Source: an uncultured virus (IMG/VR IMGVR_UViG_3300027627_000004) | Taxonomy: Duplodnaviria; Heunggongvirae; Uroviricota; Caudoviricetes | IMG/VR virus record: IMGVR_UViG_3300027627_000004 | DNA length: 64,000 bases | Reading direction: 5' to 3' (one strand) | Notes under the pieces: model-generated | What the model was told of the DNA's origin: nothing | Seen by the model: the letters and a program-made list of their open reading frames with translations, nothing else | The model's database searches: none | Part shown: in pieces, positions 1-64,000 of the stretch | Layout of the letters: the number at the start of each line of letters is the position of its first letter | Position numbering within the stretch: position 1 is the first letter of the stretch | Translations under genes and position numbers: made by a program

Positions 1-89
1 GATAAAATTTTAGCTAAAATATCTTGTGACATTAATTACCCCCGATTAATTAATCTTAAGGTTTAAAAGGGTAGTCCCTTTTATTGTTC

Positions 90-776
90 TTAGGACGCAG
101 GTATTTGATTTTTCTCGATTCTTGATTTAGCTATTTCAAAATATTTTTCATCTTTTTCAATCCCAATAAAATTACGACTTGTATTGATACAAGCTACACC
201 TGTTGAGCCAGATCCCATAAAAGGGTCGAAAACCGTTTCTCCTGTAAGGGTGCTGTTTTGTATATAGTATTCCAATAATTCTGTGGGTTTTTCTGTTGGA
301 TGTTCTTTAAATTTGGGTAAATTAAAGCGGTGAATTGTTGCAGAACTTGGGTTATAAATCCTGCGAGCTTTGCCCTTATATCCCAAAATAATATACTCTG
401 CATTTTTTCTATACCAGCGATTTACAAATCCTTTATTCCCTTTATCCCATACCAAAAGATTGTGTGTTCTAAATTTTGATTTTTCAAATAACACTAAAAA
501 CTCTGATAGATTCAGGAAGTTAGTAAACCAATATATATGAGATTGTGGAACCATTTTTTGATAAAGTAGGTCTAAAAACTCAACAGTAAATTTAAAATCG
601 TTGTGGATAAATATTTTTCCGTCGTTTTTCCAATCTCCACCTTTATAAAAAGTGCTTGCTGTTTTGGTTTGTCCACCAGAAATTACACGGTAAGGAGGAT
701 CGGTGACAATACAGTTGATGCTATTGTCGGGGATTTTCGCCATTTCAATAAGGCAGTCGCCAAGATAAAGCTGCAT
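90..776 (-). CDS. DNA methyltransferase, N6-A/N4-C beta class
   Basis: DPPY catalytic motif, HPTEKP, DPFMGSGSTG SAM-binding motif, GIEKD. Confidence 0.95.
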   Translation of the reverse strand: MQLYLGDCLIEMAKIPDNSINCIVTDPPYRVISGGQTKTASTFYKGGDWKNDGKIFIHNDFKFTVEFLDLLYQKMVPQSHIYWFTNFLNLSEFLVLFEKSKFRTHNLLVWDKGNKGFVNRWYRKNAEYIILGYKGKARRIYNPSSATIHRFNLPKFKEHPTEKPTELLEYYIQNSTLTGETVFDPFMGSGSTGVACINTSRNFIGIEKDEKYFEIAKSRIEKNQIPAS

Positions 777-842
777 TCAGACCTCAGAATAAATTTGTTT
801 CTCTGAGATCAATTATATTTAATAAAAATCAAGGTTACTTTT

Positions 843-1112
843 CTACACTGTAACTGGCTTGTAATGTGCTATGAAACTATGGAATGCCCTAAAACTACGA
901 ATCTTATATTTTCTCAATCTCTTTGCATAATCTATTTCTACATATTTATATCTGACAGCACATATCCGCTTTAATTCTTTTTTAGAATATTCCCTTTTCG
1001 GTTTAAGATACTTTATATATTTATTATTGAAGCCTATATACAGATCTAAATGCCCCTGTAACCTGTCTATCTTTTTGGTTGTAACCCAACTCTGTCTATT
1101 CATTCTGCTCAT
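843..1112 (-). pseudogene. C-terminal fragment of IS1-like transposase
   Basis: MSRMNRQSWVTTKKIDRLQGHLDLYIGFNN resembles the IS1-family C-terminal helix; lies inside the TIRs directly after the Zn-ribbon fragment; central DDE core missing. Confidence 0.55.
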
Positions 1113-1130
1113 ATCGTGTATGCGCTTTAA

Positions 1131-1352
1131 TTAGACATGATTCAATAAATCGGGTTTATGTTGTTTGTAAGTGTCCTTGAAAGAGGATGCGGAGAATGAT
1201 TTTTTACAGGATTTACATTGGTATCTTGGGATTAAATGGTGGTCATGTCTTGCTCTAAAATACCCTTTTTTGATGTAAAAATCTTTATAGGGCTTGGTGT
1301 TGCAGGTGCAATTTGGGTTAGGGCAGTGTGTGGGTAAATTATTCATTTTCAA
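1131..1352 (-). pseudogene. N-terminal Zn-ribbon fragment of IS1-like transposase (InsA-like)
   Basis: CPNPNC...RYQCKSCKKSF zinc ribbon starting just inside the right TIR; truncated at 73 aa. Confidence 0.7.
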
Positions 1353-1491
1353 TTCCTCCTATATTCTTATTCGGAGGTAATATAAAAATACTTTAGGACT
1401 ATTTATAAAAGCAATTGAATCAGGTGTTATAAAATAGTTAGGAACAATAAAAGGGACTACCCTTTAAGGTTTAATAACAGGAGGAACAATC

Positions 1492-2028
1492 ATGTTTTAC
1501 AAAATTTTAATGTTATCTTTGTTTTTTACAGGATGTGGCTTTAAAAAGAAAAATCCAGAACCTAATCCACCACCAGTAGTGGAACAACCTACCGAACCTC
1601 GTAAACCTGTTCCTTTACCTAAACCCAAACCTATACCACCACCAAAACCAAAACCAGATCCAGTACCCCCAACAGATGGAGATGTTTCTGGCTTAGTGTC
1701 TGCAATGAACAAAGCTAGGGCTGACCGAGGTTTAGCTGCTGTAACTATTGAACTGGGTTTAAATTGTGCGGCACAGCGACATTCAAAAGATATAGGTCCA
1801 AAGAATTTATGTAGTCATACAGGTACGGATGGTAGCGATTTTACTCAACGTGCAAGAGACTGTAATACTTCCGCCTTAGCTGAAATTTTAGCTTGTGGTC
1901 AAGGTAGTGCAGAACAAGCAGTGCAAGCTTGGACGTTTTCTCCACTTCATGCGGCTATACTTTACGGACCTAGTACGGTGGTAGGTGTGGGTATGGTAAA
2001 TAATCATTGGGTAGCGGTCTGGCGTTAA
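1492..2028 (+). CDS. CAP/SCP-domain lipoprotein with Pro-rich linker
   Basis: Lipobox-like FFTGC, PKP repeats, NKARADRGL, AAQRHSKD, SHTGTDGS, EILACG, WTFSPLHAAIL; RBS aggagg. Confidence 0.85.
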   Translation: MFYKILMLSLFFTGCGFKKKNPEPNPPPVVEQPTEPRKPVPLPKPKPIPPPKPKPDPVPPTDGDVSGLVSAMNKARADRGLAAVTIELGLNCAAQRHSKDIGPKNLCSHTGTDGSDFTQRARDCNTSALAEILACGQGSAEQAVQAWTFSPLHAAILYGPSTVVGVGMVNNHWVAVWR

Positions 2029-2054
2029 ACCATAGCATTATAAGATTTAGTATC

Positions 2055-2234
2055 ATGAAATTTATAAAAAAAGTTACTGCTCAAAAACTTATTTGGGCAC
2101 CTACTAAGGTACATCAAAAACTAAAACAAGTTGTAGACCTTGCAAATCTAGAGCTAGGTAATACTGTCTTTTTGCAAGCTACCCGTGAATTTCATGATGA
2201 TGTGCCCCAATTTTCACGCTTTTCTAATTCATAA
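2055..2234 (+). CDS. Small hypothetical protein with putative head-targeting leader (possibly truncated)
   Basis: Starts MKFIKKVTA; AGATT motif at 2043. Confidence 0.5.
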   Translation: MKFIKKVTAQKLIWAPTKVHQKLKQVVDLANLELGNTVFLQATREFHDDVPQFSRFSNS

Positions 2235-2342
2235 ACTAATTCCTTTACTCGCGCACCTACCAAATCTTGTGCTATCAAGCGTGCATCGGTTTCCGAAATT
2301 GTTAGATAAGTACTTCAAAACAAACTTACACTAGACAATATA

Positions 2343-2819
2343 ATGGCTAAAATTTATAAACTTGCCGAAGAAAGTATTGATGAATGGGAAGATCAGCAGA
2401 TTGAAGAAATTCAAAATAGTATTATAAAAGATCCAGTAGGCTACTTTGTAGATGAAGAAGGAATGTCTATAGAAGATCTAGCTAAAACAAATTTTATGCA
2501 AATTGATTACACCACTCGCCTCAAGATTCAAGCATCGAGGGCGGTGCATTTCTTAGCGTTCATTGTCGCGCAACGCGGTCTGGACGAATTTGAGCAGTTT
2601 CTTATAGCGCCCGATGCGTATCATTTCGTAAGGTGCGATGTCACCAAGAAGTGCGTTTGGCGTCCGAAGCCAAAGCACGACCTTCTGCGGATCTTGAAAG
2701 TACTCACCAATCAATTTGAGACGAGGCAGCACTTCTGCCCTATCGCCTGCCGTGGCTTTTATTTCTTTAAGCAATTCCAGGAGCGTAAGTCACTAACTCG
2801 CCTCAAAGATTCAGGTTAA
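2343..2819 (+). pseudogene. Acidic phage protein apparently interrupted at ~2515; the rest of the ORF is likely antisense read-through
   Basis: AT-rich acidic first ~57 aa, then an abrupt shift to GC-richer DNA that encodes a recognisable domain on the opposite strand. Confidence 0.4.
2553..2774 (-). CDS. MbcA/ParS/Xre-type antitoxin toxin-binding domain (possibly 5'-truncated)
   Basis: YFQDPQKVVLWLRTPNALLGDIAPYEMIRIGR matches the WLxxPNxxLgxxxPxxL signature. Confidence 0.75.
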   Translation of the reverse strand: MLKEIKATAGDRAEVLPRLKLIGEYFQDPQKVVLWLRTPNALLGDIAPYEMIRIGRYKKLLKFVQTALRDNER

Positions 2820-2841
2820 AACCTGATTTTTGAGGTACTTC

Positions 2842-3618
2842 ATGGATACTACATACCCTTGGCTTATGCTCGGTGACTGCTTAGAAAAAATGAAAACAAT
2901 ACCGGATGGCTCGGTAGATATGATTCTTTGCGATTTGCCTTATGGGACAACTGCCTGCAAATGGGACCGAATTATTCCTTTTGAACCCTTATGGGAACAG
3001 TATTGGCGTATGATTAAAAAAAACGGAGCGATTGTTTTATTCGGAAGTGAACCGTTTTCTTCTCATTTAAGACTCAGCGCAATGAGATATTTTAAATATG
3101 ATTGGATCTGGCAAAAGGATAAAGCTGGAAATTGGGCAGCATGTAAACATCAGCCTATGAAGACGTTTGAAATAGTTAGCGTCTTTTCTAAAAAAGGTCA
3201 TAATTTTTTTCCGCTTATGGACACAAGACCTGTTGAGAATCGGAGAGTCAACAAGCCCCGTCAAAACTCATCGGAAACAAACGTGTCCTTAAAAGACTTC
3301 TATACAGCAGAAAGCGTTGGAAATAGTGACCAGAAATATCCTATCGCAATTCGTTATTTTAATTCAGTTAGAAATAATGTCCATCCAACCCAAAAGCCCG
3401 TCGCTCTTTTAGAATACTTCATTCGCACCTACACCCTCGAAGGTGAAATCGTCCTTGATAATACAATGGGATCTGGGTCAACGGGTATTGCCTGTGTCAA
3501 TACAAATCGAAAATTTATTGGTATTGAGAAAGACGAGAAATACTTTGGAATAGCTCAAAGCCGTATTCAATCCGCTATTGATGAAAAGTCCCAGTTACTT
3601 TTCTCTGATGTGTCTTAG
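2842..3618 (+). CDS. DNA methyltransferase, beta class (cassette copy 1)
   Basis: [21 protein letters not shown]; start set at ATG 2842 after RBS gaggt. Confidence 0.95.
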   Translation: MDTTYPWLMLGDCLEKMKTIPDGSVDMILCDLPYGTTACKWDRIIPFEPLWEQYWRMIKKNGAIVLFGSEPFSSHLRLSAMRYFKYDWIWQKDKAGNWAACKHQPMKTFEIVSVFSKKGHNFFPLMDTRPVENRRVNKPRQNSSETNVSLKDFYTAESVGNSDQKYPIAIRYFNSVRNNVHPTQKPVALLEYFIRTYTLEGEIVLDNTMGSGSTGIACVNTNRKFIGIEKDEKYFGIAQSRIQSAIDEKSQLLFSDVS

Positions 3619-3629
3619 CCCGAAAAGCT

Positions 3630-3850
3630 GGAAGCCAAATGGAAGCCAAAAGGAAGCCACGAGGGGTGACGAAGGGTGATATTGAGTGATGGTTGAGGGA
3701 AAAGCGTCTTGATAACCTACTAATTCCTTTGGTTTTAAGTTTCAGGTAGTTATCGTAGACTAACGGAAAGAGCTTTAAGTATTTTGGCGGATTCGGTTCA
3801 ATTTCAATGATTTCAATGACTTGAATATCAAGGAAGCCACCAGGAAGCCA
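3630..3850. repeat. attP-like site R1 (3x GGAAGCCA - core tggcggattcggt - 2x GGAAGCCA)
   Basis: GGAAGCCA at 3630, 3641, 3652, 3832, 3843; core 3785-3797; closely similar to R2. Confidence 0.85.
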
Positions 3851-3859
3851 GCTACATTG

Positions 3860-4315
3860 TTATTCTACTAAGTTCTCTAATAACCAAGCTGCCGATTTCC
3901 TATCTTGAGGAACGGAAGGTGGACCGTAATCTCTCGCTATTTGTTTAAATTCTTTTATTGAGTAGCTTTTATCTTCCACCCATTCTTCTGAAGCAGCATT
4001 AAATACCCCTGTAGCATCTATGCCTTTGCCCATCACCTCGACATAGGCGTGAATCGTACCTGTACCGTAGTTTATTTTTAACTTTGGGGAGTAACCTTGT
4101 TTTTTAAGTAAGTCGTAAACAGCTAAAGCCATCCCCCAACAACCACCAGTTAGGAAATAATCCTTAATCCATCCGATGCCATTTACAACTTTTGGTAGTT
4201 TTTTAAAATCATGAAGTTTTACTTTTCTAGTATTAAATTTACTTCCAGGTATCCCATAGCCAATCAAATCTGCCATCACTGAATATTTTTTTTGTACTTT
4301 GACTAAGAAGCTCAT
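3860..4315 (-). CDS. Putative virion-packaged Cys-His-Asp (papain/transglutaminase-like) protein
   Basis: Leader MSFLVKVQKKYSVMAD; GGCWGMALAV...IHAYVE...IDATG triad pattern; RBS aggag; AGATT motif at 4342-4346 on the minus strand. Confidence 0.6.
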   Translation of the reverse strand: MSFLVKVQKKYSVMADLIGYGIPGSKFNTRKVKLHDFKKLPKVVNGIGWIKDYFLTGGCWGMALAVYDLLKKQGYSPKLKINYGTGTIHAYVEVMGKGIDATGVFNAASEEWVEDKSYSIKEFKQIARDYGPPSVPQDRKSAAWLLENLVE

Positions 4316-4356
4316 TTTTTCTTTTCTCCTTACATCAATAAAATCTTAGGGGATGG

Positions 4357-4578
4357 GGAAGCCAAATGGAAGCCATTTGGAAGCCACGAAGGGTGACGTG
4401 GCGTGATATCGGGTGATGGTTGAGGGAAAAGCGTCTTGATAACCTACTAATTCCTTTGGGTTTAAGTTTCAGGTAGTTATCTTAGATTAACGGAAAGGGC
4501 TTTAAGAATTTTGGCGGATTCGGTTCAATTTCAATGATTTCAATTGCTTGAATATCAAGGAAGCCACCGGGGAAGCCA
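4357..4578. repeat. attP-like site R2
   Basis: GGAAGCCA at 4357, 4368, 4379, 4559, 4571; core 4512-4524. Confidence 0.85.
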
Positions 4579-4633
4579 GTTCTCACTAACTCACCTCAAA
4601 GATTCAGGTAGAAACCTGATCTCTGAGGACTTT

Positions 4634-5398
4634 ATAAATACTATATACCCCCGACTCATGCTCGGTGATTGCCTAGAGCGCATGAAAGAAATACCGGACG
4701 GCAGTGTTGATATGATTTTGTGTGATCTGCCCTACGGAACGACCGCTTGTAAGTGGGACGTAGTAATACCGTTTGAACCACTTTGGGAACAGTATTGGCG
4801 AGTACTAAAGCCGAATGGAGCTGTCGCCTTATTTAACACCTATCCTTTTGGTTTTTATTTAGGGATTAGTCAGATTGAATATTTCAGATACGAGTGGATT
4901 TGGAAAAAAACTATAGCCACTAATTTTCTGCATGTAAAAAAGCAGCCAGCAAAAAAACACGAACTAGTATCAATTTTTTATAAAAAACAACCCACATATA
5001 ACCCTCAGATGGAAAGCGGAAAGCCGTATAAAGATACTATACGAAATAGAACTGAGGGGTATTTTAATGGCAGAAAAACAAGCAAAATTGCTATTGATAA
5101 TCAAGGTTACAGATTCCCTTGTACAATTCAAGAATTTAGCAATGGAAATAATAAGAACGTACACCCCACCCAAAAGCCTGTCGCACTACTTGAATACCTA
5201 GTAAAGACGTATACAAATGAAGGCGAAATCGTACTTGATAATACGATGGGCAGCGGTTCGACGGGTGTAGCCTGTGTTAATATTAACCGTAAATTCATTG
5301 GCATCGAAAAAGACGAAAAATACTTCGAGATAGCCTCAAACCGTATTCAAGCGGCTATTGATGAAAAATCCCAATTACTTTTCTCGGACGTGTCTTAG
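4634..5398 (+). CDS. DNA methyltransferase, beta class (cassette copy 2)
   Basis: [21 protein letters not shown]; position homologous to the copy-1 ATG is ATA (4634), next ATG 4658; the ORF-track start 4544 lies inside R2. Confidence 0.9.
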   Translation: MNTIYPRLMLGDCLERMKEIPDGSVDMILCDLPYGTTACKWDVVIPFEPLWEQYWRVLKPNGAVALFNTYPFGFYLGISQIEYFRYEWIWKKTIATNFLHVKKQPAKKHELVSIFYKKQPTYNPQMESGKPYKDTIRNRTEGYFNGRKTSKIAIDNQGYRFPCTIQEFSNGNNKNVHPTQKPVALLEYLVKTYTNEGEIVLDNTMGSGSTGVACVNINRKFIGIEKDEKYFEIASNRIQAAIDEKSQLLFSDVS

Positions 5399-5409
5399 TC
5401 CGAAAAGCT

Positions 5410-5497
5410 GGAAGCCAAATGGAAGCCAAAAGGAAGCCAAGAGACGTGACGAGGGTGTGATGCTGAGTGATGGTTGAGAGAAAAGCGTCTCGGTAAC
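5410..5497. repeat. Truncated att-like site R3 (left arm only, no core)
   Basis: GGAAGCCA at 5410, 5421, 5432; similarity to R1/R2 ends at ~5497. Confidence 0.8.
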
Positions 5498-5690
5498 TAA
5501 GTATCTTTTAGTATTTTCCGTATAACCAATAAGATTAATTATCCTCATATGAAGGATACGAAATGGGTTTTCTTTGAAAATTAGAACATAAATATATTAC
5601 GGTATATCGGGCGGGCATAGGACGAATTTCGTGGATGAAACTGATAAATCTGCTTTTGAGATTAAATGCTTTTAACGGAGGGTAATAACA

Positions 5691-6086
5691 GTGAAATTCT
5701 TAAGAAACATTCAGGCAAAATACGGGATTGCCGCAGATGGAAAACAGAAGAAGTTTCTAGGCAAGACGGCTCGGGATGTTCCTTTCGTCGAGTACGCGAC
5801 GAAAGACTCACCGTTTGCGCTCTACATCAACAAGTTGGGGGAGTATGGAGTCAACATACACGTCTATCAAGCGTTCAAGCGGAAAGATTCGTACAAGGCG
5901 ATGCAGAAGGTAGTTTCCAAGGCTTGGAACTTTCACGGCAAACAGTCATCAACTCTGCACATGATACAAGCTCTACGCTTGGGGAACCTATTGATGACCC
6001 TCTATGCATCTCACCCAGATGCCCCTCCAGATTCTCGGGAAGCGGCGACGAAGTGGGCGCATGACCAACCCAAGGTGAAGGATTAG
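5691..6086 (+). CDS. Hypothetical protein with putative head-targeting leader
   Basis: GTG start after ggaggg; MKFLRNIQAKYGIAAD; AGATT at 5659. Confidence 0.7.
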   Translation: MKFLRNIQAKYGIAADGKQKKFLGKTARDVPFVEYATKDSPFALYINKLGEYGVNIHVYQAFKRKDSYKAMQKVVSKAWNFHGKQSSTLHMIQALRLGNLLMTLYASHPDAPPDSREAATKWAHDQPKVKD

Positions 6087-6109
6087 CATATCAAATCCCG
6101 CTTGGTGAT

Positions 6110-6290
6110 CGAGGGCGAAATCATCCTTGATAATACTATGGGCAGCGGTTCTACAGGTATCGCCTGTGTGAACACCAAGCGCAAGTTTATTGGGATTGAG
6201 AAAGACGAAAAATACTTCGGGATAGCTCAAAACCGTATTCAGGCGGCTATTGATGAAAAGTCCCAATTACTTTTCTCAGATGTGTCTTAG
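6110..6290 (+). pseudogene. 3' fragment of cassette methyltransferase (copy 3)
   Basis: [16 protein letters not shown]...[14 protein letters not shown], same C-terminus as copies 1 and 2; catalytic half missing. Confidence 0.9.
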
Positions 6291-6301
6291 CCTCAAAAGC
6301 T

Positions 6302-6483
6302 GGAAGCCAAAAGGAAGCCAAAAGGAAGCCACGGTGGGTGACGAAGCGTGATATCGGGTGATGGTTGACCGAAAAGCGTCTTGATAACCTACTAATTCCT
6401 TTGGTTTTAAGTTTCAGGTAGTTATCGTAGACTAACGGAAATTGCGTTAGTTATTTTGGCGGATTCGGTGAGGTTTTAAACCC
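6302..6483. repeat. Hybrid att site R4 (left arm + core + tRNA-3'-like fragment)
   Basis: GGAAGCCA at 6302, 6313, 6324; core 6457-6469; similarity to R1/R2 stops exactly after the core; minus strand reads ...aacctcaccgaatccgcca. Confidence 0.75.
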
Positions 6484-6674
6484 AAACAAATTGTTTGGCT
6501 GGGGTGGCATGATTTATTTTATATCACGCAAAATTTACCACGGAGATCCGAGAGTTATCAAGCGGGGTTTGCTAAGAATGATGCGGAGAAAATGCAACTG
6601 CTAGATATGCTTAAGAATAACGAAAAGTAATCAAAAAACCTCTTTAGCTCGCGGCTTTTCATAGGGCGTTCTAG

Positions 6675-7160
6675 GTGGTGCAAGTATTCATAAGTTCGGG
6701 GGGACTTATGAGCTTAAATACGGATTTTGCGCTGTTTTCAGACCTTGAGATAAAACAGCATTTAAAACTACTCGGCATCACTAACCGCGCCGACTGGGAA
6801 AGTATATGTCCAAACTCAATGAAAGAGGCTTCTAAACGAGGAGATAAACGGTTTTACAAAATCACCGAGGGTGTGGCTTTACTGCGAAAGCCTGCAACGA
6901 AAAAACGCAAATTCATGAATGGACACAACCTGCCTTTGAATTATTGCTCAAGACATAAAATACTCAATATTAGTCAATTAAAACAGATGAATCCAAACAT
7001 GCTAAAATACTGCCCTTACCCTGATGGCAGTGAGTTCTGGCAAGCTGTCCGAATTATGCTCCGAATGGATAAATTGCCGAACGATTTCGATCCCATTGAA
7101 TCGACACTGCCTTTAGGCATTGAACACTTAAGGGAGCTAGGCTTTTCACCACCAAAATAA
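6675..7160 (+). CDS. Hypothetical protein of the integrated element (start may be ATG 6708)
   Basis: 161-aa ORF convergent with the HTH gene; gggggac before ATG 6708. Confidence 0.6.
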   Translation: MVQVFISSGGLMSLNTDFALFSDLEIKQHLKLLGITNRADWESICPNSMKEASKRGDKRFYKITEGVALLRKPATKKRKFMNGHNLPLNYCSRHKILNISQLKQMNPNMLKYCPYPDGSEFWQAVRIMLRMDKLPNDFDPIESTLPLGIEHLRELGFSPPK

Positions 7161-7709
7161 GCGTCTCGGCTTATTAGATACTATGTTTTCACCTAGTTTT
7201 TCGCGGCAAGCATCGACGGCAGCGGCTAGTATGTCGTTCTTACTTAAGCCCTCAACATCAAGCGTAGCACCGGCTCGCTGCGGTGCGGGTAGCATTTTAA
7301 GTGTATTTAACTCTGCGGTTAAAGCATCCAGCTTATCTTGAATAGCATCTAATTGCCTGGAAGACGCTTCACGCTCGGCTTTGAGGGATTGCCTTAGCTC
7401 GCTGTTTTCTTCGGTCATCCGATCCATGAGCGTTTTCATTGTCGCCACAACTGTTCCGACAAGGTCGGATGGCTGTTCGGACGGTTGTTTGTTGCTGCGT
7501 TCGGACGACCGTTTAGCTGTTTTTGGTGTGCGGAGTTTTCCCTCGGCACCTAACCTCACGACTAAATCGGATACCTCTGCCAAATCGACACAGGCGGTAT
7601 TGCCAGAAATGGTTTTTTTGAGCGCAGCCTCTTTAACGTAGATCGAAAGCCTTGACCTTGAGATGCCTAAGCGACGCGCAGCTTCCGAAATCGTAATCAT
7701 TTCAGGCAT
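7146..7709 (-). CDS. HTH + coiled-coil DNA-binding protein (Xis/MerR-like HTH, plasmid-type)
   Basis: ITISEAARRLGISRSRLS HTH, long coiled coil, C-terminal PRRLFWW; start coupled to the upstream TAA (TAATG). Confidence 0.75.
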   Translation of the reverse strand: MPEMITISEAARRLGISRSRLSIYVKEAALKKTISGNTACVDLAEVSDLVVRLGAEGKLRTPKTAKRSSERSNKQPSEQPSDLVGTVVATMKTLMDRMTEENSELRQSLKAEREASSRQLDAIQDKLDALTAELNTLKMLPAPQRAGATLDVEGLSKNDILAAAVDACREKLGENIVSNKPRRLFWW

Positions 7710-7867
7710 TAATCTGCTCCATCCGAATCTGCGGGTGGGCATCGGTCCAAGAACGATTCTGTCTCATCGTCTTCATCCGGCTCATCAGTTTTTAGGTTTA
7801 CATCGTATAAATCATACGACACTGAGACAATTTTGTATTTATTTTGAATCTTAGTTTTCCAGGTCAT
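7709..7867 (-). CDS. 52-aa acidic peptide with phage-like leader
   Basis: Strong RBS ggaaggagagg before ATG 7867; MTWKTKIQNKYKIVSVSYDLYDVNLKTDEPDEDDETESF. Confidence 0.6.
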   Translation of the reverse strand: MTWKTKIQNKYKIVSVSYDLYDVNLKTDEPDEDDETESFLDRCPPADSDGAD

Positions 7868-8077
7868 AGCCTCTCCTTCCGGCATTGAATCTTTAGCTGC
7901 CTGAAGCCATGCAATCTTTTGGCTGTCTGAAGCCATGTGAACCTCTGGTTGCCTGAAGCCGAATTAACCGCTTGGCTGGCTTTAGTCTCTCATCCCTACC
8001 CTTCGGGTGGGGTACCCCCGTTCAAATCGATTCTGAGAGGTTTTAGAGCCTCCTGAGAGGGTAAGCTCTGTGTCTCA

Positions 8078-8336
8078 TGGGGGGTGACTTTACGCTGGTG
8101 GGGGGTGACTTATCCCCCTGTGGATACCCCATACCCCCACTACTAGTTGCATAAAACATACTCCTATATATCTCCTAAGAGGGTCCAAAACCCTTGAGGC
8201 TCATGGCTTTAGCGGGGTTTTTATGGCTTCAGGCGACTAATGAATTGGCTTCAGGCGACTAATGAACGGTCGATTTTTGGCTTCAGGCGACTATAGTATT
8301 GGCTTCAGGCGACTAATGAAAACGGACTTATGCACA
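8078..8336 (+). promoter_or_regulatory. Iteron-type replication origin
   Basis: tggcttcaggcgacta x4 (8224, 8246, 8278, 8300); ggggggtgactt x2 (~8079, ~8100); DnaA box TTATGCACA 8328-8336; inverted partial iterons at ~7899-7960; directly upstream of Rep. Confidence 0.85.
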
Positions 8337-8350
8337 GCTAAGGGGTTGAT

Positions 8351-9253
8351 ATGGCAAACGAAGGGTGGCGAAAAGGACTACGCCAAGGTAAGTACCAACC
8401 TGACCTTCCCGCTAGGTGTGCCGTTGAAATGAATATCGTAGGCGTCCCCACCTGCGTACTGAACTCCAAGTACACCAAGAGTGCCACGCAGATTAGCTAT
8501 CGCTGGCGCGGTGCTCAGGGCGATGCCTTGTTCACATTTTCTAGGACAGGCGATGATCCATTCCCCACGGCTCAACACGCATTGTACTTAGATATTTTGC
8601 TAGCTATGTTTGCAAATAACTTCAATGAAGACGGGGTATTACGCTTTAGATTTTCCGATGTACTGCGGAATGCCGGTAAGCCAGCAAATAGCTCTGGAGC
8701 CAGAAAAGCCATAAAAGAGGCTATTTATCGCTATCAGAAGTGCCATTCGTTTTGGCAGTGCAGTTTTGACGGTGCCGACCAGAGTTGGGCAGGCTCATTT
8801 ATCTCTGAAAGTACGCTTTTTGACGATGAAAACCGAAACCCTCGGAACAGTTCAGACCGTTTAACATGGCATAAAGTGCGCTTTCATCATTTGATCGTCG
8901 ATTCGATGAACGCAGGAAAAATACGTCTTTTCTACAGTGAAATGCTTAAAAGCGGTCTAAAACATGACACCTATATCGTTTATCGGCATCTTAGGCGATT
9001 TACTGATAAAGGCGAAATTAAACGGTCAATTCAACAACTTGTGTCTGCCTTAAACTATCAATCCAAGCGCAGCGACCGCTTTAAAATATGGCTGTCCGAA
9101 CGGCTGTGCGAACTACAAAAAGCAAATTACCTACAGGCGTTCACGATTCATGATAGCTGGGTGTCCGTGACACTCACGCCAGTCAGTGCGAACGGCACCA
9201 ATCGCCCACTTAAGGCGTTAGTTGGTGATTTAGTCGAGCACACATCGTTTTAG
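8351..9253 (+). CDS. Plasmid-type replication initiator (RepA/TrfA-like winged helix)
   Basis: PFPTAQHALYLDILLAM...LRFRFSDVLRNAGKP...RKAIKEAIYR pattern; preceded by iterons. Confidence 0.75.
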   Translation: MANEGWRKGLRQGKYQPDLPARCAVEMNIVGVPTCVLNSKYTKSATQISYRWRGAQGDALFTFSRTGDDPFPTAQHALYLDILLAMFANNFNEDGVLRFRFSDVLRNAGKPANSSGARKAIKEAIYRYQKCHSFWQCSFDGADQSWAGSFISESTLFDDENRNPRNSSDRLTWHKVRFHHLIVDSMNAGKIRLFYSEMLKSGLKHDTYIVYRHLRRFTDKGEIKRSIQQLVSALNYQSKRSDRFKIWLSERLCELQKANYLQAFTIHDSWVSVTLTPVSANGTNRPLKALVGDLVEHTSF

Positions 9254-9282
9254 CGTTCAATAAAGACATATTTTTTGAACGC

Positions 9283-11376
9283 TCATTTTGCTGTTGGTGT
9301 CTCTTGAGCGACAAGGGTTTCATCGGTGTCTTTTGCCTTGGGTTTTTTGAACGGCAGAGACACTTCCTTTGCCGATATCTTGATGCCTCTTGAGGGATCG
9401 AATTTTTGAATCGGTAACCGCTCCATGCGTTTTAAGCGGGCGGTTTCAGTCAAGCCGATTGCCGTTCGTAATTTTGGAAATAAATCATATTCCCAAAATT
9501 TTAATACCTGTTCTTCGGCATCTACAACTTCATGAGATTGATATTCCCAAATTTTGAGGTTGTAAACACGCTGGCAAAACTGCGCCAGTATAAAGGTATC
9601 CCAAACATTGTCATCTTTATAAATATCGCCATCTGGAAAAACAATTTCAGGCTGACGCAAATACTCAATACCGCGCATCAATGGATCTCTGATATCAGCA
9701 AAAGATCCTGCATCGGGCGGCATAGCCTTTACATAAAACTCTGCTGTCGTGAGCGAAGTCTTATGCCCTAGCCGTTCTTGAATAGCGTTTAATTCAACAC
9801 CACAAAATGAAAGCATGGTCGCACAAGTGGTACGGAAATCACGAAGCGTAGCGACTGGAGTATGTGTATAAGATGCAATCCGCTGTAATGTAGGCGATGC
9901 CTTCATTACGCTGATGGAAGTCACTGCGGGTTTAGAAAACCAATCTAGTAATTTTTCTTTATTAGATAGGTCTAAAAATTCTTTATTTAAAAGAATTAAA
10001 CGTACAACCGTTGAGGTTCTTGGGTTTGCTAAATATTTAGGGTCGTGTCCCGCGAGTTTACCGCTCAACAATTTCCCGTTACTAAAATAGATTTTTCCTG
10101 ATTCTTTATCCCAATGCTCAGGAGTGATTTTTGCCAATTCTTCCGGTCGCAGACCAGAGGATAATGCTAAGGCTAGTAAAGCCGCGTGACTTATCGTAGG
10201 TGCCTCGTTAAAAATAGCGGTTATCTCGGACAAGCGTAAACAGCGAAAGCCTTGACCATGAGATGTTTTACCGTTTTTTAGGCTCTCTTTTTCAAAGAGA
10301 TTACGATATTTTTCTATCGTCCTAGTTGAATTAGCTGCCCACGGAAATACTGATTGATAGTCTTCTAAGGTTCCAATTATGTTCATAAAAATAGCGAGTA
10401 ATTTTTTCAATGTTGATTTTGTTTTTGGTCCAGACAAGCGTTTTCTTTTATACGTGCTGGAGCTGATGGTCGTATCGCATAAAGCCTGAGTCCAATTTTT
10501 TATGGATATTTGCAGTGGTCCAGCTTCAAAAGGAATTTTGACATCGCCAATTACTGCATAAATGGCTTTAACCCTCGACTTGTCTGTTGTCGGTTTTTCT
10601 AGCAAATATAAGGCAAATAAGAACCCAAAGGTCATTTGCTTTTGTAGTTGATTAAGGTCATTTTTGGTTAATTGACTGGAAAAAAACTTGTCTTTAAATT
10701 CTTTTGCTTTTGATGTGTAAGAGGATATAGGCTGGATAGCCTGTAATGAATTGATACCGTGATCTTCGAGCTTTTTTACTGCCGATTTATAGGTAATTTC
10801 TGTTAAGTTTTTTACGGTAAAAGGATCGGAGCGAGATTTCGTTAGCTTGTCGATCTTATGTATTCTTAGTGTGTATGAGTTAATTTCAGAGAGTAAATAC
10901 CACTCATACCTACCGTTATCTGTGACACCTTTTTCTAGATATTTCGCTGGCGCGTGGAATGTTTTTGGAGATTTTACTTCTACCTGTTTTCCCCATTTTT
11001 CAGATTTTTTTGTCTCAATAGCTAACTCGATTTGTTCCCAACGCTGCTCCCAGTCTGGGTGAGATTCGGAACCTAGTTCATCGAGCAATTTATTTTTGTG
11101 TCGCTGTTTAAGTTGGGCGATAGCACGTTGCGCTAAAAGGCGTTCACGTTTTTTTTGGTCATCTAAGTCAAGACTAGGACGACCGCGTTTTTCTCGACCT
11201 ATCTTAGAAACCATTTGAGGATCGGTAGTCAGCCTAGCAAACCCTGTGTCCCGCTTAAGACAGTAAGAACAGACAGTGCGCCCATTCCTAAGAACCGTAG
11301 GTGTACTATTGCCGCGCTCCGTTATGTTTTTACACCCTGCTCCATAGGTACAGTAAGTGATGATGGCGCGTCCCAT
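9283..11376 (-). CDS. Large tyrosine recombinase/integrase with N-terminal Cys cluster
   Basis: SGLRPEEL, LRDFRTTCAT, LGHK, FYV catalytic motifs; CxxxxxC...CxxC N-terminus; adjacent to the tRNA att. Confidence 0.9.
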   Translation of the reverse strand: MGRAIITYCTYGAGCKNITERGNSTPTVLRNGRTVCSYCLKRDTGFARLTTDPQMVSKIGREKRGRPSLDLDDQKKRERLLAQRAIAQLKQRHKNKLLDELGSESHPDWEQRWEQIELAIETKKSEKWGKQVEVKSPKTFHAPAKYLEKGVTDNGRYEWYLLSEINSYTLRIHKIDKLTKSRSDPFTVKNLTEITYKSAVKKLEDHGINSLQAIQPISSYTSKAKEFKDKFFSSQLTKNDLNQLQKQMTFGFLFALYLLEKPTTDKSRVKAIYAVIGDVKIPFEAGPLQISIKNWTQALCDTTISSSTYKRKRLSGPKTKSTLKKLLAIFMNIIGTLEDYQSVFPWAANSTRTIEKYRNLFEKESLKNGKTSHGQGFRCLRLSEITAIFNEAPTISHAALLALALSSGLRPEELAKITPEHWDKESGKIYFSNGKLLSGKLAGHDPKYLANPRTSTVVRLILLNKEFLDLSNKEKLLDWFSKPAVTSISVMKASPTLQRIASYTHTPVATLRDFRTTCATMLSFCGVELNAIQERLGHKTSLTTAEFYVKAMPPDAGSFADIRDPLMRGIEYLRQPEIVFPDGDIYKDDNVWDTFILAQFCQRVYNLKIWEYQSHEVVDAEEQVLKFWEYDLFPKLRTAIGLTETARLKRMERLPIQKFDPSRGIKISAKEVSLPFKKPKAKDTDETLVAQETPTAK

Positions 11377-11573
11377 AAGCTCCTCCTCTTGCTTTATGGG
11401 TATATATCGGTTGTTTTTGGAAATAACTTTAATTTTTTTATATCATTTTAACCCCCTAAAACCGCGTGATAAAATAAAAACATCTGTTATATTAGTTGGT
11501 TATAGACTAGTTTTTTTGTATATGTTTTAATCGGTAAGTATTTAAAATCATTGAGAAATAGGTAAAAAGGTGG

Positions 11574-11648
11574 TGGCTGGGGTGAAAGGGATCGAACCTT
11601 TGAATGCCGGAATCAAAATCCGGTGCCTTACCACTTGGCTACACCCCA
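11574..11648 (-). tRNA. tRNA-Gln(TTG)
   Basis: tggggtgtagccaagtggtaaggcaccggattttgattccggcattcaaaggttcgatccctttcaccccagcca; cloverleaf, TTG anticodon, encoded CCA. Confidence 0.97.
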
Positions 11649-11657
11649 AAAAAAAGT

Positions 11658-11701
11658 AACCCCGATAAATATTACTTTATCGGGGTTTTGAGTTTTGTCA
11701 A
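11658..11701 (-). promoter_or_regulatory. Sigma70-like promoter and hairpin upstream of tRNA-Gln
   Basis: Minus strand TTGACA-16 nt-TAAAGT; inverted repeat aaccccgataaa/tttatcggggtt. Confidence 0.5.
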
Positions 11702-12438
11702 GTCTCTACTTGAAATACGGAGGTAGCGTATTTTCCCGATTTTTGAAGGTTTACTCCTTTATCACTTAATTATTTTTCAAAACTTATTCAATTTTGAATT
11801 GTAACTAAGCTGTTTTGTTAAACCAGTGTTCTTCTGGATAGGGACATTGAGAAATTTCTCACTCATTTAAGTCCCTCACTTGATAATCGGGTAAATCGTC
11901 AAGGCGACCGCAGGTTACGGGTAACCAAATTACATTCTCCTGCGCTTTTATCTGTTGCAACAGATACCGTACTTATCCCATTTGATTAAGTGAGTGTTCT
12001 CTCATCCAAGCGCGAAGACAATCTGCTAAGGCTGTCTTTTTCATCTTGGCTTTTGATTCTTAAGGAATCCGCGACTATCCCCCTAATCATATACATAATG
12101 AGTAATATGTATACTAGCCTTACGGCTCAGGGTGTAACACTTTTACATCTTGTACGGATGGTTTATCGTGAAAGTTGTACTCTTTCTATAAGACCTTTAT
12201 CTTATATTTTTCAAGTCAGTGACTTGAGGTAACGCTGCTTTTACGGTCTGTAAGCCTCATAATATTTGTTACCAAATATTATTGTAATAAGTAGCTATCT
12301 TATTTACTGGCTCTCTCAACAAGAGAAACCTATTCTCTTGAAAGCAGGGTAATTTTTTTATTTCGTCTACCCTCGAAAATCTGCATCGCTGCTGACAAAA
12401 ATGTTTTACGTCAGACCTTCAGACTTCGCAAGAGGAAA

Positions 12439-13044
12439 TTACTTATTCCCCAAAAGTAATTCGTCACTGAGTACAGTACCAAAATCCTTAATGGCTGCTT
12501 TTTGTACATCAGTAAGCATGACATCTTCAAACCAAGAGACAACTAAGAAGCCTATGATCTCATGTTTTATATTAAAGACAGCTCGACATAATGCACATTT
12601 AGCTCCACTATAACGCATTAATCCTTTAAAATAACTGTCCTCTTTCATTTCATTAGAATCTATATAAAAATAATTATTTTTAAGTAAATTGTCTATAGTC
12701 TGGAGCAGGTAGCCCATAGGTATATTTTGTAATGATACCCCCCCAATCTGCACAGCTACTCCACGCGCACTGACAAAGTGAGTTAGCGATACCTTTTGGA
12801 TAGAGACACCGGAAATAAAGGAATTACCATTGTGGAATTGGTAAAGCTGCACACGGTCGGCATCGTAGTAGCTACGAATCTCAGCTAAAAGTTGACGTAG
12901 CATTAGGTTTTTATTAATACATACTGATTCTGATTTATTTTGAATCCAGTTTTGAATTTTTGACGCAACAAAAGCTAACAGTCCGATAACTATTCCTGTT
13001 AATACTTGTCCTACACTGTTCCAGAAATCAGACATCTTAATCAC
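12439..13044 (-). CDS. Putative T4 gpT-like holin (N-terminal TM + GAF-like domain)
   Basis: Single N-terminal hydrophobic helix, then DADRVQLYQFHNG...IIGFLVVSW GAF-like pattern. Confidence 0.55.
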   Translation of the reverse strand: MIKMSDFWNSVGQVLTGIVIGLLAFVASKIQNWIQNKSESVCINKNLMLRQLLAEIRSYYDADRVQLYQFHNGNSFISGVSIQKVSLTHFVSARGVAVQIGGVSLQNIPMGYLLQTIDNLLKNNYFYIDSNEMKEDSYFKGLMRYSGAKCALCRAVFNIKHEIIGFLVVSWFEDVMLTDVQKAAIKDFGTVLSDELLLGNK

Positions 13045-13315
13045 CTCTCATATGAGAGTGTTCTTTAGCGTGGCATTTAGAGCAAATAGTCTTTAGGTTT
13101 AACAAACTGTCCCAACCGGATTTACTCTTACTTACAATATGATGGGCATGTAAAACGGCAAAGCCTCCAGCCTGGATACCTAACGCACCACACTCCTGAC
13201 ATTTAAAACCGTCACGGTCTTTGCATTGATCGGCTAATTTACGCCAATCATTCCTATTGCCATTACAATACTCTGGGAATTTATATTTCTTCCTTTTAAA
13301 GAAAGGATCACGCAT
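13037..13315 (-). CDS. Small HNH endonuclease
   Basis: RDGFKCQECG...LHAHHIV...NLKTICSKCHAKEH. Confidence 0.9.
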   Translation of the reverse strand: MRDPFFKRKKYKFPEYCNGNRNDWRKLADQCKDRDGFKCQECGALGIQAGGFAVLHAHHIVSKSKSGWDSLLNLKTICSKCHAKEHSHMRGD

Positions 13316-13354
13316 ATAATGTCTCCATAAAGATTAATCTTAATAGGAGATCAA

Positions 13355-13519
13355 ATGGAACAATTACTAAAATATTGTGAAGACCGCATCAAACAACTAT
13401 CCGGTCAATATGACCATGCCCTATATGAAAAATGTCCATACGAAATTGAACTAGATGGAAAAATAAGTGCTTATAAAGATATTATAGATTGGGCTAATAG
13501 AAAAATTATGGACGCTTGA
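13355..13519 (+). CDS. Small hypothetical protein (54 aa, below ORF-track cutoff)
   Basis: RBS aggag, ATG 13355, MEQLLKYCEDRIKQL...; palindromic AGATTAATCT at 13331. Confidence 0.6.
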   Translation: MEQLLKYCEDRIKQLSGQYDHALYEKCPYEIELDGKISAYKDIIDWANRKIMDA

Positions 13520-13586
13520 TTACCAGTATTCTTAAGATTAAGTTAAGGAGTAGTTTTTGTGCTGTGAAAATTTAAAGGAGGTTAAA

Positions 13587-13790
13587 ATGATTCAGCTAAC
13601 ACCGAGAGCAAAAGAGAAATTAGATCCAGTCATTAACAAAACTAAGGCAGACCTTAAACCTTTTATGCATTCCCTACGCTACTGCGTGATTTGTGTGGCT
13701 TGGTTTTTGACATTACCGTTTGTAGCGGCTGCAAAATTATTAGGTCCTTATAGCGAGAAAATTAAGCCCGAAGTCAAAAAAGGCGAATAA
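13587..13790 (+). CDS. Small membrane protein
   Basis: RBS aaggagg before MIQLTPRAK; one hydrophobic segment. Confidence 0.6.
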   Translation: MIQLTPRAKEKLDPVINKTKADLKPFMHSLRYCVICVAWFLTLPFVAAAKLLGPYSEKIKPEVKKGE

Positions 13791-13839
13791 TTAAATATAC
13801 CCAAATTGGGTTCAATAACACCCAATTTGGGTTAAAATA

Positions 13840-13868
13840 AAAAAGGGAGACATCCATGTCTCCCTAAA
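13840..13868 (-). terminator. Intrinsic terminator hairpin
   Basis: aaaaa-gggagacat-cc-atgtctccc; near-duplicate at 14591. Confidence 0.7.
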
Positions 13869-14179
13869 TGACTTCCAAGGTGGTTCAATTAGGTACGATT
13901 ACTCGCGAGCAGTTTAATTACGCGGGAAAGTGTTGGACCTTCAAAAGTTTAATCAAGATGAAGTAGCCAAGGAGCTTGGTCTGTAGTTAACTATCTTGTG
14001 GGACGGCGTGGGAAGCTGGGGTCCGTTCAAGCCGTCTCTTTACGAGATGATAGCGGTAGTTCCAATCCCTGGAGACACGCAATGGCTACTAAGAGTAGGT
14101 ACTTAACCACCTACCGCCAAATAACCGGCTGGGGTAGCGCCCAATGATTCCGTAGCTTGGTATTTCTCTTGATCGGTCA

Positions 14180-14428
14180 TCATAAGCCTAGCTCCTTGGC
14201 TAATGCATCACGATCTAGCCTGGTTCCAACTAGTGCGTTGTCCCACGCCTCATTAAACTTCTCCCTGGTAATTGCCACAGTCCTTGGCTCAATCTCCCAA
14301 TCGTCGGCGAGTATTTCTTCTCTGGTCAGGTCCATCATCTCGTGTTCAATCATCCCGCTGATGACTTTTTCAGGCTTTGATTTTCTGAATATCCATTCGT
14401 TTTTTTTAAGAGCTTCGATCAGGTTCAT
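14180..14428 (-). CDS. Small hypothetical phage protein
   Basis: MNLIEALKK...EEILADDWEI, a common small phage protein pattern; RBS gagg. Confidence 0.7.
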   Translation of the reverse strand: MNLIEALKKNEWIFRKSKPEKVISGMIEHEMMDLTREEILADDWEIEPRTVAITREKFNEAWDNALVGTRLDRDALAKELGL

Positions 14429-14590
14429 ATTTTTCCTCAAAATAAAAGATGCTTTAGTTGACTGGGGCAGAGCATGGTTAAGCCAATATAATTAGGTCCA
14501 AGTCAAGGCACACCTGTAAACTTAGAAGTTGGTAGCGTTCCTTACCTACTTCTTTGATTAAACTACAATGCTTTAGAAAGTCCTACTCAT

Positions 14591-14621
14591 AAAAAGGGGA
14601 GACATGTATGTCTCCCCTAAA
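14591..14621 (-). terminator. Intrinsic terminator of the 14640-15338 gene
   Basis: aaaaa-ggggagacat-gt-atgtctcccc, T-tract on the minus strand. Confidence 0.75.
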
Positions 14622-14639
14622 TAACTAATTTTACAGATA

Positions 14640-15338
14640 TTAAGCGTTGAATTCGACGCCAAGCATTTGTGCGCTGCTCGAAGCCAAAACGCCAACTGCT
14701 GGGACGTGAACTACACGGCTACCAGGAATTTCGACAAGACCGGTATCAACGACCATGCCATCAGCGCCTAAATATACTGGACCGGTGTGGCTTGCCCAAT
14801 CAACTGAGGTATCATAGTAGTTAAGGTAGACGCGACCTTTGCCCTTGCCTACGCCGCACTGACCAACCAAGTTAGCAGAAGGATAGTTGCTTACAGCTTC
14901 TTGGAAAAGTTGTTTAGCTTGAGCAACCGTTAGGTTGAAGCGGTAGTGAACTTTCAAGGTCAAACCTGCTTGACCAGCAGCGAAGGTAACTGTACCTGCT
15001 GCATTGTCAACGAATGCTGGAGCGACTACGGCACCGGCAGAATTTAAAGCCAAAACCGAACTATTGACCAAATTGTTGTACGACAGCGAAACTACGTATG
15101 GACCAGGAATGGCAGGGACCGTTACTAATTCAACATTAGCTGCGGTTTCATGGGACAATTGACGAAATACAGCGAAGCCTGCAAAAACGTCACCACCAAG
15201 ACCTGTAGATGGTTGAACGTGCTCAAGACCGTCAACCAGAACGGAAACTAGACATTGACCTTCGTCGATGACTTCTTTGCCTGGGACGAGCGGTTGGCTG
15301 TCTACGTGCGAGTACCACGTGCGTTTTAAATCAATCAT
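14640..15338 (-). CDS. Putative head decoration/structural protein
   Basis: V/G/A-rich beta protein (EVIDEGQCLV...QPSTG...FAGFA), own AGATT motif (15398) and terminator. Confidence 0.5.
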   Translation of the reverse strand: MIDLKRTWYSHVDSQPLVPGKEVIDEGQCLVSVLVDGLEHVQPSTGLGGDVFAGFAVFRQLSHETAANVELVTVPAIPGPYVVSLSYNNLVNSSVLALNSAGAVVAPAFVDNAAGTVTFAAGQAGLTLKVHYRFNLTVAQAKQLFQEAVSNYPSANLVGQCGVGKGKGRVYLNYYDTSVDWASHTGPVYLGADGMVVDTGLVEIPGSRVVHVPAVGVLASSSAQMLGVEFNA

Positions 15339-15465
15339 TGTGTAAAATCCTTTCAGAAAATTTATTCAAGAGCGATCATATATCGCCTCTGTAATTTAAT
15401 CTATACATAATATTTCATCTACAAAATAAATTGCTATTTTTTACATTGGTTGCTAAAATTTAGTT

Positions 15466-16200
15466 ATGCTAACTATTGGTACAAAAGTAAATTATTGGAC
15501 TGTATGTAATTATACAGGAAATATTAAAGGTCGCAAATACTGGCATTGCCGCTGCATTTGCGGTGTTTACCGTGATGTTCTACAGTCACAATTAACTTGT
15601 AACCGTACTAAAAGTTGTGGCTGTAGAAAAGGTGAAGATCTTACTAATAAACGGTTTGGTCATCTAGTAGCTTTAGAACCTGTCACTAGGGGTGATGGAG
15701 TTCGTCTGTGGCGTTGTCTATGTGATTGTGGTAAAGAAACTCTAATAAGAGCAAATTCATTAAAACAAAATCATACTACCTCTTGTGGATGTTTTGGTTT
15801 AGAAAAAAGAAAAACTTTTCTTAGAAAAAAAAGAAAGAAAAAAGGGCTAGCTGCTATTAGTAGCTATTATAGTCGCTATAAGCATAGTGCTAAAAAAAGA
15901 AAATATGAATTCTCTTTAACTAAAGAAGAATTCATCGAATTAATTTTACAAAAATGCCATTACTGCGGTATGGAACCTCAATCAAAAATAAAAAAAACAA
16001 GTAAATTTTATTCCAAAGAATGGACAGAAGCATCTAAAATAGCTGCCTATGGAATAGACCGCGTAGATAACTCAAAAGGATATACAACAGACAACGTGGT
16101 TGCCTGTTGTAAAATATGTAATCATGCAAAGACCAATTTAACACTTGTGGAATTTAAAGACTGGTTCACAAGGCTTTGTAAATTTCAAAAATTATACTAA
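15466..16200 (+). CDS. Free-standing HNH-type homing endonuclease
   Basis: Two WxCxCxCG...SCGC repeats plus CHYCG...GIDRVDNSKGY..DNVVACCKICN. Confidence 0.85.
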   Translation: MLTIGTKVNYWTVCNYTGNIKGRKYWHCRCICGVYRDVLQSQLTCNRTKSCGCRKGEDLTNKRFGHLVALEPVTRGDGVRLWRCLCDCGKETLIRANSLKQNHTTSCGCFGLEKRKTFLRKKRKKKGLAAISSYYSRYKHSAKKRKYEFSLTKEEFIELILQKCHYCGMEPQSKIKKTSKFYSKEWTEASKIAAYGIDRVDNSKGYTTDNVVACCKICNHAKTNLTLVEFKDWFTRLCKFQKLY

Positions 16201-16623
16201 GAACTTTTTAGAAGTCGCTTTTATAACTTTATCATTAGAATTTAAAGTCGTATATTTTACTTCAACAGCAGCATCATTAATAGCCACACTCCATGTAACG
16301 TCTACACCGGCTGTCTCAGTATAAAGATCTGTTATGCTTGGTGCAGAGCTCCCATCAGCACAAATAAATAATTTTCCCACTCTAGTCTTGTGAGACGTAT
16401 TTTCCCGTATAGAGTATTCTACAACGATACCAGAATATATAGTCTTATCAAATGTAAAAGGGGTAAAAACCCGATTTGTACTAGAGTGGGTTAAAGTGTC
16501 AGTTATGAATACTTCTTCACAAAAGTCTGTATAGCCAAGTTTAGAATTGACTTGATCCCAAGAAAGAGAAGTTTTCTTGTATTGATTATTTGCACCATCA
16601 AAGGAGAGTAGTTTTAATGACAT
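16192..16623 (-). CDS. Putative virion structural protein
   Basis: T/S/V-rich beta-strand protein; AGATT motif at 16661. Confidence 0.5.
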   Translation of the reverse strand: MSLKLLSFDGANNQYKKTSLSWDQVNSKLGYTDFCEEVFITDTLTHSSTNRVFTPFTFDKTIYSGIVVEYSIRENTSHKTRVGKLFICADGSSAPSITDLYTETAGVDVTWSVAINDAAVEVKYTTLNSNDKVIKATSKKFLV

Positions 16624-16681
16624 AGACAGTCCTCATAAAAGTTAAGGTATAAGCAAATATAATCTTAGTACTAGAGAATTA

Positions 16682-16802
16682 AGGGACAGATATGTAGTGT
16701 AGAGGAGCGCACCAGTTAGCCATCGCAAGATGTCCGAGGGGTCGGATGATGTGCAACCACACTACCGAATACTTATATGGGGGAAGTATAACAAGTACCC
16801 TA
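16682..16802 (+). ncRNA. Candidate structured ncRNA
   Basis: GC-rich intergenic island: gtagtg/cactac closing stem, catc-GCAA-gatg and tccga-gggg-tcgga hairpins. Confidence 0.35.
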
Positions 16803-16842
16803 AGCTACGCTATTGCCTAGATTAAAAATAAAAGAGGTAAAT

Positions 16843-17064
16843 ATGAGACTTTATTTAGGTAACTTGCCTGAAAATTTTACAGAAAATGAGTTATGTACTA
16901 TTTTAAATAAATACTCACTTCTAGAACTGGATAAAAATGACTCTTTTGCGATTGTTAGAGTTGAGCAGGGACAAAAAGCAATAGATGACTTAAATGGTCT
17001 TGTTATTAACGGAAAAGAACTAAAAGTTTTGCCTGCTGTAGATAGACAAAAACAATGTGCTTAG
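16843..17064 (+). CDS. RRM RNA-binding protein
   Basis: RNP2 LYLGNL, SFAIV, AIDDLNG..INGKELKV; RBS gaggt. Confidence 0.85.
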   Translation: MRLYLGNLPENFTENELCTILNKYSLLELDKNDSFAIVRVEQGQKAIDDLNGLVINGKELKVLPAVDRQKQCA

Positions 17065-17182
17065 ATTTAGTTGTTAGTTTGCAATCAGATCCGATTTCCC
17101 AAGGGTCTCGTAATTAATGGTCTTTTAAAGAGGAGACTTGAATAATTAAGGTTTTAACAACAAAGCAAGGAGAATTCTCATA

Positions 17183-19717
17183 ATGAGAAAACTAGAGGCA
17201 GAGTTGCTAAAGCTACAAGAAAAAGGGGAAGGTTCATTAGTTTCGGAGATCGAAGCTCTCATGCGTGTTAAAAGCCCGCCTAAGAACGTACCTGTGTCCC
17301 ACAAATTCTTGTCGCTTGCCGCAACAGAAATTCATAACCGGAATTTCGATATAGCTCATGATTTAATCGGAGCTGCTATTGAAATTCACCAATCGAGAGA
17401 ACCTGTCGAGTTAACTTCTACTGTCAAATATCAGTTAAATGAAGTTAAAGCTGATGATGTTCCATCGAGTGCCTTTAAAGTACCTTTACCTGATTTATCA
17501 GATAAAGACTTTTACGACGCACCAGAGGGAACCGTTTTAGCTTTTGCTGATGTTTTGATTAGTGCTGGTTATGTAAGACAGGCGAAAAAGTATGTAGAGG
17601 CTTTTAATAAGTATAAAATTAAGGAGAGTGAAATGGCGTTCGATAAAAAGCAGGCGTTACTTGATCTGCAAGCTGACTTTAAAAAACAAGGCAATTTAGC
17701 CATGGTTAAAGCAGCAGACGAGATGTTAAAAGATTTAGACGATGAAGACTTCACGGCTGAGAGCCAAGCTGCTGCTTATAAGGGTGAAGCCGCACTTTGT
17801 AAAGATGACTGTGTAAAGTCTGGTCTAATGAAAGCAGCTTACATGATGAAAGCGGCTGAAGAAATGGAACATGATGGTTTAGATGCTTCTGCTATGAAAG
17901 CGGAGGCTGAAAAATGTTACAAAGACGCCAAAGAACAAAAATCCGAAGCTAAAGAAGAAACCTTAGAACCTAAAGAATTAGATGGGGGAGATATGCTTAA
18001 AGAACAAAAACACGAATTTACTGCTTCTAAAAAACCTGTATTGTACGTTGAATCTGCAAGCGCGAAAGAATCGAAACTTCGCGGTGAAGCGGCTTTAGCT
18101 GCAACCAACGGCGAGTTGACTAAAGCCCGTGTATTACTCAAAAAAGTTGAAAATATGGAACGTGCCCGTTTAGTTGCTGCTTTAATTAAAGCAGGCGATT
18201 CTGATTTAGCTATGGAAGGTCTTAAAGAAGAAGAACCTGAATATAAAAAACCAGCCGAAGAACCAGCTCAAAAATTAGACGAAGAGGCTCATGAAAAAAT
18301 GGAGCACTCTGAAATGCCAGATTCTAAACTTTCGGTTGAAGAACCAAGCAAAGAGCCAGAAGTTCCCGCAGAGGAAGATATGGCTAAAGATCTTGAGAAA
18401 AAAGTTGAAAGCTCTGTGCGTCGCGGTCGGATGCGTGATGCAGTAGTGGCATTCACTACTCTTAACGAACTAGAGCAAGCAGTTGTTGCTGGCGTTAAAC
18501 TGTGTGGAAAAAATAGCCGTTTGAAAAAAGAAGGCTTAAAAGTTTGGACAGATGTTGCTCGTAGCCGCTTCAAAGCCGAAGCACTTTTGGCTGAACATGA
18601 AAAAGAAGATGAAGTTTTAGATAAAGCTATGGAAGGCATGGAAATGCTTGAAGACGAGAGCCAAGCTGCTAAAGCTTTGGATCTAGCTCTTGACGACATG
18701 GATGAAGCTAAAGCTGAAGAAATCACTAAAGAACTGATTACGCCTCCAGGTGGAGTGTCGGAAGACATGCATCATGCAGAGGAAATGCCAGAGGAGCATG
18801 AGATTCATGAATTAGCAGAAACTGAGGAAGAAGAAATGGAAGAACATGAAAAAGGAGCACTTGAATCTGAAGAAAGCGAAGCAATGCATTACGAAGTTCT
18901 GCAAAGCCTTGCTGAAATCAAAGAACTTGCTGTAAGCCGTGACGCTTTAGCATTTACTTTCTGGGAAGACGAAAACAGCAAAAACCCGTTCTACGTCATC
19001 CAAGCTGCTGGTAAACCAATCGGAGAAATTCATTTAGCAGATCAAGACAATGCTAATGAAATTCGCGCTTACTTCTGTGACGAGCAAAAATATACCAAAG
19101 CTCTTGCTCAAAGCGTAGAAAACACCACGCTGTATGAGATGCTTAAAGGCGTCCATGCACGGTTTTATGCCAATGCAGTTGACAATACCGACTATGCTAA
19201 ACGCATGAAAGATCAAGCAATTGCATCTGTTGGTGAAGTACGCAGTGAAAAACTGACGCAGCTTCGTCGTGATTTAACGGACGCCATGGTTACGGCTTCG
19301 GAAGCCTTGAACAAAGGTCTGTACGACAAACCAAACGCTCTTAAGTCTAGCTTTGTGAAAATCTTGTCGAGCTACGGCATCATGAATCCGGCTGTTGCTG
19401 TTGAAGCGGCTTTCAAAGAAAGCGGAGTTACCTTCTTCAATCAAGTAATGGACGGTGCAAATGAGTATCTAGAAATGCCTAAAGAAGCATTTGTACACGC
19501 TAAAAAAATGATTGCACAAGCGCAGAATGTTGCTTTCGCCCAAGCAAACAACTTCAGCGACATGCCAATCGGTCAGCGTTTAGCACAAAACAGCCTGCCT
19601 TTTGAATCTGTACCGGAACGCCAAGACGCTCCAGTAACCGCTTTTTCGCGTGATTACTCTGAGCAAATGCGTAAGGCAGACTATAAAGACCGCCTGAAAT
19701 TAGGTCGTAAATTCTAA
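17183..19717 (+). CDS. Putative prohead core/scaffold protein
   Basis: 844 aa, very E/K/A-rich coiled coil, short basic C-terminal tail after PVTA; strong terminator follows. Confidence 0.55.
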   Translation: MRKLEAELLKLQEKGEGSLVSEIEALMRVKSPPKNVPVSHKFLSLAATEIHNRNFDIAHDLIGAAIEIHQSREPVELTSTVKYQLNEVKADDVPSSAFKVPLPDLSDKDFYDAPEGTVLAFADVLISAGYVRQAKKYVEAFNKYKIKESEMAFDKKQALLDLQADFKKQGNLAMVKAADEMLKDLDDEDFTAESQAAAYKGEAALCKDDCVKSGLMKAAYMMKAAEEMEHDGLDASAMKAEAEKCYKDAKEQKSEAKEETLEPKELDGGDMLKEQKHEFTASKKPVLYVESASAKESKLRGEAALAATNGELTKARVLLKKVENMERARLVAALIKAGDSDLAMEGLKEEEPEYKKPAEEPAQKLDEEAHEKMEHSEMPDSKLSVEEPSKEPEVPAEEDMAKDLEKKVESSVRRGRMRDAVVAFTTLNELEQAVVAGVKLCGKNSRLKKEGLKVWTDVARSRFKAEALLAEHEKEDEVLDKAMEGMEMLEDESQAAKALDLALDDMDEAKAEEITKELITPPGGVSEDMHHAEEMPEEHEIHELAETEEEEMEEHEKGALESEESEAMHYEVLQSLAEIKELAVSRDALAFTFWEDENSKNPFYVIQAAGKPIGEIHLADQDNANEIRAYFCDEQKYTKALAQSVENTTLYEMLKGVHARFYANAVDNTDYAKRMKDQAIASVGEVRSEKLTQLRRDLTDAMVTASEALNKGLYDKPNALKSSFVKILSSYGIMNPAVAVEAAFKESGVTFFNQVMDGANEYLEMPKEAFVHAKKMIAQAQNVAFAQANNFSDMPIGQRLAQNSLPFESVPERQDAPVTAFSRDYSEQMRKADYKDRLKLGRKF

Positions 19718-19738
19718 GAATTAGTCATTGTTCTCTTA

Positions 19739-19770
19739 GCCCTCAGTCAGATTTTGACTGAGGGCTTTTT
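19739..19770 (+). terminator. Intrinsic terminator
   Basis: gccctcagtca-gattt-tgactgagggc-ttttt. Confidence 0.85.
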
Positions 19771-19789
19771 CTATCTAAGATTCACTACT

Positions 19790-20470
19790 ATGCGATTTTT
19801 TTATAAAATTATAGCTGCCGATCTCTATTCCGAAGCACAGTCTATGCTGCGAAAATACTTCAACGGCTTAGATCTTCCAGCACCAAGAATAAGAATTGTA
19901 GATAGGCTTACTGGTGGTTTTCTAGGTCGCTGCCGCTATAAAGTAGGTGATACTACAACGACGATTGAAATCCAAAAATCCATACTCAATCATGAACGTA
20001 CTAGAAAACGCACCCTTGCCCATGAGCTAGTACATCATGCTGATTTTATTTTAAACCTGTCTAAGTTAGACGGTTATAATTTAAAGGCTGTCAGACAGGC
20101 GTATAGAAAATATAAAGATGACGCACATGGTAATTTTTTTAAAGATTACTCTAAAAAAATAAACCAAATAGAAAATGATCCAACTTTTGTAAATGAAACA
20201 TCCGATGAATCAGATGTCATTGAGGCTACAAAAGAATATTTTATTCTTATTGCACCTAGTAAAATGGGCAGAGGACTAGGCTGGTCTTGGGCGGCAAGGA
20301 TATCCACGCAGCAAAAAAAGTTTATAGAATACTACACAACAAATAATCAGGCAAAACTGTTAAAAACTAAAGATCGTAGGTGGTTAGGAGGAGCAAAAAT
20401 AGGTAAAAGCTTCTCAATACCAATAGATAAAGAACGACAAGACGAATTAAAAAAAATGTATGAACAATAA
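19790..20470 (+). CDS. SprT-like zinc metalloprotease with putative head-targeting leader
   Basis: TLAHELVH, HGNFFK; starts MRFFYKIIAAD; AGATT at 19778. Confidence 0.85.
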   Translation: MRFFYKIIAADLYSEAQSMLRKYFNGLDLPAPRIRIVDRLTGGFLGRCRYKVGDTTTTIEIQKSILNHERTRKRTLAHELVHHADFILNLSKLDGYNLKAVRQAYRKYKDDAHGNFFKDYSKKINQIENDPTFVNETSDESDVIEATKEYFILIAPSKMGRGLGWSWAARISTQQKKFIEYYTTNNQAKLLKTKDRRWLGGAKIGKSFSIPIDKERQDELKKMYEQ

Positions 20471-20561
20471 AGTCTAAAGTTTTTTGTAAATCTGTCGATA
20501 AGCGAAGCATATATAGAACATTTAAGTTCTACTATTAACTACGCGAATTGATGGAGTATTT

Positions 20562-20729
20562 ATGATTGTCCTGTTATTACCGGTACTTGCGTTGGTCTTT
20601 GGTGGGTGCACAAAAAATGAAAAAAACAAAAGACTGAGTTTAGATAGTCTTCGCAGATGTAAAGTCTGCGAAGACTTTTCTCTATTCTATAAAATAAACG
20701 ATATAAACAACGATAAAAACCATCATTAA
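20562..20729 (+). CDS. Small lipoprotein-like peptide (55 aa)
   Basis: RBS ggag; MIVLLLPVLALVFGGC lipobox-like; contains hairpin agtcttcgcaga/tctgcgaagact. Confidence 0.4.
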   Translation: MIVLLLPVLALVFGGCTKNEKNKRLSLDSLRRCKVCEDFSLFYKINDINNDKNHH

Positions 20730-20875
20730 AAGACCTAAATCAAACATCAACAAATGTTATACGCCAATCATACCGCCTCCTTTTAAGTCAAAGTCATCCA
20801 GCCTCCTCACGTTTTAATGGGACGTAAAAATAAAATTAATTTTGATGTGTATTATTTAATCTAGGGTAGAAAAGG

Positions 20876-21574
20876 TCAGCTAATATCCGCTGCCGCAGGT
20901 AATGATTCAATGTTTCCGAGTAAATTCTTTCCGTCGTGCATTATCTCAATTACTGTAACTTTAGCACCTTCTTTAAGGGTTATTTCATCTTCCTCACCAG
21001 TTGCAATGTCCATATTAGCCCATGCCGTTCTTTTAAGATCTATACTAGCTTTAGGTATTAGAGCTTTAACAGTAATATATTTTGAACCTTGTCCCCAATG
21101 GCATTCTGATGCTTCTTCGTTCCATGAAAAATATTTACCAATTCCTTTATAACCTTCTAAGTACTTTCCTTTTTTCAAAGAGGACATAAACTTACGAACA
21201 TCATTAAGAGCAATACAACGGTAGCCTACTAACATACCCTCTTGAACTTCTGCTTTGTCATACCATTCATTTTCAAAACGATCCCATCGATCGTCTAACC
21301 ATTCCTCCGCTTTTGAAAACATTAATTTATTATATAAAGCCAAAAAATCTTTCTTCTTTGACATTTTTTCATATTCAGCTTCGTTAATACCTAAACTATC
21401 AATAAAATCATTATCGTTTATGCTACTTGAATGATTCATCCACTCTTTTACAAAGGATTTTTTTTGTACTATGCCTCTAAGCGCATCCAGAATTTCACCT
21501 GATGAGGATACTACCTCAATAATTTGATAAGAGGCTTGTACCCTTTGATGAAAGTTTTCTTTATATATTTTCAT
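20876..21574 (-). CDS. Putative ADP-ribosyltransferase-like (R-S-E) protein
   Basis: GYRCI, GKYFSW, EEDEITL motifs; leader ...QRVQAS; start reassigned to MKIYK. Confidence 0.5.
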   Translation of the reverse strand: MKIYKENFHQRVQASYQIIEVVSSSGEILDALRGIVQKKSFVKEWMNHSSSINDNDFIDSLGINEAEYEKMSKKKDFLALYNKLMFSKAEEWLDDRWDRFENEWYDKAEVQEGMLVGYRCIALNDVRKFMSSLKKGKYLEGYKGIGKYFSWNEEASECHWGQGSKYITVKALIPKASIDLKRTAWANMDIATGEEDEITLKEGAKVTVIEIMHDGKNLLGNIESLPAAADIS

Positions 21575-21579
21575 AATGC

Positions 21580-21984
21580 CTACTTTAATGCCATAGTGTT
21601 CAGTTTTGCACCGCACCTATGGCAGAAAAATACATCTCTACCTTTAAAGTGTGTTTTTAAATTCTCTTTAAAAAGAGCACCGCATTGTTGGCATTCACAG
21701 TCTTCCAGATTTTCAAGAGCCTTGGCTTTTTGTAGATCCTGTAAGTTTATTTCTTGAAGAAGTTTAGCCGGTTTTCCAGAAAAAGGAGAAAAACTGTCTA
21801 AGCCTAATTCCGCATAGTATTGCTTTTGTTCTTCCTCGTCCTCAAACAAGCCGTAACTGAACCCCGCATCTGGCGGCGGACCGCGATATAAATAAATTGG
21901 TCTGTATGGCTGATAGTCTACCGGCTTTTGGGTGTAGGGATAGTAGGAACTTCCTCCCCCGCCTAATCCCAATACTAACTTCAT
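21580..21984 (-). CDS. Hypothetical Zn-ribbon protein
   Basis: CQQCG...CHRCG; RBS aaggag; AGATT at 22029. Confidence 0.65.
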   Translation of the reverse strand: MKLVLGLGGGGSSYYPYTQKPVDYQPYRPIYLYRGPPPDAGFSYGLFEDEEEQKQYYAELGLDSFSPFSGKPAKLLQEINLQDLQKAKALENLEDCECQQCGALFKENLKTHFKGRDVFFCHRCGAKLNTMALK

Positions 21985-22237
21985 ATATTCTCCTTATTTT
22001 TTCTCAAAGGAAATTTTCAGCAATTATCAATCTAAATTGATTTCAATGTGAAAAGATATTACATATTATAATATCAATAAATCTAGGGGAGATATGGATG
22101 GCTAAGTTAACACAAAAACAGGTGAGTGTGATTTCACCTAACGGTGAAGCTTGGGGAAACTCTGTCTACCAGCGATTTTTTTAACTTTCAAAAACTGATC
22201 ATGCCTAAAAATGCATCGAGGGTATTGATATCATCCT

Positions 22238-22708
22238 TTAAAAACCGCCTTTAGGTCTACCTCTACTCCCGCGCCCACCGCCGAATCCTCCATCCCAATG
22301 ACTGTACGAATTTCTACTATTATCAATTGTTGCTGTTAGCAAATCCGTAGACAGAGTATTAAAAATTTCTAATTGTTCATTTGATAATTTAGATAATATT
22401 TGAGCAACATCTTCTAAATATTTTTTTGAACCAACAATACGTCTTAAAGTATCTACAAAGTAGCTGGCACTTATTTGACATTTTTTTAGTTTATCATAGT
22501 ATGCTGGATCAACTGCCATATGATTAAGTGCTATCTCTTGAGCCTCGTCAGGATCATAAAAGAATTGTAGTTCAAATTCTGTTGCTTCTTTTAATTTGTC
22601 CGCATCAAAATCGGCAGGCGTTTTATCATCACCGGCACCGCGCATAACAGGCTCATATATAGCCTGTATGCGCTTATCTAAATATTTTTTTGCCAGTTTA
22701 TTTATCAC
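22238..22708 (-). CDS. DUF5661-like phage protein
   Basis: KLKEATEFE...AQEIALNHM.VDPAYYDKL pattern; RIQA and ISA motifs. Confidence 0.6.
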   Translation of the reverse strand: MINKLAKKYLDKRIQAIYEPVMRGAGDDKTPADFDADKLKEATEFELQFFYDPDEAQEIALNHMAVDPAYYDKLKKCQISASYFVDTLRRIVGSKKYLEDVAQILSKLSNEQLEIFNTLSTDLLTATIDNSRNSYSHWDGGFGGGRGSRGRPKGGF

Positions 22709-23571
22709 TCTGCTTCCTGTAGATATAGATCGGATACCAAGTCGGAAAATGATTTTTTGTCCGTATAGTCAGATGATTTTTTGTCGGTGTAGTCAGAACC
22801 TAAAATGTATACTTGTGCAGCGATAGACCATTGACGCCAAGCATCTCTGTCCGCGTTAGAGGGGCAGGCTTTTAAAGGTGTATAGACACGACGATCATTT
22901 TCTTTAATCGAGGCTTCGATCATAGCTGAAATGCTTTTATGAGGCACTACACTACGCTGCCAAGCAAATTCAGAATCTGTCATGTCTAACAGGTCCTCGG
23001 TCAATGCAAAAAGTTCCTTACGCAGCCTTAGATCGCAGGTAGCTTCTGTCTCTGCTTTTACTTGTGCTGGAGGGTTAAGACCTGGAATGCTCCAAGAGCG
23101 ATCAAATGCAAAACTAACTTCAACGCCATCGCCTTCAGCTTTGGCTATTGTAAATTTAGTTTTATCCCCCTTACCTCCGGTGCTTGCCGAAGATGAAAAA
23201 TCACCTAAAGGAAATGCAGCGCCTTCAACGCCTTTTAACATAGCCTCGACTTTTTCTTTGGTTGCATTCCAAAGAGCAGCAGTGCCTTGATCAAATTGGC
23301 TGATTAAAGCTAAAAGGTGTGCGCTTGGATCTATAACAACTAGAGGCTTTTCTTGTTTAGCTTTTGGTTCGCTTACTGGTTCTTCGCCTACTGGATCAAT
23401 AGGTTCTTCATCACTAGTGTCTGCGGCTTCCGATTCTTTATCTGAAACTTTTATTTCTTGTATTGCAGTAATAGCTAAATGCTCGGCTGTTTCCTCGTCT
23501 AAATGTCCAGATTCAACCTTCTTACGCAGAAGTTGTATAAGTTGTTGAGCAGATGATGCAGTTATTGACAT
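22705..23571 (-). CDS. Hypothetical putative head protein
   Basis: 288-aa ORF starting MSITAS; AGATT at 23602; SDYTDKKS tandem duplication. Confidence 0.7.
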   Translation of the reverse strand: MSITASSAQQLIQLLRKKVESGHLDEETAEHLAITAIQEIKVSDKESEAADTSDEEPIDPVGEEPVSEPKAKQEKPLVVIDPSAHLLALISQFDQGTAALWNATKEKVEAMLKGVEGAAFPLGDFSSSASTGGKGDKTKFTIAKAEGDGVEVSFAFDRSWSIPGLNPPAQVKAETEATCDLRLRKELFALTEDLLDMTDSEFAWQRSVVPHKSISAMIEASIKENDRRVYTPLKACPSNADRDAWRQWSIAAQVYILGSDYTDKKSSDYTDKKSFSDLVSDLYLQEAE

Positions 23572-23810
23572 AATATCCCCTTTAAATGGCTAATATAAAA
23601 TAATCTTAAGCGTAATATTCTTCTACAATAATTAACTCTGCTGTACCACCATCATTACGCCCACCCAATCCTTCGTTTGCATCAGATATCCAGTTACAAA
23701 ATTGCATTCCTTGTTGTAGTATCAGATTTAACTTTCCAGAAGTCTTCCTTAATGTATTAAATCTGAGATTAAGTGATCTTATAGTGTACATTGATAAAAT
23801 AGGAATGATT

Positions 23811-24152
23811 ATGAATTTTTTGAAAAAAATAGAAGCGTATATAAAAAAACAGAATAAACCACATAAACCTGTAAAATTTAATAAGGTTAAAAACAAATCT
23901 TCTTTGGCTGTACGTGATGAAAAAAAACTCATGCAAACTAATTTTTTGCATTTACGTCGTGGTTTAGCTGCTTTAGAGGATGCATTAGAACAAGCAAGTC
24001 CTTTTGACTTTACAGATGTTTCTTGGCAAAAATTCTTTAAAGATGCCGCTCCTAAGATTTTAGTAGATATTCTTTGGGATTTAGGTCATGTGAAAGATGC
24101 GAAAGATAGAGCTTTACTTCTTCGCTTGTTTAAGTTGAGAATAAAAGGATAA
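23811..24152 (+). CDS. Hypothetical protein with leader, upstream of portal
   Basis: MNFLKKIEAY; AGATT at 23766. Confidence 0.65.
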   Translation: MNFLKKIEAYIKKQNKPHKPVKFNKVKNKSSLAVRDEKKLMQTNFLHLRRGLAALEDALEQASPFDFTDVSWQKFFKDAAPKILVDILWDLGHVKDAKDRALLLRLFKLRIKG

Positions 24153-24174
24153 CATCATTACCAGATAGGTTAGC

Positions 24175-25986
24175 ATGGGATATTTTGATTATAAAAAACC
24201 AGCACTTGGCTCCTATTTGGATCGGCGAAATCCGCCATACTTACAGGGTCAAAAAACTGTAGGTGATGTTAAAATACATGCAGGTGCTACATCTGCATCT
24301 GGTGATATGTATGCAGGTACGCGCTTTAATGCGGTTAAAGATCGTTTAGAAGAAGGTTCGGTACTAGAGGAGTGGATTCCTAGACAGCCTACAAACCTTC
24401 ATATGATGTTTCGCAAAATTTATTTACGTGACGCAATTTCTGGTACTGTAGTTGATATATTTTCAACCCTTCCATGGGGTAAAAATTGGGAGTTAATGGG
24501 GATTGATGATCCCAAAATCTTACAGATGTATAGTGACATGGTAGAGGCACTAGATATCTGGGGACAGTTACCGATGATTTGTCGTGAATTGCAAATTATT
24601 GGACGCAGTATAGGTTCCATGTCTTTTAATGAACGTGCGGGTTATTGGGATGGTTTAGTCGCAATTGATCCTGACCAAGCCATGATTGAGCCTGTCCCTT
24701 TATCTGGACATAAGCCTTTAATTGATGTGCTATCGTCACCAGCTTGGCGTAACTTCGGAACTAGCACTGATCCTAGAATTGTAGAATTAAAATCAAAAAT
24801 AAATCCTTCTACTATTGAATTAATTCAAAATCGTAGTGGTTATATTCCGTTAGATCCTTTTAATACCCTTTGGTTAGCCCGTCGTGTAAATCAGTATGAC
24901 CATATTGGTACGTCTATATTTACTCGTATATTACCTGCATGGGCGTATGAAACTGCTTTATGGAACGCAAGTCTCATCGGTGTTCGTCGTCGCAACAGAT
25001 CTCTGCTTTTAGTGACTGCTGGTATTGACGATGTATGGTTACCGACTGATGATGAAATTTCATCTCTTACCAATTTGTTTATGCAAGCCGATGAAGATCC
25101 TACAGGCGGTGTTGTAGGTATTAGAAATGGTATTGAAGTCTCAGAGGTAAGAGATCCGACTAGTATTTGGGGTATTAGTCAGGAATTTGATTTTTTATCT
25201 ACATTAAAGATGCGGGCTTTGGGTGTATCTGAAGCTTACTTAAGTGGTGAGACTAATGTATCTAACATGGAAGCCGCTAGAACGTCTTTAGGTAAACAAA
25301 TTTTAGCTTTTAAAGAACAGATCTTAAGCGACATTTTTTATAAGCAATTATTCCCTAATTTCGCTAGGATTCATAATTTCCAGAAAATAACTCAAGCAGA
25401 GTTAAATCATGGTATTAGAACGTCTGGTTATAGCAAGGCTTATATATCTGCAAAAGCCGCAATGGATATACCCCAAAGAGCACTTTTAATCCCTGAAATA
25501 TTGACTGAAGATACCTTACGTCCTGAAGGCGATCCTGCATATTTGGATATGCTAAATCAGCTAAAAGAATTTGGTTTGCCTATGCCTTTAAGAATTATAG
25601 CCTCTGCTGCAGGTTATGACTTAGATAAAGCAATGAGCATGATGCAGGAGGATGCAATACTTCGTAAGCGTTTGATTCAGCTAGGACTGGGTGGAAGCGA
25701 TGGAGGCGGTGGTTCAGAAGACTTGTTAAGCGGTGGTGGAGGTGGTGCGGCTGAAGAAAAACAAGCAGCGGGTCCTGGTGGTTCTATTGAGGATCAAGAA
25801 AATGCCAGTGCTGGTGGTGGCGGTATGCTTAAACCAAAATGGGCTGCTGCTAAAGCTATAGGCAAGATTGAACAAAATACATATAAAAATAAACATTTAA
25901 TAGATGCTCTTAGCAAGTTAGATCCAAAAATTATGGCAGAGTTAAAAGTACCTAATACTAGGGCTTTTACACCGTATAAGGACTAA
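24175..25986 (+). CDS. Portal protein
   Basis: FRKIYLRDAISGTVVDIFSTLPW, IGTSIFTRIL, KMRALGVSEAYLSGETN pattern typical of portals; Gly-rich C-terminal tail; 603 aa. Confidence 0.75.
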   Translation: MGYFDYKKPALGSYLDRRNPPYLQGQKTVGDVKIHAGATSASGDMYAGTRFNAVKDRLEEGSVLEEWIPRQPTNLHMMFRKIYLRDAISGTVVDIFSTLPWGKNWELMGIDDPKILQMYSDMVEALDIWGQLPMICRELQIIGRSIGSMSFNERAGYWDGLVAIDPDQAMIEPVPLSGHKPLIDVLSSPAWRNFGTSTDPRIVELKSKINPSTIELIQNRSGYIPLDPFNTLWLARRVNQYDHIGTSIFTRILPAWAYETALWNASLIGVRRRNRSLLLVTAGIDDVWLPTDDEISSLTNLFMQADEDPTGGVVGIRNGIEVSEVRDPTSIWGISQEFDFLSTLKMRALGVSEAYLSGETNVSNMEAARTSLGKQILAFKEQILSDIFYKQLFPNFARIHNFQKITQAELNHGIRTSGYSKAYISAKAAMDIPQRALLIPEILTEDTLRPEGDPAYLDMLNQLKEFGLPMPLRIIASAAGYDLDKAMSMMQEDAILRKRLIQLGLGGSDGGGGSEDLLSGGGGGAAEEKQAAGPGGSIEDQENASAGGGGMLKPKWAAAKAIGKIEQNTYKNKHLIDALSKLDPKIMAELKVPNTRAFTPYKD

Positions 25987-25996
25987 CCTAATTATA

Positions 25997-26046
25997 CATA
26001 GTTGTACCTTTAGATTAATATATAATCATCTAAAGGTACAACTATG
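25997..26046 (+). promoter_or_regulatory. 19-bp perfect hairpin sequestering the RBS and ATG, with the AGATT motif at its apex
   Basis: catagttgtacctttagat / atctaaaggtacaactatg, 12-nt loop. Confidence 0.75.
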
Positions 26047-27156
26047 TCATTTTTAGAAAAAGTAATTGCTAAGATGGATGTCCGCGAACAAATCGAGGAC
26101 GATCCTACCAAGACGGATCAAAAACCGGCTGATGAGCAAGTTACAGAAGACGATTCTCAAGGAATCGAAACAGGTAATGAGCATATTGATTACTCTATGC
26201 TTCGGAGCATGAAGCCTTATTTGTTGGTTGTCAGTGGTATAAAAAATCCATCCGATTTAATTCAATTTTTCAAAAAAACAAAAAATATAATTAATAATTC
26301 TAAATATGCTGTAAAGATCTATGGTTTGGATACTATTGATTCATCAGAAACTAGCCTTGAGAGTTTAGTTTACGCTTATTTTATATCTGAAAAATCTGTA
26401 GATGCCATTAAAAGTAAGTTAGAAAACTTGCCGCATGTTCTTGAAGATTTTACATCTAAAATAGATTCAGCTAGACCATTTGACGCGCTAAAAATACCGT
26501 CTGCTCTTAAACTTGGCGATCTTGAATTCCGGCTACGCCAAGAAATGCAAGATGTATATGAGGGAATAAGATCTGAATCGGATGAGGCTGTTTCGATGAC
26601 ATCTGCTGTGCAAATGGCAAGTGTAATCCCTTTAGACTATATGCGTTTTTTCAATACTCAAAATAAAACACATAATTTTTATATTGGTGGTCAACCTGAA
26701 GACGCAGGTAGGGAAGGATTAATATATGTAATTTGTGATTCTACCGAATCTAAATTATTTATTAAGACGATAAAAGACTTTTCTGCTTCGCCTAAGTTTT
26801 TCCAAGATATGTATTTTATACCGAATATCGATATTGGTTTTGACAGAGTTAAACCTAAATCCGTTGTAGTTGATAATTGTATTATTTTAGAAGGTAAAAA
26901 CAAATTTGATATTAATGATAAAGAAACTTTAGACTATTTAAAAAGTATAGTTGTACAGTTCAAGCCTACTACTGAATTTGGGAAAATAATTAAGGGTACT
27001 CATGTGCATGGCAATTTAGCTATGCATTTTAATCGAGACATGACGCAATGTATTTTATGGTGTGGCAGCAAACCAATTAATATAAAGCCAGAACAAATTG
27101 ATGAAATTAAAACAAAATTAGATTTGAAAAATCTAAATACAGATTTTAGCGGGTAA
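26044..27156 (+). CDS. Hypothetical putative head protein with leader
   Basis: MSFLEKVIAK, then acidic linker. Confidence 0.7.
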   Translation: MSFLEKVIAKMDVREQIEDDPTKTDQKPADEQVTEDDSQGIETGNEHIDYSMLRSMKPYLLVVSGIKNPSDLIQFFKKTKNIINNSKYAVKIYGLDTIDSSETSLESLVYAYFISEKSVDAIKSKLENLPHVLEDFTSKIDSARPFDALKIPSALKLGDLEFRLRQEMQDVYEGIRSESDEAVSMTSAVQMASVIPLDYMRFFNTQNKTHNFYIGGQPEDAGREGLIYVICDSTESKLFIKTIKDFSASPKFFQDMYFIPNIDIGFDRVKPKSVVVDNCIILEGKNKFDINDKETLDYLKSIVVQFKPTTEFGKIIKGTHVHGNLAMHFNRDMTQCILWCGSKPINIKPEQIDEIKTKLDLKNLNTDFSG

Positions 27157-27160
27157 AAGG

Positions 27161-29005
27161 ATGGCAAAATCTCTTAATCAAAATTTCTATTCTTCTACTA
27201 TATACGGTTCAGAGGCTGTATCGGGTGATTTAACTCTGCAATCTACCTCGTCACCTACTCTTGGTATCATAAAATTAATAGGTACTAGTTTTGATTTTAT
27301 TGTAAATAATCAAATTGCTCGTTTTACTCATTCTAACACTGAACTTCGCACTTATTCTTTACCTGATGCTGATGGACCTATTCTTGCGTCCTCTATATTC
27401 ACTGCAGCCAATCAGATGCTTTATTCATCTGCATCGAATGCCTCGACTGTTTTAGATAGTGTGGATAATTCAATTCTGTCCACAAGTGATCTCGGTATTC
27501 CTACATGGCTGACTGGGACTGAAAATCAGTTTTTACAGATTGTAGGTGGTAAGCCTGTTTTTGCTGCCTTGCCAGCTACTATTGGTCGCATATCAAACAG
27601 TGTAGGGCAGACCTTACCTATATATAATGCTGGTGGTCCCAGCAATCAGCTTATACCTTTGAGCACTGTAGCCGGACGTATTCTTGCGAGTCCTGCAGGT
27701 ACACTAACTTGGGACTTACTTAATGCTTCATATTTAGCAGGTACAGGTTATTTATCTTTAGGTGCGGGTACTTTAAATCAAAAATTAGTAAGTAATGGTG
27801 ATTCTACTTTTAAATGGGTTGATGATCCCGCTGTTATTAATCCAGGAGAGAGAAATTTTCTCTCTTATTATAGTACCCCTAGTTTAGGTACGACGATAAG
27901 CAGTTCTAGTTTTATATCGACTACTGAAGCTACAAGTATTTTGTCACTACTTAATGACGGCAAGATACGTTTATATCAGCCTACGCCAGGTAATTCTTAC
28001 GTTCAGTTAGTCTCGCCAAACGGATTATCTGCTCCTATTACATTTGCTTTGCCTGCACTAGATGGTGCAGTAGGTGATGTATTAGCTACAGATGGATTTG
28101 GTAATTTAAATTTCGTGCCTAGCGGTGGTGGTGGTGGGGGTAGCGGAACTGTAACGTCGGCATTAGAAGATCAGCTTAGTTACTATGCTGCAGATGGCAA
28201 TACCGTAGAGGGCTTAACTACAGTAGCCGAACGGATACTTAATTCTGACGGTGGGGTGCCTACTTGGGGATTAATTAAACCTAAATTTTTAGCAGCATCG
28301 GGTGATAATCCTCTTGATAATGGTACGCAATATTCATCTTTGATTTCAAATGGTGATGGGACTTTTAGTTGGGCAACGGGAAGCGGGACCGTTTCGGCTG
28401 GGATAGAGGGTGCTTTTGCCTACTACCAAACCGATGGGTCGACTACGGTCGTACCAAATTCTTTAATAAAGTTTTCATTATCTCCGTTTGATGATCCTTT
28501 CTTCATAGTAAACGCGGGATTAAACGCAGACAGTATTGCATCACCTTTTGTTTCAATTAAAAGTCCTGATGTTTTTACCGTGGGGATGTATTCAGGGGTT
28601 AACCCTACTATAACTCTTGAGGCTCCCGGAGATCCCGACAACACATTTGACGATGTAAATGTTCGTTATACTTTGCCCGGAAAATATGGAAATGCAGGTA
28701 ACGTGCTTACTACGGATGGCAGTGGCGCTTTAAGCTGGGCACCTGGTGGTGGTGGTGGTAATTCAGATATTATTGCTGGTTCAGTGGTGGTACCTGACAA
28801 TGTTGCTAGTGTAGCTGTAATTTACGAATCCCCTCTTACTAATCCAGCTACGAGTATTAATGTCACTTGGTCTATTGAAGGTGTTGCCGATCCGGTACAA
28901 ATGCCGACCTTAGCTGTCTATCAGAGTACAGAAACAGGCTTTGTAGTAAAATTCCCTACAACTACAGTCCATGCTTATAAACTTTATTGGATGGCATTCA
29001 AGTGA
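27161..29005 (+). CDS. Virion fibre/structural protein
   Basis: G/S/T-rich; repeated VLxTDGxGxLS(W/F), GSGTV and LSYY motifs typical of fibres. Confidence 0.7.
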   Translation: MAKSLNQNFYSSTIYGSEAVSGDLTLQSTSSPTLGIIKLIGTSFDFIVNNQIARFTHSNTELRTYSLPDADGPILASSIFTAANQMLYSSASNASTVLDSVDNSILSTSDLGIPTWLTGTENQFLQIVGGKPVFAALPATIGRISNSVGQTLPIYNAGGPSNQLIPLSTVAGRILASPAGTLTWDLLNASYLAGTGYLSLGAGTLNQKLVSNGDSTFKWVDDPAVINPGERNFLSYYSTPSLGTTISSSSFISTTEATSILSLLNDGKIRLYQPTPGNSYVQLVSPNGLSAPITFALPALDGAVGDVLATDGFGNLNFVPSGGGGGGSGTVTSALEDQLSYYAADGNTVEGLTTVAERILNSDGGVPTWGLIKPKFLAASGDNPLDNGTQYSSLISNGDGTFSWATGSGTVSAGIEGAFAYYQTDGSTTVVPNSLIKFSLSPFDDPFFIVNAGLNADSIASPFVSIKSPDVFTVGMYSGVNPTITLEAPGDPDNTFDDVNVRYTLPGKYGNAGNVLTTDGSGALSWAPGGGGGNSDIIAGSVVVPDNVASVAVIYESPLTNPATSINVTWSIEGVADPVQMPTLAVYQSTETGFVVKFPTTTVHAYKLYWMAFK

Positions 29006-30018
29006 CAAACCCACCTTTAGGTTATCGTACACCTTTACAACCTGAAAGTCTTGCTGACAGCTATCAGGAACGTGTACCAGATCGTGGCGTTTCGATAACC
29101 AAGAGTGCAATTCATAAATATGTAGAGAGTTTTTTAAATCCTGAAGGTGCATATAGAGGATATTTAGGCGCTACTATTTCTTCTGAGGGATTACAATACG
29201 TCACTAACCTCACATTTGATGAGGAAATGAAGACAGATCCCAATAAAAGAAAAACATATTTAGCCAGATTTTTTGCTGAAAATACTGGAAGATTACCATC
29301 TATATTAATTATAGATCAAGGTCTTCAAGATGGTGACACAGGTATTAACCCTCTTTTAGAGGGTTTTACATATAAAAATAATTGGAGAGCTTCTTTATCT
29401 TATTTTATTAAGGTACAGCTTTCCATTTTAGTTGCTACATATTCTGAAGAAGACACCACTACTCTTTCAGGTTTGATTTATTATATATTTAATACTTTAA
29501 GTAAAGTGATAAATTCTAGGTTAATTCGGTATCCAAACAGTAAATGGGAAGTTAGGCTTCCCATGTCTGGTATAACATCTGGACAATTAAGTAATATTCC
29601 AGTTGAGGGTGATTCAAAAACACAGGTCTGGACACGTACTATAGAGCTTACTTGTGATTTTGAAACAATAAGCGAGTATCAAACCCCCCAACCTAAAATT
29701 ATCCCACCACCACAGCCTATCTATAATTCAAAAGAGGGTGGTCCCATTCCTGAAGTGTTAAATTTAGCTGTGGGTCAATCTATACCTTTGGGGTTAGCAT
29801 ATACGCTACTGATACAAAATATGCAGCTTAAACATAGTCTAGGCACTTCAAATCCTAACATTGCATTAGTTAGTTCAGAACCACCTTGGTACTTACAGCC
29901 GCGCAGACAAGGCGAAGCTGTTTTGTATATATTTGACTCCAGTTTACCATCAACGCAGGACGAATACGGAAAGAGGCGGGATTTAGTTTTAGACATACCG
30001 TTTAAAATAACTAATTAA
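28987..30018 (+). CDS. Putative neck/tail terminator protein
   Basis: RLPSILII...VQLSILVATYSEEDTTTLSGLI pattern; immediately upstream of sheath; C-terminal Ig-like stretch. Confidence 0.5.
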   Translation: MDGIQVTNPPLGYRTPLQPESLADSYQERVPDRGVSITKSAIHKYVESFLNPEGAYRGYLGATISSEGLQYVTNLTFDEEMKTDPNKRKTYLARFFAENTGRLPSILIIDQGLQDGDTGINPLLEGFTYKNNWRASLSYFIKVQLSILVATYSEEDTTTLSGLIYYIFNTLSKVINSRLIRYPNSKWEVRLPMSGITSGQLSNIPVEGDSKTQVWTRTIELTCDFETISEYQTPQPKIIPPPQPIYNSKEGGPIPEVLNLAVGQSIPLGLAYTLLIQNMQLKHSLGTSNPNIALVSSEPPWYLQPRRQGEAVLYIFDSSLPSTQDEYGKRRDLVLDIPFKITN

Positions 30019-30100
30019 GTTAATAGATTTAATTAAGGGACTATAAAAATCCTCTTTTCGTCGCTCCCTAGCATTTTCCACTTTTAGATAGAGAGGTCAC

Positions 30101-33100
30101 ATGGCGGCACCAACTTTAACAACAACGCAATACGTCGAAGTAGGCACTTATATTGGTCAATTCTTTGTACCTGGAGCAGGTACTCTGCCTTCTAATAGGC
30201 GTGTACCTGTATTAGTAGGTAAAGGTGACCGGCTTTTTGAAGTGTTGAACACACCTATATTGCGGAGTTTTCGGAACGGTGAGACACTTACTTTTTCGAG
30301 TATGGCTCCTTTTCTTGCCAATCTTGACTATAACGCAAATGGAGCACAGGCTGCTCCTACTCGCTTATACACTGTAGACGGTAATGAAGTGCCTGCGAAC
30401 AAATGGCAGTATTTAAAAGATGTAAATGGTAATTATACCCAAATACAAATTTTAGATACTGCTTATAACCCGCTGACGCAGTATTTGTTTGATTATCAAA
30501 CAACTTCCAGGTCGCTTGGCGACAGCATTCCTACAGTAACTATTGGTTCCCTTTCTAACGTAAGTGCTGAAATTCGCCAAATAACTACGGTTGGTCTTTA
30601 TCAGGATCAGGGTTCTTTTAGCGAATATGTGGACTACTTTGTGCCGTTTGAACTTGATCCACCTGACGCAGATCCAGCCAATGGTATTTTATCGGCAAAT
30701 ATTTCTGCTGTAACGGCAGACAGTACTGGTACGGGAGTTGTTGATGTATCGGCAGGTGCTAATTACAGCCATAAATATAACAGGCTTTATACCTTAAGAG
30801 TGACCAATGCTACTGGTACGACACCTAACCGCATGGCTTCGATTGAATGGCGGTCTGCACCTGTATCTTTTGGTAATAATGCTCTACCTGCAACACCTAT
30901 TAATCCTGCCTTAGATGCTGGTGTAATTGTTTTAGATGAATCAGATCCAACTACTCTAACTAATAAACTTTTAGAGTTAGGTATCGTGTTAGATTTTGAC
31001 TTCGGTGGAGGTAATTTTGTAGTAGGTGATATATTTTACGTTCAAGGTAACGGTGGTGGTCTAATTGAGGCAGATCCGTTATTAAGCGAAAATACTAATC
31101 AATATACTTTGATTTCGGATGTAGTACCTGATGTAGATGGTATTTCTACAGGTAATGTTGACGTTGTATCTTTACCTTCTGCTTATACATTCATTAAGTA
31201 TAACACATCATTTCGCGTACAATGTATTTCAGCCACTTCTCCAGGTGGGGTTAAAACCGCTACGTTTGCATGGGTGATGTATGGAATGCATGGTGCAAGT
31301 GGTGTTTTTACCGTAGCAGAAAACGTCCCAGGCTCTGATATTCAAACTCTCGGTGCAACGGGGATTACGATCCAAGTAACTTTCGGTGCTAATCATTTTG
31401 TCGCTGACGACAAATGGGATTGGTCTGTTAAAGCTCCTCGTAGTTTTTACAGAGGCAAAGAGCTTGTTAGAAACATCTCGCTGGATGTTGGTACAGTAAC
31501 CGCTTTACCAAACCAAGGTCGTTATACTGGTAGTTATTTATCTGATACTCCTGAAGGACGCTTTGGTACATGGGCAGCGGATTCTAGTGTAAATAATGGA
31601 GCATTTGAAATAAATGACGGGTTACGTTTTTATATCCGTAACACTTATTTAAGCACTGCCGTAGAATCTACCCCAAGTGGCTCGCAAAACGTGGCAGGCG
31701 ATGATTGGTCGGTACAGGTTCGCTCGCTGGACCTTTTAGATTTTAGCCTAGAGGAACAAGTAACTGATTTAATTAGCAACCCAGGTGAGATTTTTGTTGA
31801 CGTGACTGGTGCTATCACCGGAGTTGTTGGAGCTAAATATTTCTCTACAGGAAATATACCCGATAATATCATTTCTTTAACCAGAGTATCTAACGGTGCT
31901 CCTGTTTTCTATCAACAAATTTCAGGCACGCCATTTATAAGAATTTTAGAGAGCACCTTTAGTGTAGCTTATGGTGATTTACAGATAGTTTATCAATGGC
32001 ATGGTAAAGAGCCAGATCCAGGTCAAACGTATTACCTGAGTGGTCAATATCTACGTCCTAATGAGATGTACGATACTCCGTTCTTGTTCTTAAGTTTAGC
32101 AGATGTTCAGAAGTTCTTAGCTCCTTCGACTACTAGGAATGATCTTCATATAGGCGCTACGATTGCTTTTGACTATGCCGTCCCAGGCTTATTTGTTGTT
32201 CAGGTGCGTAATGAATCGAATGATGGTAATTATAGCAAAACGGATTATCAACGTGCTATAAATTCTATACTTGAAGATACACGCTCAACGGATTTAGTTG
32301 TTTTAAATAGTTTTCAAACTATAGGTGAACAATTAAATACGGTAAACCGCTCTAATGATCCATTTGAGCGTCATGAAATGCTTACCTATATTGGCGCTCC
32401 GATTGGTACTCCCATTGGTTCTGAAAATGAGTCTAATTCTTTAGTATTTTATGCTAATAGAACATTTGCTGTGTACGGTCAAAGTCCTGCTCATGGATCT
32501 CGTATTTTAATAGGTTCGACTAAAGCGCAGCGTACAATATCTCTGTCGGATGGTACTTCAACTCAAGTGACGTTAGACGGTTCTTTTGTTGCTTGTGCCT
32601 TGGCGGGTCTAGTCTGTTCATTCTCTGATCCTAAAGCGACGGTGTTATTTCAAAATATAGTAAATTTTGATTTCATTGAGACTTATACAAAGCAAGAGAA
32701 TGCGCTGTTAGGTGCTGCAGGTGTTATTTTCTTGAAGGATCTAGGTAGCGGTGTGTATCAACTCATGGAAGATACAACGGTAGATAAGTTCTCGCCAGAT
32801 ACGCAGAATATAAACCAGATGACGCAAAAACAATTTGTGACGAAAGATATTCGCACGACATTGACAAATGCAATTATTGGTCAAGTATTCCCGTCTACGG
32901 GTGCTGGTGTTGCCTTAATTCAAGATATACTTATCACGAGACTAAGAACCTTGGTTTCTAGAAGTTTAATTGGCGATTACCAAGATGTAACAGGTAATAC
33001 TAGATCGATTACTAATTCAGATATTTATGTTGTGCGTGATGTTGCTGATCCAACTATGTTCCATATCGGATATAACTTCTTCTTAGCAACGGTTGCTAAA

Positions 33101-33151
33101 CGTATATTTGGGCTATTTACTGTAAGTTTACCAGGGGGCTTTCCTCAATAA
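30101..33151 (+). CDS. Tail sheath protein
   Basis: YVEVGTYI...VPVLVGKG N-terminus; LDGSFVACALAG, LLGAAGVIFL, IRTTLTNAIIG C-terminal sheath pattern; 1016 aa. Confidence 0.85.
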   Translation: MAAPTLTTTQYVEVGTYIGQFFVPGAGTLPSNRRVPVLVGKGDRLFEVLNTPILRSFRNGETLTFSSMAPFLANLDYNANGAQAAPTRLYTVDGNEVPANKWQYLKDVNGNYTQIQILDTAYNPLTQYLFDYQTTSRSLGDSIPTVTIGSLSNVSAEIRQITTVGLYQDQGSFSEYVDYFVPFELDPPDADPANGILSANISAVTADSTGTGVVDVSAGANYSHKYNRLYTLRVTNATGTTPNRMASIEWRSAPVSFGNNALPATPINPALDAGVIVLDESDPTTLTNKLLELGIVLDFDFGGGNFVVGDIFYVQGNGGGLIEADPLLSENTNQYTLISDVVPDVDGISTGNVDVVSLPSAYTFIKYNTSFRVQCISATSPGGVKTATFAWVMYGMHGASGVFTVAENVPGSDIQTLGATGITIQVTFGANHFVADDKWDWSVKAPRSFYRGKELVRNISLDVGTVTALPNQGRYTGSYLSDTPEGRFGTWAADSSVNNGAFEINDGLRFYIRNTYLSTAVESTPSGSQNVAGDDWSVQVRSLDLLDFSLEEQVTDLISNPGEIFVDVTGAITGVVGAKYFSTGNIPDNIISLTRVSNGAPVFYQQISGTPFIRILESTFSVAYGDLQIVYQWHGKEPDPGQTYYLSGQYLRPNEMYDTPFLFLSLADVQKFLAPSTTRNDLHIGATIAFDYAVPGLFVVQVRNESNDGNYSKTDYQRAINSILEDTRSTDLVVLNSFQTIGEQLNTVNRSNDPFERHEMLTYIGAPIGTPIGSENESNSLVFYANRTFAVYGQSPAHGSRILIGSTKAQRTISLSDGTSTQVTLDGSFVACALAGLVCSFSDPKATVLFQNIVNFDFIETYTKQENALLGAAGVIFLKDLGSGVYQLMEDTTVDKFSPDTQNINQMTQKQFVTKDIRTTLTNAIIGQVFPSTGAGVALIQDILITRLRTLVSRSLIGDYQDVTGNTRSITNSDIYVVRDVADPTMFHIGYNFFLATVAKRIFGLFTVSLPGGFPQ

Positions 33152-33161
33152 AGGCTAACGT

Positions 33162-33467
33162 ATGAATTTTCTAAAAAAGGTTACCTCTAATTGGGAAAAG
33201 CAATCGGCGGCACATCACGAATCGGGTGTTTCAGCAAAGAAAACACTTGATTCGTTGATGTACCACATGATGCGCGAAGACGCTAAAAAATGGGCACTAG
33301 TAAAAACAATTGAGGATTATGTTGCAGAGCAAAATATAAGTAATGATTACATGGTAAAATTTGCAAAAAAACTTATGTGGTTTACAAATGCTTTATTACA
33401 AAAATATGGTGCTGGCGATGAGCAGATAAAGGAAGTTGTTAAAGAAGACGAAGATAAAGAGAGCTAA
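33162..33467 (+). CDS. Hypothetical protein with leader
   Basis: MNFLKKVTS. Confidence 0.65.
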   Translation: MNFLKKVTSNWEKQSAAHHESGVSAKKTLDSLMYHMMREDAKKWALVKTIEDYVAEQNISNDYMVKFAKKLMWFTNALLQKYGAGDEQIKEVVKEDEDKES

Positions 33468-33505
33468 GATTTTATAGAAGTTTTAATTTTAAGGAGATCA
33501 TAAAA

Positions 33506-34096
33506 ATGCCTTCAGCATCACTCTCATCTGTTCAAAATAATAATGATACCTCTATACCTAATAACCATGTACGATTTGGTACACGCCAAATTGATCAATT
33601 TGATTATGAAAAAGATGAAGGAAAACTAACTACAAAAACCTATCACGGCGTTTCTATTGTTGCTGGTGCTGGTCAAAATAAAAATATCATAGGTCGTATT
33701 CAAAGTTGGCAACCTGATTCTTACACTAGAGATGGTATTCATTTATATGAATTATCTGATAAGTTTTGGGGTAGACCAGTTGAATATATTCCAGGTAAAG
33801 CTACAGGCTATACGATAGCTGTAACCAGGGCAGAATTATGGCAAGGTGAAATGGAGCGCGCATTCGCTGGTGCCAGCAATTTATTTGACGATTTAATCGA
33901 TCAAAACTTTTCTTTCACGGTCAAAGAATTCTGGATTAGAGGAAAATTGCAATACAACTGTTGGACGTATACCGGATGCTGGTTTACTAGTAAAAACTAT
34001 GAGGGGTTAGCCTCTGATGGTGATGGTGTAAGTAAAATCAGTGCGACGATGGCTTATGTAAGCAAATCACATACCGGCGAAGAAAAAGCAACATAA
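33506..34096 (+). CDS. Tail tube protein
   Basis: IIGRIQSW, EYIPG, TIAVTRAELW, WTYTGCWFTS; follows sheath. Confidence 0.8.
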   Translation: MPSASLSSVQNNNDTSIPNNHVRFGTRQIDQFDYEKDEGKLTTKTYHGVSIVAGAGQNKNIIGRIQSWQPDSYTRDGIHLYELSDKFWGRPVEYIPGKATGYTIAVTRAELWQGEMERAFAGASNLFDDLIDQNFSFTVKEFWIRGKLQYNCWTYTGCWFTSKNYEGLASDGDGVSKISATMAYVSKSHTGEEKAT

Positions 34097-34109
34097 ATAA
34101 AGGCTATAT

Positions 34110-35810
34110 ATGTTAGTACGCGAACTACTAGGCTGGCTTAGATATTGTTTACAGCACGATCCTGTTTGTTTAGCAAATGGGATCGTTGCAGAGGAAATTC
34201 CCTCGTCTTTTTTATCATACATAGACGTATCGGATGGACCTCGCACGATTGGTATCTACAGAGCCGACACCGGATATACGTCTAGGATTGAGATTCGGTT
34301 TACAGCCGAAAGACCGCAGGTATGGTACATCAGCACCGAGGATAATGCGGCTAACGGAAAATATTTAATTACACCTTCCAGTGATAGGTTTCCTGGCTCT
34401 ACAAGGGCTTGGACACGTACACAGTTTGTCCGTTACTTGATTGATCTAGCCCGTGCAAAGTTATGTAACGATACTGTGGCGTTTTTAAATATAGTTCCAG
34501 CAAGCGTAGAAGTACAGGCTATGAAGCAGGCGAAAATAGATGATACGCCTTTTATGCGTATTTTCAACGCTTCGCTAAGTTCAGTCAAAAAGGGCACTAA
34601 ACTTTCTGTAGATAAAGTAATTAAGTTTATAACTGAAAATAGTTTTGTAAGTAAACCTAATGCGGAATTAGAATTAGCCTATGCCACAGCTTTCTATTTG
34701 TACAAGCATAAAATAAAAGATAGAGATTTAGAAAATTTCATAAAAGGTTTAGAAAAAGGTGGTATGGATAATTTCCATAAAGCCTTGTGTCCTCATTTAC
34801 TTGATCCTCTTTTAGAAAAAATACTATCTCCTGAATGGCAGAAAAAAGCGACTGAATGTGCGGGACCAGTATTAAAAGAGCAAAGACAAAAAGAAGAATT
34901 AGAAGCAGGTGTTCGCAAGATTGTAGATATGCACAATAGGGGTTTAGAGCCTTCAGATTTATTCGCAGGTGAAATCAAAGGTGCGTTTGGCGATGAGATA
35001 CAAGCGGCATTAACGGCAGAACAGTTACCGTTACCTTACTTAGCCCTTCTTGAAAAAGCAGATTATAAAGAGAAAATAGCACCTTGGTCTTTGATTAGAC
35101 GCTCTATTTTAGCTTATGATATACCTAAAGATAATTCAAAGCCGGTACAAGATGAAATAGTAAACTGGTTAGATAAGTCTTCTTTAATAGCTGCATTATA
35201 TAAATCGGAAGACGATACGCTTAAAGATCTAATTCGCAGTAAAGTAAAAATTTTCGCAGAAAAAACGATACGCAATCCAAATTGGGTTAAAGAGATATAC
35301 AACGAAATCGTGGCAATTACTAGTGAACATGATCGTGCTAAGGCTTTGCAAGCTGAATTTGATATGTGGGTACTGCAAGCCTTAAGTCCATCTGTATCTG
35401 CCAGTAAATTACCCCTCTCGCCACACAGCTATAATACCGGAAAACAAGATGAAGAATTGTATAACAAGGTATTTGGATCTTGGCTTTATGAAGTTAAAAA
35501 AAGCGCAGCAGAGAGACGTGAACAGTCGATCAAAAATCTGTCTACTGGTTTAGATAACTTCTATAAAGAAATTAGTGCCGGTTGGGATAGTGATATGCTT
35601 GTAGGCTATCAACCACGCATCCCCAACGTAAAAGACATTATGCTTGCATCTACTAAAGGCAACAAAGAAAAACTGTTTGATGTTTTAGTCGCAGATGTTG
35701 AAGACGAAGTAGGCGTTAAAATACCTGATGAAATAAAAGAGACGCTAATAGCAAGCCCATATTTTAATTCTATTTACCGTGAAGTACGCTTTCAAAGCGT
35801 GAAATTATAA
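34110..35810 (+). CDS. Hypothetical protein (566 aa)
   Basis: Long ORF in the structural operon; no motif recognised. Confidence 0.75.
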   Translation: MLVRELLGWLRYCLQHDPVCLANGIVAEEIPSSFLSYIDVSDGPRTIGIYRADTGYTSRIEIRFTAERPQVWYISTEDNAANGKYLITPSSDRFPGSTRAWTRTQFVRYLIDLARAKLCNDTVAFLNIVPASVEVQAMKQAKIDDTPFMRIFNASLSSVKKGTKLSVDKVIKFITENSFVSKPNAELELAYATAFYLYKHKIKDRDLENFIKGLEKGGMDNFHKALCPHLLDPLLEKILSPEWQKKATECAGPVLKEQRQKEELEAGVRKIVDMHNRGLEPSDLFAGEIKGAFGDEIQAALTAEQLPLPYLALLEKADYKEKIAPWSLIRRSILAYDIPKDNSKPVQDEIVNWLDKSSLIAALYKSEDDTLKDLIRSKVKIFAEKTIRNPNWVKEIYNEIVAITSEHDRAKALQAEFDMWVLQALSPSVSASKLPLSPHSYNTGKQDEELYNKVFGSWLYEVKKSAAERREQSIKNLSTGLDNFYKEISAGWDSDMLVGYQPRIPNVKDIMLASTKGNKEKLFDVLVADVEDEVGVKIPDEIKETLIASPYFNSIYREVRFQSVKL

Positions 35811-36031
35811 TGGAAGAAAAAATAGCCTATCTAGAAAAATTATTAGAGGGCTTTAGGGCTAGGTATATGAAGGGCGAGGCAGAATTAATGGCTCGCATTC
35901 GTGTCACCGCACAACAATTAGAAAAAGCTAAATTAGAAAAATTCTATGCCGACCAGCAAGCCCAGCCTCAAAAAAATACTAACAGATCTGTGATTCAAAA
36001 TATGCCGAGGTCTTGCTGCCGAGGTAGGTAA
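35810..36031 (+). CDS. Small coiled-coil protein
   Basis: Translationally coupled (TAATG); ends SCCRGR. Confidence 0.6.
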   Translation: MEEKIAYLEKLLEGFRARYMKGEAELMARIRVTAQQLEKAKLEKFYADQQAQPQKNTNRSVIQNMPRSCCRGR

Positions 36032-36046
36032 TAACTAGCCCTTTGT

Positions 36047-36352
36047 TTAAACAAATTCTATTTTCCTAGTGCCTGGGTAAGTCTTCATTACAAAGTCTCT
36101 AACGGCTTCTTTTGTTCCATTAAAAATATTCTCCGCACCTGCATAGCGTATGTGCGGAGAATTTCTATTCTGAATAGCCAGCCTTGGATCTTCAATCTCA
36201 GTCTTAGACACTTTAACTAACCCACTAATGCCGTGGGTTTGTTCAGTTTGTACAGACCAAAAAGTCTTACCCTTAGCACTAAAATAGTTATAGTGCTGAA
36301 GCGGTCGGATATCCTCGTACTTTTCTTTTACTTTTTTAAGCCAATTTGTCAT
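36047..36352 (-). CDS. Hypothetical protein with leader
   Basis: MTNWLKKVKEKY; AGATT (minus) at 36420. Confidence 0.65.
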   Translation of the reverse strand: MTNWLKKVKEKYEDIRPLQHYNYFSAKGKTFWSVQTEQTHGISGLVKVSKTEIEDPRLAIQNRNSPHIRYAGAENIFNGTKEAVRDFVMKTYPGTRKIEFV

Positions 36353-36464
36353 TTTTATAATTTAATCCCGCCAAAAAATAAAAAAAAACGCATATTATAT
36401 CCTGTATCTATTTTAAGTTAATCTAGTTAGATTAACTATATCATTCTCTTATATTAGGTGTTCT

Positions 36465-36926
36465 ATGCGACATATAAAAATAGAGGCAGAGATTAGTGCC
36501 CGCTCCTATAAAAAATTAGTAGCGGAGCTAAAAAACTTTAACAAAAAACAACTCTGGAAAGTGATGGATCATTATATCTTTCACATTATGGAGGATAAGC
36601 ATGTTGAGGAGCTTCTTAAAATCCTAGAAAGCCTAAAGCAAACAGACAGCTTTGATGAGCCTCATGAAGTCGCTGCAGAGGCAGATATTCAAGATGTGTA
36701 TGAGGATTTCCCAGAACAAAGAATACAGTTCGACACATTAATTACAGCAGATGATATTATGATTAGTAAAGACAATTTAGATCTGCTTTTTGACGTAAAC
36801 TACTTCAGCTACCTGACACCTGACGCAGCAGTAGAGAATGCTAAACGACTAGTCTCTTATGCCGCCTCTAATGAGTTACCTATACCTGCCCATTGGCATT
36901 ATTACTCTGAACATGATGAGGAGTAA
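36465..36926 (+). CDS. Hypothetical acidic protein
   Basis: MRHIKIEAEISAR; AGATT at 36429. Confidence 0.7.
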   Translation: MRHIKIEAEISARSYKKLVAELKNFNKKQLWKVMDHYIFHIMEDKHVEELLKILESLKQTDSFDEPHEVAAEADIQDVYEDFPEQRIQFDTLITADDIMISKDNLDLLFDVNYFSYLTPDAAVENAKRLVSYAASNELPIPAHWHYYSEHDEE

Positions 36927-36928
36927 GC

Positions 36929-39900
36929 GTGAAAATCGTATTATCCAAAGTTAGAGCTAAAAAATCAGAAGCTCAAAATGAAAAACCTTTAAAAGTATCT
37001 ATTACTCTTTATGGGGATAGTTCTAAAGGTATTAATGCGGGCAAAAAAATATATTTTTATGTCCAAGAAGACGGGCAATTAAGTTTAGCAGGGCTATTCC
37101 CAAATGGAGTAGATGCTTCGGTATACGATTTTAGCAATGAAAATTTATTCAAAGATAGATCAACTTCCGTATTCAATATAAGTAAAGAGTTAGATAAACT
37201 AAAGGGTTCCCGCATTGATCCTACTTACTTAGAAATAAATCGTGTCGAAAAAGGATCAAATGGAAATCTAGTATCGGGACTACTTCATAATGCCTACGAT
37301 CCTAGACTTACCCATCTAGACCGTTCCGAAAAAACGGAATTTGGTGAAGGTAAATTCAAGTTAGACGATGTAGTAGCTTTTTATGATGGCACCTATTTTA
37401 ATTTAGTACTTTCGCCTATGGCGACTAAAATTGAAAGCATCGTTAATCAACAACGCACTGCGTTTATTGATTTTGAATCCGCTGAGAGCGAATCGAAAGA
37501 AAAAGAAAAAGCTAAGAGGGTAATAGACTACACGGCTAGCCTACTTAAACCCCATGCCTATGAGATATTCAAAATAAAAGACGACATGGTTTATTTTGTT
37601 ACCAAGTCAGGAAAATGGCAGGCGTTTAATATCGCAGGTCATAGAAAAATAGACTTGTGGGATAAACAGCGTATTTATGAACATATCACTAAAGAACAAA
37701 TCAAAGATACAAGATCAATTAAAGAAAACTTCCATAGTAAAAGCATTAAAGATCGTTTCCTATTAAAAGATCTAGCTCCTATATTTGCTGATGAAGTTTT
37801 GTCTTCTAGGGAAAACGATAAGCAAGAGTTAGAGACTATAATAAAAAAATCAGAATCTATAAAACCCTCAGATGGACTAGAGCCTATTGAAGGAATTAAA
37901 GAGGGGGTGGAATTACTACCTCACCAAGCTTATATCATAGCCAAGACTAAAGACCGCGACCGCTTACCTATAGATGTAGATCCAGGTGGGGGTAAGACTT
38001 TATGCATTATTGCAGATGCTCTTAATCAATTAAAAGAGGATAAGGCAAAGCGTCCGTTAGTTGTTGTGCCTAATAGTCTGGTGTCACAATTCGCTGCAGA
38101 GGTTAGAAGGTTTTCCGATCTAAACCCTTGGGTGATTAATACGCAATCTCTAAAACGCTGGAAAGACGGCAAATTAGAGACAATGATAGCTGATGCTAAA
38201 AAGGCACCAAGTAATACGATTTTTATCACGTCTTATAATTGGCTTGCTGCGGAAAAAAGTGAAGTTGAAAATGGTAAGGTTATAGAAAAAGACGGTAAGC
38301 GCGTTTATCAAACTACTCAAACCTACCCTCGCAGCTATGCATTATTGAACGAAATAGGTATTGATGCAGTATATCTTGATGAAGTCCATACGTTAAAAAA
38401 CGAAAGTCATTTTACTAAAGCTGCTAATATTTTAGCTAAAGTAAAACAGGTTAAAGGATTTACAGGTACTTTGATGCCTGGAAACTTGGTTGATGTGCTA
38501 GGACCTATGGGTGTTATTCACTCGGCAGTGCTGGAGACACCAACGGACTTTGTAAGTAAATATTCGCCTACTAAGTCTATTAACAGTTACCATAAAGATG
38601 CACCTAAAGAGATACGCTCTAAGTTGAAAAACTTTGGTATGCCTCAAGTGAGAAATACGGTTTGGTCAACACTCTTACCTAAATTGCACCGCAAATATCA
38701 CTATGTAAATTTTGATGCTAACCAGCAAAAATATTTCGATAAGCTATTAGATAATACTATAGACGACATCAGAAATGACCCTAGTTTAAAACGGGCTTTT
38801 GAAAAGTTTACTTTGTCTCTTGAAGAAGACGAGCCTATCGTATCTAAAAGTTTGTTAGACCGATTCTCTACCTTAGAGACTTTTGTTAATGCTCCGGCTG
38901 AAGCCAAGTCTTTTTTGCGTGATATTTTAACAGGCGATGCCGCAATCAGTCCTAAGATGAAAATTATTAACGATATCGTGAGTAAACATTTATCCGATGT
39001 AAATAACGGTAAGGTAATTATTTTTTGTCAGTATGAAAAATCAGCACAAGCTATTTATGAAAATTTGGCTTCAAATCTAAAATCTAAAGCCGCCATGTAT
39101 AAGGGTGGTATGGTTGATGTACTAAGCCAATTCAAAAACGAAGAATCCAATTTAAAGATTCTAGTCGGTGTCGATGCTACGCTGCGCATAGGGCATAACC
39201 TGCAAGTAGCCAACTGTATCATTCATGCGGACACGCTTTGGATGTCTGGTGATATGAGGCAAAGAGAAGCTAGGGCTAGAAGGTTAAAACAACCACGAGA
39301 GGTATATGTACATCATGTACTAGTTAAAGGATCACATGAATTACTTAAAAACGCACGTATCCTTTCTCAAGAGCATACGATAGCAAAAGCTAATTCTGAT
39401 TTTGAAGATGAAACTATGCTTCCTCATGTTGAAATGACACTAAAAGGCATGAGGGACTTTAGGGCTGTTGAGAAAATAGAGCCTTTTGTATCGAGACAGG
39501 AAAAGTTAGAAACATTTGCCGAAAAACAAACAGAAAAAGATAAAGAATTTTTCGGTACAAGAGTTATGGCACCTACACGTTATGAAGCCCTGTCTAAAGG
39601 CAAAAAGTTAGCTGTGGTTCCATCGACTGACGTGTTTGAAGGTGACTTCAACGATTCAAAATACATTATCGAAGAAGAATTAGAGGAAATGAAGTGGGAA
39701 GATAAACCACCAACACTTCTTAAATTTAATTTTCAAAATACAAACAATAGATGGTTTCTAACTGCGTTTAAGACAAGCGACCCTAACGGCTTCGTTAGAC
39801 GCTTAGGTTTCTTACTACAGCCTCCTTACTACTATATTGAGGTAAGTGCTAAAGGCAGTATATCTTCTATTATCGACGACATTGAATCCGCAGATATAGA

Positions 39901-40324
39901 AATTATAGACAAAGACGTTTTATTGTCTGGTATTTCTCGCAGCCCTATTACCAAAGGTGCAACCAAGGGAATACTGAAGCAATTAGAACAACGCAGCAGG
40001 CAAGTTACTTCAGCTAAAGAAGAAGCCCTTAAATACCAAGTTAATTTAGATTTCTCTACGGTCGATGGTTACCCTCTCATTGTCACTAAAAATGTGAAAA
40101 TAGGATCTAAAGAAGGATCTATTTTAAAACGTAAAGGGTTTAAAGAGGGCATTAGCTACTGGTATTTACCTATTACACGTACTCGCCTATTGGATTTGTT
40201 TAAGAAGTTGCAGCATCAATATCCAGACGTAAGAATTGCCGACTGGGATAATTTTAAGAAATTATCCAATACGCTTTTCAAGGTAGATATTAAGGATTTC
40301 GATGAGTTAGGGGAGAAAGTATGA
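36929..40324 (+). CDS. SNF2-family helicase/ATPase, probably virion-associated
   Basis: LLPHQ, DPGGGKT, DEVH, FTGT, KVIIFCQY, GHNLQ, QREARARR; leader MKIVLSKVRA. Confidence 0.9.
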   Translation: MKIVLSKVRAKKSEAQNEKPLKVSITLYGDSSKGINAGKKIYFYVQEDGQLSLAGLFPNGVDASVYDFSNENLFKDRSTSVFNISKELDKLKGSRIDPTYLEINRVEKGSNGNLVSGLLHNAYDPRLTHLDRSEKTEFGEGKFKLDDVVAFYDGTYFNLVLSPMATKIESIVNQQRTAFIDFESAESESKEKEKAKRVIDYTASLLKPHAYEIFKIKDDMVYFVTKSGKWQAFNIAGHRKIDLWDKQRIYEHITKEQIKDTRSIKENFHSKSIKDRFLLKDLAPIFADEVLSSRENDKQELETIIKKSESIKPSDGLEPIEGIKEGVELLPHQAYIIAKTKDRDRLPIDVDPGGGKTLCIIADALNQLKEDKAKRPLVVVPNSLVSQFAAEVRRFSDLNPWVINTQSLKRWKDGKLETMIADAKKAPSNTIFITSYNWLAAEKSEVENGKVIEKDGKRVYQTTQTYPRSYALLNEIGIDAVYLDEVHTLKNESHFTKAANILAKVKQVKGFTGTLMPGNLVDVLGPMGVIHSAVLETPTDFVSKYSPTKSINSYHKDAPKEIRSKLKNFGMPQVRNTVWSTLLPKLHRKYHYVNFDANQQKYFDKLLDNTIDDIRNDPSLKRAFEKFTLSLEEDEPIVSKSLLDRFSTLETFVNAPAEAKSFLRDILTGDAAISPKMKIINDIVSKHLSDVNNGKVIIFCQYEKSAQAIYENLASNLKSKAAMYKGGMVDVLSQFKNEESNLKILVGVDATLRIGHNLQVANCIIHADTLWMSGDMRQREARARRLKQPREVYVHHVLVKGSHELLKNARILSQEHTIAKANSDFEDETMLPHVEMTLKGMRDFRAVEKIEPFVSRQEKLETFAEKQTEKDKEFFGTRVMAPTRYEALSKGKKLAVVPSTDVFEGDFNDSKYIIEEELEEMKWEDKPPTLLKFNFQNTNNRWFLTAFKTSDPNGFVRRLGFLLQPPYYYIEVSAKGSISSIIDDIESADIEIIDKDVLLSGISRSPITKGATKGILKQLEQRSRQVTSAKEEALKYQVNLDFSTVDGYPLIVTKNVKIGSKEGSILKRKGFKEGISYWYLPITRTRLLDLFKKLQHQYPDVRIADWDNFKKLSNTLFKVDIKDFDELGEKV

Positions 40325-40731
40325 GACTTATATTATCTAAATACCCTCGACCTTTTAAAGAAAAACACAAAGGCGATTCAACTATAATATATGAAACCGG
40401 CAAGCGTGTTACAGATTATGGTGACTTGCAGAATGCTTTCGATGAATACGTGGAGGAGACTGAGGGTGATACAGGTCCAACGACAGTTATGCTTGATATA
40501 GCACCACATCATAACGTCCAACCTCAAACTGAAGGCACCTATCCTACACAGTATAATTACGATAAGAAGGTTTTATCTGAATTTGAAGAAGCCGTAAAAA
40601 AGTTTAAACCCTCGGCTATTGATGTTTTAAAAACAGCTAGTAGAATCCAAGATCAAAAAATAAAAGATCAGATTCTATCTATGCTTTTTAAAGACGACAC
40701 ATGGCTGGCTGAGATTTGTGACTATTTATAG
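40321..40731 (+). CDS. Hypothetical protein
   Basis: ATG overlaps the helicase stop; MRLILSK start resembles the helicase start. Confidence 0.7.
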   Translation: MRLILSKYPRPFKEKHKGDSTIIYETGKRVTDYGDLQNAFDEYVEETEGDTGPTTVMLDIAPHHNVQPQTEGTYPTQYNYDKKVLSEFEEAVKKFKPSAIDVLKTASRIQDQKIKDQILSMLFKDDTWLAEICDYL

Positions 40732-40758
40732 GCATAATTATTATTGAAGGATTAAAAC

Positions 40759-42093
40759 ATGATCAACTTCTTTTCCCAAGTAAAAAATAAATACTCTCTC
40801 GTCACGGCTGATTTCAAGTCAGTTGAGAAAAAGTTCGTTGACCAAGGAATAGAAGAGCCTTTGGTTAAAGACTACCTTTCTAAGTTCAAGTCTCTTCGAG
40901 ACAAGAATAAACTCTCTGGTGATGAGAAGAATATCGACGTTTGGGCTAAGAAGAGTTTTGAGGAGTTTAGAGAAAAACTAGACGAGCTTTCCAAAGAGAA
41001 AACAAAAACTGCAAAAAAGAAAGAAGCTCGCACCGAGGGAGCAAAGCTGATCGCTGAGAACGAAGGCTGGCGAGTTTACGAAATCTCAAACCACAAAGCT
41101 GCTATGGCTTACGGTGCAGATACAAAGTGGTGCATTACTCAAGCTGACGGAAGGCAGTACAATAGCCACAGTGACACAAACAATATCTACTATCTTTTGT
41201 CTAAGACTCTTAATACGCGAGAGAACACGTGGGCTAAGATTGCTCTCTTGGTAGATACCAAAGGTAACAAAACCTACTGGGACGTGCTGGACCAAGACCA
41301 CGAAAGTGTGCCCAAAGAACTTAAAATACCTAAGTTTAAAGTAGAAAATGCAGTTCATCGAGTTACCATCGACGGTAAAAAATATGACGTGATGAAATTA
41401 CCAGAAAACTTGAAAGTAAGTGGGCATTTATATCTCGTCGGCGCTCCTATCACCTCGTTGCCCGCAGGGCTTCAGGTCGATGGGTATTTAGATCTCGGCT
41501 ACACTAAGATCACCTCTTTGCCCGCAGGGCTTAAGGTCGGTGGGAGTTTAGATCTCGGCTACACTAAGATCACCTCGTTGCCCGCAGGGCTTAAGGTCGA
41601 TGGGGATTTAGATCTCGGCTACACTAAGATCACCTCGTTGCCCGCAGGGCTTAAGGTCGGTGGGGATTTAAATCTCAAAGGCACTCCCATCACCTCGTTG
41701 CCCGCAGGGCTTAAGGTCGATGGGGATTTAGATCTCGGCTACACTAAGATCACCTCGTTGCCCGCAGGGCTTAAGGTCGGTGGGGATTTAAATCTCGAAG
41801 GCACTCCTATCACCGAGTTGCCCGCAGGGCTTCAGGTCGATGGGTATTTAAGTCTCGAAGGCACTCCTATCACCTCGTTGCCCGCAGGGCTTAAAGTCGA
41901 TGGGAGTTTATATCTCAGTGACACTAAGATCACCTCTTTGCCCGCAGAGCTTCAGGTCGGTAGGTCTTTAAATCTCCGTAACACTAAGATCACCTCTTTG
42001 CCCGACGACTTAAACGTAGAAGATAAGATCTACGTCGATGACCCCGCTAAAATCCAGTGCTCTGACAAGATAAGAAAGAAGCTCACCACATGA
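40759..42093 (+). CDS. Leader + TKWC-motif domain + 10 variable 20-aa leucine-rich repeats
   Basis: MINFFSQVKNKYSLVTAD; YGADTKWCIT; ITSLPAGLKVxGxLxLxxT repeats with C-cap. Confidence 0.9.
   Translation: MINFFSQVKNKYSLVTADFKSVEKKFVDQGIEEPLVKDYLSKFKSLRDKNKLSGDEKNIDVWAKKSFEEFREKLDELSKEKTKTAKKKEARTEGAKLIAENEGWRVYEISNHKAAMAYGADTKWCITQADGRQYNSHSDTNNIYYLLSKTLNTRENTWAKIALLVDTKGNKTYWDVLDQDHESVPKELKIPKFKVENAVHRVTIDGKKYDVMKLPENLKVSGHLYLVGAPITSLPAGLQVDGYLDLGYTKITSLPAGLKVGGSLDLGYTKITSLPAGLKVDGDLDLGYTKITSLPAGLKVGGDLNLKGTPITSLPAGLKVDGDLDLGYTKITSLPAGLKVGGDLNLEGTPITELPAGLQVDGYLSLEGTPITSLPAGLKVDGSLYLSDTKITSLPAELQVGRSLNLRNTKITSLPDDLNVEDKIYVDDPAKIQCSDKIRKKLTT
41395..42003 (+). repeat. 60-bp tandem repeat array encoding LRRs
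   Basis: Visible 60-nt periodicity of cccgcagggctt(a/c)aggtcg...atcacctcgttg. Confidence 0.95.
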
Positions 42094-44453
42094 TCAACTT
42101 CTTTTCCCAAGTAAAAAATAAATACTCTCTCGTCACGGCTGATTTCAAATCAGTTGAGAAAAAGTTCGTTGACCAAGGAATAGAAGAGCCTTTGGTTAAA
42201 GACTACCTAGCTAAGTTCAAAGCTTTAAGAGACAAAAATAAACTCTCTGGGGACGAGAAGAATATTGACGTTTGGGCTAAGAAGAGTTTTGAGGAATTTA
42301 AAACCAAACTAGACGAGCTTTCTAAAGAGAAAACAAAAACTGCAAAAAAGAAAGAAGCTCGCACCGAGGGAGCAAAGCTGATCGCTGAGAACGAAGGCTG
42401 GCGAGTTTACGAGATCACGTCACATAAAGCAGCGATGCTTTATGGATCAGATACAAAGTGGTGCATTACTCAAGCTGACGGAAGGCAGTACAATAGCCAC
42501 AGTGACACAAAGAATATCTACTATCTTTTGTCTAAGACTCTTAATACGCGAGAGAACACGTGGGCTAAGGTTGCTCTTTTAGTAGACTCTCAAGGTAGGA
42601 AAACCTACTGGGACGTGCTAGACCAAGACCATAGCGCGGTTCCAGCAGAACTAAAAATTCCTAAGTTTAAAGTAGAAAACGCAGTTCATCTAGTTACCCT
42701 CGACGGTAAAAAATATGACGTGCTGAAATTACCAGAAAACCTAAAAGTAAGTCGGGATTTAAATCTCAAAGGCACTGCTATCACCTCGTTGCCCGCAGGG
42801 CTTCAGGTCGGTGGGTTTTTAAATCTCCGTGGCACTCCCATCACTAGATTGCCCGCAGGGCTTCAGGTCGGTGGGTATTTAGATCTCGTCGGCACTCCCA
42901 TCACTAGATTGCCCTCAGGGCTTAAAGTCGATGGGGATTTAGGTCTCGGTGACACTAAGATCACCGAGTTGCCCTCAGGGCTTAAGGTCGGTGGGCATTT
43001 ATTTCTCGGCTTCACTCCCATCACCTCGTTGCCCGCAGGGCTTAAGGTCGGTGGGAGTTTAGATCTCGGCTACACTAAGATCACCTCGTTGCCCGACGAC
43101 TTAAACGTAGAAGATAAGATCTACGTCAATGACCCCGCTAAAATTCAGTGCTCTGACGAGATAAGAAAGAAGCTCACCACACGAAACCCCTGGTCAAACA
43201 ACTTCTTCAAGGTCGGTGGGAGTTTAGATCTCGGCTACACTAAGATCACCTCGTTGCCCGCAGGGCTTAAGGTCGGTGGGAGTTTAGATCTCGGCTACAC
43301 TAAGATCACCTCGTTGCCCGACGACTTAAACGTAGAAGATAAGATCTACGTCAATGACCCCGCTAAAATTCAGTGCTCTGACGAGATAAGAAAGAAGCTC
43401 ACCACACGAAACCCCTGGTCAAACAACTTCTTTTCCCAAGTAAAAAATAAATACTCTCTCGTCACGGCTGATTTCAAGTCAGTTGAGAAAAAGTTCGTTG
43501 ACCAAGGAATAGAAGAGCCTTTGGTTAAAGACTACCTTTCTAAGTTCAAGTCTCTTCGAGACAAGAATAAACTCTCTGGGGACGAGAAGAATATTGACGT
43601 TTGGGCTAAGAAAAGCTTTGAGGAGTTTAGAGAAAAACTAGACGAGCTTTCTAAAGAGAAAACAAAAACTGCAAAAAAGAAAGAAGCTCGCACTGAGGGA
43701 GCTAAGCTCATAGCTGAGAACGAAGGCTGGCGAGTTTACGAGATCACGTCACATAAAGCAGCGATGCTCTACGGTGCAGATACTAAATGGTGTATTACTC
43801 AAGCTGACGGGGAGCACTACAAGGACTACAGTGACACAAACAATATCTACTATCTTTTGTCTAAGACTCTTAATACGCGAGAGAACACGTGGGCTAAGGT
43901 TGCTCTTTTAGTAGACTCTAAAGGTAAGAAAACCTACTGGGACGTGCTAGACCAAGACCATAGCGCGGTTCCAGCAGAACTAAAAATACCTAAGTTTAAA
44001 GTAGAAAATGCAGTTCATCGAGTTACCATCGACGGTAAAAAATATGACGTGATGAAATTACCAGAAAACCTAAAAGTAAGTGGGGATTTAGATCTCGGCT
44101 ACACTAAGATCACCTCGTTGCCCGCAGGGCTTAAGGTCGATGGGGATTTAGATCTCGGCTACACTAAGATCACCTCGTTGCCCGCAGGGCTCACGGTCGG
44201 TGGGAATTTATATCTCTACGGCACTCCTATCACCTCGTTGCCCGCAGGGCTTAAGGTCGATGGGCATTTAGATCTCCGAGGCACTCCTATCACCTCGTTG
44301 CCCGCAGGGCTTCAGGTCGGTGGGAGTTTATTTCTCCGAGGCACTAAGATCACCTCTTTGCCCGACGACTTAAACGTAGAAGATAAGATCTACGTCGATG
44401 ACCCCGCTAAAATTCAGTGCTCAGACGAGCTAAGAAAGAAGCTCACCACATGA
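42090..44453 (+). CDS. Fused second and third copies of the TKWC-LRR gene
   Basis: Two full units (second begins ~43425) joined by RNPWSN, with a duplicated LRR/cap segment at ~43209-43432. Confidence 0.75.
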   Translation: MINFFSQVKNKYSLVTADFKSVEKKFVDQGIEEPLVKDYLAKFKALRDKNKLSGDEKNIDVWAKKSFEEFKTKLDELSKEKTKTAKKKEARTEGAKLIAENEGWRVYEITSHKAAMLYGSDTKWCITQADGRQYNSHSDTKNIYYLLSKTLNTRENTWAKVALLVDSQGRKTYWDVLDQDHSAVPAELKIPKFKVENAVHLVTLDGKKYDVLKLPENLKVSRDLNLKGTAITSLPAGLQVGGFLNLRGTPITRLPAGLQVGGYLDLVGTPITRLPSGLKVDGDLGLGDTKITELPSGLKVGGHLFLGFTPITSLPAGLKVGGSLDLGYTKITSLPDDLNVEDKIYVNDPAKIQCSDEIRKKLTTRNPWSNNFFKVGGSLDLGYTKITSLPAGLKVGGSLDLGYTKITSLPDDLNVEDKIYVNDPAKIQCSDEIRKKLTTRNPWSNNFFSQVKNKYSLVTADFKSVEKKFVDQGIEEPLVKDYLSKFKSLRDKNKLSGDEKNIDVWAKKSFEEFREKLDELSKEKTKTAKKKEARTEGAKLIAENEGWRVYEITSHKAAMLYGADTKWCITQADGEHYKDYSDTNNIYYLLSKTLNTRENTWAKVALLVDSKGKKTYWDVLDQDHSAVPAELKIPKFKVENAVHRVTIDGKKYDVMKLPENLKVSGDLDLGYTKITSLPAGLKVDGDLDLGYTKITSLPAGLTVGGNLYLYGTPITSLPAGLKVDGHLDLRGTPITSLPAGLQVGGSLFLRGTKITSLPDDLNVEDKIYVDDPAKIQCSDELRKKLTT

Positions 44454-44530
44454 CCAACTTCTTTTCCCAAGTAAAAAATAAATACTCTCTCGTCACGGCT
44501 CGCTTCGTGATCGATCCGGTCAGAAAGTGA
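44450..44530 (+). pseudogene. Fourth leader copy fused to unrelated, degraded sequence
   Basis: MTNFFSQVKNKYSLVTA-RFVIDPVRK*; identity with the LRR genes ends exactly at VTA (44500). Confidence 0.7.
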
Positions 44531-44736
44531 CCTGGGTCGCACCGATGCGGCTAAGGATCTTTTATGGTCAGTTGACTTTGACGACTACGAGGAAGCACCA
44601 GAAGATGCGGACGAAGATGGGATGGTGGCTTGGCATTGGGTGCATGACATTTTTTGCAATTGAAATCCAGGGCAAAATTGACTGGGACGGCGCTACGTGG
44701 GGTTAACGGTGTTTATGAAAAACATAAACGAATTTA

Positions 44737-44773
44737 AAAGGTGGCGACCATAAAAGGTCACCACCTAATTTTT
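44737..44773. terminator. Bidirectional terminator
   Basis: aaaa-ggtggcgacc-ataaaa-ggtcaccacc-taattttt between convergent genes. Confidence 0.7.
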
Positions 44774-45230
44774 AGGTAAGGTTACTCAAAAAGTTTTTGA
44801 CTTCGTTTTTTTGGTCCGAAGTCAAATACGAGCTGTTGAAAATGAACCGCAGGTGGTTCTTAGACTTCTCAGTCACCGCGTAAAACAATGATTGTGGATA
44901 CTCTTTGATCTTCTCAACAAGGTCTTCAGCTACTTTAGGCTTTTCAACAGCCGCACCTAAATGACCGTAACCTGTTTCTAATGCTGTTTGAGACAGACTG
45001 CAAAAACGGTTAAAGGCTCTAGAAGCCGAGGGTACTTTTTTGATCTGATTTTTATTGGGCTTGGTCTGCGCTTGAAAGTTGGCAATAATTTGCTCATACG
45101 TCAAGGGCACCAATTTCTGAGTAGTCTGCGAAGAAATACCAAACGGGGTAGTTTTAAGTACAGTTTCCTCTACAACAAATTGAAGCGTTTGACCTGGGTG
45201 TACCGTTACAACGTCTTGTGTCTCTGACAT
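44772..45230 (-). CDS. Hypothetical protein
   Basis: RBS aaggag before MSETQDVV; sigma70-like TTGCGC/TATGGT upstream. Confidence 0.7.
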   Translation of the reverse strand: MSETQDVVTVHPGQTLQFVVEETVLKTTPFGISSQTTQKLVPLTYEQIIANFQAQTKPNKNQIKKVPSASRAFNRFCSLSQTALETGYGHLGAAVEKPKVAEDLVEKIKEYPQSLFYAVTEKSKNHLRFIFNSSYLTSDQKNEVKNFLSNLT

Positions 45231-45356
45231 TTTCAACTCCTTTTAAAACTCAATTAAAACTGACCAGACCATACCATACGTTTAGATACGCGCAACTGTT
45301 TATTTAGATACGCGCAACTGTTTATTTCCGAATCAGATTTAATAGTCTAAACAAAA

Positions 45357-46313
45357 ATGAGGTTTTATTTGTTCAACGCTAAGGTAAAAACAAAATACAT
45401 TTTGGCAGATTACCAAAAATGGCGCGGTAGATTTGTACATTACTCGGACTTTCCCGAATTAAAAATAAATCCCAAGACTTGGCATCGTGATCCAGCCGCT
45501 ATTTATTTATTCCCAGAAAACTTCCGTACAAAAGGAAGCTGGCATAAGAAAAAATATAAATTTGCTGTCGATGTACCTGATTCTCTTAAAGTCTTAGACC
45601 TATCAGACATAAAAACTGAGGAAGATGCAAGATCTTTAGTCAAAAAACTTAAAGTCTCACCCGATAAACTCGACTACTTCCTAGAGCACGACAAACCAGC
45701 TAAAGCCGCTTGGAGTTGCTTACAGCAGGTCTTTGAGAGAAAGTCTGGTCTTTTCAATAAGTTATTAAGGCAGGCAGGTTACGACGCGGTGTTTGACGAT
45801 ACGGATTCAATCTTTTCAGACGAAGTACAACTGCTAGTTTTAGATCCGACCAAAATTAAAGCCAAGCTAATCCCCTCGACTGGCAGTGGTTATAAAGAGG
45901 TCATAGAAATATTCGACTATATTAAAGACCAAGGTGCAAAGTTTGGTAAGGTAAAAGCAGATAATCCGATTAAAAAATTTGAGTCTTGGGATAAAAAAAA
46001 TATAATAAAGGCAGGCATAAGTATTATAAGTGATAAGCCAGAAGATGTTAAAGAGGAATATGAAAAGAACTATTTAAGTTTAAAAATCATAGCAACCCCA
46101 GAGCAGCAATTATCTAATAGAGAAAAACTGGTACAATATAAGCACTCGACTGATCCAGCCGCAGAAATTGAGGTATACCTTCAGTATTCTAATCCGGATT
46201 TAAAGGATAGAAAATTCCTGTATAGAAAAGATTTAAGAGACTTTAATATGGAAGATGTCAAAAAAACAATTGATGATCTTTTCCATCATTTTTTTGTAGA
46301 GCTTAAAAAATGA
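45357..46313 (+). CDS. Putative ADP-ribosyltransferase-like protein with leader
   Basis: FVHYS, AIYLFP, LRQAGYDAVFD, EVQLLVLDPTKIK; leader ...KVKTKYILAD; AGATT at 45335. Confidence 0.5.
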   Translation: MRFYLFNAKVKTKYILADYQKWRGRFVHYSDFPELKINPKTWHRDPAAIYLFPENFRTKGSWHKKKYKFAVDVPDSLKVLDLSDIKTEEDARSLVKKLKVSPDKLDYFLEHDKPAKAAWSCLQQVFERKSGLFNKLLRQAGYDAVFDDTDSIFSDEVQLLVLDPTKIKAKLIPSTGSGYKEVIEIFDYIKDQGAKFGKVKADNPIKKFESWDKKNIIKAGISIISDKPEDVKEEYEKNYLSLKIIATPEQQLSNREKLVQYKHSTDPAAEIEVYLQYSNPDLKDRKFLYRKDLRDFNMEDVKKTIDDLFHHFFVELKK

Positions 46314-49300
46314 ATCAAAAAATAAATACATTATCGGTCACTAATCCACCTTCTGCTGGTATAGACGATACTGTAGTTTTAACCAGCTCTACATATGCTC
46401 TAGATGCTGCGGTAAATTTTTTACCTACGGATGTTAATTCTACAACAGGACCTACGACAGGACTTATTGCTTTAGGCTCCTATGGTGGCAATATTTATGT
46501 CTCGACGGATAAAACAATTTTTTCTCCACAAGCTTTTCCTGGTGTATGGTACGGAATCTGCGCTAGCAGTGACGGTAATAAATTAGCTGCAGTTAATATA
46601 CAAAGTCAAAAAGTTTACATTAGTGATGGTGGAGGTCCTTGGACTGTTACTTCGTCACCTTCACACGGCTATAAAGATATTGCTTGTAGTAGCGATAGAT
46701 CTAAAATAGTGGCAGTTGCTTACAATTCAAATTTTATTGTTATTTCTGATAACAGCGGTGCTATTTGGACAGAATATCCTATTCCAGGCGAATCTGGTTT
46801 TTTAAGTGTGTGCTGTAGTGCCGATGGTACTAAAATAGCTGCCGGTGCGAGAGGGGGTGGTCAGATTTGGCTATCTACTAATGGAGGTTTGACTTGGCAA
46901 CAAGCACCCGTTCCACAAGCTAATTGGTATGGTATAGCTTGTAGTGCTGACGGCGCTATACTAGCGGCTATAGAAAACCAAAATATTTGGTTATCGACTA
47001 ATTCAGGTGCCACATGGACACAAGCTTTTTTGCTAACGTCTCAAACTTGGAGGGATATAACTTGTAGTGCCGATGGTACTAAAATATTTGCGTGTAGTGG
47101 TATGGGTACTACCTTAATATCCGGCGATGGTGGTGTCACATGGACGCAAGCACCATATGCGGGTTATACTATCGCTTGTAATCCTAGTGGTCAGGTTGTA
47201 GTTGTCGCGGCTGCTCCTAGTCGGCTTGCTTATGTTTCTAGTGATGCGGGCAATAATTGGACGCAATTTACGGCTACAGCCCTTTGGTTGTCTAGTGTTG
47301 TTGTTGGATTTACAGGTTTAGGGATAAACATAAATGCACATGGTTTAATAGACGGGCAAGCTGTTTATTTTTACACAACAACAACGCTACCTGCACCTTT
47401 GCAGGCATTTACTACTTATTATGTCAAATATATTGATGCCAATAATTTTGGGCTTTCAGCAACATACCAAGGTTCTGCAATTACTTTGACCGATCAAGGT
47501 ACAGGCGTACACTCTCTTTTAAAGGCATTTAATGTACGCTTAAGAGATCCTTGGGATAATGTATTAAATGCTATTAACTTAACAGGCTTATCTTCTAACC
47601 AAATTGCTGCCATAAACGCTTCCGACACTCCTAATTCAAGTAATGCCTTAATTACAAATAGTTATTTAACTAATCAACTGTTAGGCAAAAAGGGATTTGT
47701 CACCGTTGGACCTGCGGGATCTAATGCTGATTTTGAATCAGACGACGACACGGCTTTTGCCGAAGCTATTAATTTTATTTTGACGCGCAATGCTAATGGT
47801 GGTTGGATTATAGTTATTCCTGGTACATATAATTTCACTAATACCGTTACAGTACCTTCAGGTATATGCATTGAGGGCGTACATCCCCAAACAGCCATCA
47901 TAGTAGCGGGTGGTAATTTTTCTGCATTTGAATTAACTGGTTCCTCCAGTCGATTAGACAAACTACAAATACAAGCACCATCAGCAACGACAAAAGCTGT
48001 CGTTAAGATATCCGGTGAAAAATGTATTATTGAAAAATGTTTAATAACTAATTTTACATACGCAGGACTTCAGGTAGCGGGGTATAGAAATAAAGTAATA
48101 TCCTGCCGTATTGAAGATACGGCAAGTGCAGCATCGCAGGGCATAATTTTACAAAGTTTTCAAAACAATATAAATGGGTGTTCATTTGTTGGTAGTTTTA
48201 ATTCTGGTGCTTTAAAAGTTGAAGGTAACGACTGTGGTTGTTTTAATTCATATTTCGATTCTACTTTGGTCGGATATTCATACTTAATACTATCCGATTC
48301 TGTTTCAAATACTCGTTTGGTCGGTAACCATTTCGGATCGAATGATTCTTTAATCCTCTCTTATGATTATGGTACGACTTCAGTTAGGTACGGCAACACT
48401 CCTAATACACCTAATGTAAATCAAAATAACTTTGCTCTCCCGCTTGCAAATTATACAGGACAGCCTACGCTTTCTACATCAAGCGCGACTTTAAGTAATA
48501 ATTTTACGACAAATGGTGCAGATAATTTAACAGATATACTTAGTAACTTAGACCTATTTTTACAAAGAAGCTTTGAGGAAAGAAATTTCTTTTTATCTTC
48601 AAACGATCCTACTTACGATCCCACTGGAGTACCTACGGCTGGTGTGGGTTCTTGGAACGGCAGCACTTTATCAGTTCCTACTTTTTACATTCACTCTACT
48701 TTAGCTAGAGCAGGTAGGTGGGTAGTTAATTCTGCAAGTTATGCTTTAGATGCAGGACAAGTTCTTTATGTAGAAATCAATCAAACATTAGATGCTGCTG
48801 ATATAGTTTTAACTCCTATGGTTGCCGCCTACCCTTTACCACTTACTGCATCTACAGATGCATGGCGTCTTGTTTTAGCAGTAGGCTTAGGTGGTAACCA
48901 GGCAATTTGGTTAGAGGGTTTTAGGCTTTTGACAGGCATGACCTCGTTTGATATTGAAGGTACGCTGCTGCCATTGGCTAGGTTTATAGGTGTAACTGAT
49001 ATTAAAAATCCTTCAGCACCATTTAATGGATTTGCTGCGGGAACCGCTGCAGACCTTACTACAAAATTAGGTGCCCAATCTAAACTTTTAGAAAATTTAT
49101 ATGAGAGGACTAATTTAAGTTTAGAACCAGTTACTTCGGATGCTGAGTTTTCTACAGATCCGGTAGCTGGAAATTACTTAGATACTACAGTAGGTTTACC
49201 CTCAAGACCTACTCATATAGTTCAAGCATTTAAGTTGACCTATGCTTTAGTTCCTACATCCGGTCTTTATGTTTTTGACAGCGTAAGTAGCAGTTGGTCA

Positions 49301-52300
49301 AAAGTTACAGGTCACCCACCTGCACCTGACTTTACAGCACTTAGTTTTGTTGGAGTATCGATTGGCATTTTGACGACGGCAGGTGCAATTGCAGCGTATA
49401 ACCCTTATTTGAACACTTGGGCTACATATAGTCCGGTAATTGACGAATATACTTCTATACTATTACCGTTTGCTTCAAGTCGTGGAGCATTCCCTCTAGG
49501 AGGGCAAGCGGATTATGCACTTCAAACTGATAACTTTACCTATTTTACGACACTAAATGGTTATACAGTTAGGTATAGTTTAAAAAATAATACCTTAAAC
49601 TATGTACCAAGAGCATATACACAAGATGTTGGGGACCGTGGATTATTAGGTCCAAGTCTAAAAGACTCCGCGTATAATACTTTAAGGGACACTAAAGACT
49701 TATTTGAGACTTTAGACAATGGAGTTTCCTATACGACAGGCTTGCCTTGTTCAAAAGGTAAACTAATTAATTTCGCTGGAACATATTGGTATTCTCAAAT
49801 ACTCGATTTTTCGTCTTTTGATCTTATAAATTTTGCATACGACGAATTTTCTGGTGCTTGGTTAGCTGTCTACACCAATAACTCTTATAATTTTATTTTA
49901 GGTGGAGGTAAAGATACCTCTTATTTATATAGTGTACAGGGTGATTTTGATGATTTTCAAACTCATTATTGGGTATTAAACCCTATAAAACAAGAAGTTA
50001 TAGCTTTAGGTGCAAAAACTTCTACAGGTGCCTTTACTGCTCAAATAAGCTCTTACAATGTAGATGCTTTAACTTGGACTTGGACTACTCAGATATTAGG
50101 TGTGGCAGATACGTCACAGGGATGTATTGCAATTTATGACACTTACAGTGCTGGAGATCTCTGGGTTTTAGTTAGTAACCCAGCGCGGAGTAATAGACCT
50201 ACTGTTTGGAAAAGAAATGGTACGACAGGTAACTGGACATCTACCACCCTCACAAATTCTGTATCTGACGTAAGTGATACACTTGTGCCTGCTGCCGTAG
50301 CTAACAGCTTTTTATATGTAGCTACGGGAGCCACTAAGTTAAAGGGATATGCTGCGGTATCTCCTACGGCTATAAATTTCTATGTTGCAGACAATGCTAG
50401 GAGTAATAGACCTACAGTATTTAATTATAATAAGACTTCAGGATCTTATACAGGAGTTCGTCTCGCTGAAGCTGCTGGTGCTGGTGTGGACGTTGTTGTA
50501 GTACATGCCATAGCTAACTCGGCAGATATTTTCTTAGGTGCGTTTTATCATGCACCTTCTAGGACTAACTTTTTTGCAGTTCAAAGAGCAGACAATTATA
50601 CTGTTTTCTTTGCTCAACATGAAGTCGTCGCAAACTTTGCTGGCTGGACTAATATAAGATCAAACTTAAATCAATTCACTATACCGTCTACTAAAGCACT
50701 TATTACAAATAAAATTACAGGGGATAATACAGACAGTCTTAACTCTCCTTATGTTTTTTATTTATTGTGTAGTCAAGGGTTTATTACCATCACTTTAGGG
50801 GGAAGTAATTCTAATTTTACCTCTGTTATTTCTTTTAGTAAATTGGAATATACATCTAAATTACTAGGTTTTAGTAGTACGGGAACCTCTATTTATATTC
50901 CACAAGTCGGCTCGCTGAGAGGTGGAGAACCAAGCGTATCGGTCGGTAGTTGGGCAAAAACTGATACAGCAAATATTCAAGCCGCAGGTATTGGTTTAGA
51001 TCCTGGCTTAGGTGATGGAATTTTTTGGAGTGAAACTGGCTCTTATGTAAAACATATAAAGCGTACAAGTAACGGCATTAAAGAAGGCAGTTTGTGGTCG
51101 GGTGTTAATCGGGGGGGTTATTTATGGATTGCCGATTCTTCGAGACGAACAAGACAGACAGAACTGACGCCAAATCATATTACTTTGCGTGGAAATTATG
51201 ATGTCACTAATTTAGGTGCCATTACTGGAGACTATGATTTTTCCACAAATGGAACACAGGTAGCCTTTGTATATGCTAATAGCGGTATAGGTAACGTATT
51301 AAGTTTTTTACTTTGGGATATAGAAACTGAAACAGTACTAGCCTACGAGCGTGGTGGTGTTGCACCACTAAATCCTGCAGGTATATCAGCTTGTGGCTCT
51401 ACGCCTCAAATTTTATATAATACCGTTACGGCTACTTGGGACATTGTAGTTCAAGATGATTCAAGAGAAGGTGGTCAAGTCGCTTTCTATAGGCGAACTG
51501 CTGCAGGTGTTTGGAGTTTAGAAACTATAGGTGCCGTATCCGGCAATAAAACACTTCCTGCGATGGTAGCTAATGCAGGATTAAATCCATGCAAGCCTGT
51601 TTTAGTAAATAACGGTGACATTGTTTTATGTACTTCGGATATTTCTAGTAATTTGCTTATTTTTTATAGAGTACATTCCTCGAATCAATGGGCGACTAGT
51701 GGTCAAATTACAGGTGGGGGATTTAATAAACCGGTATTGGCTGTAAATAGTCTTGGTCAATACTGGGTTTTCGGAGGGTATGACGGTGCTAATGCTAGGA
51801 TTGCTAAATCTAATTCTTACGTCTCAGGTTTTAGTGTGTATAGCAGCGATATATCTGATGTCTATAATAGAGTTTTTAATCCCCGATATTATATTAGCAA
51901 CGATGCCATTATTGTTGCTTCTCCTTTAACACAAGCCGGTACAGCCGTTGCTAATCAAGAAATGGGCGTATTTAGATTCCCAACTACTGCGACAGACGTT
52001 GCAAATATTTTTGCTGCTAAAGGGCGTTTAATAGGCTTTTTAGGTGAGGAAGAAATTGACTACGGTGACCACTCTTTTACCAGCGACGGTAAATTATTAT
52101 ACAGTGCCGAACGCTTTGGTAGAACAGATAGACATTATTCTATCCGTATCAGCCGTAACGGATTTAAAACTTTAGGTGATTCCGCTTTAGGATCTGGGCG
52201 TTTACTTACTTTAGGTAATCGGTGTTACAGAGAGGAGTATGCCAGTGCTAGTAGACCGCTCATAGTCGAATACGATTACGATTATAATATTATCTCATAT

Positions 52301-53170
52301 AGAGATAACTTGCCTGTAGCTGAACGTGAGCCTGGGACCTTTTTAACACTCCGCTATCCTTACGCAGAGGACGCATCGCCAAGTAATTTATTTTCAGACG
52401 CAAACTTACCTTCCGGCATTTTAAATGCGGTTGAAGCGAGAGAATTTCCTTTAATTTGCGGCAATACTCGAATACAGGGCGGTCCTGGTGCTGGTCTTTT
52501 ATATTTCGGTGCTATGGTATCTATAAGTGCCTTATATTTACCAGCGACAAACCTTTTAAGACTTGAAGCAATGAAGGCTTTAACGATTAAAGGTACATGG
52601 AAAATAACAGCACCTAACAGCGGCACTGCATACATAATAACTGGACCTATCGTGTATATGTTAGATGCAAGTGCTACGGGCAGTCATTTGGTATTACAAT
52701 TCCCAAATGCGGGGACACTTACTTTAGACAGTGTTGCTAACCCGCTTACCTACTGGTCAAACCTTGACTATACACAAAATTCTTATGCTTTAGTACTAGG
52801 TGAAGTACGTGAGCGATATTTTACTCTATATTCTAAAACGAAATTAACTTATGGTAATATAGAGAATACAGTTCTAGCTAATCCTGTAAAATACTACACA
52901 AGAAATAAAGAATTTTTAAAAGAGTTTTTTATTACGCCTCTGACTATAGATTCATTAGCCGTACAAGAAGTAGGTGCCTTGGATGGTATTCAGAAGCAGA
53001 ATTTCAGTGTATTAGGACATTTATTGCTGGTACAGGGACTACCGCCTAACGGCACAGGATATCACTACTTTGTGGTCTTTAATATTGCAACGGCAGACCG
53101 TATCTTGAGCGGAATGAAGTTTCAGCATGTAGCGGGTAAATTTGAAAATATAGTGGTGTTTAATTCGTAA
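46310..53170 (+). CDS. Giant tail fibre/baseplate protein (beta-propeller + beta-helix)
   Basis: WxxIACSADG / SxNxGxTW BNR-like repeats; IVIPGTY beta-helix start; 2286 aa. Confidence 0.8.
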   Translation: MNQKINTLSVTNPPSAGIDDTVVLTSSTYALDAAVNFLPTDVNSTTGPTTGLIALGSYGGNIYVSTDKTIFSPQAFPGVWYGICASSDGNKLAAVNIQSQKVYISDGGGPWTVTSSPSHGYKDIACSSDRSKIVAVAYNSNFIVISDNSGAIWTEYPIPGESGFLSVCCSADGTKIAAGARGGGQIWLSTNGGLTWQQAPVPQANWYGIACSADGAILAAIENQNIWLSTNSGATWTQAFLLTSQTWRDITCSADGTKIFACSGMGTTLISGDGGVTWTQAPYAGYTIACNPSGQVVVVAAAPSRLAYVSSDAGNNWTQFTATALWLSSVVVGFTGLGININAHGLIDGQAVYFYTTTTLPAPLQAFTTYYVKYIDANNFGLSATYQGSAITLTDQGTGVHSLLKAFNVRLRDPWDNVLNAINLTGLSSNQIAAINASDTPNSSNALITNSYLTNQLLGKKGFVTVGPAGSNADFESDDDTAFAEAINFILTRNANGGWIIVIPGTYNFTNTVTVPSGICIEGVHPQTAIIVAGGNFSAFELTGSSSRLDKLQIQAPSATTKAVVKISGEKCIIEKCLITNFTYAGLQVAGYRNKVISCRIEDTASAASQGIILQSFQNNINGCSFVGSFNSGALKVEGNDCGCFNSYFDSTLVGYSYLILSDSVSNTRLVGNHFGSNDSLILSYDYGTTSVRYGNTPNTPNVNQNNFALPLANYTGQPTLSTSSATLSNNFTTNGADNLTDILSNLDLFLQRSFEERNFFLSSNDPTYDPTGVPTAGVGSWNGSTLSVPTFYIHSTLARAGRWVVNSASYALDAGQVLYVEINQTLDAADIVLTPMVAAYPLPLTASTDAWRLVLAVGLGGNQAIWLEGFRLLTGMTSFDIEGTLLPLARFIGVTDIKNPSAPFNGFAAGTAADLTTKLGAQSKLLENLYERTNLSLEPVTSDAEFSTDPVAGNYLDTTVGLPSRPTHIVQAFKLTYALVPTSGLYVFDSVSSSWSKVTGHPPAPDFTALSFVGVSIGILTTAGAIAAYNPYLNTWATYSPVIDEYTSILLPFASSRGAFPLGGQADYALQTDNFTYFTTLNGYTVRYSLKNNTLNYVPRAYTQDVGDRGLLGPSLKDSAYNTLRDTKDLFETLDNGVSYTTGLPCSKGKLINFAGTYWYSQILDFSSFDLINFAYDEFSGAWLAVYTNNSYNFILGGGKDTSYLYSVQGDFDDFQTHYWVLNPIKQEVIALGAKTSTGAFTAQISSYNVDALTWTWTTQILGVADTSQGCIAIYDTYSAGDLWVLVSNPARSNRPTVWKRNGTTGNWTSTTLTNSVSDVSDTLVPAAVANSFLYVATGATKLKGYAAVSPTAINFYVADNARSNRPTVFNYNKTSGSYTGVRLAEAAGAGVDVVVVHAIANSADIFLGAFYHAPSRTNFFAVQRADNYTVFFAQHEVVANFAGWTNIRSNLNQFTIPSTKALITNKITGDNTDSLNSPYVFYLLCSQGFITITLGGSNSNFTSVISFSKLEYTSKLLGFSSTGTSIYIPQVGSLRGGEPSVSVGSWAKTDTANIQAAGIGLDPGLGDGIFWSETGSYVKHIKRTSNGIKEGSLWSGVNRGGYLWIADSSRRTRQTELTPNHITLRGNYDVTNLGAITGDYDFSTNGTQVAFVYANSGIGNVLSFLLWDIETETVLAYERGGVAPLNPAGISACGSTPQILYNTVTATWDIVVQDDSREGGQVAFYRRTAAGVWSLETIGAVSGNKTLPAMVANAGLNPCKPVLVNNGDIVLCTSDISSNLLIFYRVHSSNQWATSGQITGGGFNKPVLAVNSLGQYWVFGGYDGANARIAKSNSYVSGFSVYSSDISDVYNRVFNPRYYISNDAIIVASPLTQAGTAVANQEMGVFRFPTTATDVANIFAAKGRLIGFLGEEEIDYGDHSFTSDGKLLYSAERFGRTDRHYSIRISRNGFKTLGDSALGSGRLLTLGNRCYREEYASASRPLIVEYDYDYNIISYRDNLPVAEREPGTFLTLRYPYAEDASPSNLFSDANLPSGILNAVEAREFPLICGNTRIQGGPGAGLLYFGAMVSISALYLPATNLLRLEAMKALTIKGTWKITAPNSGTAYIITGPIVYMLDASATGSHLVLQFPNAGTLTLDSVANPLTYWSNLDYTQNSYALVLGEVRERYFTLYSKTKLTYGNIENTVLANPVKYYTRNKEFLKEFFITPLTIDSLAVQEVGALDGIQKQNFSVLGHLLLVQGLPPNGTGYHYFVVFNIATADRILSGMKFQHVAGKFENIVVFNS

Positions 53171-53179
53171 AGGATTTAC

Positions 53180-54145
53180 ATGACAGACATTATCGTTAGC
53201 TTAACAAATACAGCTCGTAAATATGAAGCACAAGGTCTTTTGTATGGCTATGGTTTTCGCATCGACTATTTTTCCGTAGGTTCTGGTGGTCACGATCCTA
53301 GTAATCCGACATTGGCGCTACCTTTAGACTTGGATGTAACGGACCTGCCAGGACAATTTTTCGGACCGCAGCCAATTGATAGCGGTATGCTTGTAAGCCC
53401 TACTTGTCCCCAGTGGACTTGTGTTCTCCAGCCAGGACAAGGTGTAGGTCAGATTTCTAATTTTGCTTTGATAGCAACGGTTACTTTCATTCCTCAGTCC
53501 TCTATCTTGCTGACACCTTCGGAAGTGATAGCAGGTAATTCTGAAAAGACTTTTACACCTTTGGCTATTTCTTTAGACGTAGCTCCTACTCATACTTCGT
53601 TTTTCAATGTACCCACACATGGTTTTGTGAATACTAACAAAGTTATTTTCTCTACTGATGGAACCTTACCTGTTGGGTTAACTGCCACAACGGAATATTA
53701 TGTTGTAAACGCTATCACAAATTCATTTCAGGTATCTTTAACCTCTGGTGGTACAGCATTAGCATTGACTTCTGTAGGTACAGGAACACATTCGGTAAGA
53801 CTGACGACGGATGATACTTTTAGCGTTACCAATCATGGTTTAGCTAATAACACACCTGTTAGTTTACTTTCTAATAAAACGATTCCTGCAGGACTGTTAC
53901 CAAATAAAACTTATTATGTAGTGTATGCTACACTCAATACATTTAAATTATCTGAGACAACTAATGGAGCACCAATAAACTTTACTAGTAGTGGAGATGG
54001 AGTGTTGACGGTTACGAATTTAGATTCCACACCTGCTGGTGCTCCCGCGATAGGCAGTACTTTTTTGTATGCTATAGCTAACTTCCCCGCATCATACAAG
54101 CTGTCTTCAGCGCGTGAAACCTTTATTGTAAATTTACAAACTTAA
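53180..54145 (+). CDS. Baseplate/fibre-associated structural protein
   Basis: Collar-like LTNTARKY...FSVGSGG start; two HG...LPxGL..YYV modules. Confidence 0.7.
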   Translation: MTDIIVSLTNTARKYEAQGLLYGYGFRIDYFSVGSGGHDPSNPTLALPLDLDVTDLPGQFFGPQPIDSGMLVSPTCPQWTCVLQPGQGVGQISNFALIATVTFIPQSSILLTPSEVIAGNSEKTFTPLAISLDVAPTHTSFFNVPTHGFVNTNKVIFSTDGTLPVGLTATTEYYVVNAITNSFQVSLTSGGTALALTSVGTGTHSVRLTTDDTFSVTNHGLANNTPVSLLSNKTIPAGLLPNKTYYVVYATLNTFKLSETTNGAPINFTSSGDGVLTVTNLDSTPAGAPAIGSTFLYAIANFPASYKLSSARETFIVNLQT

Positions 54146-54157
54146 GACGGGACTGGT

Positions 54158-57100
54158 ATGACGATTGAAACTTTATTAGGATTTCGCAATACAGATAGCA
54201 CCGAAAATATAAACGCTAGATTAGCCGGTCTTGTACCTAAAGGTATTTTTCGCGGTGGTAATTTAATACCAGAACCGAACTCCCTTCAGATCAGAGTTGT
54301 TGGAACTGCTGGAGAACCTTGGGTATTTTTAGCGATTTCACCTGAAGGGATGGTTTTAAGAAATAAAAACTCCGAATACGTCTTGCCGGTAAAAGCAGGT
54401 CTTACAAATGTAGTAGTCTTAAGAGCAAAATATCTTGTAGGTAGCGCACCTATAGCTTCATTAGAAGTCATGACTTTAGGTGAATTTGATATAGATCCTG
54501 ATAAAGAATCACTCGTTAGACTTGGTTTAGTTAGTCCTCCGGCAGGCGCAATAAAAGTTTTACCTTCAGACATAGACCTTTCTTTCCGCGATTCAGTAGA
54601 GGGTTTTAGGCGTAATATTGTACGAGGGGTTGTATCTACTGTAGCGGATCTCCCAGCGGTAAGCGGTTTTCCTGCTTATGCCGAAGTAAATCTAGTGGGC
54701 AATAATTTTGCTGAAAACACTACCGTAACGATTGCGGCAGGAGCTATTTCTGAGATATTTCCTTTTGTACCGGCTATAAATTTTAAACTTGGTGATTTAA
54801 ATATACCAGGATTGTCGCGTGTTAATCCAAGTCAAGTTAATATCGTTTCTATAAATAAATTAGGTACTTCCGATACCGTAACTGTAGCAACCACAACTGC
54901 TCATAATTTAAGTACAGGTGATGGCATTAGGTTGTCTGATACTCCAGCCGCCAATGTAAATGGTGTCTGGTCTGTATCCTCTATAGTATCTTCTAAGGAA
55001 TTTAGATTTAAGAAAAATGATAATTCAACTATTGAAGTAGGTAAGTATTTTACTTTTACCGTAGATATAGTTGAAAATACAATAAATAAAACAAATCATG
55101 GTTTGTTAAATGGTCAACAAGTTATCTTTTTATCCTCTGGAAATTTACCTGCTGGATTGAATAACACGACTATTTATTATGTTGTTAGTGCTCTTGCCAA
55201 TACTTTTAAGGTGTCGTTGACTTTTAATGGTTATGGGATTGATTTAAGTGATGCGGGTACAGGCACGCATACGGTATATCAGGCTAGTGGTAATGGAAAC
55301 GCCATTAAATCAGACGTTATATGCAGCGTAATAGCTAAAACTGCTCCAGGTGTTCAGCATGGTTTAGTTCAAACTATGCCTATAGTTATTACAGGAGTTG
55401 CCGATCCTTCTTTTAATGTAAATAGTGTTGTAGATACAGTTATAGATTCCCAGACTTTTACTTTTAAAATGAGTGGATATCCCACGGCAGTAAGTGGGCT
55501 AGGTCAAGTATCTAAATCTGGATTGTCCTTACCTACTAATGCTGTAGAAATTGGTGAGAATGCGGCTACAACAGCAGAGCATTTTGAAAATTCTTTTACT
55601 AGTTCGAGGCTAGCTCCACTAATAAAAGCTACCGCTATTGGTTCATCTTTACAGTTACAAGTTAAAGATGCAGGAGTTTTAGGTAACAGCTATACTTTGG
55701 CTTCCAGTGAGCCTGGTTATACTTCGGCACAAAAACAAATTGTGCTGAGTGGAAATACTTTTACAGGTGGGTTAGATCCACTGTCCGGTCTTGATGCACC
55801 TATAGATTTGCGAGTGGGTGATATTTATGTTGTAGAGTTCGGTGATGAAGGCACTTTAGACCTTTGGGGATTTGATGGTACAGTTTTTAGAAATCTTACC
55901 TCTGCTGCTACTTCTACCCTATTAGATTTTCACCGTAGAAATCTTTTGTTAAATGAGAAGCATTTAACAGAAAATGAAAAAGACGCCTTAAGTGGTACAC
56001 GGGGTGTTCCCTCGTCTACAAACCGTTTTGTTACCCAGCAAGATAGCTCAGTCTTAACCGCTGACTTAGGCGATGCGCTAGTCGGTGCAGACACAGAAGT
56101 TCCAAGCGGAACTAATAGATTTCTCACAGAAGCGAGATGGCGCGGTGAAAGACGTAACATAACAATTAGCGAAGGTAACAACAGCATAGAACTACCTAGT
56201 GGACGTTGGGTTGTAGGTAATGAAACTACTAGTGGTTTTAAATTCTTTAATGTTGTTTTTAAGGATTCCTTAGATCCAGTCGCATATCCTGGTGGTCCTG
56301 TAGAATATACACAAGTAGACTTTTCTAAAGTTACAGTCGAACAGTTATATAAAAATTCAGGATTATCAGATGTTCTAAACCCGTCGTCCGATGCGGATTC
56401 CCTTGGAATTTACCCGAAACTCGATGATGCTACGCTAGGTAACCCAGTAAAACTTTTTGTAAAATTAAGCCAAAATATTGATAATGGTGATGCTGCAATA
56501 TTATATTCGTCGGCAAGCCAAGAACGGACACGGCTAGTAGGTTCCGATATGCTTGCCGGACCGCAGCGTATAATACCTGCAGATTTGCGAGACATTCAAA
56601 ATAAAGTAAGTGAGTTACGTTTTAATAAAGGTATTGGTGTAGCCAATACTACAGTGACCTTCCCTGCTGATCTTTTTGTGTCGTCTAATTTACAAAATTA
56701 TAAATATAGACGTGCTGTATCGGGAACATTCGCAACGATAAGTGATACGTTTGATATTAATTTTTTAACAGGAACTGGTACTGCAGGAATTGTAAATTCG
56801 TTTACTCCAGTGACTTTGCCTGCTGCAAACACATGGACACGTTATGTGTTGACATTAAATCAAACAGGTAAAGTTGATGTTTATCACATAGCTAATTACA
56901 TAGAAAAAAGTACTGATAATATATTCCATTTAAATCTGGAAGACGTAGCGTTACCAAATTTAGCTTTTACACAAGGTGAATGGCTGTTTGCATCGGTAGC
57001 AGTAAAAAGTAATTCAACTAATACTGGTATCGTAATTGATACAACGGCTGGTTGTATTGAAATGTACCCTTACCAAGCAGGAAATGCTAGGGAGTGGGGA

Positions 57101-59752
57101 GCGGAAATACTTTGTGGTGATGGTGTAACATCGGTTGGTCATTTTACGGGGACCGATGCCCATACCAGAGCGATGAATGTGGTTAAATCAGGAGATACGG
57201 TTAAGTTACTGCCTGGTACATATTCAGGTCAGTGTATTATATCCACTGATGATCTAACTTTAGAATTTAGTAAGGGTGCGGTTATAAAAAACAATACCGC
57301 ATCACCTAGTACCTCAATTAATTTTTCAAATTGGAATTCTGGAACGGATGTTATTACGAGTATAGCACATGTCTTTAAAGCAGGCATGGCTGTAAATATA
57401 ATAACATCTGGAACTTTACCTACTGGCATAATTTCGGGCTTAACGTATTACATCATAAATAAAACAGATAATACTTTTCAGCTTGCTTTAACTGCATCTG
57501 GCAGTGCCGTAGATTTTAATTCTCAAGGAACTGGCAATCATACGGTGTCCGCAGCGATGTTTGCTTTAAATGTCAATGCAGCTAATTTTAAATTAAACGA
57601 CGCTGTCATTGATTCTTGTTCTGTTGCAATTAACTTTACTGAAAATGCAAGTACACCAGAAATAGTAAACCCAAAGTTTACAGATTTGGTATCAAGAAAT
57701 TTTTCAGCAACACCTATACAGCAAGCTGGAGGCACTTTTTTCTCTAAGAAAAATCTTACAGGAGCTTATACTTGTACTGATGGGATCTTAGGTGAATTTA
57801 CTGGTGATTTTAATTCACCCAGCGCCATTAATGACGCGATTGCTGTTGCAGAAGCTGGTGACGTAATTTTAATTTATCCTGGTACTTATAACTCTTTTAC
57901 TTGTACTAAAGATAATATTTATTTTAAAGGGTACGGTGCTAATGAAGTTTTCATAAATGGTCCGACATCTATTACCGTCTCTGGTAACGGTAATAAGTTT
58001 GAAAATTTGGTCTGTGACGGCGCTACAGGTATTGATTGTAGTGGCACATATAATATTTTTGAATCCAGTGTGACGTTCTCCGCTGCTGTAAACGTAAAAT
58101 TAAAATTACCAGTAACAAATGCTCGTCATTACAATTTCCATCCTTTGTTTGCTGCAAATACGGCAAGGGCAAACACTGCGGGTATAGTAACTATTGGCGA
58201 CGGTACAACTAGCTTTGGTGATTATTGTGGTGCGGACGCCATCAACCAAGCTCTGTTAAACGAGCCTAGTGGGACTAAGTTAAAAGTAGGTGCTGGTATA
58301 TTCAATGCCATTAACCCAGGCGTCGATAGAGATAATTATTTTATAGAAGGTGCGGGTTACAGCACTAAAATTCAAGCTAATCATCTTGCGGGTGATTTAG
58401 AGGTAGTGAACCTCTCAGGTGACTTTAATACGATTAAAGACCTGCATTTAGAGGCTTTGAATAATATAGATACCGGCTACAATATGTACGGTGTCACGGT
58501 TAACGGTAATGAAAATACGATAGACAATGTTACGTTTGTAGAGGCAGGCAATAGTCTTATTACCGCCGAACGTAAATATAATTTTAAGTCTGGTTCTCGC
58601 TCCGTATTTACCAAAAAAACAGGAGCACCAATTGACGGTATTGCTTCCTGGACTGTGGGTGATGGTAAGCGTTCGTTTGGAGATATAAATGGTCCAAGCG
58701 GAATTGATATTGCTCTTAATCAATTGCCTTATTCACCAAACTCAACCAATACGGGCGCTATCACTGAGGGGATGAATCCTAATCAGGCGATATTCCGTGA
58801 TTATTCAACGCCTGTTTTGTTAGAGTTTTTAGATCAAAGCGATCCTAATTATGTAGATGTATTAAATAGGTATATCTATATTAGGAGCACGGTAGCTGGC
58901 AGTAACAATACCGGCAGTTTCAAAATTGTGAGTATTGAGGATGCTACAGGAATTGTTGTAGAGCGTGACGATAGTAAGCTATGGGACTTTACAGAACCTG
59001 CGAAGTCTAGTTTAACCTGGAATATTTTGACCGGCGCTAAAATAGTTGTGCTTCCAGGTACATATACTGGTTTCACCATACCACAAAGCCGCAATGATAT
59101 TGATTTAGAGGCTTGGGGTTCGGACGTGATTTTGTCAGGTGATGATCCTTTAATAACTGTCGAAGCTAGTCGGTGCCGTATAGCAGGATTTAGGTTTGAG
59201 GGTACTGGAGTAGGCATACGAGTTGAAGGTAGAGATAATATATTTGAAAGAAATATATTTGGTTCTGACATCACGACACGCTACGACATAGTTTCTATGT
59301 TTCCTTTAATAGATGGTGCGGTTAATACAAAAATATTTGGCGCTCCTGAAAACTTAGATAAAACTTGTTATACTGTTGCTTCGCATTTAGGGCGTGGTGA
59401 TTTTGTCGGATTGACAGGCGGTTGTATTCAAGCTGCCGTTGATGCGGCAGAAAACGATGACCAGATAAAAACAGTATTTATAGGTGCCGGTAATTATAGT
59501 ATCAGCAGCGCAATAAATGTACCTGTAGGTATTACTGTTATAGGATCTGGCTACAATACAGTATTAACGTCTACGGGTTCTACAATTGCATTTCAACTAA
59601 CTACTGGTTACCAATCAATATCTGGTTTACGCTTTAGTGGTTTTACTAATTACGTTAATGGACCGGCTACTTCTGTCTTTGCCAGAGGAAACTGGCTAGG
59701 TGGTAGTACGGCAGCAGGTTTAGCCGCTAGTTCAACTGCGGATAATTTGTGA
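54158..59752 (+). CDS. Large tailspike/fibre protein with multiple beta-helix segments
   Basis: Repeated VGDG..SFGD...INxAL...PGTY beta-helix openers and HG...YYV modules; 1864 aa. Confidence 0.8.
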   Translation: MTIETLLGFRNTDSTENINARLAGLVPKGIFRGGNLIPEPNSLQIRVVGTAGEPWVFLAISPEGMVLRNKNSEYVLPVKAGLTNVVVLRAKYLVGSAPIASLEVMTLGEFDIDPDKESLVRLGLVSPPAGAIKVLPSDIDLSFRDSVEGFRRNIVRGVVSTVADLPAVSGFPAYAEVNLVGNNFAENTTVTIAAGAISEIFPFVPAINFKLGDLNIPGLSRVNPSQVNIVSINKLGTSDTVTVATTTAHNLSTGDGIRLSDTPAANVNGVWSVSSIVSSKEFRFKKNDNSTIEVGKYFTFTVDIVENTINKTNHGLLNGQQVIFLSSGNLPAGLNNTTIYYVVSALANTFKVSLTFNGYGIDLSDAGTGTHTVYQASGNGNAIKSDVICSVIAKTAPGVQHGLVQTMPIVITGVADPSFNVNSVVDTVIDSQTFTFKMSGYPTAVSGLGQVSKSGLSLPTNAVEIGENAATTAEHFENSFTSSRLAPLIKATAIGSSLQLQVKDAGVLGNSYTLASSEPGYTSAQKQIVLSGNTFTGGLDPLSGLDAPIDLRVGDIYVVEFGDEGTLDLWGFDGTVFRNLTSAATSTLLDFHRRNLLLNEKHLTENEKDALSGTRGVPSSTNRFVTQQDSSVLTADLGDALVGADTEVPSGTNRFLTEARWRGERRNITISEGNNSIELPSGRWVVGNETTSGFKFFNVVFKDSLDPVAYPGGPVEYTQVDFSKVTVEQLYKNSGLSDVLNPSSDADSLGIYPKLDDATLGNPVKLFVKLSQNIDNGDAAILYSSASQERTRLVGSDMLAGPQRIIPADLRDIQNKVSELRFNKGIGVANTTVTFPADLFVSSNLQNYKYRRAVSGTFATISDTFDINFLTGTGTAGIVNSFTPVTLPAANTWTRYVLTLNQTGKVDVYHIANYIEKSTDNIFHLNLEDVALPNLAFTQGEWLFASVAVKSNSTNTGIVIDTTAGCIEMYPYQAGNAREWGAEILCGDGVTSVGHFTGTDAHTRAMNVVKSGDTVKLLPGTYSGQCIISTDDLTLEFSKGAVIKNNTASPSTSINFSNWNSGTDVITSIAHVFKAGMAVNIITSGTLPTGIISGLTYYIINKTDNTFQLALTASGSAVDFNSQGTGNHTVSAAMFALNVNAANFKLNDAVIDSCSVAINFTENASTPEIVNPKFTDLVSRNFSATPIQQAGGTFFSKKNLTGAYTCTDGILGEFTGDFNSPSAINDAIAVAEAGDVILIYPGTYNSFTCTKDNIYFKGYGANEVFINGPTSITVSGNGNKFENLVCDGATGIDCSGTYNIFESSVTFSAAVNVKLKLPVTNARHYNFHPLFAANTARANTAGIVTIGDGTTSFGDYCGADAINQALLNEPSGTKLKVGAGIFNAINPGVDRDNYFIEGAGYSTKIQANHLAGDLEVVNLSGDFNTIKDLHLEALNNIDTGYNMYGVTVNGNENTIDNVTFVEAGNSLITAERKYNFKSGSRSVFTKKTGAPIDGIASWTVGDGKRSFGDINGPSGIDIALNQLPYSPNSTNTGAITEGMNPNQAIFRDYSTPVLLEFLDQSDPNYVDVLNRYIYIRSTVAGSNNTGSFKIVSIEDATGIVVERDDSKLWDFTEPAKSSLTWNILTGAKIVVLPGTYTGFTIPQSRNDIDLEAWGSDVILSGDDPLITVEASRCRIAGFRFEGTGVGIRVEGRDNIFERNIFGSDITTRYDIVSMFPLIDGAVNTKIFGAPENLDKTCYTVASHLGRGDFVGLTGGCIQAAVDAAENDDQIKTVFIGAGNYSISSAINVPVGITVIGSGYNTVLTSTGSTIAFQLTTGYQSISGLRFSGFTNYVNGPATSVFARGNWLGGSTAAGLAASSTADNL

Positions 59753-59761
59753 GGCAAATAA

Positions 59762-60829
59762 ATGTTTACTGATCCTGTAGATACAATCTTATGCCAGCTT
59801 ACCCTTGAAGGTAGAAACCTTTTAGCGCGAATGAAATTTGGGACTGAATGTTTGTTTACCGTAGATGGCTGGCAAATGGGTAGAGGCGGTTATGACGCTA
59901 CTAACCCCGTCAAAATAACTCCTATAGTCGATAATACAAATCAGTCTGTAGGGTATATAGAGGTTATCAGTAACTCAAATTGGAAAGCTGGAGATCAAAT
60001 AGTATTAAATGGTGTGTCTTTTATTAAAGATACACATTGGGTAGTCGGAGGTACGGCAGAGGAAACGGCAGATAACATATTAAAAGCGGTAAACGATTCA
60101 AAAGATCCAGGTATATATAGACTAATTTTAGCAGATATAGATCCCCTAGAACCTGCCAAATTACGTTTTACATCGATAGTTTATGGAAATGTTTTAACTG
60201 GTAAAGATTTTAATTTTTTGCCTGCAGCTATTAACGTAAGTAACGATGAAATAATTTTAGTTAATCACGGTTTAGTAAACTATATGGAATGTGAGTTTGC
60301 GACTACAGGCACATTACCTAATGGAGTAGTGACTGGGACAAAATATTATATAGAAGTAATAGATAAAGACACCTTTAAACTTTCTACTACTTTAAACACA
60401 CCAAACGCTTTAAATATTACTACTCAAGGTACAGGTATTCATTCGATTCTACCCACTGCTAATTTATATCCGATAAATCATTTAGAGGTTCCTGGTGCGT
60501 CTAGTTTTGAAGTTACACCTATGAGCCTAGCTATATCTAATGCTCTAATTGATGCCGCATATCCTGTACCTCCCACATTAGGGAGTTTTCTTTTACCGGA
60601 TGGACGAATAGAAAGACCTACCGATAGTTCTCTTTCGTTTGTACTACGCATACCTGATGGTGCAGTAGGTATGAACGCTTACGGTGAGGTAGGACTGTGG
60701 GCTACAATTATTCAAAGCACACACCCTATGGAGATCGGACGTAAAGTTCTGTTTGCCCATGGACACTTTCCGATATTCGCAAAAACAGATCGTAGCCTAT
60801 GGACGTTTAGAGTTGTAATCACTATGTGA
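59762..60829 (+). CDS. Baseplate/fibre-associated structural protein
   Basis: LTLEGRNLLA...MGRGG start, YGEVGLWA...LFAHGHFP..AKT collar-like end; architecture parallels 53180. Confidence 0.7.
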   Translation: MFTDPVDTILCQLTLEGRNLLARMKFGTECLFTVDGWQMGRGGYDATNPVKITPIVDNTNQSVGYIEVISNSNWKAGDQIVLNGVSFIKDTHWVVGGTAEETADNILKAVNDSKDPGIYRLILADIDPLEPAKLRFTSIVYGNVLTGKDFNFLPAAINVSNDEIILVNHGLVNYMECEFATTGTLPNGVVTGTKYYIEVIDKDTFKLSTTLNTPNALNITTQGTGIHSILPTANLYPINHLEVPGASSFEVTPMSLAISNALIDAAYPVPPTLGSFLLPDGRIERPTDSSLSFVLRIPDGAVGMNAYGEVGLWATIIQSTHPMEIGRKVLFAHGHFPIFAKTDRSLWTFRVVITM

Positions 60830-60906
60830 AATTAATCTAATATAATTAAACCTTTCTTACTAGATTAATTATAAAGGGTATGCCTTTATTTAATAGGAGA
60901 ATTACG

Positions 60907-61191
60907 ATGGCTAGTTTGAATTTTTTAAAAAAACGTGTAACTGATTTTAAACTTGTTAAAGGCACAGATTCTTACACTGTAGATTGTGACTTTACCCCGA
61001 ATGCAGTTTTGGTAGATTTTGTGGATATCTTGACGAAAAATGAAAAAGACACGATTAGCTGGGACTTAGCGGCTACGGCTACTGGTTATCAATTAACCGT
61101 CAGCCATGTCACTGCTAGCCCACGCAAGATCAAAGTGGTTTTAGCTAAATACGCTAAAAACCCAGAGCAAACGATCAGCTTTGGTAGCTAA
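60907..61191 (+). CDS. Small putative structural protein
   Basis: RBS aggag before MASLNFLKKRVT; AGATT at 60862. Confidence 0.65.
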   Translation: MASLNFLKKRVTDFKLVKGTDSYTVDCDFTPNAVLVDFVDILTKNEKDTISWDLAATATGYQLTVSHVTASPRKIKVVLAKYAKNPEQTISFGS

Positions 61192-61514
61192 GGTATCCAA
61201 GATTTCAGAATCGTGGACGCAATCTCTGCTACAGATTGCGTGTTACCTACTATAAGCATCGATTGATCGTTCGGACCGGCTACGACATTAATGCTTGGTT
61301 GTAAGCCTAAATTTGGCGGCACAGCTATTACTTTAGGCTTAAGCTTAGTTGATTTATTTTTATTTTTTTCGTAATAAACTCTACCTCTGTGCAAAGTAGA
61401 AGCAGTTAATTTCAGTCTTTTAAGTATTGATTCAGTGGTTTCTTCTGGGTTTTTTTGTTTGGCTTCCTTCCAAAGGCGATATGTTTTGTCTGCTGCTGGT
61501 GATAATGCTTTCAT
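61188..61514 (-). CDS. Small basic HTH-like protein
   Basis: ESILKRLKLTASTLHRGR HTH-like stretch. Confidence 0.55.
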   Translation of the reverse strand: MKALSPAADKTYRLWKEAKQKNPEETTESILKRLKLTASTLHRGRVYYEKNKNKSTKLKPKVIAVPPNLGLQPSINVVAGPNDQSMLIVGNTQSVAEIASTILKSWIP

Positions 61515-61517
61515 GCT

Positions 61518-61892
61518 TTACCCTTTACCTGATGACAATCTTGTGTAATTTTTGATTGCCCATTTTGCTACTTCTGCGGTGTAAATAACTCTCTTACCAT
61601 CGAAGAATGGTGGTATCGATCTCAAGCCTTTTTCGGTAAGAAAACTACCTGCAAGGCTTCGATGATAAGCGAAGGTATTATTCGCACCAAATAATTTAAA
61701 GGCATCCCATTTATTATTAAAAAACATTACAAATTGCCCTGGCTCTAATAGAGTTAAGTCTATTCCACGGCTTTTCGCTATGTCTTTTAAGCTATCATGA
61801 CTATACGCCATAGAGACATAAGGGATGACTTGCAACACACCTGGGTTATCGGATATTCTTTGTCTCGGTAAACGTGCAGCTACACTAGCCAT
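61518..61892 (-). CDS. Hypothetical protein, weak IS66 accessory (Orf2)-like pattern
   Basis: VSMAYSHDSL...GQFVMFFNNKWDAFKLF; RBS ggagg before MASVAA. Confidence 0.4.
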   Translation of the reverse strand: MASVAARLPRQRISDNPGVLQVIPYVSMAYSHDSLKDIAKSRGIDLTLLEPGQFVMFFNNKWDAFKLFGANNTFAYHRSLAGSFLTEKGLRSIPPFFDGKRVIYTAEVAKWAIKNYTRLSSGKG

Positions 61893-61927
61893 GAAGCCTC
61901 CTAGATGCTTTAGCAAAGCATCTAGTA

Positions 61928-62938
61928 TTAGGTGGGTACGTTGTCAAGCCTTTTCAAGTACCAGGCTATTGTTTTTCTTAAACCCGTCTCAAATGTCTCT
62001 TTAGGCTCAAAGCCTAAGTCTCTCTTAATTTTGCTGGCATCAATCGCGTAGCGTTTATCGTGACCTAATCTATCGGTTACAAAACTGATAAGGGAGCGTC
62101 TGTTAGTTGGTCCCTCCATCTCATCAACTAAATCACAAATACGTTCAACAACCTCTAAATTTGTCTTTTCGCAATTGCCGCCTATATTATAGGTTTCACC
62201 GATTTTGCCTTCAGTAGCCACTAAATATAAAGCATCAGCATGATCTTCAACATATAACCAGTCTCGTACATTATCGCCTTTACCATAAACAGGTAGGGGT
62301 TTTTGGTTATAAGCATTTAAAATAATTAAAGGTATTAATTTCTCTGGGAACTGATAGGGACCATAATTATTTGAGCAGTTAGTGATTAAAGTGGGCAAAC
62401 TGAATGTTTCATGCCACGCACGAACTAAATGATCACTAGATGCTTTACTCGCTGAGTATGGTGAATTAGGTGCATAAGACGTTTCTTCTGTAAAAAGTCC
62501 TGTATCACCCAATGTGCCGTAAACTTCATCAGTTGAGATGTGATGAAATCTAAATTTATTTCTAGAGGATTCATCAAGCTTTTCATAATAAATCCTTGCC
62601 GATTGTAACATCTCATAAGTGCCAATAAAATTGGTCTGCATAAAAATGCGCGGAGAATCAATGGACCGGTCAACGTGAGATTCTGCCGCAAGATGCATAA
62701 CAATAGTTGGTTTATATTTTTCAAAAGTAAAATTTAAAATACTAGAATCGCAAATATCGGCTTGTATGAAAAAATACCGATTTGGATATAGCTTTTTAGT
62801 ATCGTGAAAAAAAGATAGATTGGAAGCATAAGTCAATTTGTCATAATTGATCACAATATCATCGGTGTCTCGAAGTATCTTTCTTATTACCGCAGAACCA
62901 ATAAAACCCGCACCACCCGTAACCAATATAGTATTCAT
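61928..62938 (-). CDS. rfbB: dTDP-glucose 4,6-dehydratase
   Basis: [47 protein letters not shown]. Confidence 0.97.
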
Positions 62939-62996
62939 AAGTACCTCAATATAAGTTCAATAAGATTAACTTTACCGGATTTTTCTAGGAGATCAA

Positions 62997-63140
62997 ATGC
63001 GCTTTTTGAAAAAAATAACAGCCGAAGATTACGTGCCTTGGTTGAATGAAGCTACCGAGGCAGCTATGAACGCTATACTCGAAGTAAAAAAGAAAATGCA
63101 AGACTGGGCTGAAGAAGAAGTACAAGTACTTTGGAACTAA
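62997..63140 (+). CDS. 47-aa peptide with leader (below ORF-track cutoff)
   Basis: RBS aggag; MRFLKKITAEDYVPWLNE...; AGATT at 62963. Confidence 0.6.
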   Translation: MRFLKKITAEDYVPWLNEATEAAMNAILEVKKKMQDWAEEEVQVLWN

Positions 63141-63553
63141 AATATCAAACATCTTTAGCGACCGGCTTGGATCTGCCCGCAAATCAAGATTTGGATATCG
63201 CGCCTGGAGAACGAACTATTGTAGATACGGGCATATATCTACAAGATCTTTTTAATCAAGATGATCTCATTCAATTACAAAAAGATTTTGGCAGTAATAT
63301 AATTATAGATGCCCAGATAAGACCAAGATCAGGTCTTGCTGCAAAACATTATATTACGGTTCTTAATACGCCAGGAACTATTGATTTAGACTACCATGAT
63401 ACTATCAAAGTAATATTGATTAATCATGGCTGGAAATTATTTGAGATAAAAAAAGGAGATCGAATAGCACAACTTGTTTTCGGTCTTGCTTTTCGACCAA
63501 CCAAGTTTTTGACTGAAGGCAAAAGAACAGGCGGTTTTGGTTCTACAGGGTGA
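63131..63553 (+). CDS. dut: Trimeric dUTPase
   Basis: GLDL, RPRSGLA, PGTIDLDY, GDRIAQLV, RTGGFGSTG. Confidence 0.95.
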   Translation: MELKYQTSLATGLDLPANQDLDIAPGERTIVDTGIYLQDLFNQDDLIQLQKDFGSNIIIDAQIRPRSGLAAKHYITVLNTPGTIDLDYHDTIKVILINHGWKLFEIKKGDRIAQLVFGLAFRPTKFLTEGKRTGGFGSTG

Positions 63554-63769
63554 CACCCCCCTCGCCCTAAAGGGCAAGGCTTCCCTACGGCTCTAACGAG
63601 TTAGAGCTTTCAGCGTTTCGTGCCCGAAACGGAGAATGTTCTTGGCTCCCGTTACATCACGATCATGTATCGTGTTGCAAGTAGGACAAGTCCACTCTCT
63701 TACTCCAAGACCACTTAGTCCACTAGGTCCTGTCTTTGAGAGATGGCAGGAAGAAAAGAGTTGAGTGAC
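63550..63769 (-). mobile_element. tnpB: IS200/IS605-family remnant: TnpB C-terminus and right end
   Basis: Minus strand TQLFSSCH...GLGVREWTCPTCNTIHDRDVTGAKNIL*, then gaagccttgccctttagggcgaggggggtgTCAC right-end hairpin. Confidence 0.85.
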
Positions 63770-64000
63770 TTAAATTATTTTCCAAATTACCAATTCTTAA
63801 TGAAATACTTTCCAAATTACCAGTGTTTTAATGAAAAACTTTCCAAGTTATTACTAGTAATTCTACTAGAATTATAGAAAAAAATATATTTTTTATTAGA
63901 TCATTTCTTCTTTTGCTATTTTCTTTATCGGTTTTATATTTTTTTGATGTAATTTCTAATTCGTTTAAAGCTTTATTGCATTCTAAAGCCAGGTCAACTT

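Follow-up and report, generated by a model that had tools for sequence, protein, structure and literature searches.

A repeated attP-like unit between single accessory genes in a hypervariable island of an uncultured lake phage

A 222-bp non-coding unit, here called R, is present in four copies, two whole and two truncated, at 3630-6469 of the window (the entire 64,000-nucleotide stretch of phage DNA that was analysed). Single genes lie between the copies, and the genes around R differ among close relatives and within lake populations. The arrangement suggests that small gene units have been stacked and swapped at R sites between genes of anti-restriction type. R may be, or derive from, a lambda-type attP with the 3' end of a tRNA-Ser gene as its target, the array being what remains of successive integrations that were later reshuffled; we put the probability of this reading at roughly 0.45.

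An earlier note on this DNA had described four copies of a unit of about 220 bp with an arm-core-arm layout, and counting motifs against shuffles, a repeat finder and a profile scan all bear this out. The repeat GGAAGCCA is present in 18 copies across the 64 kb of the window (1.46 expected; none of 100 shuffles reaches 18), and 16 of these copies fall in 3630-6331, in groups of 3+2, 3+2, 3 and 3 at a spacing of 11 bp. The repeat finder returns a 215-nt family of three copies (at 3630, 4357 and 6302), the first two 727 bp apart. A profile built from whole R copies (model length 222), when scanned over the window, recovers 3630-3851 and 4357-4576 as whole units, 6302-6469 as model positions 1-168 and 5410-5512 as positions 1-104. 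The four units are where the note had placed them; their description is amended: the size is 222 bp, the limits of R are exactly its outermost GGAAGCCA repeats, and the third copy reaches to about 5512.

All copies of R have the same orientation (plus strand), as the attP reading would have it. R1 (3630-3851) is whole: three GGAAGCCA repeats, three GTGA repeats (at 3666, 3676 and 3686, a spacing of 10 bp read directly from the letters), the core at 3782-3797, TTCAAT repeats, and two further GGAAGCCA. R2 (4357-4579) is also whole and about 92% identical to R1 (91.7% in the left part, 92.7% in the right). R3 (5410-5512) lacks the right half, breaks off within the left arm and is closest in type to the copy in the relative L057; R4 (6302-6469) consists of left arm and core and stops exactly after the core. 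R1, R2, R4 and the relative L060 have the same 16-nt core, TTTTGGCGGATTCGGT, which lies off-centre in R (168 bp from the left end, 54 bp from the right). R accordingly has the dimensions and grammar of an attachment site (3+2 arm repeats, phased GTGA, core); the attP of lambda is of the same size and layout class. One observation may speak against the comparison: a reading of the sequence around 3782-3797 found no convincing inverted core-type repeats.

The junctions of R with tRNA sequence are what connect this anatomy with integration. In the phage-like contig L066, homology to R extends to position 381 (model 1-162), and at 375-464 lies an intact tRNA-Ser(GCU) gene read from the minus strand. 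The left half of R thus runs into the tRNA 3' end, the two sharing 7 nt at the core, and 12 of the 15 core positions match. In the window, R4 ceases to match R1 and R2 immediately beyond the core, and the core with its flank (6457-6490, minus strand) resembles the acceptor/T-arm end of the same tRNA-Ser, probably as a decayed tRNA remnant; beyond the shared core, 11 of 5000 shuffles reach the score of this flank, compared with 1780 of 5000 for the right half of R1 as a control. The P-O-B' type of junction is seen twice, in L066 and at R4. Its counterpart, B-O-P' (target flank, core and right arm), was found neither among the 70 loci compared nor in the window, where the array has none on its left and resemblance to the methyltransferase-2 cassette sets in only at 2790; this may count against an attP. 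An exact 11-nt copy of the 3' end of the phage's own tRNA-Gln lies at 6496-6506 (minus strand); the tRNA-Gln(UUG) gene itself (11574-11648, minus strand) has its 3' end towards the island.

The genes between the copies had been described as single cassettes lacking a recombinase of their own, and so they are: the region holds two DNA methyltransferases, a remnant of a third, and two small proteins, and no recombinase lies inside the array. Reading from the left, a promoter-like leader (2790-2835, plus strand; family D5) precedes methyltransferase 1 (2866-3618, plus strand), an enzyme of the N6/N4 type; R1 is followed by a gene for a 151-aa protein (3860-4315, minus strand); directly after R2 come a second D5 leader (4583-4628, plus strand; 89% identical to the first) and methyltransferase 2 (4658-5398, plus strand); beyond R3 lie a gene for a 131-aa protein (5691-6086, plus strand) and the C-terminal 62-aa remnant of the third methyltransferase (6102-6290, plus strand), and then R4. 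Family searches with the two small proteins gave no match; the N-terminal leader that they carry (MSFLVKVQKKY and VKFLRNIQAKY, respectively), which had also been remarked on, is real and restricted to this island. The two methyltransferases are 67.4% identical in nucleotide and 61.8% in amino-acid sequence, compared with about 92% for R1 and R2: it is R that is conserved and not the cargo, which favours the attP reading.

Several findings speak against a clean cassette system: the cut in R3 is not at the core, the 3' ends of methyltransferase genes are repeated together with R, the R copies are mosaic, and the arm motif recurs in the iterons of a neighbouring origin. Three of the four copies (R1, R3 and R4) are in fact modules of a methyltransferase 3' end plus R, since the last ~190 bp of the methyltransferase gene and the left part of R form one repeat family (D1: 3437-3736, 5217-5516 and 6109-6408). 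Such co-repeats fit unequal or homologous recombination equally well and so weigh against the attP reading, as does the distribution of shared variants among the left arms of R1, R2 and R4, which looks like the product of gene conversion.

The island in which the array sits is hypervariable. Its 9.3 kb (2092-11392) give way to 3.6 kb of different sequence in the phage contigs L060 and L049, which are 98-99.7% identical to the window outside it, window 1464-2091 corresponding to L060 4514-5151 and window 11393-14073 to L060 8807-11487. The replacement in L060 and L049 encodes ArdA and three other genes and contains one whole R. In L057 the left half of R comes after unrelated genes, and L066 bears R in a different phage-like context; R extends beyond the iteron triplet in 4 of the 70 loci compared. 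These contexts all favour the attP reading. A fixed gene order among relatives, the contrary outcome named in the earlier note, was not seen: the gene content around R differs, and R marks boundaries of insertion, deletion and replacement and flanks variable genes between close relatives. Assembled Logan contigs from four lake runs provide a view of variation within populations, again in favour of an attP: other sequence follows the core at 6472 in runs X2 and X4, other sequence follows the right end of R2 at 4571 in run X5, and a contig of run X2 joins an L060-type left half to an R1-type right half at 3780. (A technical note: two kinds of joint were not counted as circles or empty sites, namely one that "goes back 797" from 4571 to 3775, in a single X2 contig whose shorter side is 57 letters, and several skip joints with sides of 28-30 letters; they are compatible with overlaps in the assembly graph, with other R copies or with other strains. 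Regions that no contig of X4-X6 covers were left out of the reading.)

How might an array of this kind arise? What was observed is the anatomy of R, its pattern of conservation, its junctions with tRNA and the variation among relatives and in the lakes; protein binding at R, site-specific integration, circles and the choice of integrase are inferred. The three plus two GGAAGCCA repeats would be the arm-type sites and the three phased GTGA and the TTCAAT repeats the accessory-protein sites of a P-O-P' site with TTTGGCGGAttcGGT as its core. Small attP-bearing DNA circles, each bringing a single accessory gene for either a DNA methyltransferase or a small protein with the leader, would integrate successively at a phage-borne tRNA-Ser gene, with a tyrosine recombinase supplied in trans. 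Whole R units would thereby come to lie between the cargo genes, and at the end of the array a half-site would remain attached to the tRNA; R4 would be that half-site, its tRNA partner having since decayed. Homologous recombination and deletions between similar R copies, methyltransferase ends, promoter leaders and N-terminal leaders would then have reshaped the array, which would account for the off-core R3, the methyltransferase remnant and the missing left junction.

A 697-aa tyrosine recombinase is encoded at 9283-11376 (minus strand), 2.8 kb from R4; its proximity favours the attP reading, and a search for its relatives returned only its own sequence. It is a candidate, and only that, for acting on R. 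Three observations count against it: the gene adjoins tRNA-Gln and not tRNA-Ser, it is absent from the 18.5 kb of L060 that were examined, and the N-terminal ~150-220 residues contain no recognised arm-binding fold. The only NCBIfam model that mentions integron integrases gives it 37.7 bits, with a cut-off of 220. Also encoded in the island is a 198-aa HTH protein (7146-7742, minus strand) that weakly resembles, with scores below the cut-off, DNA-binding proteins of the excisionase type and of plasmid replication. A more ambitious version of the scheme we consider unlikely: a phage-borne platform on which sub-kb circles (one anti-restriction-type gene plus a complete lambda-type attP) would be taken up, stacked and exchanged, with the phage's own tRNA gene as the site and a recombinase acting in trans; the polymorphic integrase/Rep module nearby, whose origin shares the arm motif, might supply that recombinase.

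The array has partial likenesses to two known ways of accumulating genes. With lambda-type attP sites and tRNA-gene accretion it shares an arm-core-arm site of ~220-240 bp with phased repeats and a core that copies a tRNA 3' end. The account of the tycheposon islands of Prochlorococcus (bioRxiv 10.1101/2020.12.28.424599) describes successive integrations at one tRNA site that push older elements inward, and half-sites and partial tRNAs at junctions are a further feature in common with accretion as described there. The differences are that the tRNA gene that R would target is on a phage genome and not on a chromosome, that the units are of 0.7-1.05 kb with one gene each and no integrase, and that between them stand entire attP-like sites and not just short repeats of the core. 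With integrons the array shares single-gene units parted by a conserved site-like element, a recombinase located outside them, and cargo that varies among close relatives. The earlier note's integron-like reading, in which arm-type att sites stand in place of attC hairpins, is partly supported: R is attP-like, its core lies at a tRNA end and the gene order varies. Integrons proper differ: unlike attC, R is not an imperfect palindrome and has no single-strand folding signal; the cargo, unlike integron cassettes, has its own promoter-like leaders and includes one minus-strand gene (3860-4315); nor was an attI/Pc platform found. Folding z-scores of R are 0.16 and -0.82 as RNA and 0.15 and 0.59 as DNA, and Rfam finds only tRNA at gathering score and nothing up to E = 1 in 2700-8400; R as a hairpin element or as a transcribed ncRNA (the latter named in the earlier note as a refuting possibility) is ruled out on these grounds.

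Could homologous recombination have done all of this without an integrase? R would then be a conserved spacer, regulatory or protein-binding, in a hyperplastic early region, and recombination between its copies would shuffle the neighbouring genes, and the tRNA likeness of the core would be an accident. The precedent is the PeSL of T4-type phages (PMC2839356; see also PMC4122927), a conserved short non-coding cassette consisting of an early promoter and a terminator stem-loop that flanks non-essential genes in hyperplastic regions and recombines by homology; PeSLs explain insertions, deletions and replacements between near-identical phages and can yield mini-circles (PMC2839356), so that circles, too, have a precedent on this side. 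R resembles them in flanking variable genes and marking replacement boundaries between close relatives. The co-repeated methyltransferase ends and the mosaic left arms also suit such a spacer, as does the position of R2, 41 bp upstream of the minus-strand gene 3860-4315 and directly before the methyltransferase-2 leader. Moreover, window and L060 also part company at other conserved sequences: the left breakpoint of the island, at 2091, comes just after an N-terminal leader common to both. R differs from a PeSL in its 222 bp, its phased putative protein-binding repeats and its tRNA-derived core, and it has neither a clear promoter nor a clear terminator (one 9-of-12 match to a sigma-70 promoter and weak terminator-like hairpins, the totals for the region being no higher than in shuffles). 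A spacer of this kind also leaves unexplained the 7-nt tRNA overlap in L066 and the tRNA-like flank of R4, and it has to accommodate three different right-hand continuations of R, each of which begins within ~10 nt of the core. We regard it as somewhat unlikely.

The repeats of R may, alternatively, bind a replication protein instead of an integrase, since GAAGCCA and GGGTGAC are common to R and to an iteron-type origin region 1.5 kb away (7899-8319). That region comprises four direct 20-nt repeats (8224-8319), three inverted partial copies (7899-7961) and GGGTGAC at 8082 and 8103, and precedes a gene (8351-9253, plus strand) for a 300-aa protein that is probably a replication initiator of the RPA/Rep3 winged-helix class: the assignment comes from a predicted structure (TM 0.78-0.80 to RPA clusters), Pfam and PDB sequence searches having given no match. 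(A 317-aa protein of L060 was considered as a relative and ruled out for want of similarity.) R might then be a binding array for this plasmid-type initiator, serving as a secondary origin, a handcuffing copy-control site or a partition-like site, and multiplied in the island. The origin iterons start with TGGCTTC, which is the R motif in reverse complement; R accounts for 16 of the 29 GAAGCCA in the window and the origin region for 6, and of the 7 GGGTGAC R has 3 and the origin 2; the right half of R is AT-rich with short repeats; and phased direct repeats sharing a 7-mer with the true iterons of a Rep-type origin recall the iterons of plasmids and phage-plasmids. Yet R and the origin region cannot be aligned (shuffled sequence does as well as the best local alignments in 263 and 46 of 300 trials), and the repeats of R are 8-mers at 11 bp, one helical turn, with no adjacent rep gene; ~17-22-bp repeats at ~22-bp spacing beside a rep gene are a feature of 8224-8319, not of R. 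L060/L049, L057 and L066 bear R with no rep gene in the DNA examined, the depth in run X2 is 4.9 for the rep contig versus 37-42 for the R array, and the tRNA junctions are again unexplained, all of which makes an initiator-binding array distinctly improbable. Tandem segmental duplication of "methyltransferase plus downstream spacer", followed by divergence and insertions around a functionless R, also had been named as a refuting possibility and has in its favour the threefold D1 and the leader repeated before both methyltransferases, but is very improbable: R2 comes after an unrelated minus-strand gene, R lies beside unrelated genes in L057, L060 and L066, and 92% identity in R versus 62-67% in the methyltransferases is the opposite of what a neutral spacer should show.

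Phages must keep changing their counter-defence genes, and the rapid swapping has largely been attributed to homologous recombination. If whole attP-type sites do part single methyltransferase and leader-protein genes and the series finishes at a phage tRNA gene, phage genomes are likewise subject to the site-specific recombination by which bacterial genomic islands and integrons are built, and phage tRNA genes would be landing pads for mobile cargo. Were the platform to exist as well, lake phages would share an integron-like, population-level pool of counter-defence genes moving between unrelated backbones. The 222-bp site, the tRNA-Ser target and the candidate recombinase are the testable parts of the integration scheme. 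Even if homologous recombination is all there is, R would be a new kind of conserved shuffling element, found in at least four unrelated gene contexts.

How widespread is R? It was not found in 185,579 prokaryote species (one genome each) or in IMG/VR, and we know of no bacterial attL or attR for it; both count against an attP. The GTDB species genomes contain 19 triple-iteron loci, none with R homology beyond the iterons. IMG/VR yielded no triple-iteron match, no match to two iterons plus GTGA and no relatives of the integrase or Rep; the 16-nt core is present there at 33 loci, all unrelated, many in a coding context and none with a tRNA, and a 21-nt word from the right arm gave two chance matches. 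Plasmids gave no relative of Rep. Among isolated phages, R1, the structural region, the integrase and the Rep-like protein had no match; the portal is ~29% identical to the portals of jumbo and other phages.

Drawn from lake metagenomes, the window is a tailed-phage genome with portal, helicase, tail-fibre-like and virion-protein genes between 14 and 60 kb; its portal is only ~29% identical to that of any isolated phage. The array sits in the left-hand accessory region, which also encodes a CAP-domain protein and, all three on the minus strand, a fourth methyltransferase (90-776), a tyrosine recombinase (9283-11376) and a tRNA-Gln (11574-11648). (The fourth methyltransferase, with 36% amino-acid identity to methyltransferases 1 and 2, shares a 1.4-kb segment, 66-1465, with two small genes; the segment is bounded by a 27-nt inverted repeat (66-92/1439-1465, 96% complementary) that itself contains a hairpin, and is absent from the two relatives of the same phage backbone described below.)

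The window has 18 occurrences of the sequence GGAAGCCA, where 1.46 would be expected, and 16 of them fall within 3630-6331. A profile of 222 model positions, built from whole copies of the attP-like unit R, locates four copies in the same orientation: R1 (3630-3851) and R2 (4357-4576) are whole, R3 (5410-5512) comprises model positions 1-104, and R4 (6302-6469) positions 1-168 of 222. A whole R opens on the left with three GGAAGCCA at 11-bp spacing, followed by three GTGA at 10-bp spacing, ~95 bp and the core, TTTTGGCGGATTCGGT; to the right of the core come an AT-rich stretch with TTCAAT repeats and two more GGAAGCCA. The outermost GGAAGCCA are, at both ends, exactly the limits of R1/R2 homology. 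Between R1 and R2 lies a 151-aa gene (minus strand), between R2 and R3 one methyltransferase, and between R3 and R4 a 131-aa gene and a 62-aa methyltransferase C-terminal remnant. The R1-to-R2 unit measures 727 bp and the methyltransferase-2 unit 1,053 bp. The earlier note's claim of four repeat copies separating single genes is confirmed; its description must be amended ahead of R1, R3 and R4, where the repeat also spans the 3' end of a methyltransferase gene (repeat family D1). (Methyltransferase 1 has an upstream ATG, at 2843, that aligns with ATA in methyltransferase 2, within 4640-4660; the in-frame ATG further in that is common to both, at 2866 and 4658, is the likelier start.)

The analysis speaks against two accounts of R, both of which the earlier note had allowed for. 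Folding z-scores (0.16, -0.82, 0.15 and 0.59) give no sign of RNA or single-strand DNA folding; a search of Rfam with R matched no family, and a search for promoters and terminators in R found no clear one. R is also no neutral spacer riding on a simple duplication: each half of the unit is 92% identical between R1 and R2, as against 67% in DNA and 62% in protein for the two whole methyltransferases, which are least similar mid-gene (52-56%).

Metagenome contigs and species genomes scanned for the triple-iteron pattern yielded 68 loci; R homology reaches beyond the iterons in four of 70 loci examined, on contigs L060, L049, L057 and L066. L060 and L049 have the same phage backbone as the window (97.8-99.7% identity between L060 and window 1464-2091 and 11393-20486), with 9.3 kb of the window (2092-11392) swapped for 3.6 kb that hold an ArdA anti-restriction gene, three genes without known family and one whole R. 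The left half of the L060 R is very divergent (67% identical to R1), and its right half is nearly identical to the window copies (87-89%). L057 carries an antitoxin-like HTH gene and another gene, then the left half of R at the contig end. L066 has a leader-bearing gene and then a left half of R of L060's type (75% identity); directly beyond it the minus strand carries an intact tRNA-Ser(GCU), and the phage-like SSB and sigma-factor genes further on have no relation to the window. The genes around R thus come in no fixed order, and the identical order in relatives that the earlier note had named as its counter-case is not what these contigs have. (Beside the R of L060, at 8140-8400, a run of about four tandem repeats of 60 bp matches, in opposite orientation and with 76-85% identity, repeats at window 41420-44364 inside two large genes, 40759-44453.)

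In L066 the homology to R extends to position 381 and the tRNA-Ser occupies 375-464, so that the two overlap by 7 nt at the tRNA's 3' end; the core and this tRNA end agree at 12 of 15 positions. In the window, R4 parts from R1 and R2 precisely where the core ends, and the ~25 nt that follow resemble the acceptor and T-arm end of the same tRNA-Ser (a score reached by 11 of 5000 shuffles); the right half of R1, taken as control, has no likeness to it (1780 of 5000). A half-site joined at a short shared core to a tRNA 3' end is the signature of an integrase attachment junction; a whole R, in which one 8-mer recurs to the left and to the right of the core, would then have the P-O-P' form. Its 222-bp size, asymmetric core (168/54) and 3+2 arm repeats recall lambda attP. 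That R is an attachment site, with tandem integration as the origin of the array, is the best-supported reading, to which we assign a probability of roughly 0.45.

If units insert one after another at the same target, whole sites should end up between them and a half-site beside the target; for tycheposon islands, a preprint (bioRxiv 10.1101/2020.12.28.424599) describes such serial integration at a single tRNA site. The right side of the array fits, with R1 and R2 complete and R4 adjoining a tRNA-like remnant. The misfits lie elsewhere: 1) no target-flank/core/right-arm junction is found at the array's left end in the window, where homology to the methyltransferase-2 unit starts only at 2790, with the promoter-like DNA repeat that precedes both methyltransferases; 2) R3 is cut inside its left arm; 3) the methyltransferase remnant shows off-site deletion or replacement. 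Variants are moreover distributed as a mosaic among R1, R2 and R4: at 3675-3685 R4 agrees with R2, and on both flanks of that stretch with R1. The pattern points to gene conversion among the copies. Clearly, homologous recombination has acted in the array, whatever built it; that R is itself a cassette shuffled by homology is a live, though less likely, rival explanation. An active integron-like system is possible and rather unlikely. Full-text literature searches turned up no report of such an array in phages, the nearest precedents found being PeSL cassettes and tRNA-island accretion.

The adjoining module (6470-11392: HTH protein, iteron origin, Rep-like initiator and 697-aa tyrosine recombinase) is missing from L060 and L049; it has the appearance of a plasmid-like module for integration or lysogeny whose presence is polymorphic among the phages. 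Its 300-aa protein (8351-9253) has no match in Pfam, NCBIfam or PDB sequences, and its predicted structure matches RPA/Rep3-type replication initiators (TM 0.78-0.80). The four 20-nt direct repeats just upstream (22/32/22-bp spacing), with three inverted partial copies at 7899-7961, are an iteron-type origin. GAAGCCA occurs 29 times in the window (16 in R, 6 in the origin region) and GGGTGAC 7 times (3 and 2, respectively): either one protein family reads both R and origin, or the likeness is partly coincidence. The origin motif complicates the arm-site reading of R: each origin iteron has the R motif, in reverse complement, at its start, though in other respects R cannot be aligned with the origin region. 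That R is instead an array of Rep-binding sites is a live but quite improbable alternative.

By structure, the recombinase contains CB and catalytic domains, and its N-terminal region has no assigned domain; no relatives were found in IMG/VR, among isolated phages or by homologue search. Its own target may be tRNA-Gln rather than R, since 198 bp separate its gene from tRNA-Gln and the 3' end of this tRNA (11574-11584) recurs as an exact 11-nt copy at 6496-6506, 27 nt right of the R4 core. If an element has integrated at tRNA-Gln, the 11-nt copy could be the direct repeat at its far end; L060 also has window 11393-11573, a poor fit with so simple a picture. (The R4-end junction, 6461-6477, resembles the centre of the origin region, 8028-8044, at 15 of 17 positions, a score reached by 8 of 1000 shuffles.)

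Natural populations were surveyed in assembled contigs of four lake runs, which break at R, as repeats cause. For the 3.7-kb stretch, 0.92-0.93 of sampled words are present in runs of three studies, one of them perhaps the source. Contigs carry other sequence after the core at 6472 (runs X2 and X4) and after R2's right end at 4571 (X5), and one joint, at 3780 in X2, connects an L060-type left half to an R1-type right half. In X2 and X4 an R3-type left half is followed by 30 other letters and then, unchanged, by the window sequence from 6421 on; the contigs hold either an allele that lacks 5500-6420 or an additional R copy beyond the window. A joint from 4571 back 797 to 3775 is a single contig with short sides, too weak to prove circles, and the other listed joints are of the same kind and likewise no proof. 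Depth in X2 is 5-29 over 6256-11260 and 37-42 over the array and backbone, so that not all of the phage population carries the integrase/Rep module. In four of four runs, contigs match the window at tRNA-Gln only (11574-11651) and differ from it on both sides, and the tRNA-Gln bin has raised depth in X2 (66 against 37-39); the same tRNA-Gln sequence thus sits in other genomes of these lakes, possibly that of the host.

A shared N-terminal leader, M-[S/K]-F-[L/I/N]-x-[K/R/N]-[V/I]-..-K-[Y/L], opens seven genes of unrelated sequence, starting at 2055, 4315 (minus strand) and 5691 in the window, its only occurrences found in the 64 kb; at 5115, 5377 and 8117 (minus strand) in L060, the ArdA homologue among them; and at 102 (minus strand) in L066. 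The leader previously claimed for the non-methyltransferase cargo is indeed seen, at 4315 and 5691. It may be a shared targeting signal (for packaging or injection, for example) or a hot spot of recombination; one such leader stands directly before the left breakpoint between the window and L060.
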